Source: Macrostomum lignano
Taxonomy: Eukaryota
Reading direction: 5' to 3'
Length of the DNA stretch: 64,000 nucleotides
Assembly: GCA_002269645.1 (NCBI GenBank)
Contig: NIVC01000608.1
Coordinates: 62,001 to 126,000 of the forward strand
Under the pieces are notes generated by a model that made no database searches, was not told the origin of the DNA, and was given only the letters and a program-made list of their open reading frames with translations. Numbering within the stretch: the first letter of the stretch is position 1; the number at the start of each line of letters is the position of its first letter. Below are positions 1 through 64,000 of this stretch, piece by piece. The translations under genes were made by a program, and so were the position numbers.

Positions 1-463
1 AGAATTCCCGAGCACGAGAAATTTGAGTAGCTGCCTTAGTCCCCAGGGCGCAGTCTCGTGTCTCGGCCTACCCTGCAAGCTTTCCAGGCCAGCCCGCTAA
101 TAAGCGAATACGTGACGAGCCGCTTCAACTGCCGTGCACCTTTCGACACGTCTCGCGTGCATCTTCTGAGCAAAGTCGTTATCCCTTTGTCGTCATCCCT
201 CTAGGAGCAGACGGCTGACACGTTCGCCCTTCGGGGTTACTGCAGTAGTTGACCAATAGCATGCCATCTGAGGCCCCATTCGCTCTCCATTTTATCCCAC
301 GGCCTCTCCAATCCGATTCCTAGGCATGCTTCGCCCTATTCTCTCCAGTGCCTTCTGATAAAAACTGGGCCCAGTAAATCAGAAAGATCGCCATCTCGAA
401 CTGCCTAACAACTTCTGGTTGAATTCCTACCTTCTCTCTACTCGCAATTCCCGCCACGCTGCT

Positions 464-1699
464 ATGCTGGAGTCCCAGGCCGACCACGAGAACCACATCA
501 ACAATCGGACGAGCGCGGTGGATGAACCGCCTGAGCGGGTGCTGGCCTTCATCTCCGGGATTGCCATCCTGCTCTGCCTGGTGCTGGGCGCCCTCGGTAA
601 CCTATGGATTATGATTGTGGTGCTGGTCCGCCGCGAGATGCGGAGCAACCTAATTAACCTGTTCATTGCCAGTCTATGCCTGAACGACTTGTTGAACTTG
701 CTGCTAAACCAGAGCATGGTGGCGGTTTCCTATTTAGCCGGAAGCTGGAAGCTGGGTCCTCTGCTCTGCGAGCTCATGCCAGAGCTCAACATGTTGCTGG
801 TGTGCGTCTCCCTCTGGCACCACGCCTTAATTAGCCTGCACCGCTACATTGTGGTGGTGCACAACAGCACCTACGTACAGCTGCACAAGGGTCTGTACGC
901 TGGCATCATCCTGGCCGGTACTCGAGTGTTTGGCGCCCTGCTCAGCCTCTCCCTGCCGCTCTTCAACTCGGGCAGTTGGCGCGGCAGCACTGTCTATCAG
1001 GCCAAGATGCTGCGCTGCATCTACGAGAGAACCCAGCGTTTCCGCATACTGGGGGTCGTGATCATCTCCCAGCTGATTCCTTGCGCGATCGTCATCGTCT
1101 GCTTCGCCCTGATCTTCGTGTTTGTCCGCCGGGCCAACACCGGCTCTCTGGTCAGCGATCAGCTGCTGATGCGACGCGAACTGCGCATCACTAAGATGTT
1201 CGGCGTCGTGTTTCTCATGTTCCTGGTGGGGTTCCTGCCCTACGGCTGTCTGAGAATGATAGACTCTGGCAACACACTCGGGCCGCAGGCGTACGTGCTC
1301 GTCACGCTGCTATACGCTGCTGCGTCCAGCGTCAACCCGCTGATCTTCGGCGCCATGAACAGAGAAATCCGGCTGGCCTGCCTGCGGCTGATCTCGCGGA
1401 GGAGCTCCCGGGCTTCCGCCGCCGCTGCCACTGGCGCCTCCACAGCCGCCGGCACTGCCTCTGCAACCGCAGCCACCGGGAATAAGGTCCAACAGAAGCG
1501 ACAAAAAAAGAAGCCAGTCGCCGCCGCCGCCTCGGTGGTTGAGGTCGGCGCCAGCAAGAATCGCTGCCGGCCGTCTACGGAGCTTTCGTCTTCGCTGGGC
1601 AGCGGCGCCACTGCCGGGCCGGAGAGCCGCCAGCTGCTGTCCGTCAGCGACCCGGACCAGAGCTGCCAGCAGGAGAGCGACACCACACTGATGGATTGA
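464..1699 (+). CDS. Single-exon class A (rhodopsin-like) GPCR, Moody/Tre1/melatonin-receptor-like, ~411 aa
   Basis: Seven hydrophobic segments; TM1 GN, TM2 SLCLNDL, TM3 end LHRY (DRY position), TM6 FLVGFLPY, TM7 NPLIF; Ala/Ser-rich tail. First ATG is at 464 (the ORF track starts at TTG 419). Confidence 0.92.
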   Translation: MLESQADHENHINNRTSAVDEPPERVLAFISGIAILLCLVLGALGNLWIMIVVLVRREMRSNLINLFIASLCLNDLLNLLLNQSMVAVSYLAGSWKLGPLLCELMPELNMLLVCVSLWHHALISLHRYIVVVHNSTYVQLHKGLYAGIILAGTRVFGALLSLSLPLFNSGSWRGSTVYQAKMLRCIYERTQRFRILGVVIISQLIPCAIVIVCFALIFVFVRRANTGSLVSDQLLMRRELRITKMFGVVFLMFLVGFLPYGCLRMIDSGNTLGPQAYVLVTLLYAAASSVNPLIFGAMNREIRLACLRLISRRSSRASAAAATGASTAAGTASATAATGNKVQQKRQKKKPVAAAASVVEVGASKNRCRPSTELSSSLGSGATAGPESRQLLSVSDPDQSCQQESDTTLMD

Positions 1700-2926
1700 G
1701 CAACCAAGTAGAGTTCAACACGAAAGAGTCACACGGGGGAAGCTTCTCGAAACTTGCATAACATTGGTTCGATCGTAACTTGCCGACGGTTGCGAGAAGC
1801 GACACCTTCGTTCGCAATTAACAACATAAAATTGAACTTATCCATTATACTAAAATTTTTTTTACTAATATTACTCATGACCCACAGCTGACTGTTGTTG
1901 CATTGACCTTATTTTCGTGCAACTTTAGAGCTTTGACGACGTTGCATGAATCGAAACGCTTAAAAAAGACTTTAGCTAACTCATAACGAACCTTTGAGCC
2001 TTGTCAAAGCAGCATTGCATTTGTAAATTTTAATTCACACAAAAAATAGTTTTTTTCGTCCTTGCTGAGTTTACTTGTCATTTACTTACCGCGTTCTTCT
2101 GTGTTCTTTTCTTCTGTGTTCCGTGTTCTTTGTTGCAAAGTTTTCGAAATATGATATTATTCGCTATTCTTCTGCACCACACCTATTGGGTTAGCAAACT
2201 AAACATTGAAGAAAATCACTTCGTTAGGTTCGATAAATTTAACAACGAATTATGTTAACTGCCTGTCTAAGGTCGGGGAGTTTTAAGTCCATCAAGTTTT
2301 TTTTTTAATTTTTTGTTGCTTTGCTAAATTTTCAGTCTTTGTTCTAATAATTTAAGCGCCACCAGTTCTGTATATCTCATCCCAAATAAACTGAAGCTAG
2401 ATGCTGCTTATTGAGTTAACTACCTATGACTTTGGCTTTTTGCTTGCACAGACGAAGTAAAATGTTAAATCGGCACATTTATCAGATACACTTAGCAACA
2501 GTAGTCAACTTTTTTTCAGATATCAGCCTGAGTAACAAAATTTGTCTAAACTACAACGGATGGCCATAGACTATCGGCTGTAGGTGCTGTGGTGGCTTTG
2601 AAAGGTTTAAATTAAACCAGACGGGACAGAAAAGTACACGAATTAATGAGCCGAACAATTTCGTTACTCGTTTAAGAAAAGTTCATTAGATCGTATAAAT
2701 TTAACAACACGAATTGTGCCAATTGCCTGCCTAAGGTCGGGAGTTTGCGTCGACGGGCTAGGGAAAGTAATAAAAATAGCCCCACCCAGCGCAGAGATGT
2801 CTGCAAGCTAGTAAGAAACTGGGCCGGGCTTCCAGCTGAGAAAAAATAACTAATTAAATTCGCCACGGCGAAGTACGGATGCTACGCGAGCAAAACGGGA
2901 CTTCTTCCCACCCGAAGGCCCTCGTT

Positions 2927-3335
2927 TGTTAGGGTTAGGGTTAGGTTTAGGGCTAGGGATACGTTTAGTTAGGGTTAGGTTTAGGGCTAGGGTTAGGTTT
3001 AGGACTAGGGTTAGGTTTAGGACTAGGGTTAGGTTTGGGTTAGGGTTAGGTTTAGGTTTAGGGCTAGGGATACGTTTAGTTAGGGTTAGGTTTAGGTTTA
3101 GGGTTAGGTTTAGGACTAGGGTTAGGTTTAGGGCTAGGGATACGTTTAGTTAGGGTTAGGTTTAGGGCTAGGGATACGTTTAGTTAGGGTTAGGTTTAGG
3201 GCTAGGGATACGTTTAGTTAGGGTTAGGTTTAGGGTTAGGGTTAGGTTTAGGACTAGGGTTAGGTTTAGGACTAGGGTTAGGTTTGGGTTAGGGTTAAGG
3301 TTAGGTTTAGGGCTAGGTTTGGGTTAGGGATAGGG
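2927..3335 (+). repeat. Interstitial telomere-like (TTAGGG-variant) array
   Basis: TTAGGG, TTAGGT, CTAGGG and GGACTA variants with a recurring GGATACGTTTAGTTA cassette at about 2957, 3068, 3138, 3172 and 3206. Confidence 0.9.
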
Positions 3336-4863
3336 TATTGCTGAGATTTCTAGTCTGGCGGGAGGTTTGTTGATCAGATAGGCTTAGGGGGGCATTGCTG
3401 AGCTGTCAAGGCTTACGAATTTCAATTCTTACAAGGATAATTGCTGAGGTTTATACCAAAAAGAAGCTACAGGTAGTTTATTCAGAAATGTGTACATATT
3501 CCATTGATTGTTGGCTTCCCAACGGGGGCGCCCTGACTGCTAGTTGCTTTCTAAAAGCGGTGAATCAGTCACCTGGCGGAATAGAACTTTTAGTAGTAGA
3601 CAAGATGAGCATGTCGTGAATGTTATAAGTAAAAGGTATGCAAGGAAATGATTATTAGATCGGAAAAGTCCACGACTGCCAGCTATACATATTTGTTGGC
3701 GCTGCTTTTTGTACTGTATAATACAATATTTTTAAGGAGAACGAATTAATGCAGCGAAATTAGAAAAAAGTTCCAAATGCACTTTAAGACAAGAATTGTG
3801 AACTTCACTAATTTCTACCTCCCTATGGCACTGTGGACATGTCCTGTCTTCATTGCCAGTTTATGGTTTTGCTAATCTGAACTGTGACGGTTTTTTTTAA
3901 TTATGGACAGGAAATTTCTATAGGACAAACTTTTTCTGGTAGAGTTCCCTACTCTTTGTCTACAGTGTCGCGTATATTCCAGTCCCAAACTGGCTTTGTG
4001 TGTTCTGACTTTCCTCAGATCTCAGACTCAAGTTGGCGCCATTCCTGTCAACTGTGGGCGATGCAGTTCGCTTGGGCTGGTGAGGAGAGAGTGGAGAGTT
4101 ATGGCTAAGAGTTGAATTGAAGCTGCCACTTGTTGACCAACTGGTTTCGGGTTGGAAGCTTTAACATGTCGCTGAGTGTATATGTACGAGGGTATGAATG
4201 CATTTTCCTGTTATTATTGCTCATATTAATATTGGCTTCTTAGTTTCCCAAAGCAACGTTGTGTAAAGAAAGAAGCAGAGCGGTAGTTATTTTTAAAAGC
4301 AGCCAGCAAATGCAAATTTTCATTATTCATCAGTCAATAAAAGCAACCAATTTTGTAAGCAGCACTGCAAGCAGCACTTTACAAGGCAAAATATTCTAAT
4401 TTTACAAGTGCAACTGCACCGAATACCACTAGGGTTATAAAAGAATAAGGAAATTCTTATGCTCGCAGTCAGAATCGACACGAGCCGGTTTTTCAGTATT
4501 TTCATATTTTTTTCCAGAATAATAATGCATGAAAATTGCCCATAAAGATGATTGTTTTCAAACCAATTTCAGGTGGATAAAGCTTTGAAAGCATTTAAAA
4601 CAAACGACGTGATTCACAGTCAAATTGTCGCTACGGAGCGCTCGCTTAAGAATTGGAAACGGATGGAAGTCACTCACTCACACGGACCCGCATTGACTTC
4701 TGATCGCTTGTCGAAATTGGTGGAATCCACCTGGGCAGAGGAGCTCTTCGATAGATGGAGATGCTGATATACAGAATCCTCAATGATCTGAATGATCAGA
4801 AGCCCCTCCGTCTCTCTGAACTTTTTAGTGTCCCTCGCATTTACGAGTAGACTCTGCAACGAT

Positions 4864-5260
4864 CATTAGAATGTTCAGGATGTATTAACCATTAGGAATG
4901 TTCAGGATGTATTAGCCATTGGGAATGTTTAGGATGTATTAGCCATTGGGAATGCTCAGGATGTATTAGCCATTGGGAATGTTCAGGATGTATTAGCCAT
5001 TGGGAATGTTTAGGATGTATTAGCCATTGGGAATGTTTAGGATGTATTAGCCATTGGGAATGCTCAGGATGTATTAGCCATTGGGAATGTTCAGGATGTA
5101 TTAGCCATTGGGAATGTTTAGGATGTATTAGCCATTGGGAATGCTCAGGATGTATTAGCCATTGGGAATGCTCAGGATGTATTAGCCATTGGGAATGCTC
5201 AGGATGTATTAGCCATTGGGAATGTTCAGGATGTATTAGCCATTGGGAATGCTCAGGATG
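4864..5260. repeat. 27-bp minisatellite, ~14 copies
   Basis: Unit GGATGTATTAGCCATTGGGAATG(C/T)T(C/T)A; it explains the HSQWLIHPE ORF. Confidence 0.95.
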
Positions 5261-5711
5261 CGCAAGCCAGACGGACAAAAAATCAAAGTACTCAAAGGAC
5301 TGTGTTACATAAAAGTACAGACAATGCCATGCAGGAACAGCGGAGAATCGAAGAGAAAAGTCCAAACCAGATAAAAGTCTTCGTAGACTTCTTCTGTGTC
5401 CCGCCTCCAGGTTAATCGTAGAATCCAGTCACCCGGACAGATTGCGTGACTAACACACCGCTGCATGGATGTCAACAAATGAGGATAGATTCAAAGATGA
5501 ACAGGGTGCTACAGTCTATAATAAAAAATTTTCGCTATATTTTCCCCTGTTGTTATTGCAACACCCTCCTTTGTGTTGGACCCGCGTACCGCGTTTCACT
5601 TTACGATTTTTTCGACGCTTTTCAAGTTTCCAGAAAATATTTAAAAGTCTCAGCGCCCGGATTTATGCGGCTACGCGGATAGCAGAGCAAGCCGGCTCGC
5701 ACCTTACCTAA

Positions 5712-6689
5712 CCCCTGTCACAGACCCTAAAGCACCTACCTGTCACAGACCCTGAAACTCTATCACAGACCCTAGAGCATCTATCACAAACTGAAGAGAT
5801 TAAAGAACCCTGTCACAGACACTAAAACTTTGTCACAAACCCAAGAGCACCTGTCAAAAACCATAGAACCCGGCCCCTGTCACAGACCCTAGAGTACCTG
5901 TCACAGACCCTAGAGTACCTGTCACAGACCCTAGAGTACCTGTCACAGACCCTAGAGTACCTGTCACAGACCCTAGAGTATCTGTCACAGACCCTAGAGT
6001 ACCTGTCACAGACCCTAGAGTACCTGTCACAGACCCTAGAGTACCTGTCACAGACCCTAGAGTACCTGTCACAGACCCTAGAGTACCTGTCACAGACCCT
6101 AGAGTACCTGTCACAGACCCTAGAGTACCTGTCACAGACCCTAGAGTACCTGTCACAGACCCTAGAGTACCTGTCACAGACCCTAGAGTACCTGTCACAG
6201 ACCCTAGAGTACCTGTCACAGACCCTAGAGTACCTGTCACAGACCCTAGAGTACCTGTCACAGACCCTAGAGTACCTGTCACAGACCCTAGAGTACCTGT
6301 CACAGACCCTAGAGTACCTGTCACAGACCCTAGAGTACCTGTCACAGACCCTAGAGTACCTGTCACAGACCCTAGAGTACCTGTCACAGACCCTAGAGTA
6401 CATGTCACAGACCCTAGAGTACCTGTCACAGACCCTAGAGTACCTGTCACAGACCCTAGAGTACCTGTCACAGACCCTAGAGTACCTGTCACAGACCCTA
6501 GAGTACCTGTACAGACCCTAGAGTACCTGTCACAGACCCTAGAGTACCTGTCACAGACCCTAGAGTACCTGTCACAGACCCTAGAGTACCTGTCACAGAC
6601 CCTAGAGTACCTGTCACAGACCCTAGAGTACCTGTCACAGACCCTGGAGTACCTGTCACAGACCCTAGAGTACCTGTACAGACCCTAGA
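5712..6689. repeat. 21-bp minisatellite, nearly homogeneous from 5876
   Basis: Unit CCTGTCACAGACCCTAGAGTA; degenerate copies at 5712-5875. Confidence 0.96.
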
Positions 6690-7105
6690 ATTCCTTGCTA
6701 CTAATATTGTCTAATGAATTTCCCCCAATTTTGAAGTGTTCGTCACCAATATCCCCGCTTTACCTGGCACTGCAGTCATAATTTAAAATGTGCAGCAGAC
6801 CTTGAAGGCTGAGGACCATAAGTCACGTGATAGCTTTCTTACTATCAACCTGGCTAAGCTGGAGAGTAATAAATAACACCACCCGCTGCGAAGTGAAAAT
6901 TCCATACTAATTAATTAACAAAGACAGGATTAACGCGACAAGGATGAAGCAGAAGGCTGAGAAGCCGTGGAACTACATCAGATACTGTAAGAAGGTGTGG
7001 CCCCAATGGGAAATAAAGAGATATCTAGCTGTCTGGAAAATCCTATAATCTCTTCTGCTCAGCAAAATTAATGAAAATTTCATGAGGCGTGTCCCGTGTG
7101 TGCAA

Positions 7106-8358
7106 CTCAATCATATGAGCTAACGACTGCTCAATCATATGAGCTAATAGCCTAACGACTGCTCAATCATATGAGCTAATGACTGCTCAATCATATGAGC
7201 TAACGACTGCTCAATCATATGAGCTAATAGTCTAATGACTGCTCAATCATATGAGCTAATAGTCTAATGACTGCTCAATCATATGAGCTAATGACTGCTC
7301 AATCATATGAGCTAATGACTGCTCAATCATATGAGCTAATAGTCTAATGACTGCTCAATCATATGAGCTAACGACTGCTCAATCATATGAGCTAACGACT
7401 GCTCAATCATATGAGCTAATGACTGCTCAATCATATGAGCTAATGACTGCTCAATCATATGAGCTAATGACTGCTCAATCATATGAGCTAATGACTGCTC
7501 AATCATATGAGCTAATGACTGCTCAATCATATGAGCTAATAGTCTAATGACTGCTCAATCATATGAGCTAACGACTGCTCAATCATATGAGCTAACGACT
7601 GCTCAATCATATGAGCTAATGACTGCTCAATCATATGAGCTAATGACTGCTCAATCATATGAGCTAATGACTGCTCAATCATATGAGCTAATGACTGCTC
7701 AATCATATGAGCTAATGACTGCTCAATCATATGAGCTAATGACTGCTCAATCATATGAGCTAATGACTGCTCAATCATATGAGCTAATGACTGCTCAATC
7801 ATATGAGCTAATAGCCTAATGACTGCTCAATCATATGAGCTAATGACTGCTCAATCATATGAGCTAATGACTGCTCAATCATATGAGCTAATGACTGCTC
7901 AATCATATGAGCTAATAGCCTAATGACTGCTCAATCATATGAGCTAATGACTGCTCAATCATATGAGCTAATGACTGCTCAATCATATGAGCTAATAGCC
8001 TAATGACTGCTCAATCATATGAGCTAATGACTGCTCAATCATATGAGCTAATGACTGCTCAATCATATGAGCTAATGACTGCTCAATCATATGAGCTAAT
8101 AGCCTAATGACTGCTCAATCATATGAGCTAATGACTGCTCAATCATATGAGCTAATGACTGCTCAATCATATGAGCTAATGACTGCTCAATCATATGAGC
8201 TAATAGCCTAATGACTGCTCAATCATATGAGCTAATGACTGCTCAATCATATGAGCTAATGACTGCTCAATCATATGAGCTAATGACTGCTCAATCATAT
8301 GAGCTAATAGCCTAATGACTGCTCAATCATATGAGCTAATTACTGCTCAATAGTATGA
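7106..8358. repeat. 24-bp minisatellite with periodic 8-bp inserts
   Basis: Unit ATGACTGCTCAATCATATGAGCTA; ATAG(T/C)CTA is inserted every few units. Confidence 0.96.
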
Positions 8359-8749
8359 ACAATAGGTTAAACTGCTCAGCATCAGATGATCAGCTTTCAC
8401 ATAATTTGGTTAAAGACAAGTACAATTATGAAAAGTAAGTGAAGATCTTCGTGGTGCACTTCGTGGATAGAAAGTCAGTCAGTCTTAAGTCTCAAAGGAA
8501 AAATACCGAAGGACGCCAGGAAGCTGCAGGTGGAGGAGAGAGCTAGTTTGCCTCGGGGTGCCTTTGGCGACCCCCCTCAATTCTCTCGCATCCGACTGAA
8601 GCAATCAATCTTAAAATGAGCAGTTGGAAAACTGGCATTTGCTCAAGGCGAATTCGAGTTCAAGGACAGTTTCGTGGCAGATTGAGATTAATCGAGATGC
8701 AATGGCCTGCCTTCCGAGTCTGGGAATACGAGCTTTTTCGGGATTCATT

Positions 8750-9130
8750 CTAGTCCTTGGTTTAGAAGTTTTTTGGAAGTCCTTGGACTAGAAGTGTATT
8801 TTGTAAGTTCTTGAATTGAAAACATATTTTAGGAGTCCTCGGACTGGAAATGTATTTTTGAAGTTCTTGGACTAAAAGTGTTTTTTGGGAGTTCTTAAGT
8901 TTAAAAACGTATTTTGGGAGTCCTTGAACTGGCAATGTAATTTGGAAGTTCTTGGACTGGAAATGTATTTTGGGAGTCTTTGGACTAGAAATTTATTTTT
9001 TTATCTTTGGACTAGAAATATCTGTTAGTCCTTGGACTAAACGTGTATTTTTGGAGTGGAGTGGACTGGACTGGAAATGTATTTTGGGAGTCCATTGACT
9101 TGAAGTGTATCTTGGGAGTCCTTGGTTCTT
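8750..9130. repeat. Degenerate ~32-33 bp tandem repeat
   Basis: Recurrent GTCCTTGGACT(A/G)GAAxTGTATTTT(T/G)GG(A/G)A motif. Confidence 0.75.
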
Positions 9131-9639
9131 GGCTGGCGTGAACTGGCTGTGTTATGTGACAGCCAACGGTGAGAGATGGAAGCTAAGAAAGGAGAAAAGT
9201 CCCTTTTATTGTGGTGTCGGGGCATAGCCGGTAGCCTCAGCCTATTCAGACTTTCACCTCCAGCCAAAAAACGGACTTCCTGTGCGTCAGTTGTCAAAGT
9301 TTAATCAAGCAGTTATGCTGTATGTTAGCATTCATTCAGATTTAGTAAATTATCTTTCACAAGAGACTTGGGTGCTCTTTGGAGAGAGGGAAAAAGGATA
9401 GAGTCATTGTGTCATTGCGTTATAAATAACGAAAAGGCTTTGGCCTCTGAAAAAGGCTTCATTAATCAACTCAGCACTTTTGAGTTTTTCAGCTTTAGGA
9501 GAGTAAATGGTATGTATATATTCATGTAGCTTTTAATAACAATAAAGCTGTAGCTGTTACTGAGAGGCATAATTAATCGTACATGTATGAAGGTTTAAGA
9601 GCATGCGAAAGTGATGATGTAATATATGATGTATGATAT

Positions 9640-12600
9640 TGTTGTGCTTTTGGCTTTAGCCTTTGGCAATTGTCAGTCTAGCGGTCTGTTGACCTCTGAC
9701 GCGTCTATCATTTATTTCATAACTCAATAGCATAGTTCAATTCATCAACGCAGTCGCGTAAAAAAATGTCTATGGCAAAGCCATCAACCCACAACACCCT
9801 CCCTCTTCTATAGGTAGGTGTACAATTATCACTCAGGTGCGATAAAAATTCTACTTTTCTTGGCCAAGCGTTCGCTTCGCCTGGGTGACGGCTTGGATTG
9901 AACTCCGGCCTCAGTCTGTTGCTGTTGTGCTCTCTCAGCTTGTTCTGTTCCCGGTAGTATCTCAGTGTCTGTCGATGACGGACGCGTCTGTTGGCCGTCG
10001 TCACTTGGACCGTTGCCACCGGGCTTGGAATCCCCCATTTCCGTAATTCCGTGAGCCTCAGGTACCTCACCGATTCGTAGTTGATCGAGGTGGGTCTTTA
10101 GATTTCGTCCAGTCTCTGTGGTGACGACTGCTGTGTTGCTGCCAAGCATTTTGGCGAATCTCACAGTTCGTGGCTCATGAGAACTCGATGCACGGTAGAT
10201 GAGTGATTCTCCTGGGATCCACTTGGACTGAGTGCTGCTCTCCGAGATGGGGAGTCTTATTTGTCTGCCGTTCAACAACTCGGACGGTGATGCTTGCTGC
10301 TTCCCTTTGGCAGCTCTGTAGAACAGTAGAAATCTGTCAATACTTCTTTGGGATAAACCATTGGTCTTGATTGTCTCTTTGACGGTTCGCACCATTCGCT
10401 CTGCAATGCCGTTGCTCTGTGGATGGTAGGCGGGCGTTGTGATGTGCGAACAGCCAATCTGGGTGAGCCAGCCGGTCACCGCTTCGCTCACAAAACTAGG
10501 GCCGTTGTCTGACACGAGACACTTGGGCACCCCCTGTTGTGAGAACAATCTTCTAAGTCTGGAAATGACTGTGTCGGCCTTCATGTCGCTCGTGATGAAG
10601 ACTTCCGGGTAGCTCGAGTGCGCATCCACAATGATGAGTAGGTACTTGCCCTCTATCGGACCGGCAAAATCAATGTGCACTCGCTCCCAGGGGTTGTCTG
10701 GTTCTGGCCGCGAGTGCCGAAAGTTCTTATTTCTGGACTTGCACGCGTTGCACACGTTGCATCGTCCAATGTAGTCAGCGATGTCACGGTCCATCTGTGG
10801 CCACCAGAACTGTTCCCTCAAAATCGACTTTGACTTTTCCACCCCAAGGTGCGTTGAGTGTACAGCTGCCAGGGCAGTTTCTCTCAGGACACGAGGCAAT
10901 ACAAATCTGTTCATTCTGTAAATAATTCCATCATTGACAGTTAGCTGTGGGTCGTCAAATAGATTATTGTTAATTATGGCTGCGCCCAGGCATCTGAACT
11001 CCGGGTCCTCTCTGGTTGCGTGTGCAATTCGATCCAGCTGAATTACTCCCGGGTTGTCAGCTTCGAGGAGTCCGATCGATGCTGTCTGTGCATTCGGCTT
11101 AGCGGGCACAAGTCGAGATAGCGCATCCGACAGCATTAGCTTTGATGGTCGATACTGTATGTCATAGTCATAAGCAGCTAGTATGATTGCCCATTGTTGT
11201 AGTCGAGCTGAAACTCTGGTGGGCAGCTGTTTGTCTGGCGCGAATATGTATGTGAGGGGCCGGTGATCAGTTATCAGTGTGAACCTCCGGCCATACAAGA
11301 ACCGATGGCATCTTTGAATGCACCAAACCAGTGCCAGGCCTTCACGCTCTATTTGCGAATATTTTGTTTCGGCGTCAGACAGAGTTTTGCTCATGTACAG
11401 CACGACTTGACCGCTTTGTGTCAACACTCCGCCCAGAGCTCGCTGAGAACTGTCGCATTCCAGTTCAATGGGCTTCTCCGGATCAAATATTTGAAGACTC
11501 GATTGATCAGAGAGAGTGACCTTGATTTCGTCAAATGCTATTTGACACTTCTTTGTCCACACGAAGTCCTCATTTTTCTTTCTTAGTCGATTGAGAGGCT
11601 TGGTCAGTGCAGCTAGGTTTCTGATGAACTTGCCGCTAAAATTTACGAGACCCAGGAAGGATTCAAGCTCGCCAACGTTCTGCGGTGGTGTCATGTCCTG
11701 GATTGCCTTCACTTTGGCTGGGTCCGGCTTGAGCTGATCTCCTTCCAATAAGTAGCCTAGAAACTTGATCGAAGTCTTGCGGAATTCACTTTTCGCCGTG
11801 TTGATCTTCAATCCTTGCTGGTTTAGTCGATGCAATACTTCCGTCTCACGAACTGCCAATTGTTCTACGCCTTTGCCGCATATCAATATGTCGTCTACGT
11901 AGGCAATGACGCCAGGAATTCCTTGTAGGACTTGGCTAATGTACCGCTGGAAGATCGCAGGTGCTGTTTTCACTCCGAAGGGAAGCTTGTTGAAAGCGAA
12001 CATCCCAAATGGTGTTGACATTACTGTCAGCTCTTTGGAAGCTTCATCTAGTGGGATCTGGTGATAAGCTTTCTCTAGGTCCAGACGAGTGTATATCCGG
12101 CTGCCAGCAGCAGTTGCAATCACTTCGTCAGGTGCAGGCATCGGATATGAATCGTTGATAAGATGAGAATTGATTGTCACCTTGTAGTCGACGCAAAGTC
12201 TGAGCTTTCCAGAAGGTTTCTTGACCACGACAATTGGTGAGGCCCATTCACTGAACTTGACGGGCTTGATGGTGTCTTCTTCAAGCAACCGATCGATTTC
12301 ATCCTTGACTCCCTGTCTGAGTGCGAAGGGTAGCGGCCTGGGTTTGCAATGAATTGGAGTGGTTCCTTCCTTGATCTTAAGAGTTACTGGTGGAAATTCG
12401 CATGACTGGGTTGCCGATGTGCAGCTGTTGTCTACAGCGTTTAGCGTGAAATTGAGCTTGTCTCGGCCAACCAGAACAAAGTTCCTCTGCGATTCCACAA
12501 TGAAGAATGTGATTGGAATGAACTCGTCATTGTACTCCAACTCAGTGTCGTGTGTTCCAAAGACCTTCATCTGCGTATCAGCGTATGTTGTCAGAACAGT

Positions 12601-13946
12601 GTCTGTAGGTGTCAGCTTTGGACAACCCAATCGTTTCCAGATCGTTTTTGACATTACCGAAACTCCTGCCCCAGTATCGATTTGTGCGTTCACGCTAGGC
12701 ATCGACCCGCTCGTGTGTCTGAGCCTAACAGGCACGGTGTAGCTATCAACGGGATGTCGAATGTGAAAAAAATCCTCCTGTTCAGCTTCGCTTGCATCTA
12801 CAAAGCTTGTGGTCCTTGGCCACACTGCAGCTCGCCTAAATTGACCAGATGCTGACGGGCTTTTGAACGATTTTCGGCCTTTGCCAAAACCAGTTGATTT
12901 CGTTTTGCAAACTGTTGCGAAGTGGTTTTGCATGCCACATTTGTTGCACGTTTTTCCTTTCGCAGGACACCCTCCATTGGAGCCATGCATCGTGCCACAT
13001 CTGCCACACTTGGAGCTTGTAGAGTGGGAGCCTCTGGCCACCGATGCTGAAATTTTCATTACTTCAGAAGACTGCGGCTGACTGGTGCAACCTTTTAGTA
13101 TTTGCGTTTGTGATAGGTTCTGGTGCGCCTCAGCGATGTTGATAGCTGTCTCAAATGTGAGAGTGCTGAAGTCCTGTTCCAATAACTTGCTGATGGCCAC
13201 CTTGTCATTCAAACCGAATACGAGCTGATCTCTCAGTCTCTCATCTCTGGATAGGCCAAACTGACACTTGTCTGCTTGCATGCAGAGTTGCTGTGCATAC
13301 TCACGAATGCTCATTGATGCCGTGCGAGTGATATGCTGGAAATTGAATCTCTCAGCCATGACGAACGTCTTTGGTTCCAGGATGCTGGCCAGTAGTTTGG
13401 TCAGTTCATCGAAGCTCTTTTCTCCCGGCTTCTTGGAGCGGCTCGATCTGCCAATGCGTCGTACAGCTTGGTGCTGAGCTTCATCAGCAGCAGCTTGTTT
13501 TTCGTGTCGTCCTGCCAGCCGTTGAGTTCACTGCACAGTGTGAATCGGTCCAACCACCTCTGGAAGTTCGAACTTTCATCGAGTTTTTCGATGTCAACTT
13601 GCTGTCCTCTCGATACTTGTGCGCTTGGGTTCTGCGCTGTCGCTGTTGCCGACTTTGTCGCTTGGACTGATTTCGACGAGATCGCAAGCGGTGGTGCTTT
13701 GTCGCTCGAAACCGTTTTACCAACTCCTTTAGTTGGCGATGCTGGCGTACTTCCAGGCATTTTCGTAGTCTATGCTTGCCGACGCCACTGTTGTGCTTTT
13801 GGCTTTAGCCTTTAGCAATTGTCAGTCTAGCGGTCTGCTGACCTCTGACGCGTCTATCCTTTATTTCAAAACTCAATAGCATGGTTCAATTCATCAACGC
13901 AGTCGCGTAACAAAAATGTCTATGGCAAAGCCATCAACCCACAACA
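9640..13946 (-). mobile_element. Full-length compact Ty3/Gypsy LTR retrotransposon (Mag-like), 4307 bp
   Basis: LTRs at 9640-9796 and 13789-13946, both TGTTGTG...CACAACA; 5-bp TSD GATAT (9635-9639, 13947-13951); polypurine tract AGAAGAGGGAGGG on the minus strand at 9797-9809; TGGCG primer-binding-site-like motif next to the 5' LTR; gag-pol ORF inside. Confidence 0.97.
9829..13760 (-). CDS. Gag-Pol polyprotein (gag with two CCHC knuckles, protease, RT, RNase H, integrase) broken by one frameshift near 13435
   Basis: CGRCGTMH..C and CNKCGMQNHFATVC; IDTGA; YVDD; ECDSS...DHRPL; HSTH...CNVC, HIDFAGP, SDNG, SNGIAER. The gag N-terminus (ATG 13760) joins the 1176-aa ORF if one A is restored in CCA-AG-AAG-CCG, giving APKKPGEKSFDELTKLL. 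Confidence 0.93.
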
Positions 13947-14028
13947 GATATGATGTAATTGATGTAAGAGCATGCGAAAGTGATGATGTCGGCCAAAAAT
14001 TGCAATTTTGCAAAAGAAAGACATACAC

Positions 14029-14820
<792 letters not shown>

Positions 14821-15602
14821 AATTTTTATCTGTTAATAATAATTCGCTGTTGCAGTGAGAGCGTCAGGCGGACAAGGCTGGCGGGAACCTGTACAGATGA
14901 GAGACACACCCCATAATTATTTGTGCTTTACCGCCGAGGCTCTCAATCGAGGAAAAGCTAAACAAAAAAGAGGCATCAGTTTATGCGAAGGTACTCGTAA
15001 AACCCCTAATTAAAACAGGGAAGTATATTCAAGGGAGCCGCAGGATGTGACAGCAAGACAAGTTAACCAGTACCCGAACCGGCAAAACCTGCTAGGGATG
15101 CTGATGTCTATTGTTAGAGCTGCAATTATAGCCCAGGGCTTCTTTGGGCTGATGTTATTTTCGTCAGCTATTTGGGTAGCGCCGCAGGCAACCCCTTGAC
15201 GGTGAGATAGGGAAATTCCTAGAACAAGAACACTCTGCAACTGCACGGCTTCATTCTCGTCAGACAGTTCTGACGTCTGACAGCCGAGTCCATGTGTACC
15301 AAAATGGACAAAATAGATTTATAAAGCCACTCAAGCGCATGTAAACAATTCTAAGTACAAACTTGTCATAACAGCAGAACAGACCATTTTTTGATTGCAC
15401 ATAATTGTGTTCGTCAAGTGGTATACAGGTATTGCAATATATCTCTCAGATACATGCAGCATTCATGTAGGTAGGCAGTAATTCAAATGGCTCACTGGAT
15501 TCTCTGGGCTTAACAATGTCCGCCTAGTTTTTGTCTGGCAACCTGGGCGGTTGCGGCAGGCGCGTTCCAAATACGGTATGCGGCGGCTGACACATGATCG
15601 AT

Positions 15603-15920
15603 CTCTCCTCCCCGTGTCTACTCCCCAGCTCTGTCTCTCCTCCCCGTGTCTACTCCCCATCTCTGTCTCTCCTCCCCGTGTCTACTCCCCAGCTCTGTCT
15701 CTCCTCCCCGTGTCTACTCCCCAGCTCTGTCTCTCCTCCCCGTGTCTACTCCCCAGCTCTGTCTCTCCTCCCCGTGTCTACTCCCCAGCTCTGTCTCTCC
15801 TCCCCGTGTCTACTCCCCATCTCTGTCTCTCCTCCCCGTGTCTACTCCCCAGCTCTGTCTCTCCTCCCCGTGTCTACTCCCCATCTCTGTCTCTCCTCCC
15901 CGTGTCTACTCCCCATCTCC
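15603..15920. repeat. 32-bp pyrimidine-rich minisatellite, ~10 copies
   Basis: Unit CTCTGTCTCTCCTCCCCGTGTCTACTCCCCA(G/T). Confidence 0.95.
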
Positions 15921-16416
15921 CCTTGCTTGACTCAGTTTCTCCTGTCTTGTTATGATAGTTAAGTGCATTGTGCAGGAGCAATTTTCACTTGATAAGATAA
16001 GTTACAGTGGCCTAACACAGTTAAACACTACCAAATATAATTGAGATGGCTGAAAAAGTCTAATACATAAACCCTAGCAAGGGACAGACGGACTTTGGCT
16101 ATTAAAAACAGCTGAAATTCACAGTCCCAGCAGCGGTAGACGAGGGTAGAAAGTGTTAATTAGCATGCACGCACAAAAGACTACATACACTAATTATTTG
16201 GCTTGACGCGTCTCACCGCCGCGAACAGATCAATTCAAAAGTCAGACAGGCGCGTCCGGCTGTAGGTTGTTAAGCTCCAACTGTGCTCAAATCGTGTCAA
16301 TTTATCTTGCAGGCTTTCAGTAGCTACCAATCGAGCGTCCTAAATCTAATAGCGTACCCCGATCTGTTTGACCGACTTTGTCTGACGCATTGCTCTGCAC
16401 GAGTTCGTATGCCTGT

Positions 16417-18687
16417 CTTGAGTTCTGAATGTTTCTACCAAGATTTACCATAGACAGTAGCATTTCAGTTGTGTCCATCTTGAGTTCTGAATGTTTCTAC
16501 CAAGATTTACCATAGACAGTAGCATTTCAGTTGTGTCCATCTTGAGTTCTGAATGTTTCTACCAAGATTTACCATAGACAGTAGCATTTCAGTTGTGTCC
16601 ATCTTGAGTTCTGAATGTTTCTACCAAGATTTACCATAGACAGTAGCATTTCAGTTGTGTCCATCTTGAGTTCTGAATGTTTCTACCAAGATTTACCATA
16701 GACAGTAGCATTTCAGTTGTGTCCATCTTGAGTTCTAAATGTTTCTACCAAGATTTACCATAGACAGTAGCATTTCAGTTGTGTCCATCTTGAGTTCTGA
16801 ATGTTTCTACCAAGATTTACCATAGACAGTAGCATTTCAGTTGTGTCCATCTTGAGTTCTGAATGTTTCTACCAAGATTTACCATAGACAGTAGCATTTC
16901 AGTTGTGTCCATCTTGAGTTCTAAATGTTTCTACCAAGATTTACCATAGACAGTAGCATTTCAGTTGTGTCCATCTTGAGTTCTGAATGTTTCTACCAAG
17001 ATTTACCATAGACAGTAGCATTTCAGTTGTGTCCATCTTGAGTTCTGAATGTTTCTACCAAGATTTACCATAGACAGTAGCATTTCAGTTGTGTCCATCT
17101 TGAGTTCTGAATGTTTCTACCAAGATTTACCATAGACAGTAGCATTTCAGTTGTGTCCATCTTGAGTTCTGAATGTTTCTACCAAGATTTACCATAGACA
17201 GTAGCATTACAGTTGTGTCCATCTTGAGTTCTGAATGTTTCTACCAAGATTTACCATAGACAGTAGCATTACAGTTGTGTCCATCTTGAGTTCTGAATGT
17301 TTCTACCAAGATTTACCATAGACAGTAGCATTACAGTTGTGTCCATCTTGAGTTCTGAATGTTTCTACCAAGATTTACCATAGACAGTAGCATTTCAGTT
17401 GTGTCCATCTTGAGTTCTGAATGTTTCTACCAAGATTTACCATAGACAGTAGCATTTCAGTTGTGTCCATCTTGAGTTCTGAATGTTTCTACCAAGATTT
17501 ACCATAGACAGTAGCATTTCAGTTGTGTCCATCTTGAGTTCTGAATGTTTCTACCAAGATTTACCATAGACAGTAGCATTTCAGTTGTGTCCATCTTGAG
17601 TTCTGAATGTTTCTACCAAGATTTACCATAGACAGTAGCATTACAGTTGTGTCCATCTTGAGTTCTGAATGTTTCTACCAAGATTTACCATAGACAGTAG
17701 CATTACAGTTGTGTCCATCTTGAGTTCTGAATGTTTCTACCAAGATTTACCATAGACAGTAGCATTACAGTTGTGTCCATCTTGAGTTCTGAATGTTTCT
17801 ACCAAGATTTACCATAGACAGTAGCATTACAGTTGTGTCCATCTTGAGTTCTGAATGTTTCTACCAAGATTTACCATAGACAGTAGCATTACAGTTGTGT
17901 CCGACTTGAGTTCTGAATATTTCTACCAAGATTTACCATAGACAGTAGCATTACAATTGTGTCCGACTTGAGTTCTGAATGTTTCTACCAAGATTTACCA
18001 TAGACAGTAGCATTACAGTTGTGTCCATCTGGAGTTCTGAATGTTTCTACCAAGATTTACCATAGACAGTAGCATTACAATTGTGTCCGACTTGAGTTCT
18101 GAATATTTCTACCAAGATTTACCATAGACAGTAGCATTACAGTTGTGTCCATCTTGAGTTCTGAATGTTTCTACCAAGATTTACCATAGACAGTAGCATT
18201 ACAGTTGTGTCCATCTTGAGTTCTGAATGTTTCTACCAAGATTTACCATAGACAGTAGCATTACAGTTGTGTCCATCTTGAGTTCTGAATGTTTCTACCA
18301 AGATTTACCATAGACAGTAGCATTACAGTTGTGTCCATCTTGAGTTCTGAATGTTTCTACCAAGATTTACCATAGACAGTAGCATTACAGTTGTGTCTGT
18401 CTTGAGTTCTGAATGTTTCTACCAAGATTTACCATAGACAGTAGCATTACAGTTGTGTCCGACTTGAGTTCTGAATGTTTCTACCAAGATTTACCATAGA
18501 CAGTAGCATTACAGTTGTGTCCATCTTGAGTTCTGAATGTTTCTACCAAGATTTACCATAGACAGTAGCATTACAGTTGTGTCCATCTTGAGTTCTGAAT
18601 GTTTCTACCAAGATTTACCATAGACAGTAGCATTACAGTTGTGTCCATCTTGAGTTCTGAATGTTTCTACCAAGATTTACCATAGAC
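16417..18687. repeat. 62-bp satellite, ~36 copies
   Basis: Unit CTTGAGTTCTGAATGTTTCTACCAAGATTTACCATAGACAGTAGCATT(T/A)CAGTTGTGTCCAT. Confidence 0.97.
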
Positions 18688-21084
18688 TAGTCCAGCACAG
18701 ATTCTCCTTCAAGATTCCTTTCTCTAGAACAAGAGCAACAGAAGCGGTGCTTCATTCACATACTAAATTATTGAATGCTCTACCTGCAGCATTAGTTAAT
18801 CCTGGCATCAAGTCATCTTTTTTAAAGAGCCGGGTATCTTAAAGACCACCTTGATCAGTTTTTAGGCTACTCTTTTCCTTTGTCTTGTTCTCCTACCATC
18901 TTCTCCCTTTGTCTTCTTTCACTTCCTTTCCCCTTTTCCGCTTCGTAACCATGGGTCACCATTGGTACTATTGGTCCTTGACCACAGTCATGGTGAGTTA
19001 CACAATAATAAAAATAACAATAAGCTCTGTACTCTCGTACGTCGTGAGTTCCTCAGGTTTTGAACTTGATTCAAAATCTTTCTAATTTTGTCATTATTGA
19101 CTAAATACATATGTATACAAGCGGATACATACACAGTGGCAAACAGTTGGCTAAATTTCTAGTTCATATGAACCAATACCGGTATGTGATGTGATGCGCC
19201 TCATTTGGCCAACAATCGTGCCATTGGGCAGTTATTGGTGGGGAGAAAGGCAAATCAGACCCGATAGAAACATACCCATAAAAATATTGAAGTACAGGCA
19301 TACAAAACACACTTATCTCCGAACCCCCCAGGCTAAAGCAAATTCACTTGTATGGGAATATGCTTCATCAGTATTTATGCCGCTAATGGTGCCTGCCGAT
19401 CTCTACAGGCGAATAGTCGCGGAAAGAAGATACAAAAACAGCCATAAGCATTGCCAGTGATAGATAACCCCCTCCTTCAGGCGCCTAAAATGTAACAGTT
19501 TAATGCCGTCATATCCATATATTATACTCTCCAAATTCTAATACGATCGGCGTGGGTATAGATATGGCTAGGATGTCGCAAGATGGACCGAATTCCGGCG
19601 TACGGAGCCACCAGCGCTGTTCGGACGGGGAGGGGAGAAGATAAATAAACGAAGGGATTAATAATAACGGTATTGATTAATAGCGAACCAGGGACTACTG
19701 AACAGGGAAATACACAACTCTCAGTTAGCGATCCATAAATCCTATTGCTATTTGCACACGCAGTACAAAGATAAGGGAGTTATATCTCCATATACATGCA
19801 CACTAGGTGGTCCGCATTTTGCAACGGTTAGTTTTTCTAAATTGGCCAGCCCTTATTTTTACTTAAGAATACTAAGCAAAGGGGGGAATTCCTGCTGGTG
19901 TCACCTGTTAAAGGTCCAGAAGCTCCGCCTGGGTGAAGGCCAGTGACTAACAAAGTCAAAGCTGACGCAGACACGTGGTCGGCGTGCTGATGAAATTTGG
20001 AGGCTTGGCAAGGCTGCACTGAGGCGCAGTGCTGGTTGGCGCACAGGGGGTGTACTGAATACACTGGCGCATATGGAAAGAATCCGACCTTCTGGCAGAA
20101 TTTTTGGATATCTCGACATTACGGAGGCCTGGCGACTTGATTCTTGTTTGAGAAGGTGTACAGCAAATGTACAGCACGATAGTTTGATCGGCACCCTAGC
20201 AACTGCAGCACACGAAGAACTCAGTAAGCGTGTTGATCGTATAACTGAGGACGTTTCTTTGTATTACCCAAACGCTCGCAGGAAGCCTCCAGGCCAAACA
20301 CTGGGACGCAAGCGACAAAAGACTGTGCGAGATCCCCTACCCCATGCGGCGATGTCAAAAAGGCAAAGTCAGAGCTATTGAGCTGGCCCTGTAATTTTGT
20401 GCCGACACTGCGATTCACGTGATTAAGAAGAATTGGGGAAATTGTAGACCTGTAATTCATCCAGGCCTAGCACCAAGCATCCAGTCACGTCAATCTGGCG
20501 TTGCGACCTCCCGATTAGCTGAACTGACTGATGACAAAAGGTTTCCCAGTGCAAAAATAGTCAAGTCAAAAGGCATAATTATTATAATTATGCGGCTACT
20601 GGCTTAAATTCCAGCACAGCGCCATCATTATGCTAAGTTGTATATTGTCTTTGCGTCATTAGCCATTTTGCCCTGATCCTGGCCTGGATAAATTCTACCT
20701 GGGAAAACAGGAAACAGCTTCATCGCCACTTCACTTTAATTAGTCTAGTTTCTTGCACACAGCAGGTTCTTGCGGAGATTTTCAACAATCCGAGTGTTTG
20801 ATCAAGCAAATGAAGTTTTGTGAAAGTCAAAGAGGACAACGCAAATTTATTGTAGCTAAAATGAATTCAATGAATCCAATTGATTTATTAGAGCAATACT
20901 ATACAAAATGGAATCTTGATTGTCAGCACAAATACAAAGTTTTCTCTAATGAATAACACAAACTTAGATTTGCTAACATGACAAAAGTTAGTTCGCATAA
21001 CACATGGATATGAGGGGGGGGGGTAAAAACAGCAAAATACAGGGTCATATTTGGAGTGAAAAGTCAGTGACAGCTTTAGAGACT

Positions 21085-22575
21085 GCAAACAAGGGAATCT
21101 GGGAGAGTGACAGACTGCAGATATGGGAATATGGGAGATTGACAGATTTTTAGACACGGATATGGGAGAGTGACAGATTGAAGACGGGAGTATGGGAGAG
21201 TGACACTGCAGACATGGGAATTTAGGAGAGTGACAGAAGGCAGACATAAGAATATGGGAGGGTGACAGACTGCAGACACAGAGATCTGGGAGAGTGACAG
21301 ATCGCAGACAAGGCAATCTAGGCGAGTGAAAGACTACAGACAAGGGAATCTGGGAGTGACAGACTGCAGACATGGGAATCTTGGAGGGTGACAGACTACA
21401 GACACGAGGATCTAGGACAGTGACAGATTGCAGACACGAGGATCTGAGTGGGTGACAGATCGCAAACAAGACAATCTAGGCGAGTGAAAGACTACAGACA
21501 CGAGTATCTGGGAGAGTGACAGACTACAGACACAAGGATCTAGGACAGTGACAGATTGCAGACACGAGGATCTGAGTGGGTGACAGACTGCAGACACGAG
21601 GATCTGGGAGAGTGACAGATCGCAAACAAGACAATCTAGGCGAGTGAAAGACTACAGACAAGGGAATCTGGAAGGGTGACAGACTGCAGACACGAGGATC
21701 TGAGTGGGTGACAGACTGCAGACACGAGGATCTGGGAGAGTGACAGATCGCAAACAAGACAATCTAGGCGAGTGAAAGACTACAGACAAGGGAATCTGGA
21801 AGGGTGACAGACTGCAGACACGAGGATCTGGGAGGGTGACAGACTGCAGACACGAGGATCTGGGAGAGTGACAGATCGCAAACAAGACAATCTAGGCGAG
21901 TGAAAGACTACAGACAAGGGAATCTGGGAGAGTGACAGACTACAGACACAAGGATCTAGGATAGTGACAGATTGCAGACACGAGGATCTGAGTGGGTGAC
22001 AGACTGCAGACACGAGGATCTGGGAGAGTGACAGATCGCAAACAAGACAATCTAGGCGAGTGAAAGACTACAGACAAGGGAATCTGGAAGGGTGACAGAC
22101 TGCAGACACGAGGATCTGGGAGGGTGACAGACTGCAGACACGAGGATCTGGGAGAGTGACAGATCGCAAACAAGACAATCTAGGCGAGTGAAAGACTACA
22201 GACAAGGGAATCTGGGAGAGTGACAGACTACAGACACAAGGATCTAGGACAGTGACAGATTGCAGACACGAGGATCTGAGTGGGTGACAGACTGCAGACA
22301 CGAGGATCTGGGAGAGTGACAGATCGCAAACAAGACAATCTAGGCGAGTGAAAGACTACAGACAAGGGAATCTGGAAGGGTGACAGACTGCAGACACGAG
22401 GATCTGGGAGGGTGACAGACTGCAGACACGAGGATCTGGGAGAGTGACAGACTACAGACACGAGGATCTGGGAGGGTGACAGACTGCAGACACGAGGATC
22501 TGGGAGTGACAGACTGCAGACACGAGTATCTGGGAGAGTGACAGACTGCAGACACGAGGATCTGGGAGTGACACA
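21085..22575. repeat. 32-bp-monomer satellite with 128/160-bp higher-order repeats
   Basis: Monomer GTGACAGACTGCAGACACGAGGATCTGGGAGA; the variant CGCAAACAAGACAATCTAGGCGAG recurs at 21461, 21621, 21749, 21877, 22037, 22165 and 22325. Confidence 0.93.
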
Positions 22576-22592
22576 AGAGTGACAAAGCTTCA

Positions 22593-25500
22593 TCAGCGAC
22601 AGCCGCCCCCGTGTCCAATTCCACTGCCGCTGGATCCGCCAGGCGGCAGGCTGGACTCGTCCTGTATGCAGGACAGAATCTCGCCAGCAATACGCTGAGC
22701 AGCCTCTGTACCAATATTGAGATTGAGATCGTGCAGATCCAGCATAGACTCGTCCAGGACTGGCGCGGCGGAGTGGGCCAACCGCAAGTGGCGGCTCAGG
22801 GTAGGCCGGTGCCGATATCGGCGACCGCACAGTCGGCAAGCATGTCTGGCATCCGTAGAATGAGTGTCCCGATGCTTCAGCAATCCGCACTGACTAGAAA
22901 ATGCTTTGCCGCACTGCTGACAGGTGAATAATAATTGGCCACCGGAGTGGCGGCACAATTCGTGGGCACGCAGATTGCCCAGAGTGGTGGATTGGTAAGG
23001 GCAGTGCTGACAGGCGAATGGTCTGCTGCTGCCGACACTGGCGCTGACTGAGGCCGATACAGGGCGGCCCTGTCTCAGGCTTAACAGCCGGCTGTGCTTT
23101 TCTAGCCTATGCTTAGCGAGATCTGAGCTGGTCAGGTAGCTTTTATTGCACTTGTCGCACGAGTAGTGACGAGCGCTGGCGTGACTGGGCAGGTGGCGGA
23201 CAAAGGCTGAGTCTAGAAATGAGATGTTAGAAAATGGGATTTGGGAGATTAGGAGAGCCGCGACTGCTGCTAGCAGGGTCTGTTCTAGGGGATATTCTCC
23301 TCACGTAGCCTTAGTCAGAGGGGATATTCTCCTCACGTAGCCTTAGTCAGAGGGGATATTCTCCTCACGTAGCCTTAGTCAGAGGGGATATTCTCCTCAC
23401 GTAGCCTTAGTCAGAGGGGATATTCTCACGTAGCCTTAGTCAGAGGGGATATTCTCACGTAGCCTTAGTCAGAGGGGATATTCTCCTCACGTAGCCTTAG
23501 TCAGAGGGGATATTCTCCTCACGTAGCCTTAGTCAGAGGGGATATTCTCCTCACGTAGCCTTAGTCAGAGGGGATATTCTCACGTAGCCTTAGTCAGAGG
23601 GGATATTCTCCTCACGTAGCCTTAGTCAGAGGGGATATTCTCCTCACGTAGCCTTAGTCAGAGGGGATATTCTCACGTAGCCTTAGTCAGAGGGGATATT
23701 CTCCTCACGTAGCCTTAGTCAGAGGGGATATTCTCCTCACGTAGCCTTAGTCAGAGGGGATATTCTCACGTAGCCTTAGTCAGAGGGGATATTCTCCTCA
23801 CTTAGCCTTAGTCAGAGGGGATATTCTCCTCACGTAGCCTTAGTCAGAGGGGATATTCTCACGTAGCCTTAGTCAGAGGGGATATTCTCACGTAGCCTTA
23901 GTCAGAGGGGATATTCTCCTCACGTAGCCTTAGTCAGAGGGGATATTCTCCTCACGTAGCCTTAGTCAGAGGGGATATTCTCCTCACGTAGCCTTAGTCA
24001 GAGGGGATATTCTCACGTAGCCTTAGTCAGAGGGGATATTCTCACGTAGCCTTAGTCAGAGGGGATATTCTCCTCACGTAGCCTTAGTCAGAGGGGATAT
24101 TCTCCTCACGTAGCCTTAGTCAGAGGGGATATTCTCCTCACGTAGCCTTAGTCAGAGGGGATATTCTCACGTAGCCTTAGTCAGAGGGGATATTCTCCTC
24201 ACGTAGCCTTAGTCAGAGGGGATATTCTCCTCACGTAGCCTTAGTCAGAGGGGATATTCTCACGTAGCCTTAGTCAGAGGGGATATTCTCCTCACGTAGC
24301 CTTAGTCAGAGGGGATATTCTCCTCACGTAGCCTTAGTCAGAGGGGATATTCTCACGTAGCCTTAGTCAGAGGGGATATTCTCACGTAGCCTTAGTCAGA
24401 GGGGATATTCTCCTCACGTAGCCTTAGTCAGAGGGGATATTCTCCTCACGTAGCCTTAGTCAGATGGGATATTCTCCTCACGTAGCCTTAGTCAGAGGGG
24501 ATATTCTCACGTAGCCTTAGTCAGTCAGAGGGGATATTCTCCTCATGTAGCCTCAAAGCTGGGGCGATTCTCATGCGTGACCTATTTACAAAGCTGGGCG
24601 ATTCTCATGCGTGACCTATTTATTTACAAAGCTATGGCGATTCTCATGCGTGACCTATTTATTTACAAAGCTGTGGCAATTCTCACGCGTGACCTATTTA
24701 TTTACAAAGCTGTGGCGATTCTCATGCGTGACCTATTTATTTACAAAGCTATGGCGATTCTCACGCGTGACCTATTTATTTACAAAGCTATGGCGATTCT
24801 CATGCGTGACCTATTTATTTACAAAGCTGTGGCGATTCTCATGCGTGACCTATTTATTTACAAAGCTGTGGCGATTCTCACGCGTGACCTATTTATTTAC
24901 AAAGCTATGGCGATTCTCATGCGTGACCTATTCACAAAGCTGGGGCGATTCTCATGCGTGACCTATTTATTTACAAAGCTGTGGCAATTCTCACGCGTGA
25001 CCTATTTATTTACAAAGCTGTGGCGATTCTCATGCGTGACCTATTTATTCACAAAGCTGGGGCGATTCTCATGCGTGACCTATTTACAAAGCGAGGGACG
25101 ATTTTCATGCGTGACCTATTTATTTACGAAGCTGTGGCGATTCTCACGCGTGACCTATTTATTTACAAAGCTGTGACGATTCTCACGCGTGACCTATTTA
25201 TTTACAAAGCTATGGCGATTCTCATGCGTGACCTATTTATTTACAAAGCTATGGCGATTCTCATGCGTGACCTATTTACAAAGCGAGGGACGATTTTCAT
25301 GCGTGACCTATTTATTTACGAAGCTATGGCGATTCTCATGCGTGACCTATTTATTTACAAAGCTGTGGCGATTCTCACGCGTGACCTATTTATTTAAAAG
25401 CTGTGGCGATTCTCATGCGTGACCTATTTATTTACAAAGCTGTGGCGATTCTCACGCGTGACCTATTTATTTACAAAGCTGTGGCGATTCTCATGCGTGA

Positions 25501-28500
25501 CCTATTCACAAAGCTGGGGCGATTCTCATGCGTGACCTATTCACAAAGCTGGGGCGATTCTCATGCGTGACCTATTTATTTACAAAGCTATGGCGATTCT
25601 CATGCGTGACCTATTTACAAAGCGAGGGACGATTTTCATACGTGACCTATTTATTTACGAAGCTATGGCGATTCTCATGCGTGACCTATTTATTTACAAA
25701 GCTGTGGCGATTCTCACGCGTGACCTATTTATTTACAAAGCTGTGGCGATTCTCATGCGTGACCTATTCACAAAGCTGGGGCGATTCTCATGCGTGACCT
25801 ATTTATTTACAAAGCTGTGGCGATTCTCATGCGTGACCTATTCACAAAGCTGGGGCGATTCTCATGCGTGACCTATTCACAAAGCTGGGGCGATTCTCAT
25901 GCGTGACCTATTTATTTACAAAGCTATGGCGATTCTCATGCGTGACCTATTTATTTACAAAGCTGGGGCGATTCTCATGCGTGACCTCTTTATTTTCAAA
26001 GCTATGGCGATTCTCATGCGTGACCTATTTATTTACAAAGCTGGGGCGATTCTCATGCGTGACCTATTTATTTACAAAGCTGGGGCAGTTCTCATGCGTG
26101 ACCTCTTTATTTTCAAAGCTATGGCGATTCTCATGCGTGACCTATTTATTTACAAAGCTGGGGCGATTCTCATGCGTGACCTATTTATTTACAAAGCTGG
26201 GGCAGTTCTCATGCGTGACCTCTTTATTTTCAAAGCTATGGCGATTCTCATGCGTGACCTATTTATTTACAAAGCTGGGGCGATTCTCATGCGTGACCTA
26301 TTTATTTACAAAGCTGGGGCGATTCTCATGCGTGACCTATTTTATTTACAAAGCGAGGGGCGATTCTCATGCGTGACCTATTTACAAAGCGAGGGGCGAT
26401 TCTCATGCGTGACCTATTTTATTTACAAAGCAGAGGCGATTCTCAAAAGACCTAGTCAGAGGTGCGAATACCTCGCGTGTTGAAACTCAGTCCCGCGGGT
26501 CAGGTGTGAAAATGAAAACAGCAGTTTAGCTCCCTCGCCAATGCTAATAAACTGAGTAGCGTGCTAATGCCAACAAAATCCTCTGAAATTTTCAAAGCTA
26601 AAAAAGAGAGCATGCACTCTAAGTCTCCAAGAGCCAGGTTAAAACTGGATTCGGCGTCCCCCTCTCCAGAGTAGGTAATTAGAGAAGCTCCTAATTACAG
26701 AGTCGGTAATTAAATATAAGCCGGCCTAGATGCAGAAAAGAAACAAAAATACTTAAAAATGGCCCCCAGCTTATAAAAAACCGACATCCAGGAATTTCTG
26801 GTCTAATTATGAAAGCCCCGGACTGCAAATTAGCTGACTTGGTCCTTCAAAGGCAATATTAAACAAGCAGTTTACCTATCAAGAAAATTACAACTACATA
26901 AAAAGCGCAAGAACACACCCAGTTTGAATGGCGACTTACGATTATCGAATGCTTTGCCGCACAGGCCGCAGTTGAACTGGTCATCATCAATGTGGTGAGT
27001 TCTCACGTGTCTCTAAAGAGGAAAATTAATTATTAATAATTTGTTTAGATTTATGCTAGAGACAGTCGCTTTCAGAAGCTCGAAACTTCTTAAGCTCGAA
27101 ACTTCTCAAGCTCGAAACTTCACAAACACAAGCTCAAACTTCACAAACACAAGCGCGAAACTTCACAAATACAAGCTCAAACTTCACAACACAAGCTCAA
27201 ACTTCACAAACACAAGCTCAAACTTCACAACACAAGCTCGAAACTTCACAAACACAAGCTCGAAACTTCACAACACAAGCTCGAAACTTCACAAACACAA
27301 GCTCAAACTTCACAAACACAAGCTCGAAACTTCACAAACACAAGCTCGAAACTTCACAAACACAAGCTCAAACTTCACAAACACAAGCTCAAACTTCACA
27401 AACACAAGCGCGAAACTTCACAAATACAAGCTCAAACTTCACAACACAAGCTCGAAACTTCACAAACACAAGCGCGAAACTTCACAACACAAGCTCGAAA
27501 CTTCACAAACACAAGCTCAAACTTCACAAACACAAGCTCAAACTTCACAAACACAAGCGCGAAACTTATCGAACTCGAAACCTTACAAGCTCGAAACTTC
27601 ACAACACAAGCTCGAAACTTCACAAACACAAGCTCAAACTTCACAAACACAAGCTCAAACTTCACAAACACAAGCGCGAAACTTCACAAATACAAGCTCA
27701 AACTTCACAACACAAGCTCGAAACTTCACAAATACAAGCTCAAACTTCACAACACAAGCTCGAAACTTCACAAACACAAGCGCGAAACTTCACAACACAA
27801 GCTCGAAACTTCACAAACACAAGCTCAAACTTCACAAACACAAGCTCAAACTTCACAAACACAAGCGCGAAACTTATCGAACTCGAAACCTTACAAGCTC
27901 GAAACTTCACAACACAAGCTCGAAACTTCACAAACACAAGCTCAAACTTCACAAACACAAGCTCAAACTTCACAAACACAAGCGCGAAACTTCACAAATA
28001 CAAGCTCAAACTTCACAACACAAGCTCGAAACTTCACAAACACAAGCGCGAAACTTCACAACACAAGCTCGAAACTTCACAAACACAAGCTCAAACTTCA
28101 CAAACACAAGCTCAAACTTCACAAACACAAGCGCGAAACTTCACAACACAAGCTCGAAACTTCACAAACACAAGCTCAAACTTCACAAATACAAGCTCAA
28201 ACTTCACAACACAAGCTCGAAACTTCACAAACACAAGCTCAAACTTCACAACACAAGCTCGAAACTTCACAAACACAAGCTCAAACTTCACAAACACAAG
28301 CTCAAACTTCACAAACACAAGCTCGAAACTTCACAAACACAAGCGCGAAACTTCACAACACAAGCTCGAAACTTCACAAACACAAGCTCAAACTTCACAA
28401 ACACAAGCTCAAACTTCACAAACACAAGCGCGAAACTTATCGAACTCGAAACCTTACAAGCTCGAAACTTCATAAACTCGAAAATCATCAAGCTTGAAAC

Positions 28501-28849
28501 TTTGTAAGCTCTAATCTCCATAAGCTCGAAATTTTGTCGAGCTCGAAACTCGAAAATCGACATTGTGAAAAAAAGGATAAAAAATTACGATAGTTCGAGC
28601 TTTTGAAATGCACCCGAAAAAACACAGCAAGCACCAAATAATAGCCAAGTTGCAAAACTTTAAATTAGTGGCGATTATACTAACCGACATGGAGTATTTG
28701 TTAACAAATTTCGCAGAGCAGAGCGGGCAACGGTGCAGATATTTATTAATATCATCGATCTCGTCAGCCGCTTCGCCGAGACTCGAACCAAGGACCTCCT
28801 CAGCTGCTGGGAGTGCCTGGCCGCAGATGCGTTGGTTTTGGTGGCTTGG
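22593..28849 (-). CDS. C2H2 zinc-finger protein, 6 fingers; exons 28849-28685, 27012-26940, 23212-22593; 5' end unresolved
   Basis: Canonical AG/GT junctions with matching phases (0, then 1) rebuild split fingers: CPLCSAKFVNKYSMS|RHVRTHH and CGLCGKAFDN|HSAFVRHLPSH. These are followed by CDKC, CQHC, CQQC and CRLC fingers; 858 nt open to the stop. Confidence 0.88.
23289..24553. repeat. Intronic 32/29-bp minisatellite
   Basis: Unit GGGGATATTCT(CCT)CACGTAGCCTTAGTCAGA. Confidence 0.95.
24554..26445. repeat. Intronic 39/35-bp minisatellite
   Basis: Unit ACAAAGCT(G/A)TGGCGATTCTCA(T/C)GCGTGACCTATTT(ATTT). Confidence 0.95.
27076..28560. repeat. Intronic 21/22-bp minisatellite with higher-order blocks
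   Basis: Unit CTC(G)AAACTTCACAA(A)CACAAG; the marker CTTATCGAACTCGAAACCTTAC occurs at about 27566, 27874 and 28438. Confidence 0.93.
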
Positions 28850-28944
28850 CTGCAAATAAGCAATACAGATCGAATGCAGTGGCTGCCTTTGCTAGTTAGT
28901 CTCTCTGCTAGACACACAATTGCTTAGTTTTTAGGTGCTGGATG

Positions 28945-30082
28945 TCTCAGGTATGGGATGAGTTGGCCATGCTCAATCTCAGGTGTGGGATGAGTTGGCC
29001 ATGCTCAATCTCAGGTGTGGGATGAGTTGGCTATGCTCAACTTCAGGTGTGGGATGAGTTGGCTATGCTCAATCTCAGGTGTGGGATGAGTTGGCTATGC
29101 TCAACTTCAGGTGTGGGATGAGTTGGCTATGCTCAACTTCAGGTGTGGGATGAGTTGGCCATGCTCAACTTCAGGTGTGGGATGAGTTGGCCATGCTCAA
29201 TCTCAGGTGTGGGATGAGTTGGCCATGCTCAATCTCAGGTGTGAGATGAGTTGGCCATGCTCAATCTCAGGTGTGGGATGAGTTGGCCATGCTCAATCTC
29301 AGGTGTGAGATGAGTTGGCCATGCTCAATCTCAGGTGTGGGATGAGTTGGCTATGCTCAATCTCAGGTGTGGGATGAGTTGGCTATGCTCAATCTCAGGT
29401 GTGGGATGAGTTGGCCATGCTCAATCTCAGGTGTGGGATGAGTTGGCTATGCTCAACTTCAGGTGTGGGATGAGTTGGCTATGCTCAATCTCAGGTGTGG
29501 GATGAGTTGGCCATGCTCAATCTCAGGTGTGAGATGAGTTGGCCATGCTCAATCTCAGGTGTGAGATGAGTTGGCCATGCTCAATCTCAGGTGTGGGATG
29601 AGTTGGCCATGCTCAATCTCAGGTGTGGGATGAGTTGGCCATGCTCAATCTCAGGTGTGGGATGAGTTGGCTATGCTCAATCTCAGGTGTGGGATGAGTT
29701 GGCCATGCTCAATCTCAGGTGTGGGATGAGTTGGCCATGCTCAATCTCAGGTGTGGCAATGAGTTGGCTATGCTCAATCTCAGGTGTGGGATGAGTTGGC
29801 CATGCTCAATTTCAGGTGTGGGATGAGTTGGCTATGCTCAATCTCAGGTGTGGGATGAGTTGGCTATGCTCAATCTCAGGTGTGGGATGAGTTGGCCATG
29901 CTCAATCTCAGGTGTGGGATGAGTTGGCCATGCTCAATCTCAGGTGTGGGATGAGTTGGCTATGCTCAACTTCAGGTGTGGGATGAGTTGGCCATGCTCA
30001 ATCTCAGGTGTGGGATGAGTTGGCCATGCTCAATCTCAGGTGTGGGATGAGTTGGCTATGCTCAACTTCAGGTGTGGGATGA
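28945..30082. repeat. 32/33-bp minisatellite
   Basis: Unit TCAGGTGTGGGATGAGTTGG(C/T)ATGCTCAATC. Confidence 0.95.
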
Positions 30083-30639
30083 AAAAATCGGCAGTAAGCT
30101 CTGACCAATTTTTAGCTTAAGTGGAAAAATGAAAATAAATGATTTCAAACAATTTTCAAAAATATTTTTGTTTGACTGAGCCTGGCAGAACAAGTACATA
30201 CGCAGACAGGTTAATTAAGACACAAGATAGAGATAAGGACACGATAGGTTGTTATAACAGTCCTCTTCACATATATAAAGAACTCGCCAGGAATAGCAGA
30301 TACTCATTAGCCATTCCCTGCGCCTAATGACTTGAAAAATCTACTAGGACCTCCTGTTGGACTCAACTCGGGGACAGGCACGGACAGATGTTAAAGTACA
30401 TAATTATAGATATAGAACAATGATTAATAGCAAATCAATTGGAAAATGCTTAATTTATTACTCATGAAGCCAAAAGTAGTAGTTTGAATGTTTATAACTA
30501 AAATGCACCCCTTTAAAAATCTTCCTTAATGCACTCCCGCATACAGAATGCGTAATAATATAAGCTGAATAGCAAATGCTGCGCATAAATGCAAGAAAAG
30601 TGTGAAGAAAAAGCCTCTTTGCTGGCACTGAAGCTGACA

Positions 30640-30792
30640 CTCCTTTGACTCTCCATTGTCCTAACACTCCATTGACACATGCCCTGACAATGTAAGACAC
30701 TCCTTTGACACTGCCCTGACAATGTCAGACACTCCTTTGACACTACCCTGGCAATGTCAGACACTCCTTTGACACTGCCCTGACAATGTCAG
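30640..30792. repeat. Short 32-bp tandem repeat (3-4 copies) just past an ORF stop
   Basis: Unit GACACTCCTTTGACACTGCCCTGACAATGTCA. Confidence 0.8.
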
Positions 30793-30794
30793 TC

Positions 30795-33025
30795 TCAAAT
30801 CACGCACGACTCGAACACTGTATCGTGGCAGTCGCACAGAAACGGCCGCTCATCAACCGGCGGATCCGGCGGCTGCACTTCCAGAGCGGCCTGTCGAAAT
30901 TCCGGCTGGCACAGCTCCAGCCAAGTCAACAGCGAGTGCTCAGGCAGCTGCAGCTGGGGTCGGTCGCCGAGTTGAAAGGCCTGCGGCAGGCGAACTCGCC
31001 GCAGACTCAGCCCGGTCGGAGGCGTTCGGCTTGCAGCGTCGGAGCAATCGGCGGACCGATCGAAGCGCAGTACGGCGGAGTCAGACCGGCCGGTCAGGGA
31101 GGCGGAGTCAACTGGCAGGTGGACGGAGCGGGCGGCCGGGAAGCAGCAGGCCAGGTAGGCCAGCAGCACGCGGAGCGGCACGGGCGGGTTGGCCAAGCCG
31201 GACACCTGCAGAAACTGACAGCGGTCGTTGGCGACGACGCTCCGCCACTGGCCGACCCTGTTGTTGGACCGCATCGCAAACGCGAGCCGGCCGGCCAGAC
31301 CGTCCGGAATTTTCAGCAGCGGCACTTCCGGCCAGGTCGGCAGCTGACAGTGCGGCTCCAGCCAGGGTAGGAAGGCATGTCCGGGGAGGCTAATGCCGCA
31401 GGCGGACAGTTGCAGCGAGTCGGGCAGGTGCACGCAGCAGCACCGGCCGGAGTGCAGGCCACGAATAGCGCCCAGAGCCTGGCGACAGTCGGCCGGGCGG
31501 CTGAATTCGGCCAGCAGACAGTCGAAGGGTATCGGCAGCAGGCGGTGAACATGGCAACGCTGTAGCTGACCGAGCGGCAGTCGACTGCTGATCTCGCCGA
31601 CAAACAGGTAGCGACAGTCCATGGCGGCGGCCTCGGCGTCCGACAGCGGCACCCAGTCGGCGTCGGCCATTGACAGGCAGCGGACGCGCTGGCCGGGCAG
31701 CACAGCGAATAGGCGCGGCCGGCTGAGGACTGGCAGATTGCCGGTCAGTCGGCGCCAATCCGGGGACTCTGCGGCGCGCTTTATCGCGGAGTCTACCGCG
31801 CCAAATTCCGGCACCAGCGGCCGCCTCCTTAATCCTGTCGGCATGGTCATTGTAAGCTTCCAGCCGATGACGCCCTTAGTGCAGCAGGGCAGAGCCAGGA
31901 CTTCGCCAAGTAAATCCGGGCTGATGAGGCTGCGAGCCAGACTCTCCAGGTCAGCTGGCATGATGTTGCGATCGAAGGGGCCGAGGCTCCAGCGGCAGAC
32001 TGGCCCGGCAACCAGTTCAAAAACGGCGTTTGGGCTGTCGGCTTCAGCGACAAGCACATCCGTGACTACCTGGAGCAACGGGCAGCGGGTGATAAGAAAC
32101 TTTAGGTCGGGATTTCAGACACTTCAGGGCGAGATTTCAGAGACACTTCAGGGCGGGATTTCAAAGACACTTCAGATCGGGATTTCAGAGACACTTCATG
32201 GCGGGATTTCAGAGACAATTCAGGGCGGGATTTCAGAGACAATTCAGGGCGGGATTTTAAAGACACTTCAGGTCATGCGGTTGTTGAAAGGCTTTCAAGA
32301 CAATTTTTGGACGGACATTCAGTAGATATATCCATGGAGTCCAACAAGTTTACATAAAAGCTGAAGCCAGCCATAAACCTTACTGGTTCATCTCTGATGC
32401 AGCCGATGCACCCCTCACAAGCGGCAGCACCTATGGGGACAGCTGGCACAGAGACAGCCGAGTCCGATTCAATCCAGACGAAACTAACGCAGTCTGCGCA
32501 TCGGATAGTGGACTCTAATTGGCGTCTAGTCAAATTATTGCGCGCATTTCGCACCAGAAAGCAGCATCCGTTAGCCGAGACAGGCGAACAGTTAATTGCA
32601 GAGGTCAATACGTCGTCTTCAACATCGTCAAAAGCGCGTTGTAACGCTCGCCGATCGGAGCTCTTAACAATTAGATAGTTTAATTGGGAAAATCCTCGCC
32701 TATGCTGACTAGCCAGAGCTGTTGAACTGCTAGAGATTGGCATTAGCCAGATTACACTGGCCCGGCCGCAGTCGCTGTTAACCCTGGCGGCAATGGCTAA
32801 GGCCTGCTCTAGGCTGGCCAGTTGGCACAGCCGGGAGCCGTCAGACAGGTAGAATTCCGCTAGCAGGCGACAGCCAGCTGACCGGATTAAGGCGCGGAGC
32901 TTCTCGCAGGGCGCGTCAACAATTTGAACAAAACTAGAGCGCTGCATTGCCTGTTGATTGCTCTCGGCATTGTAGCGATATTGGTAAGCACCAATTGCTG
33001 CACCGTGGCGTCTGCAATCCTGCAT
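30795..33025 (-). CDS. Cys-rich protein with several degenerate RRM-like domains, ~638 aa; exons 33025-32384 and 32069-30795
   Basis: Phase-0 intron (CCA|GTAAGG ... TTGCTCCAG|GTA) joins the 250-aa and 427-aa ORFs. RNP2/RNP1-like pairs: YLFVGEI...CLLAEFSRPADCRQAL and FLQVSGL...SAVLRFDRSADCSDAA; weaker ones at FLVRNA, RWSLGPF and FVQIVDA. Domains were assigned by eye. Confidence 0.65.
32108..32272. repeat. Intronic 24-bp minisatellite, ~7 copies
   Basis: Unit GGCGGGATTTCAGAGACA(C/A)TTCAG. Confidence 0.9.
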
Positions 33026-33134
33026 GCTGCAGACTGGAGCTGAAGATTTTTATGCAGCTTGAATTAGCAAATATTGACTCCAAGTTAACTAGCACTTTCT
33101 GCTTCATTTTTGTGCCTTGGATCTAGGCGGTGGC

Positions 33135-34228
33135 GGCTCAGTCTGAGGATCTGGGTTGCTATGCGCTCAGTCTGAGGATCTGGGTTGCTATGCACCCAGC
33201 CTGAGGATCTGGGTTGCTATGCGCTCAGTCTGAGGATCTGGGTTGCTATGCGCTCAGCCTGAGGATCTGGGTTGCTATGCGGCTCAGTCTGAGGATCTGG
33301 GTTGCTATGCGCTCAGTCTGAGGATCTGGGTTGCTATGCGCTCAGCCTGAGGATCTGGGTTGCTATGCGCTCAGTCTGAGGATCTGGGTTGTTATGCGCT
33401 CAGTCTGAGGATCTGGGTTATTATGCGCTCAGTCTGAGGATCTGGGTTGTTATGCGCTCAGCCTGAGGAGCTGGGTTGCTATGCGCTCAGACTGAGGATC
33501 TGGGTTGTTGGGCACTCAGCCTGAGGATCTGGGTTGTTATGCGCTCAGTCTGAGGATCTGGGTTGCTATGCGCTCAGTCTGAGGATCTGGGTTGCTGGGC
33601 ACTCAGCCTGAGGATCTGGGTTGCTATGCACCCAGCCTGAGGATCTGGGTTGCTGGGCACTCAGCCTGAGGATCTGGGTTGTTGGGCACTCAGCCTGAGG
33701 ATCTGGGTTGTTATGCGCTCAGTCTGAGGATCTGGGTTGCTATGCGCTCAGTCTGAGGATCTGGGTTGCTGGGCACTCAGCCTGAGGATCTGGGTTGCTA
33801 TGCACCCAGCCTGAGGATCTGGGTTGCTGGGCACTCAGTCTGAGGATCTGGGTTGCTATGCACCCAGCCTGAGGATCTGGGTTGCTATGCGCTCAGTCTG
33901 AGGATCTGGGTTGCTATGCGCTCAGCCTGAGGATCTGGGTTGCTATGCGCTCAGTCTGAAGATCTGGGTTGCTATGCGCTCAGCCTGAGGATCTGGGTTG
34001 CTATGCGCTCAGTCTGAAGATCTGGGTTGCTATGCGCTCAGCCTGAGGATCTGGGTTGTTATGCGCTCAGCCTGAGGATCTGGGTTGCTATGCGCTCAGC
34101 CTGAGGATCTGGGTTGCTATGCGCTCAGCCTGAGGATCTGGGTTGCTATGCACTCAGTCTGAGGATCTGGGTTGTTATGCGCTCAGCCTGAGGATCTGGG
34201 TTGCTATGCGCTCAGCCTGAGGAGCTGG
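33135..34228. repeat. 29-bp minisatellite with internal CTCAG-N-CTGAG palindrome
   Basis: Unit CTGAGGATCTGGGTTG(C/T)TATGCGCTCAG(T/C). Confidence 0.95.
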
Positions 34229-35165
34229 GTGGCGGGTCAGTTCAAAGATACTAGAATAACTACGTGGGCCCCTCAGCACATTTGTGTGCAAGCTACCTAG
34301 ATACCTCGATAGATACCATACCTCATCACATACCTAGATAGATACCTACCGACAGACCATTTTTAGTTTATGGAAGTAAACTGGAGCATTTTAATGTATT
34401 TTTAAAGACAAGACTCAATTTATTGGCTCTTACCCCCCCCCAAGCTTAAACCCTTAAACTCCACACAGAAGCTTTACCACTGCCCCGCCACCCAATTTTT
34501 ATTACCTTCCTCGGTTGTTCCAGCCTAAATCTGCCATGTACATTTCAGTTGCTACATTAGATTATTGCTGAACCAATTAGCAGGTTGTTTACACCTTGCA
34601 AGCTTGGGCTTCTAAACTTATCAAAGTCATTTCAGCCGCCTTTTTCTTATAAAATAGATTATGTATTCCTTATTGCTACTGAACAGAAAGTAGAAAGCTG
34701 TTTTACTAAGTATATATGCCTGAGTGGCCTATCTAGTTATTCTAGTATCTGTGGTCAGTGAGGATCTGTAGTCAGTCTGTGCTCTGTGGTCAGAGGGTAA
34801 GTGAGCCAGTGTGAGGATCTGTGAGGGTGGCGGGCCAGTGTGAGGATCAGGGTAGTCGGTCACGATCCCATCCTGACAACTAAAGAGGGTCTGAGGTAAA
34901 AAGACACACCAAAGATAGCTGAGCTGTTGAATGTCACTCAGAAAGCAATATAAGACAGCAATATGCTGAAAAGTTCCAATGGTTGATTGTATTAGTGAAT
35001 AAAAATGGCATAATGTACTCCATCTGAACAGCAGCAGCAATGCACTAACAAGGGCTTAGTAAATCAGAAGTTGCTTATGAATCGCTTTCAGAAAAGTTCA
35101 AAGTTCGAGTTGCGCTAAACCAAGCAAAAAATGAAGGAAATGCAAAATTATACCCTTGGGCACCT

Positions 35166-35447
35166 TTACTGATCTGGCACCAAATCAAACCGATCAATAG
35201 TGCCAATAACAAGAGTGGCAAAGTCAAAAAATGAATTGATGGCCACTCGTAATTTTCTCACTTGCCCCGAGGTGAAAGTCACAACAACCAACGAGCCATC
35301 TGCTCTAATAGTCTTAGTAACGAAGCTTCTTGGAGGCTCAGGGTCAACAGATAGGCTGGTGCAAGCAATCTCGGCATGCCTGGCATCCTTGAACGGGATT
35401 CGCAGAACAGCCTGATGTACTTGGTCTGAGTCTCCAGTTGAATTCAT
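35166..35447 (-). CDS. PCC1: KEOPS/EKC complex subunit Pcc1 (LAGE3/CTAG family), ~93 aa
   Basis: LRIPFKDARHAEIACTSLSVDPEP...LVVVTFTSGQVRKLRVAINSFFDFATLVIGTIDRF matches the Pcc1 family pattern; ATG at 35447. Confidence 0.88.
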   Translation of the reverse strand: MNSTGDSDQVHQAVLRIPFKDARHAEIACTSLSVDPEPPRSFVTKTIRADGSLVVVTFTSGQVRKLRVAINSFFDFATLVIGTIDRFDLVPDQ

Positions 35448-36420
35448 GATTGACACATGAAATTGTATAGTTATGTATGTATTTTATATCATGCCATGTT
35501 GCTACTGCCTAAGCAAAATATAAACATAATTATGGCTTTTCACTTTCAATGTGAGGGGAGCTCTTAAGTCCCGAGAAATTGGGGACTCAAGCAGCAAAGA
35601 CAAATTACTGACACTACATGCACATTGGTGTTGGAATAGGGGAGGGCTAAGTTAAGATAAATGTTTTCACTTTCAATACAAGGGCATCTCTTAAGTCCCT
35701 GTGGGGTCAGGGACTCAAACATTTTTGACACCACATGCATGTTGTGGTTGGAATGGTGGGGGCTTGAGTTAAGATCGGGAATTAAGAAGATATATGTGAT
35801 GAGAGAAGACAGAAATAGGAAAAAAAGTATGGAAAGGGGAGGAGAGAGAAAAGGGGGCAGAGAAGAGATATAAAGAGAGGGAAGAGGAGAGGAGAGAAGA
35901 GAACAGTCATAAAGACAAGCAAGTTGGTATGCATTGAGTGTCATAGATACATTCTGCAGAACACTATTCATGGCTGCATTCCTGCAACTATAACAGCCAA
36001 TAGTGAGGTCCCAATGCCTTGATGCTGATGGCCCACTGCAACCACAGCAAGAAAGTTATAGGAAGTTACAGAAAGTTTATTAGCTACAGATATGGACATA
36101 GATACATATAGGCTATTGGAAAAAATTGGTTTTAGCAGAACTCTATTTTCAACTATATTTAATACTAATAAGATATTTTAAATAATGCTAAGTGGGAAAG
36201 GTCTATGGAAATTGGCTAGAATTGTGAGTCTAGGACTGGTAGACTACCTGACAATGTCAAAATTTTGAAGAGGTTGCATAAAGGGAGAAACTTAATATAT
36301 AAGGGTCTAATGTCTATTTTTAAATCTAATTTACTTGCTGCTACATTCTCAAATTTATTCTCTAATATTACTACTAACCTATGCATGCTTAATCAGTTTT
36401 TAAACCATATGGATCAAAAG

Positions 36421-36958
36421 CAAGGACTTCTAGACTAACAGGACGTAAAACTCAAAGATCGTGCAATTTTTAGAGGCCACGATTTCCTGGAAAAAATACA
36501 CTGCGGAGATAGGAAAAAATCAGTTTTTTGTCACAAAAGCAGTGATTGTATTTGATCTGGGGCAGTGAAGACTACCATTCTTTTAATTTAACATGCACAA
36601 CATGTTACTCTATTATATTTTCATATAGCTGTGTATTGAAGTTTTCATTTTCATGTTGTTTTTACTTCATTTCATAAGCCCAAAGTTGCAAATACTCACA
36701 AGTGGCATTAGCCAAACTTTTTGTGCTGTTCCTTTTACACAATACACAGCTATATGAAAATATAATAGAGTAACATGTTGTGCATGTTAAATTAAAAGAA
36801 TGGTAGTCTTCACTGCCCCAGATCAAATACAATCACTGCTTTTGTGACAAAAAACAGATTTTTTCCTATCTCCGCAGTGTATTTTTTCCAGGAAATCGTG
36901 GCCTCTAAAAAATTGCACGATCTTTGAGTTTTACGTCCTGTTAGTCTAGAAGTCCTTG
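36421..36958. mobile_element. Non-autonomous Mutator-like foldback element, 538 bp, ~218-bp TIRs
   Basis: Arms 36421-36638 and 36740-36958 are near-perfect reverse complements (one indel and one mismatch seen); 9-bp TSD GATCAAAAG at 36412-36420 and 36959-36967. Confidence 0.92.
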
Positions 36959-37046
36959 GATCAAAAGTAAGATAGTAATACATGACTTATTTAATATAGA
37001 TAATGTTTAAAGGCCACTAAGCTAAGTATATATAAGGCACATACAT

Positions 37047-37202
37047 GCGCAACTTTGGGATTCACCCAGCCATTTCTATTGGCTATACATATATGTAAGT
37101 TGCTATTGGACAGAACAGTAGTCACATGATTGCTCTCAGCCAATAGCAACTTACATGCGTGTGTTGCCAATAGAAATAGCCGGGTAAATCCCAATGTTGC
37201 GC
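37047..37202. repeat. Imperfect ~156-bp palindrome (possible MITE)
   Basis: GCGCAACTTTGGGATTCACCCAGCCATTTCTATTGGC...TGTAAGTTGCTATTGG pairs with CCAATAGCAACTTACA...GCCAATAGAAATAGCCGGGTAAATCCCAATGTTGCGC. Confidence 0.75.
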
Positions 37203-39877
37203 CCAAGCATGATAAGGCATAAGCTAAGGTACAATATATCAATAATGGATTTAAACTATATTGTCATTAGTTTTGGAAGTTTAATAGAAATAGAATTTAA
37301 TAAAATTCTAATAAAACTATTAATAGTAATCTTGCATTTATCCGATATGCCTAAACTGGCTTATTTTAATTTATTTATATTTAGTAATAAATTTAGAGCA
37401 GGGTCAATATTATTCTTATGTGCGTCACAGGGACTCGGCTTTCTGTCCGCAAACATATATTGTAGAGGCCAGCTGCAATTGATTGTTTAGTTGAAACATC
37501 TATTATAGCAACAACTTCCTACCATTTCATCATACCATCCCTCCAATACAATTTTAACATTGGTATGATTGTAATTCAAAACCTACAAGCTCTTTTGGTT
37601 TCATCTTGCAATCATCTATATATAATTTCACCATTTAAATGATCGTATAAGGAAAGTGAATATAAGCTATGTGCTTTTATAATTATGCTATGCCCATGAT
37701 CTTCAAGTTGACTGAAAAGTGAGTTGCAATGATTTTGTTCTTGGAAAATAAATGTGAAATGTACTTTTTGATAAACTAAAGTGTCTTTCTGCCTCTTTTT
37801 TAATGGGGATTGTAAGACAAAACTTGACCTGCTCAGGGATTGTAAAACAAAAGAATGCCATATATACCATATACATTAGAATCTCTAATCTAGTTAGCAC
37901 AACTTGCTTAATTTTCTTTGCCTTTAAATTTTTCACAAAGCTAATGCGCTAAGTTTAAGTTTTAACAAAGTATAATACAGTTTAACTAGAAAGTTTAACG
38001 AAATGTGCAATAAGATATTTGAGATAATAATTATTAAACTAATTATTGCTAAACCCAATTATCATAAAAATAAAGTGTTGATAATCATAAATCTGCTTTG
38101 TTACCAAAGTGGCTGTTACCAAAGTGCTCATTTTTTGTTACCAAAGTGGCTATTACCAAAATAGCTATAATAGGGGGGGGGGGCCTAGCCATAGTCTGGA
38201 AGAGGGATGATACACTAGATTAATCCGGCATACACTCAAAACTTTTGGCATATACTTTGCATGCAAATTTTTTACTTTTTGAAATCTGGCATATCTGGTA
38301 TATAAAAATGTATATTTGAAAAGTTGCATACATGTTCTTGCAGTTGCAGAATCAAATCAAATAGCATAAGAAATTAGTGTGCATACAGTTAATAGAATCA
38401 TGTGGAAGAGCTTATGAAAAGCAAAAAAAGATGAAACAAGTTCATTTTTAAGCGTAAATTTCAAGCTTTCCAGGTTTTTAGAGCTTGTAATAAAAATTTA
38501 AACAAATCTTTGCGTGTACTGAATTTCCACAATAAATAATATCACATTTTTATTTTTTTAAATGAAACCAACTTAGCTTAGGCCTATACTATAGTTTGCT
38601 ACTTCATCTAGATAGTAGTTGTTTTAAGTGTTAACCATAAAATAACCATCTCACTATTTATATGGTTACCAAGCATAGAACAGGCTAACATAGAACTGCC
38701 TAAATAACTTTCAGCCCCTAGCCTGGGGTAGATCTAGCCCACAAAAAGACTTTATATGGCCCAAACATTTCCTTTATTTTCATTATTAAAATTTAGCTTA
38801 TGGCCCATTCCATATAAGATAGACATATTTGGAAAATAGAAAAGTCAATATTTTTGCTTGTCATTGCCTTATCAGCCAATTTTTTTATCAAATCTTTTTT
38901 TGTATGCATACAATGCATACAATCTAAGAATAAATAAATGATAAAATGTTGGATTAGTGTGTTATCAATTGGCAAAAAGTTATTTTTGTAAAAAATTAGA
39001 CATTTTCCAAGCAAAAGACATCATTAAGTTTATGTACCTTTTAAAAACAAATAGAAAGCTTTAGAAGGTTAAAACAAACTATATATAAAATTATAATACT
39101 TGCATCATCAGATAAAAACATTAGCAACCATATAATCTATTATATTTTTAATATAGGCCCCTATTAGTACTTTAAAGTTACTGAATTTACAGAAAAAAAT
39201 GTTACGACCATAATGTTACGACCATAAGGCTACCTTTTCTGTTGTATCTTTGTTGCCTTTTTGAGTTTATATATTCTAATAAAAGAGTATGACTTCTAAA
39301 CATGTTCTTAGTCAAATTTAAAAAAATTATTGCAAAATATCAAAAATCTTGTTGTTATGACCATAAGTGCCATTCAAGGTTTAATAGCATCTATACTAAT
39401 GATGATATCTATATGAAACTTTATAAACATATTCTTGACAAAATAATCTTTCATTCAAAATATTGGTTTAGTATATTCTATTATTAGATTTCATTTTATA
39501 AGTAAAAATAGTCTGTCATGTTATGACCATAATTATATAAAATGGCCCTTATACCTTTATAGTATCAATAACTTCATTACAACATAGGCCTATGAATAAA
39601 GTGAGCAATTGCTCAAACTCAAGAATTGACTCCAGTCTACATGAATAGAGTGAAAAATACTTAGCTTTTCTTACTTTTTCTGCCAACAATAGTAATGAAT
39701 TATGTACATAAATCATATATAAGTATAAGAATCTAATATACAATTGATTTAAATACTTTCATGTCTAGGCCCCCCTATATAGCTAACAAGTTTGTGATTG
39801 CCATGGAGAATAAATCAAATAAGAGCAAATTAATAACAAGTATACACTTATACACAAGGGTGTAATATGTAAGATAT

Positions 39878-40113
39878 CCCTATTGCAGCCAATGGCCATT
39901 TTCGTGGACGGCGTCTGGTGCGGATTGGCCTGGCGGCGGCGCGGCGCGTGGCAGCGGCGTGCGGTGGCGTGGCGTGTGGCGGCGGTGCGCGGGGGCATGG
40001 GAAAATTGAACCAAATCACTGATCCTGGGGACTGGCCCTGGCGTGGTAGGGGTAGATGTCTGGCGCGGGAAAGGGGGGCGTCCGGCGCGCTTCAGACCTT
40101 GGCTGCAATAGGG
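39878..40113. mobile_element. 236-bp GC-rich non-autonomous TIR element with 8-bp TSD
   Basis: 15-bp perfect TIR CCCTATTGCAGCCAA / TTGGCTGCAATAGGG; TSD TAAGATAT at 39870-39877 and 40114-40121. Confidence 0.88.
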
Positions 40114-41756
40114 TAAGATATGTCCAATGTCCCCCCTAGAAAGAGAATTTTTAATTGCTTTTGTATTTTGCTTTTATTGCTAATTTACTAACATTGATAA
40201 TGGATTAAGGTCATCTTAACCCCCCCCCCCCTAAGTCTTAATGTGAATCTTGGCTATGTGCCTACTTATATAAAAGATTAACAACATTGAGAAAAGAATC
40301 CTTTATGTTTAATAATATTACCATTATTACAAGTAATAGTTATAGGGCCTAGGGGGCTTACAAAAATATAGCAAATCAGCCCTTAGCCAGTACTAATGCA
40401 GCAGATCTAAATTATTATTTGAAGGTAAACATGCAATGCCAATATGCTCTATGGGTAAATAGGCATTTCTAATAGGCATGTTTAAACTAAAGAAATAGAC
40501 ATGGCACTATGCCAGGATGGAATTCTTGCACGAAAGTCGTTACGCGTTTGTGCGCGCTTGTCAAATTCGTGCGCGCTTGCGCGCTTGAAAGGGGCCTACG
40601 TGCGCGCTCTCATGAAAGGTATGTGCGCACTTGTGCGCGCTTGTGACCCCTTGCGTGCATAAGTGCGCACATTTTTTAAAAAAATTGCAGAGATGTCCCT
40701 TCGACGAGTGAGAAAAAAACATCATTCATGTAAGTACAGTACATGTAATACCACATACAAATATACATGTAATGCATATTAATTTATAATTGTACGTATA
40801 TGATCCGTCAAAATCCGACCCATTTTCGCCCCAATGTTATGTTTTTGCTTTTGAGGAAATTGAAACGTTTGATGCACCATTCGTAAGAACAAGTTTTTAA
40901 TATTTTAAATACGGATTTGATTCTATGTTCGTTCAATATACCGTAAATTCCCAGCTTTATTAATTGGCCGTGTTGTCTGAACTCTTTCCTACATTTTCTC
41001 AGAGATTTTAAGAAAAAGTCACTACAGTCTTTAACAAATGCGAAAAGATGAATTTACTTTCTCATTTTTTTAATCTTTGCACAATTAACTGTTTTGAAAT
41101 TTCACGTTAAACCATTTGCTTAACTTTTTTTCTAAGAAATACTAATATTTTACGCGTACAATTTCTTTAGATTTGAAGTGACTATGCGAATGGCATTGCC
41201 AGCCATCGGTGATGGCAATTGGCAAACAATCAATATAGCGAGTTTAGTTTTCGAGTTTTATTGAAGGGCAACTGCAGTGCCTAAAATAAAAAGAATTGAA
41301 CAATTTACACTTATAATTTGGACTAATTGGACTTAGACATTTTGTTTTTGTATAGGATTTCATAACTAAACTAGCCTACAGCCCTACTACACATAGGGCC
41401 ATTAAGAATTAAGATTAAGATATTGGCTATTAAAAAGCTTTCAGTGTCAAGCATAAGCCATGAGGCAGGTCAAAGGTTTATACATTATGATTTGGAATTT
41501 ATCATTTGATTTATACTTTTTATTTTTGTAATTTTTTTCAATACTACACTGCAAGTCTGCAATACTATTTTAAAACTAAAAGCTATAGTGTTTATAAATA
41601 ACTTATATATAGTTCCACTGTTTGTTTCAATAATACTAAAATAGTAATATTTATTAATACTAATAATAAGAAATAAAATCTTTTATTTCATGATTATTTT
41701 TTAACTGATCTGCATCTTAGCATCTGCAACATTCAATAAGACAACATCATATCATA

Positions 41757-44700
41757 ATGGCTTTCCTTGCTGTTGTGCCAGGGATTTGGACAATTGCCAT
41801 TATTTCATATCTTATGATAACTGCCAAAGACACAATTGATATTGAAAATGAAATCCAGGCCCCACCAGAACCTAGTCCTACTGGCACTCCTTTGCTTTTG
41901 CAAAGAGCAACTGTTTCTGTTTTTACTGCTAGTCCAATTGACAATAGCAGTGGTGCTGGATCCATTCCTAGGCCAGATTCACCTATCACTATTACTACTA
42001 CCCCTTCTGTAAATCGAGAGGATGGACAAGCTTTTTCCTTTGGTTAGTTAAGATTATTTAACATTGAATATATAGTTTAAATAGGATGGTATATTTCAAA
42101 CTTTTCAATTAAAGTAACTGCTATTCAAATTTCTTTTTTTAGAATTATGGCGCCAAGATAAAGGTGCTGGTTCTAGTATGTCTTCAGGCCAGTCACAGCC
42201 ACTAGGCCTTGCCTTTCAGGATAGAGGTCCTAACATTTTTATATGTAAGGAATGTTATCTACAAGGAAAGGTAAATTTGGTTCACTATTTCTAAATATTA
42301 TTTATATATATTGTTTTCAATAGTTTGATTATTATAGTTGAAATATTTTAGTTGAAGTACACTGTCTCTCAAAAGAGAGACAAGGATCGGCACACTGCGA
42401 GTAAATTCCACACTGCCAAAACTTGCAATTTGGTTAGGAATTCTTCCCAGGAGGCCATCTTGCTTGTTAGAGGTATGGCTTAAGTTTTTTTAGAAGTATA
42501 ACTTCATCTGTTTTTTGATCATTTCTATTTACTACTTCATAACTATTTCACTTTCAGAACATGAAGCTGCTAAAACACATAGGACTTCAAAGAGATCTCA
42601 CCCTGTTGCTGCACCAGATGAAAGAGAGACCATTTCATGTAATTTAAAGTGTTTCTTATGGCTTTTTACACATTTTACAATATGCTTTTAGAATGAGCAA
42701 CACATTAATATAAAAGAAAAAATGAATTTTTAGCTTCTAGCGATACTGAGGCACCTCAGGCAAAGAAGACTCGTTCTGAGGCTGATCGCGAAGAAAGTAC
42801 TACTCTACCACCAACAAACTCTGGTGTAATAAACCCATCCTGTGCTGGTGACTGTGCCAATGCATTTTCCGATCTTGTTAAAAAACTGCCTAGTATGATA
42901 GGAGATATAGTTGAAAGAAAACTTGCCTTTGCCTTTGAGACATTAGGTAAGCCATCTGAGAATTCCAATCGAAGTCACAGCGCAAGTGTAACTAACAGCG
43001 AGTTTGTATTGGACTTGGAGAAGTGGATGACGCTAAACTCTATTGTAGACGTAGCGCGGGAAGTCCCAGACATAGAATTATTTTTGAATGAAGAAGATGG
43101 ACACTCTGTAGTAAGGTGTAAAACATGCTGGGAAGCTTTAGATACTCGAAAGCTGAGTAAAATGTCTGTTTTTCAAGTGTCTCGTCACTATAGTGATAAT
43201 TGCACATTGGGCACAGGTGTTTACATGAATCCCAGCGAAACTGAGTTGATTATAAAAGGGACTTCTAATAAAAAAGATACACAGTTTTGGCGAAATTTCA
43301 AGAGCAAACTGCGAGGGCATCTTTTAGGGTCATCAAATAATTCACAGGGACGGCAGCATGCGCTCTCTGTAAAAAAACAAAAGGATCAAGCAGAAGAAGA
43401 CAAACTATCTCACGAAATTGCTAAACGCTTAGTCCGCTCAGCAATCCAAACTATTAGATCCAAGGCTGGTGCTGTACACTATGAAAATCAAGTAACTTTT
43501 CTAGAACTCAATGGCTGTCAAATTGGAAATCGGGGGCACGGAAGAAAACAGCTTTCAATTATTATTAATGCAGCTAACGAATGGATCAATGATGAAAACC
43601 GGAAGCTTCTTTTGACGCCATTGGAGTCTACAGGTCTCCCTCCACATTTCATGGGAATTGTTGATAAAGCGACACAGACCCGCGAGACAAACCAGGCTAT
43701 CTTGCTTGCAACTATAAGCCGAGGGGAAAGAGTCGCATTCCCAGTTGGTGCCCCATGTGTTTATTTTGTACAAAATGAAGACGTCTGCGAGGAGAACTCC
43801 AGTGCTTCAGTAAATAGTGATGTTTCTGATTCTGGTGAATCGAATGAATCAGATTCTGACACAAGCACGAGTCAGGACTTAGATCGCGTAGTAGTTACTG
43901 GGGGGAGTCTGGCTGAGCTAGCGCAGCTTATCTTTCGCACGATTCAAGATGAATTAAAACTGGGGGAAAAGGACCTCTTGCGGTATTGTGGTACAGCAGC
44001 TGATGGCCAGTATCAACCGGCAATGTTTGCAAATGAAATAACCCGCTTGTCAGGGCGTAGCAATATCGCGGACAGTTCTACATTTCAACCTGTAATATGG
44101 GATGTATCGCACTTACTTAATTTAGCGGTGTTAGATGTTCGCGAGTCAAAGTACGGTAAACCTGCGGCAGATTGCTTAACATTGTTTATTGAAAGGGCCA
44201 ACGAGTTTAACCATTTAATGGGAAGGGGCAAAAACCATACTTTAATGTCAAAAGTGGCGTCCAAAATGAAGGAAAAAGTGTCTGTACCAATACCATATGC
44301 AACACAGCGATTTACAAGCTCATCTGTTAAGCAGTGGGTCAAAATTGAAAGAGCTTACAGTCTGTATGCAGCAACTTTTCGTCGCATTCACGATGAAGAT
44401 GAAGACTTTCCCCTCCAATATAGGGTTTTGGGAGCAGACTTTGCTACCGATCTGTGTCTGCTACTAGATGTGTTTCAACCACTAGTTGAAATGATGGAGC
44501 TGGCCCAGGGATTGCAATTCAATCACTGGAAAATTGTTTCATGGGGGAATCGCCTTCTACAAATGATGGATAGAAAGTGTCGTCCATTATATGACAAGCA
44601 CCGAGCTGACATTGAAGGTATGAGCTTTAAGAAGGTGCGGCTTCTAGAGGGCTGGCATGTAATTGGCGAAGAATATGTCGGGCAAGAAGCAGAAAGTAGT

Positions 44701-45693
44701 CGAGGAAGACGTCGGAGGTGTAATAAGAAGAAAGTATACCTTTGGGAGGAGAGAACAACTAATGATGCAGTCAGAGAGGTCGAAGTCGTTTCCAGCTCTC
44801 TCCGTCAAAGTGTGGCTAATCGATTAAATAAGGGAACCTCAGCATGCTCAAATATCTTAGCCAAGTTTATGGACTTTGAGCAGCTACTATACCTTTTATG
44901 TGGTTCCCGTGAAACTGCTTCCAATGGTACAGCCAAGCCTATTCGGCAGTGCATAAACTTTTCTGGCTTCATGGAGGCTGGTGAGCCAGAGTTTTGTTCG
45001 TTTTTTAATTATGTGGTTTCACTCCCATATATTTCTGAGGTGGCTGAATCAGACGAATTATTTTCAGAACTGATACTTGGAAACCATAGCTACGTACATG
45101 TAAAGTACAAGAATGTTATTGAATCCCTCTTTTGGGGTCACCTTGCTCCGTATGGGATACAGTGCCTTGTATGTTCCAAGTCAAAAAAGCCAATTAAGGG
45201 CCAAATCATTAATTCCATAAAAATTGAAGAGAATTCGCGCCTCCAGCAGGTTTTTAAAGTTGAAACTGATGTACGCTGTTATGACAACTGTATTCTGGAT
45301 GAGGCAGCACTTATAAAACAATTATACACAGTTCAACCAGTCTTTGAAGAAGCTGGTCGAGCTGTGTGCATTCTTCTTGACGTTGCACTGAACACAGGTG
45401 GTGGGGAGGCAATTGCTGAAAGTTTCTACGGCGTAATGCGTAGCCAACGCATTATGGGAAGGCAAAAAAATAAAGCCTTGCAGTTGCGAACGAAGATCGA
45501 TTGGTGCCTCCCGCCCATCAGCTCTCTAATCGAACGTTCAGTCAACGAAATCGCGTCTAAGTATTTAAAGATTGCGGCATGTCCACTTGCATCCGATCCC
45601 CGTACCATCCGCGGATATTTAAATAGTGGGTTTAGAAGCGCAGTTCAGCGCCGAAAAAATTGTGTTAAACCACGGTTGGGCCACCTCGTGTAA
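41757..45693 (+). CDS. Spliced transposase, ~1191 aa; exons 41757-42042, 42143-42270, 42352-42472, 42558-42638, 42734-45693
   Basis: Four GT-AG introns with consistent phases (1,0,1,1) run without stops into the 932-aa ORF. Putative catalytic motifs GIVDKAT, AADGQY, WDVSHLLNL (DxxH) and GGEAIAES. The start of exon 1 is uncertain. Confidence 0.8.
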
Positions 45694-46066
45694 TGCCGAC
45701 TGTAACGTCTGACTAGCATTTATACGCAAGTTGAAATGAACCACAATGCATGTACAATGACTTGTTAAGATGTTTGACTCAATAAATCATTCGCTATATA
45801 ATGCGTAAACAATTCAGAACTCTCCAGGCAATAACCACAAATGGACAAGCACACCAGCACGCTTAGTGCAACAAAACTTATATTTGTCTTGAATTTTAGA
45901 ATGAGGGGACGCTAATAATATGCCTAGCGTACATGAAGTGCGGGGCAGATAGAAAAACAAGAGTGGGGGGTTTGTACTTGTACCTAGGCATGCAGGCCAC
46001 AGAGAAAAGGACAGAAATGAAGATGGGACGACGCAGCACAGAGAGGGTTGAATGTACATCTAGCTA

Positions 46067-46314
46067 CAGGGGCGGATTTGGGGGGCGTCCCTAAAATAAG
46101 TACTTTTGACGGAACATAGTGCACCCCCAGAAAAAGCCAAAGTTTGCGCCCCCCCCCCCTAAACTTGATTTTTTCGCCCCGAAACACCATTTTTTGCGCC
46201 CTAAGCTAATATCTTATCGCCCCCTACATGCATTTTTAAGCCCCTAAATTGGCACCCTTATACTCGTGTTGGCGCCCAAACTTAGACCGCCCCCAAAAAA
46301 TTGATCTGCCACTG
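46067..46314. mobile_element. hAT-type MITE (248 bp) nested in the large transposon
   Basis: TIR CAGGGGCGGAT / revcomp CAGTGGCAGAT; flanks TCTAGCTA and TATAGCTA (7/8-identical 8-bp TSD); G- and C-run interior. Confidence 0.75.
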
Positions 46315-47890
46315 TATAGCTACATGTAACTTGCAGGAAGGGCAAAGAAAAATCATTATTTTAATTAAACATGTACATGAAACGCAACATTTCGATTTGA
46401 ATTTTGCGACAATATACATCAACCCAACTATACTAAATCCAACTATACTAAACGTCTAATATTATACTAAAAACATAACTGTACTAAAATTGTCATTTTT
46501 GCAGGTGTTTCTCTTTTTCTAATTAATTAAAAGTTATTATTAAAACAAAAATATACACAGTTGCATACATGTACTCAAAAATATACAAAGCAATATTTTT
46601 TATGAATGTAAAACGTGTCATTTTTTTTTTGTTGCCTTACTCGTAATTGCATAATCGAAAAGCAAAAATAGTAGCAAATGTACACAAAATACTTCGATTG
46701 TTAAAATTTGATAAAATTTGTATACAACATGGTTATGTGCGCTCAAGTTCTCTTATTTTTAGCTGGCGACCCTGGCGTGCGCACTTGCGCGCTGCTCCAA
46801 AAACGTGCGCGCGCGTTTTCCTTCCTCTGAGCAAGAATTCCATCCTGGGCACTATGTCTATAATGCTAGAAAGAGCAGCAATCTTCTTGAATCATTCGTT
46901 AAACTATTTTTTTGACATTTTTTGCATTTTCTTCACTTTAAAAGCTGATTGTAGCATGTTAGGACGCCTGGCTAATACTGATACTTTTAGTTGAGGCCTA
47001 ATTTTTTCCATTCCATATGATGTAGGCCTATATGTTGAGGCCTGAGACAGCTGAGTCTGAGTCATTGATAGCCATAGGATTGATAACAAAGTAAAACGTA
47101 TCCAGTTAATAGAAAATATTTGGTACCTTTGTCTTTCTCATATTTACTTAACAGGGCTACTTTTGCTCCCGGTTCATTCGTCATACAATATTACAAATTA
47201 GAATAAGACAGACGATCCACATGCAGAACAAGTTAGCAACCAATCTATTCCTTTTACACTTGTAATATTTTTTTATGTAACGTATGTACATAAAGTGACT
47301 TCTTATCGAATTGTTTCTCAATAAATTTACCTAGAATTAACTTTTTTTAGCAAAAGACGCCTTAGAATACTATATTTGCCTTTTATGTTTGTATACATTT
47401 AATTTTGTTATTATTTTCACGATAAAAAACCAAGCAACTAATCAAAAATCTAGTTTGCTCCGCATTTGAACAGCGAGCAGTGCCATTCTCCGTCTTTAAT
47501 TTTCAACAGATTTATATGCATTTTACTCGAATTATATCTACTGGTAAGTAATTAATAGGGTTTTGTTCAAATTTTTATTTAATTCTGGGCCTTATTTTGC
47601 ATAGTAACATGTATAGTAATACCGTAATACTGATTAAGAATGGGGCAGCCACACACGCAAGACGTATCGACGTAGTACATCGCTGCCTACTCAAAAAATC
47701 CAGGCAATGATTTAAAGTATCAATTGTAGATGACATAATAATAAACTGTAGATGTGCAGGTACAAGCTGCAGTACATTATACATGTAGCTATAAATTTTT
47801 ATAAATATTTATTATATTCATGAGCCCCGTCCCTGACCTTAAATTAGGTTTGGTTAAAAACTCCTGGAATTCCATCAGCTGACACTGGCA

Positions 47891-49225
<1,335 letters not shown>

Positions 49226-49924
49226 GACTCAAGCCAAGTTATTATTCCGTTACTACATTGAACTAATTAAGTAGCTGGCCCGAGGTTCGGCGAGGTTTAC
49301 TAAGCTAATTTTTCATGAAATTTTACTAGAAACCAACTTCTGTTCTGTTCCCATCTCTTTGGTGCATCTGCGTTTACACAAATTTCTCTGCCAGTTTGTC
49401 TCTGGTGAAACTCCATTCGCTGCTATCAAAAAATATTTGCATAATCCGTTTACGCTTAGAAAGCACACCTTTATTGCCAGGATGTTTTTTATTAAAAATT
49501 TTAATTTTCGATACACATCGTCAAAGGTGCACATCGTTTTATCAGCAAGAATAAAGTTTAGGCAATTGCAGTCGCACATGTCTAATGTAATGTTTATATC
49601 AGTTAAACTTTGGACATATTTTCGATATATATCGGCATTTTGATAGCAAATGTATAGGCACAAAAGCAGACGCATAATTGTTCAAGGCGAATTGGGTGGT
49701 GCATTGACATATATTCTACATGCAGCATCATAGCAGCAATTTTTATGGTTGGGGAAGCAAAAGGGATTCTACCGCCCTGTTTTTGCTCATTACCAGCGTC
49801 ACACGACAGCAAGAGAGAAGCTTCTTCAATCAGTACTAATTCAAGGGAAGGGGATTTTTACATGTCAACAGGGCCATATTCCCCCCCCCCCTGCCTAGAG
49901 AGGGAGCGTCCAAAATGGTGTTTA

Positions 49925-50321
49925 ACGGGGGGCATCATAAACCTGAAACATCACAACTCCGAAAAGCGCTTTCCATCATAAACCCGAAATATCACAAGCC
50001 CGAAATACCATAACCCCGAAATATCACAAACCCGAAATACCATAACCCCGAAATATCACAAACCCGAAATACCATAACCCCGAAATATCACAAACCCGAA
50101 GTACCATAACCCCGAAATATCACAAACCCGAAATATCACAAACCCGAAATATTACAAACCCGAAATATTACAAACCCGAAATATCACAACTCTGAAAATT
50201 AAAATAGCATTGACATTGCTATAACTTTCCGAGTTATGATATTTCGGGTTTATTATAGGGAGTGCCTTCGGAGTTATGAGGTTTATGAGTTATGAGTTTT
50301 CAGGTTTATGATGGCGACCCC
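49925..50321. mobile_element. MITE-like element with terminal inverted repeats and internal 16/32-bp CCCGAAAT repeats
   Basis: GGGGCATCATAAACCTGAAA at left vs TTTCAGGTTTATGATGGCGACCCC at right; internal CCCGAAATATCACAAA-CCCGAAATACCATAAC repeats; no clean TSD (TTAA lies near both ends). Confidence 0.6.
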
Positions 50322-50721
50322 TTTTTAACCCTATAGAATCGAAGATCCCCAGTGGACAGGGTGGGTGAAGGTGCAGTCTTTTGCTCTGTAGACTCGCACT
50401 TAAAAATCATTACCCGGATGCAGCAGCCGGTACAAGGCCTTGACCGCCTCAGACCACAAGCGCTCGCAATAGGCACTTCTTTCTGTGTTTGCAATGCGGA
50501 CATATAGAATAGTGCCGAGAAAAGACGCGCCTCTCTTCAAGGTGCTTATTTTCTAGGGACCAGCCGCCCCCGACGTAACCAATGCCAATGCCTTTAAAAG
50601 ACAGATACTAAAGTTGTTGGTCAATTCGCTACGAGCTAGAATCTGATTGCACAACCTTGTCTATATGCTTAAGCAACAGCTCTGCTTTTAGTATTCCACC
50701 TTCAGCATGCACGTTGTCGCT

Positions 50722-52175
50722 GGGAGTACGACGTTTGCTTGCGGGAAGTTTGCTTGCCGAGCTTTGCTTGCCGAGCTTTGCTTGCAGGAAATTTACTTGC
50801 AGGAACTTTGCCTGCCGAACTTTGCTTGCCGAACTTTGCTTGCAGGAATTTCGCTTGCCGAACTTTGCTTTCTAGAATTCGCAATCGCACAATCGCAATA
50901 TTTTAACTTGCGGAATTATTTTCTTATTTGCTTGCTTGTTTTGATTGCTTGTGAAGTTGGTCAGTCAATTATTACTTACTACAGATGCTTTGCAAGTAGA
51001 TTCTTATCAGGGTCGACGTAAACTGACTTGACACCATAAAAGCTTTGAAACTTGGCTTATAGAGTTTTGTATTCTAAGAATTAAGTATATAGAATGCTTA
51101 GAGATTTAGTATTGGTAGATACTAGATAGGGATCGGTAGCAGTATAAATCTTTGTAGTTCCTGATTTCAGCACGATTGAGCAGATATGATAATTGCAGTG
51201 ATGCTAATGTATAATAATGCATATACTAATAATATATTAGTATATAAAATGTAATAATCCGCCATATCCTCATACAAAATCATAACACTCTATAGGCGAC
51301 TTCCACGAATCTTAGAAAATGAAAATTAGAAATACAAGAGCTCAAAAATAGGTTCTTTAAGGCTCCGCAGGAAAACTTTGGCTGGCAAACCTCGCAAGCA
51401 AATTTCCTGCAAGCAAACTTCGGCAAGGAAAGTTCCTGCAAGCAAACTTCGGCAAGCAAAGTTCCTGCAAGCAAACTTCGGCAAGAAAAGTTCCTGCAAG
51501 CAAACTTCGGCAAGCAAAGTTCCTGCAAGCAAAATTCGGCAAGAAAAGTTCCTGCAAGCAAACTTCGGCAAGAAAAGTTCCTGCAAGCAAACTTCGGCAA
51601 GCTTATGTGCAGCAAGCAAAGTTCCTGCAAGCAAACTTCGGCAAGCAAAGTTCCTGCAAGCAAACTTCGGCAAGCAAAGTTCCTGCAAGCAAACTTCGGC
51701 AAGCTTATGTGCAGCAAGCAAAGTTCCTGCAAGCAAACTTCGGCAAGCAAAGTTCCTGCAAGCAAACTTCGGCAAGCTTATGTGCAGCAAGCAAATTTCC
51801 TGCAAGCAAAATTCGGCAAGCAAAGTTCGGCAAGCAAACTTCGGCAAGCAAAGTTCGGCAAGCAAACTTCGGCAGGCAAAATTCCGCAAGCAAAGTTCGG
51901 CAAGCAGACTTCGGCAAGCAAAGTTCGGCAAGCAAATTTCCTGCAAGCAAAATTCGGCAAGCAAAGTTCGGCAAGCAAACTTCGGCAGGCAAAATTCCGC
52001 AAGCAAAGTTCGGCAAGCAGACTTCGGCAAGCAAAATTCCGCAAGCAAAATTCGGCAAGCAAAGTTCGGCAGGCAAAGTTCGGCAAGCAGACTTCGGCAA
52101 GCAAAGTTCCGCAAGCAAAAGTCCCGCAAGCAAACTTCGGTAAGCAAATTTCTCGCAAGCAAATTTCATAGACCC
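50722..52175. mobile_element. Foldback/Mutator-like element with internally repetitive, asymmetric inverted arms
   Basis: Left arm (TTTGCTTGCCGAAC)n at 50722-50876 is inverted relative to the right arm (GGCAAGCAAAGTTCCTGCAAGCAAACTTC)n at 51385-52175; GGG...CCC termini; TSD GTTGTCGCT at 50713-50721 and 52176-52184. Confidence 0.85.
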
Positions 52176-53195
52176 GTTGTCGCTGTCCATCCAATATGCA
52201 GGCAAAAACCTCGCTTCATCGTCTCTATTCTTAATTTCAACCATCATATCCGACGCTCTATAGGCTCTAAACTTTGGTCTAGAGAAGAAGATGCAAAAGA
52301 ATCGGCGGTTCCCACAACGATATACCCAATATCATGCTTTTTCTGCACTCCTGGATTTCACAAACCCGGAACCCGCCTGTCTAAGGCTAACTTTATCTGA
52401 ACCTCTCAGCGGTGATAAACAAGTCCTGTCTGGGTTAGCAGAGATTAACCCCCGTTTGTCCGGCAACTCTTGGCGTGCTCCAGCCTGATCTTGTCGGCAC
52501 CTCAGCAGCCCTATCCGGATCCCGGCAGACCCTGTACCGTCCAACCAAACCACTGGCCCAGAAAGCGGTTCCCACTGGACCCCCGCGTTTGTTACGCCCG
52601 TCCGGACCACCGGACCACAGCCCTTTTCAACAGCAGCAACACTTGCATGCATAAAAAACAATATTCATCAGTTCATCAGCTTTGACTCTTCCTCAATACG
52701 CGTGAGAAATACGGAATTAGACGCAAATCACTATTCTGCAGTTGTTGCGAGGCCGCGTAGCCTAGGCAACTTGAGACTTCTCGCTTGAGTATCCATGCAG
52801 CCATAGGTCCATTGTCAAATATACCGGTAGTAGTCCGCTCAGTGCAGTGAGATCATCCGCAATGTACAGAAAAACTCCGATGAGCCAGAGCCATTTTGAA
52901 TTATTTATGCATGGTATCCAAGTGTGCGCCACTCCACTGCTCACAAATGGACGGTCTTAGCGCTGGCTTAGGATTGGCAGAGACGATAGAATTTTCCATA
53001 GCTATGCTTATTTGGGCTGAGGACTCAGGATAAAAAAGGCGTATAGCTATCTCTTGTAACAAGGCACTATTGGAAAGTAAGATAAGTATGGCTCTTTTTT
53101 CAAAAACAACTATAATATCCTAAACCTCGGATCCGAAAAGACGCTGAAAAATTTTCTGCTTCCGTTTTCCCGCTTGGCCACCAGTCATCGGCGCC

Positions 53196-56192
53196 ATGGT
53201 GGAAAGACGCGGCGGAGACGATAAAACGGCTGCCAAGGCGACAGTCGACTCTATGCTCACTAGTCCGCCGAAGAATGCTCAGCAGTTGTACGCCGCGTTG
53301 CTTGACGAGGTGCGTGTTATTCGTAAGGAGCTCGGCCTGCTCGACAAGGAGTTCTACGAGGATGCCAGCTCCCTGGAATTCGTTTCCCGCTGGATGCCGG
53401 TGGTTCGCGAGGCCATGCGCTGCCACAATCTGGCTGAGCTCAACTCCCTGCGCCAGATTCAATCAGTCATCTTCCTGTCCCGCGACCCCGACGTGAAGGA
53501 GATGTACCCGGGCCTGACACCGGTCGGGCCGGACACGTGCGCTCAGCTTTGCCAGCTGCAGAACAAACTATTAGCTTTCATGCCAGGACGCTTCACTCTA
53601 GTCATGGACAAGCTGGGACGCGTGCACAGTCTGTGCGAAAAATACCTTCTGTCATTTCATAGCAGCGACTCTCCGTACCAAATCGACACGGCTCAGAAGT
53701 ACATGCTTAGCCGTCGTACCTGGGCAAATCAGGCTGCCGAGAGGGCAAAAGCAGTGCTGTACAATTCCCACCTATTCCTGCACGAGTCCCTCAGCGTCAG
53801 CCGGCTAGCGCGAGGCGCAACCGATCTCCTGCGCCGGGCAGACGCTTCCTCGGCGCCGTTCCTCGGTCTGTTCGCTGACGCCTGCGAGAACCTGCGCGCA
53901 AGCCTGGACTCTCTGGTTGATTGGATCAGCTCGGACAGGAACTACCCGGTGAGACTGAAGATCGACTTGTCGACGCTGGACAAGAATCGAGTGGAGCTGG
54001 AAAAACTGGCGAAAGCGCAGCGACACCAGCTGCATATGGCGCAGTACCGCAGCAAATCTCTGCAATCGGAAAAGGCAAAGCTTCACGTCGAGCTTCAAGC
54101 GATGGCAGACAGAGAGGCTGAATTGCTTTTTGAAGAAGAGCAGCTCCAACAGGATCTGGGAAATGCCAAGTTGGACCTCGAGATCAAGGAATTTCGCAAG
54201 GAGGAGCTACGCCGAGAGGTCAAAGAAAGCACCAGCGCCTCGAATGCGGCCGCAATGGACGCGGAGCTGTCCAGCCTAACAGAGCAGCTTCGAAGGCTCC
54301 GGTCGGACATGCCGCAGATGGAGCGGAAGCTGGTCAGCCTGCGCTCCAAGCTAGTTGTCATCGAGGAAAAGCAGAAACGCTTCGCCGAAGTTACTACGGC
54401 GCTCAACGACACGGAGGCACTGATGACGAAGCTGCGTGCCGAGGTGTCTGACGCTGGCGCACAACTGCAGAAGGCGGAGCAAACGCTTGAACGCTGCGCC
54501 GAAATTTACCGATTGAAGATGAGTGCAGAAACGCCAGAGAGAATCTTCTTCGGCCTGCCGCTCGACGGTCTGGAAAAGGAGCAACAGAAATCTACGCAGC
54601 AGCAGCAGTCCATGAACGCAAACGGTGGGAAGAGCCAGTCTGCGCCAGGCAGCGGCCCTTCTCAGTTGTCGTCAAGAGGCGGAGAGATTCCCTCCGCAAC
54701 TCCGTTTGGGCACCATGCGAATGCATCGTCAACTGCAAGCACAGTTGGTTAGTCGGTTGGGGATGTCAACTTAAGCACCAGAATAAAGCTCGAAGTAAAG
54801 CTTCAGACCAAAATGTGGTGACCGGAACAACGGATTAGCTAATGTATATACATACTAATACATACTAATGTATTTCAGTGCTTAAGATCAAAGATGAGCA
54901 AGCATATTAGTATAAGATTAAAAGACAGAACGGTGGATATTAACGATGGTATGCGACCGAGGGAACTGTAGAGTGGGAGATATAGCCATAGACTATACAC
55001 TAGTGTGACAAGCTTTGACTGGGGCTACGTCATGTCCCTCTGTAACGGGAGTGACGTGAACATTGATACGAACAGTAAGAAGATTTCCTAATACTTTGTT
55101 GTCAAGGAGCCGAGGCGAGAACATACGCTATAGTGTTATCAGAGGCTGTTTAGCATGTCGTAACATTTCAAACAATGACACGTGATGGTCGGTCACGGAA
55201 CAAAGCGGTCGGGGGCCCGCCGCCGGCGATTGAGCGTTTATAGCGTAATTCATATCGCTCAGGTCTGTTTGCTTGTGGTTAGTCGGTTGGGGATGTCAAC
55301 TTAAGCACCAGAATAAAGCTCGAAGTAAAGCTTCAGACCAAAAGCGATTGGAATCAAAATTCCACGAGCGCATGTCCCCTGGGAGCTTAAGTGAGGAACC
55401 TGGATGGGGATGTCTGGGCGTCTCTAGTCAACTGGTCTGACTGAAAATGTATCTTTTTAAGGGTATCCTTGGAGTATTCAAAGTTCAACTATTGTTAATG
55501 TCCGTTTTGTTTCGTTTTGGTTGATGCCCGGTGGGGAAGAGTTGCCATCAATTCGCTTCTTACATTTGACAAACCGAGCACTTCCACTCGAGCTTTAGCA
55601 ACTTACACTTTGCTCTTTACGAATGCTTCCAAATAATCTTTTTTCAGGCGACAAAAGAATGCGTCGTTCGGAGACGGCTGAAATAAATGGTAATTTTGAA
55701 CAGCTGTTGACAGTTAAGCTAAAAAATCAGCTAATAAATATTTTCATTTACTCAATTTTAGCCGGCAGCGCATTCGATCAGGTCTGTTTGCTTGTGGCGC
55801 ACAAAATTGAGCGCGACTGGAAGCGGCTCTACCGGGCACTGCCGTTTGTGCCGCAGCGCAGTCGGGAGACCATCGACCGGGACATCGCCGAGTTGCAGCG
55901 CAGTTTTGTTGCCGATTCGCTGTTCGAGTGCGCCTGGCGGGCTATCCAACGCTGGCGGCGCTATCACCGGCGGGCCAAGCTGCTGGAGCTGCGGTCCGCT
56001 CTCGAGCGCATGCGGCGCGGGGACGTTGTCGACGATATCGACGCCTTCCTGCGGCCACCGGACGGCGAGCCCCGGTCGGCGAAGGACGACAAGCACAATG
56101 ATCCGCTGCCGGAACATCTTGACAAGCAGCTGATGGCGTTCTACCGACATCTGGAGCCGGCCGATTCGCAGCAGCACGACGTTGTAAATTAA
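53196..56192 (+). CDS. Coiled-coil protein with C-terminal death domain, ~674 aa; exons 53196-54747, 55648-55689, 55762-56192
   Basis: Strong Kozak context GCCATGG; long heptad-rich segment; phase-1 introns (G|GTTAGT, TTTTCAG|, G|GTAATT, TTTTAG|). The last exon has a death-fold pattern: LVAHKIERDWKRLYRAL...AWRAIQRW...LLELRSALERMRRGDVVDDI. Confidence 0.82.
55259..55343 (+). repeat. 85-bp chimeric duplicate made of an exon-3 piece and an exon-1/intron-1 junction piece
   Basis: 55259-55278 equals 55778-55797; 55276-55343 equals 54746-54813; the two parts overlap at TGG. Confidence 0.92.
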
Positions 56193-58955
56193 TAACATGC
56201 AATTAGCAGTCGAAGTCACCGATAAAGTAGCACGCACGACTTCTCGTTTCTCTGCTAGTTTTATGGCCTTGCAAATAAACTGCTCTTCTTTTTATTTTCT
56301 TAATAAGTTTTCGATATAGAAACAGACTCTCATTGCTACAGGCGAAACAAACTGTTTGAATAAATTGGCACATGCAAAATTTAATTAAAAACGCAAACAA
56401 TCAAAACAGTTTGCGAAGCATGAAAGCGTACTGCTTGCTGACCGTTGCAGTCTTAAAAAACTTGTAGTTCACATTAGCTTCTATACTGTGTGCCCGAAAG
56501 TGAGATTCGAACTTGCGATAGCCCTGGACCGCTGTCTGAGTTCTTATCTTACCTATTAACAATTGTTAACTGTGATGGGCTCAGACAAATCTTTAAAGAA
56601 TTCTATATAGCCCGTATAACTAGCTTTTTTGCACAAGCAAAAAACTTCCTTTAACATTCGTTTCTTGCTACTTACATGTACTCTTCAGTAAGTTCTGATG
56701 AATAACAACACGCGTCGGCCTACTCTCATCCGACGTATATGTAAACGAGTACGAAACTCGCGACTCCGTATGCGTACAGCGCTGCCACATCTGCAGACTA
56801 AAGTGTCATTTTTAGCGCCCCTGCAAGCAAGTAATGAATACTTTGCAACTTATGCACTTGACTGTTATGCATGAGCCCCTAGTTCGATTCCGTGCGCTTT
56901 GAGGACATTCATTTGGGACCTTGATTCACACCCAAGAGGGTCAAACACCAAAGCACAGAGTGTACACACCTGACGATTAGAAAGTCAGGGCCGCCGTACA
57001 CGTCAAGTCAAAGCACTCTGGTTAAACTTCGATAAAACCGGACGGACATCTCTCATACAGCTATAGTAGTGACAAGCTAGCGGAGTGTGCATAGCCATAA
57101 GCTAGAAATGATTGGCCCCATTCGTCGTCACTTTGAGTGCAGCACGTCAATGCAGCAGTTGCAATCTACCAATTGGTGCATGCAGTGAGTACAGGGATTT
57201 TTTTGAAAGAAAAAATATCGATCCCACAGCAGTTCTGTTCTCCAGTCCGTCTAGAGCGCTAAGCGGATTTTCCCGCTCTTCCTACAGAATCGATCTGTGA
57301 ACTGAACTACTCGGGGCGCTCGCTAGACAGCGGAATCAAAAAACTCATGCTTGACTTTGCGAACCCCAAATTTCAGCAATACCGCCGCTTCCACGAGGCT
57401 GCATAGCTGACCCTTCCGGAAAATTAGAAGAACAACTAAACTCGCGCATAAAGTCCATTACTTTTCTTATAGTTTTTTTTTATTTCGACACATTCGGACG
57501 ACAATTCCACGAGCAAAATCCCAGTTTGTTGTGCAAATCTTTATTAAATTGGCATTTATTGATTATTTCAACAATAATTAGAACAAAGGACAGAGAGAGA
57601 TAGAAAGAGAGAGGGAGAGCAAGGCTCGGGAAGCAGACCAGACTGGCAATAAAAATTTGATTCAACCCATTCCGTTCATTGTGGGGGAGCAAATAACCAG
57701 ATAGACAGAGAAAAGAGCAGCATAGCAGATATAGATAAAGCAACAGGACGATAAAAAATTGCATAAGTCCACGACGACTAAACAGTTCAAGGACATCTAC
57801 TAAGTCTAAGACTGCCCGAATCTTTTCTAATTATACAATGAACAATAGCATATATCGATTTTGGAAGAATGCCAAAATGACGCAACTCACTGAAGTCTCT
57901 ACCATATAATAAAGACATTATGCAAGTTTTATACCGAAGCAATAATAACGTACTAACTAATGGAAAGAGGTACATACAGAGTAATAAATAAGCCTATTGC
58001 CCCGGGACAATCACCAATTGTAACAAAAAGAGAAAACTATGAGACAGAGGAAAAAAGCAACAGCGAAAAGTACAGACAACAAAATCGGGGCTGAATAAGC
58101 AACAATTCTAAAAACCCGCTTAACTAATTATATAGATTAGGTGCAAAAATTAAATGATAACTCAACAAATTAACAATAAGCGCTCTCACTCGCTTTGGGG
58201 ACAAAGAATAATGATTTATAGATCGGGGGTCGGCAGACTCTCTTTTAACTTAACCGGCCAGATATAGAAGCTAGCGCATGACCAAATGAGAAGAGATAGG
58301 GAGAGGCGAGAGGAGAGGCGAGAGGAGGGTAGATAAAGACTGCTATTGTGAGGTTTCAAAGGACCCGAGGGCCTCGCGGGCTTCGCGGGCGAGGCCCTCG
58401 ATAGAGGCTTCGCGGGCGCCAGAGTTTGCCGACCCCTGATATACTAATGTATATATATTTAACATTCAGCATGTCCAAAAATAAATCATGGCAGGTCAAC
58501 ACTGCTGAAATGTAAACGACAGCTTGGTGGCGTGTTGGGAGAATTTGGCGGGGAGAAAGACTGCCGACTACCCCCACAGGCCAATTATCCCCCCCCCCGG
58601 AAACAAGCAAAATGTTAAATGAAACTCAATTTGCAAAAAGAGAGAACAAAGGATCAATAAAATTAATATGATCAACAAAGTATTCTATGGATTAAGAGAG
58701 ACACAAATAAAGCAATGACAATGTTAGACACGTAGGCAGAAGTCAGCCAATCACTCAGTCGCAGGTAGGTGAGTCAACACCAAAACAGTAGGGTATGCTT
58801 ATGCAAAAATCAAGGTTTTCTCACAGATTATTCGCCTATACTACTTATTATAATTTTTATTATAAATAGACTTTAGTAGGCAAATATTGTTTTTATTATT
58901 AATTACCTTCTCTCGTTTACTCATTATTAACGAGAAGTTTACCTGCGCTGAACAT

Positions 58956-60523
<1,568 letters not shown>

Positions 60524-62689
60524 TTAGAAATAAAATACCAACATCTCTATGCTATTCTCGCAGAAGTTGCAAGTCTACAGACTCAACACTTACAGATTGT
60601 TTAAATTTGAAATTTGATTCATATTATTGGTGCTTCAAATGAAATATGAATCAAAATAGCAAATACAGATCTTAAACTAAATGACATCAAGCTTAGAAAA
60701 AAATAAATAGCCAAATTGACATCTTCTAAGGTCTAAATTTAGAATTCCAAAAGTAACTTTGTCATGACACATGCTAACACAAACTCAGCATGGAATAGCT
60801 ATATCTATAGCTAGAAAGATGCTTCAACTAACGATAAATGTGATCTTGTAAACCATATATGTATATGTATCTTTTGAACAATAGTATGCGCAAAATATAC
60901 AATATATTAGCAAACACTTTTATAGCTTTTTAAATTTAAGTTTTACAAAATTTAAGAAAATTTATAGTTCCACAAACATGCTACATGTATATAACAGTTT
61001 TAACAAATTCAAATACTTTAAAAAATCATAATAATATCACTGATTTACAGGACAATAACAAAGTACCAATAATATTGAAATTAGATAAAAAATGCATGCA
61101 AAAACTAGAAACTTTCAAAATTTTTACTTTTTAATTTTTTAAATCAAAATTTGCTTTTAAAAATCCCAAAATTTAGAAAATTGAAATTGAAATTCTAGAA
61201 CATCTCTAAAATTTATCATCCTATTTACCTTTTATTAGCAATGATCAACTATGCATAATATTCCTTTGGCTAGTTAAGTTCTAACGTTTTAATTAAGATT
61301 GCATCATAACAACCTTTGGCTTTAATCTAAATATACTAAATCTTTATCTTACTAAATTAGCTAGATGCAATGAAAAGTTTTGGCTATCAGAGAATATAAA
61401 TATTAGTTATTTTCATAAAAATTCCAATCTATATTAATATTAGGAATTTGGTCCATTTTTTACAATAATCCATAGTCCAAGTATGCACAATGCATATGCA
61501 CCAGTTTTTTTTGCTTGCATACTACACATAGGAAGGTTGGATTAAATCCACTAAGTATGCGCCAATAAATCCTAAGAAAGAAGGTTGCAAGTTGAGGCAC
61601 TGCAACAATCAATCTCTTTAAAACATGTACTAGGTTTCCCTAAAACATATATTATAATGCCTAGCAGCCTTACACTTTAAAACAAATTGGACTATAAATT
61701 AAGACATCACAAAAGTTTTTTCTGTTACACTTTACTTTACTTTGTTAAAATCAGAATAAAACTGGCAGACATCTATCCTGATTAGAGCATTTTAGGAACT
61801 AGGGATTTGCGGAAATATCATTTAAAACATTCTCTTAGTAATTTATAAATGAAATAGACCATTTTTGGCAATTTTGCTAAGTCTAAGCCACTTATTTTGC
61901 TTTTTTTCTTCAAAAAACCTTATTTTTGTTTCTCATAAATCATCAAAATGGGGGGGGATATATCCCTATATCCCTCCCTAGCTATACTACTAGTTCTTTA
62001 TATTTAGGAAAGGCCACAGAAACTATAATAGCTAGATAGGCCACTTAAGGCAAATGTCCTTAGTTTTTTATTTTTCTACTTTTAGTTCAATAGCAAATAA
62101 AGAATTCATTAGCTATATTATGTATAACAACAGTTTATATGGCTGGTATAGTTTACAAGTGGAGCATGCAGACATGCAAACAACTTAATTGGTTCAGCTA
62201 AATGTACATTGGCTAATGCCACTAAAATGTATGAATATATAGCAATCAACAAGAGAGCACTTGGTGAGGAAATAAAAAGGGTGGGGGTTAACTGTAAAGG
62301 GTAATATCTATATAGGCATGCAAAATTAGAGTGGGGGGGTATAAGGGTCGCTATATAAGCAAATAGGAAGTGAGGAAAGAATTAAGATAAGATCTCAATC
62401 ATCTAGCTTATTGGCCCACCACAGATACTATAAACTGACTAGATTTAGCAAATACAAGACAAGCTCTGTTTGTTTTCTCGACTTAAAGTGCCTGCTTTAC
62501 TTTATTAATATAAGATATCATATAGATTTCTTCATTAAAAATGAAAAAAAAATTAAGATAAAATTCAGAGTAGTATAAGCAGCAGTTTCTTGATTCCCGT
62601 GGAATACGATGGTCAAAAAAATTCCAAATCCATCTAGCTACACTACAAGAGCCTAGCTGCCTACCAAATGTTGAGCAACAAGTGAAGTT

Positions 62690-63946
62690 TCTACTTCTAT
62701 CTAAGATATTGTTGAAGCAGTCAACCTGCCAGTTCTTTTCATCCCCTGGAGTCTGCCAGAAAACAATCAAACTGTTGCATGAAAAGCTTGCTAATGACCC
62801 CAAGCCATAGCAACTAGCAACCCTTTGCTTGGATCGCATGAGTTTATTAGCTAGCATCTGCTACAACCACCATGGTGACTAAGTTGTAGGCTATGACCTT
62901 GCTAATGACCTTGAGCAAAATCTTCAAAGATCCATAAACAAAGCAGTTGTTGCTATTCTTAGTGGAATCTGGAGCAACTGGAAGCAACTAATTGCATACT
63001 ATCAAGTACATAGAACCTTTGGTCAGCTTCAATTCAAGTCTGCAATAGACGAGTGCCTTTGCTCTGCAAAAGGCCTATCCCAAACTGGTGAGTTGAGTAC
63101 TTAAATGATATAATGCCTTATAAAAATTAAAACAAAGTTTGAAAATATAAAATAATTTATTTTGTACTAAAATTCTATTGCTATTGTTTTGATTTGAAAC
63201 TTCAAGTCTTCAAAAAAAATCAGTTTGTGCTAGTAAACATTTTGTTTATTTAAGGCCTTGGAACTTTTTATTTGTTTAGGTAACTCCTACAGCTCCATTT
63301 CTAAACTATCCTGTGACACAAAAACCCATATTTGTGATCATCAATCCCACACTGCCTAAAGAATGTGTGCAATACCCTCATTAAGAACAACATCATTTTG
63401 ATAGAGACAAGCAAGCAAGATGGCAAGACTTTGGTCAACTTCTACAAAAGGGACAGCAGCTGATCATTTAGACTGGCGAGTTAGCTGAGTGATGCACACT
63501 TCAACCTCCAATTGGGCCAGAAAATGAAAGTCTACCTAGCCACTCTGATCTTTAGTCACTTGGTTGCTAGCAAAATCAAGACACTAGTGCATCAGGAACT
63601 GCCTATTGAATATTGATGCCTTGCAGATAGCAGATTTTGTGCAGAGAGTTAATGATGCATTCAACTTGTTGAATTTATGCACATTTTTGACAAAGAATTT
63701 AAGCAGCCAATCATATCAAATTTGCTTGAAGAAAAGATTGTCAAGTTGCGCAGCATCAAAGCCTTCATTGGAAGCTGGCAGTTCCTTCCTAGTAGCAGGA
63801 AATCAATAAAGGTCACTATTAAATTCAAAGAGGCATTGATTCTGTCAACTTCTGCAATATGGCAGCTAAGCATAGTGTTGATTTAAGATGAGCACAACAA
63901 GTTCTTGTGCATGCAAAGACTAACACAGGATCATGTTAAGGTGAGT
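62690..63946 (+). pseudogene. Decayed P-element/THAP9-like transposase
   Basis: Motif remnants in order: TLCLDRMS...GD*VVGYD, ILSGIWSNWKQLIAYY, AHFNLQLGQKMKVYLATLIFSHLVA, ADFVQRVNDAFNLLN, FLCMQRLTQDHVK; internal stops and frameshifts; GTGAGT donors at 63088 and 63941. Confidence 0.8.
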
Positions 63947-64000
63947 TACCTCAATTTTTTAAATCAAACATTTTATAAATTGTATAATCACAAATACAAA

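What the first reader, a model, noticed from the sequence alone, without database searches (positions are those of the whole stretch)
40512..46848. Apparently intact autonomous DNA transposon of unclear superfamily (DxxH transposase, CCAGG TIR, 8-bp TSD)
Perfect TIRs, a perfect TSD and an uninterrupted ORF indicate a recent and possibly active insertion. The core has D (IVDKAT), D (ADGQY), DxxH (WDVSH) and a distant E (EAIAES) after a long insertion domain, the layout of the hAT/P/MuDR/Kolobok/Dada group. It has hAT-like HxLNL context and TSD length but Asp instead of the usual hAT Cys, a CC- rather than CA/TA- terminus, and no obvious hAT C-terminal dimerisation motif by eye. It may be an undescribed or poorly described lineage between hAT and Dada/P. 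This is the best candidate for novelty in the window.
Basis: partly seen in the sequence, partly recalled or inferred. Interest (0 to 1): 0.8.

Follow-up and report, generated by a model that had tools for sequence, protein, structure and literature searches.

The report
Recently active hAT-like flatworm transposon
This is a real, very recently mobile 6.3-kb cut-and-paste DNA transposon of the flatworm Macrostomum lignano; its transposase has the fold of the hAT enzyme Hermes but is too divergent in sequence for any hAT model to detect, and it belongs to an unnamed family found across animals.

Summary
Window 40512-46848 carries perfect 18-bp TIRs (CCAGGATGGAATTCTTGC) and a perfect 8-bp TSD. 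The same element sits at four more loci of the M. lignano assembly. Each has perfect TIRs and its own 8-bp TSD, and the copies are 99.7-99.9% identical.

The transposase is 1191 aa from five GT-AG exons. The "uninterrupted ORF" is only the last exon. Only the window copy is fully open.

No Pfam model, PDB sequence, hAT C-terminal profile or Dada sequence matches it. Two AlphaFold models (core pLDDT 89.7) have Hermes, the hAT transposase, as their only significant PDB match (probability 1.0, TM 0.47-0.60, 7-9% identity).

The residues D428, D541, D574xxH577, R643-F644 and E1009/E1013 are conserved in a family of 628 representative clusters. Named members come from a flatworm, an amphipod, a tunicate and a jellyfish, all labelled uncharacterised. 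Two distant relatives also have 5'-CCA termini and 8-bp TSDs.

Best reading: an autonomous hAT-type cut-and-paste element of a deeply divergent hAT-related lineage. There is no support for a Dada or P link. Repbase, Dfam and Novosib could not be checked, so the novelty is unproven.

The parts
40504..40511 (.). [quoted passage not shown]
   Evidence: Read directly. It is identical to 46849-46856. Other copies of the element have other 8-bp TSDs.
40512..40529 (+). Left terminal inverted repeat, CCAGGATGGAATTCTTGC
   Evidence: 18 nt and 100% complementary to 46831-46848. It is identical in all six sequenced copies.
40550..40672 (.). Left subterminal repeats, GTGCGC(G/A)C(TTG) units; probable transposase binding sites
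   Evidence: Direct-repeat families D1 and D2. All 12 GTGCGC sites of the element lie within 160 bp of the left end or 110 bp of the right end, and none lies in the 6 kb between. The number of units differs between copies, as indels at 40557 and 40632.
41757..45693 (+). Transposase gene: five exons (41757-42042, 42143-42270, 42352-42472, 42558-42638, 42734-45693) giving 1191 aa
   Evidence: The spliced translation equals P0154 exactly, with GT-AG introns. This is the only one of six copies with the whole CDS open.
42244..42420 (+). N-terminal C2H2-type zinc finger (CKEC...H...H), split by intron 2
   Evidence: Read from the translation. The corresponding finger of relatives P0049 and P0003 gives weak, sub-threshold hits to Pfam zf-C2H2_12 (E 1.9e-5 and 7.6e-3). 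It is poorly modelled (pLDDT below 50).
43117..43359 (+). Second CxxC...H...H module (RCKTC ... GHL ... QH), BED-like by position; probable DNA-binding domain
   Evidence: The C..C, W..FK and H...H columns are conserved in alignment A1. The model shows a beta-hairpin plus helix with pLDDT about 80. There is no Pfam zf-BED hit.
43663..43665 (+). Catalytic Asp 1 (D428 in P0001 numbering; IVDKAT), on beta-1 of the RNase H-like fold
   Evidence: D in 87 of 95 family members. It sits on strand E44-50 of the core model.
43780..43890 (+). Acidic Ser/Asp-rich loop between beta-3 and alpha-1; most aligned relatives lack it (P0010 has a shorter one)
   Evidence: Most of the other 20 aligned relatives have gaps here, and P0010 has a shorter acidic insert. 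pLDDT is below 50 in both models.
44002..44004 (+). Catalytic Asp 2 (D541; AADGQY), just after beta-4
   Evidence: D in 68 of 80 members. The exceptions are the P0049/P0071 lineage. Strand E156-161 of the core model.
44098..44112 (+). W-DxxH motif (W573, D574, H577; WDVSH), at the end of beta-5 and start of the next helix
   Evidence: W in 76 of 83, D in 69 of 83 (never C), H in 67 of 81. Its position in the model matches the CxxH site of hAT enzymes (PMC4763223 for the role of Hermes H268).
44308..44313 (+). R643-F644 (TQRFTSS): by position, the counterpart of the hAT 'RW' motif (Hermes W319)
   Evidence: R in 71 of 78 and F in 69 of 78 members. The correspondence rests on order and spacing only and is an inference.
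44113..45405 (+). Large, mostly alpha-helical insertion domain of about 430 aa between DxxH and the catalytic Glu, with three small beta-sheet inserts
   Evidence: Secondary structure of the core model, pLDDT mostly above 90. Alignments to Hermes cover about 670-700 columns.
45406..45420 (+). E1009 and E1013 (GGGEAIAESFY), on the helix that closes the RNase H-like fold; one of them is the third catalytic residue
   Evidence: E1009 is E in 52 of 63 members. The motif G.EA..ESFYSVM is the family consensus. Helix H631-642 of the core model.
46737..46810 (.). Right subterminal GTGCGC repeats
46831..46848 (-). Right terminal inverted repeat
46849..46856 (.). [quoted passage not shown]

Best explanation
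Window 40512-46848 is an autonomous class II (cut-and-paste) transposon of Macrostomum lignano that transposed very recently.

Its 1191-aa transposase has a DDE RNase H-like catalytic core interrupted by a large helical insertion domain. This is the architecture of the hAT transposase Hermes. In sequence, however, it lies outside everything that current hAT models recognise.

It belongs to a metazoan-wide family with these shared features: 5'-CCA termini, 18-21-bp TIRs, 8-bp TSDs, WDxxH in place of CxxH, RF in place of RW, and an enlarged insertion domain.

Inferred mechanism, by analogy with Hermes:
1. The N-terminal zinc-finger modules bind the subterminal GTGCGC repeats, and the ends are paired by a transposase oligomer.
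2. The D428/D541/E1009-or-E1013 site, helped by H577, nicks each end.
3. The flanking 3'-OH attacks the opposite strand, giving hairpins on the flanking DNA and releasing the element.
4. The element's 3'-OH ends attack target phosphates 8 bp apart. Gap repair then gives the 8-bp duplication.

Shown here: mobility, TIRs, the 8-bp stagger, residue conservation and the Hermes-like fold. Inferred: DNA binding by the zinc fingers, the flank hairpin, and which of the two Glu residues is catalytic.
For: Mobility:
- Five loci have identical perfect TIRs, distinct perfect 8-bp TSDs and unrelated flanks.
- Copies are 99.7-99.9% identical.
- The five-exon CDS is intact in the window copy.

Fold:
- The full-length AF2 model has 440 residues with pLDDT at or above 90.
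- The core model has pLDDT 89.7 and pTM 0.88.
- In both Foldseek PDB searches the top 12 hits are all Hermes chains: probability 1.00, E from 1e-5 to 2e-2, target-normalised TM 0.47-0.60 for the near-full-length alignments, about 670-720 aligned columns.
- The next hits are ISCth4 (E 0.019) in the first search and unrelated proteins (E above 0.3) in the second.

Catalytic layout: D on beta-1, D after beta-4, DxxH after beta-5 and E on the closing helix. These residues are conserved in 80-90% of family members.

Family features: relatives with about 27-32% identity on ENA contigs have the TIR CCAGGGTGCATTCCATGT with TSD CATGTTTG (L012), and the TIR CCATACTGGAAAGTATGGCAG with TSD GCGAGCGC (L014).

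Subterminal repeats are confined to both ends, as in hAT elements (PMC4763223).
Against: - No sequence method links it to hAT. Pfam at E up to 10 gives no hAT model for any of 22 members.
- The PDB searches with the sequence and with the profile are empty.
- hhalign against 16 PF05699 domains gives probability 0.2%. Against two fungal hAT transposases it gives 0.1%.
- The termini start with CC, not the CA/TA of hAT.
- The hAT Cys is always Asp. The Trp two residues after the first Asp in Hermes (W182) has no counterpart, since the motif here is DKST.
- The structures are predictions. Per-residue superposition of the active sites could not be inspected.
- Kolobok, eukaryotic MULE, Dada and Novosib have no solved structures, so the Foldseek result cannot rank them.
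- Four of the five loci carry frameshifts, so current activity is not proven.
Confidence: 0.8

Rival explanations
1. It is an ordinary member of a hAT subgroup already catalogued in Repbase or Dfam (for example hATm, hATw or hAT19, or an entry for M. lignano). It would then nest inside hAT in a proper phylogeny, so nothing is new beyond one more family.
For: It has an 8-bp TSD, short TIRs, subterminal repeats and a Hermes-like fold. Repbase holds many divergent invertebrate hAT groups that could not be consulted here.
Against: The one divergent Repbase subgroup for which data were found, hATx-6 of Hydra, still matches Pfam zf-BED and Dimer_Tnp_hAT (PMC8721813). None of the 22 members of this family matches any hAT model at E up to 10. 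The termini are CC rather than CA/TA, and the motif is DxxH rather than CxxH in all 83 aligned members. Every named database entry is 'uncharacterized' or 'hypothetical'. No paper in the library cites the gene identifiers.
Confidence: 0.25
2. It belongs to Novosib, a poorly characterised superfamily. Novosib is also reported to make 8-bp TSDs (my recollection) and its transposase has no Pfam model.
For: The TSD length fits, from memory rather than from a source read here. Novosib's RNase H-like domain lacks similarity to any Pfam domain and is poorly defined (PMC5751038), which is also true of this protein.
Against: No Novosib sequence was available, so nothing was tested directly. [quoted passage not shown] WDxxH is one of the best conserved motifs of this family.
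Confidence: 0.1
3. It is not a mobile element but a host gene, or a domesticated transposase, that was copied by the recent whole-genome or segmental duplications of M. lignano.
For: M. lignano is a neopolyploid. L002 and L003 are the same locus sequenced twice, with the same TSD and flanks and 2 mismatches.
Against: The other four loci have unrelated flanks and neighbouring genes. Similarity stops exactly at the perfect TIRs, and each locus has its own 8-bp duplication. Catalytic residues are intact.
Confidence: 0.02
4. It is a member of, or intermediate to, the P or Dada superfamilies.
For: It shares the DxxH motif (Dada uses DxxH; PMC3706591). It shares the 8-bp TSD with P.
Against: hhalign against Dada-U6 transposases gives probability 1.3%. 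Dada lacks TIRs, makes 6-7-bp TSDs and targets small RNA genes. The seven TSDs and flanks read here share no common target sequence, although the insertion sites were not scanned for small RNA genes. No THAP or Tnp_P_element Pfam hit was found. No P-element transposase structure appears among the listed Foldseek matches.
Confidence: 0.03

Closest known systems
hAT superfamily (Hermes, hobo, Ac, Tol2, Buster)
   Same: - 8-bp TSD, short TIRs and subterminal repeats.
- N-terminal zinc-finger modules.
- A DDE RNase H-like core with a large helical insertion domain.
- The same motif order, with D..T for hAT D.WT, DG.Y for DNA(S/T)N, DxxHxxNL for CxxHxxNL, RFxSS for RWNS, and ESFYS for SERxFS.
- Hermes is the only significant structural match in the PDB.
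   Different: - There is no detectable sequence similarity to any hAT model or to Hermes.
- Asp replaces the Cys of CxxH in all members.
- There is no Trp two residues after the first Asp.
- Phe replaces the Trp of the RW motif.
- The termini are 5'-CCA rather than 5'-CA/TA.
- The spacings are longer. D2 to D/CxxH is 33 residues here against 17 in Hermes. DxxH to E is about 430 against about 300. The Hermes figures are from my knowledge of D248, C265, H268 and E572.
- The element (6.3 kb) and protein (1191 aa, five exons) are about twice the usual hAT size, which is 2.5-3 kb and 600-680 aa (PMC12637253).
Dada superfamily
   Same: It has a DDE transposase with DxxH after the second Asp, and the protein is long and multi-exon.
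   Different: Dada has no TIRs, makes 6-7-bp TSDs and targets small RNA genes strictly (PMC3706591). There is no profile similarity.
P superfamily (P element, THAP9)
   Same: It makes an 8-bp TSD and has a C/DxxH motif and an insertion domain within the RNase H fold.
   Different: There is no THAP domain, no Tnp_P_element match and no structural match among the listed Foldseek hits. P termini start with CA.
Novosib superfamily
   Same: It is reported to make an 8-bp TSD (recollection), and its transposase has no Pfam model (PMC5751038).
   Different: This could not be compared directly. Novosib is not listed among the superfamilies that carry C/DxxH (PMC9587614).
IS256 / MULE (ISCth4 transposase)
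   Same: It gave a weak structural hit in one search (E 0.019), and the group carries C/DxxH.
   Different: The hit did not recur with the better core model. MULE TSDs are 9-10 bp. No MULE Pfam match was found.

Membership tests
hAT superfamily | 8-bp target site duplication | tested here: met
   Five M. lignano loci and two distant relatives all have perfect 8-bp TSDs.
hAT superfamily | Short TIRs with 5'-YARNG (CA/TA) termini | tested here: not met
   The TIRs are 18-21 bp, but they start CCAGG, CCAGG and CCATA in the three elements with defined ends. Shifted by one base, CAGGA and CAGGG resemble YARNG, but the outer C is part of the element.
hAT superfamily | Hermes-type architecture: RNase H-like DDE core split by a large all-alpha insertion domain | tested here: met
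   The AF2 models are confident. Foldseek returns only Hermes chains as significant hits, with probability 1.0 and TM 0.47-0.60 normalised to Hermes. This is a prediction, and residue-level superposition was not available.
hAT superfamily | CxxH motif after the second catalytic Asp | tested here: not met
   The position is D in 69 of 83 members, N in 6 and E in 5, and never C. The His is conserved in 67 of 81. DxxH is the variant known from Dada and other superfamilies.
hAT superfamily | hAT C-terminal dimerisation domain signature (Pfam PF05699) | tested here: not met
   There is no hit at E up to 10 in 22 members. hhalign against 16 PF05699 sequences gives probability 0.2%. By eye, ESFYS...R..L resembles SERVFS...RNRL, but that is not significant.
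hAT superfamily | Sequence match to hAT RNase H-like models (PF27041, PF27039, PF14291, PF04937, PF14372) or to Hermes | tested here: not met
   The same Pfam models do detect ordinary hATs on neighbouring DNA (L006, L014).
hAT superfamily | N-terminal BED zinc finger | tested here: inconclusive
   There are two CxxC...H...H modules. No PF02892 hit was found. Two relatives give weak zf-C2H2_12 hits.
hAT superfamily | Subterminal short repeats at both ends | tested here: met
   GTGCGC occurs 12 times, only within 160 bp of the left end or 110 bp of the right end. L012 has GTCCGGCGTGGAG repeats at both ends.
hAT superfamily | Excision through hairpins on flanking DNA | not testable with these tools
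   This needs in vitro cleavage assays or excision footprints.
hAT superfamily | Phylogenetic nesting among the Ac, Buster and Tip clades | not tested
   No Repbase or Dfam protein set was available, and the sequence is too divergent for the few hAT sequences on hand.
Dada | No TIRs, 6-7-bp TSD, insertion into small RNA genes, Dada transposase similarity | tested here: not met
   This element has 18-bp TIRs and an 8-bp TSD, and the seven TSDs and flanks read share no common target sequence; the sites were not scanned for small RNA genes. hhalign gives probability 1.3%. The Dada features are from PMC3706591.
P | THAP DNA-binding domain and Tnp_P_element catalytic domain | tested here: not met
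   No Pfam hit was found, and no P transposase structure is among the listed Foldseek matches.
Kolobok | TTAA 4-bp TSD | tested here: not met
   The TSDs are 8 bp and varied. The Kolobok feature is from PMC9587614.
MuDR/MULE | 9-10-bp TSD and MULE / Transposase_mut domains | tested here: not met
   The TSD is 8 bp and there is no Pfam hit.
Zisupton/KDZ | KDZ transposase domain (PF18758) | tested here: not met
   No Pfam hit was found, and the fold is Hermes-like.
Novosib | Similarity to the Novosib-1_CR transposase | not testable with these tools
   No Novosib sequence is held. The only evidence is indirect.

The most novel reading that the evidence does not exclude
The family is a previously unnamed lineage at or near superfamily rank, sister to hAT and widespread in animals. 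Its signature is 5'-CCA termini, an 8-bp TSD, WDxxH, RF, and an insertion domain of about 430 aa. The window copy would be a currently active autonomous element in M. lignano, the one flatworm with stable transgenesis.
Probability: 0.4. Interest if true: 0.6.

Novelty: new variant of a known kind. Interest (0 to 1): 0.5.

Why it matters
- Classification. Eukaryotic cut-and-paste transposons are sorted into about 20 superfamilies, mostly by sequence. This family is invisible to every sequence model tried but has the hAT fold. If that holds, it extends the known limits of hAT or adds a sister lineage. It would also show which hAT features are dispensable: the Cys of CxxH, the two active-site Trp residues, and the CA/TA termini.
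- Annotation. At least 628 representative protein clusters in animal genomes and metagenomes could be annotated as transposases. At present the named ones are called 'uncharacterized'.
- A possible tool. Copies 99.7-99.9% identical and one intact CDS suggest a live endogenous transposon in Macrostomum lignano. It is a possible source of insertional mutation and a candidate gene-transfer tool for that model.
- Domestication. A related lineage that has lost its catalytic residues and has no TIRs hints that this transposase has also been domesticated.

Tried and rejected
- The search for homologous proteins timed out twice. It later gave only four close hits for the core and only the query itself for the profile.
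- Pfam scans of the ORF, of ten relatives and of all 22 alignment members found no transposase family.
- PDB sequence and profile searches were empty.
- hhalign against Dada, the hAT C-terminal domain and two fungal hAT transposases assembled from L006 was negative in every case. The fungal profile is thin and partly mis-spliced, so that test is weak.
- The Yuan and Wessler 2011 paper, which holds the superfamily signature strings, is not in the library.
- A prefix search for 'Novosib' returned only papers about Novosibirsk.
- No TIRs or TSDs could be found around the Hyalella copy (L011) or on L013 and L015.
- No MITE-like partner of the TIR exists in the window. The 3-mismatch match at 60436 has no inverted mate.
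- A 9-bp TSD with CAGG termini was considered and rejected.

Full report
**Observation**

The window comes from Macrostomum lignano. The annotated 1191-aa protein P0154 (PAA79914.1, BOX15_Mlig019669g6) is encoded exactly by the window.

At 40512-40529 and 46831-46848 there is an 18-nt, 100% complementary inverted repeat, CCAGGATGGAATTCTTGC. Shuffled sequence gives 0.05 matches on average. It is flanked by the direct repeat GCACTATG at 40504-40511 and 46849-46856.

The exons are 41757-42042, 42143-42270, 42352-42472, 42558-42638 and 42734-45693. All introns are GT-AG, and the spliced product equals P0154.

**Mobility**

I fetched the contigs that encode the five paralogous M. lignano proteins of the same 90% cluster. 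Each carries the same element with perfect TIRs. Each has its own perfect 8-bp duplication:

| Locus | TSD |
|---|---|
| L001 | TGGCCATC |
| L002 and L003 (one locus sequenced twice) | GCGAATAT |
| L004 | CTGCTCAG |
| L005 | GCCGTGGT |
| window | GCACTATG |

Flanks and neighbouring genes differ between loci.

In L004 and L005 the base before the left TSD does not match the last TIR base. So the duplication is 8 bp and the outer C/G belongs to the element.

The copies are 99.7-99.9% identical over about 6.35 kb. They differ mainly by single-base changes and by the number of subterminal repeat units.

Only the window copy keeps the whole CDS open. The other four loci have one or two single-base indels. 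These may be real or may be long-read assembly errors.

This is therefore a transposon family that moved very recently. It is not a duplicated host gene.

**Ends**

The hexamer GTGCGC occurs 12 times in the element. Every site lies within 160 bp of the left end or 110 bp of the right end, and none lies in the 6 kb between. Subterminal repeats of this kind are the usual transposase binding sites of hAT and similar elements (PMC4763223).

**The protein by sequence**

- Pfam finds nothing for the ORF, for ten relatives, or for any of the 22 aligned members, even at E up to 10. That includes Dimer_Tnp_hAT, the newer ZBED1 RNase-like models, DUF4371, DUF659, zf-BED, THAP, Tnp_P_element, MULE and KDZ.
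- The PDB sequence search and profile search are empty.
- A full HMMER scan of 1.84 billion representatives finds 628 clusters at E up to 1e-3.
- The named members come from M. lignano, the amphipod Hyalella azteca, the tunicate Styela clava and the jellyfish Sanderia malayensis. All are called hypothetical or uncharacterized.
- No paper in the library cites the gene identifiers.

The family alignment and an hmmalign of all retrieved members show these conserved motifs, in P0001 numbering:

| Motif | Residue | Conservation |
|---|---|---|
| PSTGLPPHFxxTxDKST | D428 | D in 87 of 95 |
| ADGQYQ | D541 | D in 68 of 80 |
| WDxxHWLDL | D574 | D in 69 of 83, never C |
| WDxxHWLDL | H577 | H in 67 of 81 |
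| RFxSS | R643, F644 | 71 and 69 of 78 |
| GxEAxxESFYSVM | E1009 | E in 52 of 63 |

By order and context these parallel the hAT blocks D.WT, DNA(S/T)N, CxxHxxNL, RWNS and SERxFS.

The parallel is not statistically detectable. hhalign gives probability 0.2% against 16 genuine PF05699 domains. It gives 0.1% against two fungal hAT transposases assembled from L006. It gives 1.3% against Dada-U6 transposases taken from the supplement of PMC3706591.

**The protein by structure**

AlphaFold2 with the 22-sequence alignment gave a model with 440 residues at pLDDT 90 or above. A second model covered the core only (window 43519-45591, 59 sequences). It reached mean pLDDT 89.7 and pTM 0.88.

The core has the RNase H order beta1-beta2-beta3-alpha1-beta4-alpha2-beta5:
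- D428 lies on beta1.
- D541 lies just after beta4.
- W-DxxH lies at the end of beta5.
- An insertion domain of about 430 aa follows. It is mainly helical with three small sheets.
- A closing helix carries E1009 and E1013.

In both Foldseek searches of the PDB, the 12 best hits are all chains of the Hermes hAT transposase. Probability is 1.00, E runs from 1e-5 to 2e-2, and TM normalised to Hermes is 0.47-0.60 over about 670-720 columns for the near-full-length alignments (one shorter chain alignment, 8edg_A, gives 0.34), at 7-9% identity.

The next hit is the IS256-family ISCth4 transposase at E 0.019 in the first search. In the second search the next hits are unrelated proteins at E above 0.3. 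No P-element, Transib or RAG1 chain appears among the 50 matches listed in either search. Kolobok, eukaryotic MULE, Dada and Novosib have no solved structures, so they cannot be ranked this way.

**Family-level termini**

Two distant relatives, about 27-32% identical, sit on long ENA contigs of unidentified eukaryotes and have intact ends:
- L012 5656-11815 has the TIR CCAGGGTGCATTCCATGT, the TSD CATGTTTG, and subterminal GTCCGGCGTGGAG repeats.
- L014 6352-11919 has the 21-bp TIR CCATACTGGAAAGTATGGCAG and the TSD GCGAGCGC.

So 5'-CCA termini, 18-21-bp TIRs and 8-bp TSDs are properties of the lineage, not of one element. The same L014 contig also carries an ordinary Hermes-like hAT that Pfam detects without difficulty. 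The failure to detect this family is therefore not a matter of host or composition.

**Interpretation**

The best-supported reading is an autonomous cut-and-paste transposon whose transposase is a very distant structural relative of hAT enzymes. I infer the hAT mechanism:
1. Zinc-finger modules bind the subterminal repeats.
2. The DDE site, helped by the His of DxxH, nicks the ends. This His is essential for hairpinning in Hermes and Kat1 (PMC4763223).
3. Hairpins form on the flanking DNA.
4. Integration occurs with an 8-bp stagger.

Only the stagger, the ends, the conserved residues and the fold are shown here.

**Differences from canonical hAT**
- Asp replaces Cys in CxxH.
- There is no counterpart of Hermes W182.
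- Phe replaces W319.
- Termini are CC rather than CA/TA.
- Spacings are longer.
- The element and protein are about twice the usual size, which is 2.5-3 kb and 600-680 aa (PMC12637253).
- The hAT C-terminal signature is not detectable.

The one divergent Repbase hAT subgroup for which I found data, Hydra hATx-6, still matches Pfam zf-BED and Dimer_Tnp_hAT (PMC8721813). This family therefore lies further out than that.

**Alternatives**

| Alternative | Outcome |
|---|---|
| Dada | Rejected. It has no TIRs, 6-7-bp TSDs and small RNA gene targets (PMC3706591), and there is no profile similarity. |
| P | Rejected. There is no THAP or P domain and no structural hit. |
| Kolobok | Rejected. Its TSD is TTAA. 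|
| MULE | Rejected. Its TSD is 9-10 bp. |
| KDZ/Zisupton | Rejected. There is no KDZ domain and the fold is Hermes-like. |
| Novosib | Untested. I recall that it makes 8-bp TSDs, and its transposase is poorly defined and has no Pfam model (PMC5751038). It is not listed among the superfamilies with C/DxxH (PMC9587614), which argues mildly against it. |
| Already in Repbase or Dfam under some name | Could not be checked. |

**Verdict**

It is wrong about the single ORF and unsupported on the link to Dada or P. I rate this a new variant of a known kind (hAT-type), with moderate interest.

Noticed in passing
L010 6550-10218 (proteins P0049 and P0157; also the P0071 cluster): A lineage of the same family has lost the catalytic residues (D541 to N, DxxH to E/N..Q/Y, E1009 to P). 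It is a single intronless ORF of 1010-1222 aa with no flanking TIRs, and it recurs nearly unchanged on several metagenome-derived eukaryotic contigs. It has an N-terminal SPIN-DOC-type zinc finger (Pfam zf-C2H2_12, E 1.9e-5). It is a candidate domesticated transposase of an unidentified host.
   Followed up: partly
window 9829-13359 (- strand): A 1176-aa ORF with aspartyl protease, RVT_1, RNase H and integrase domains: an LTR-retrotransposon pol gene that looks intact.
   Followed up: no
window 419-1699 (+ strand): A 426-aa ORF with a rhodopsin-family 7TM receptor domain (7tm_1, E 4.5e-29), probably a host GPCR gene.
   Followed up: no
window 27041-28507, 30795-32078, 51378-52400, 53196-54752: Four ORFs of 340-518 aa with no Pfam match. 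Their nature is unknown.
   Followed up: no
window 40557 and 40632 against L001-L005: The number of subterminal GTGCGCGCTTG units differs between copies. The window copy lacks about 30 bp that all the others have at 40632, and L002/L003 have an extra 19 bp or so at 40557. The putative transposase binding array is therefore unstable.
   Followed up: partly
window 43780-43890: A 37-aa Ser/Asp/Glu-rich low-complexity loop lies inside the catalytic core of the M. lignano transposase, between beta-3 and alpha-1. Most aligned relatives lack it, and P0010 has a shorter acidic insert at the same position. It is predicted to be disordered.
   Followed up: no
P0025 and P0188 (UniRef A0A1I8FTV9 and A0A1I8IA18, M. 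lignano): M. lignano holds a second, divergent member of the family (about 24-37% identity). Its gene models are named 'SWIM-type' and 'HECT domain-containing', probably through fusion with neighbouring genes.
   Followed up: no
L014 17219-18556; L012 11941-12231: Ordinary hAT fragments (DBD_Tnp_Hermes with Dimer_Tnp_hAT; weak DUF4371) lie next to the divergent elements on the same contigs.
   Followed up: no
window 46060-46300: The 3' non-coding part of the element holds a run of short C-rich repeats (GCGCCCC, CGCCCC and CCCCC tracts). One of them varies in length between copies, at 46148-46149.
   Followed up: no
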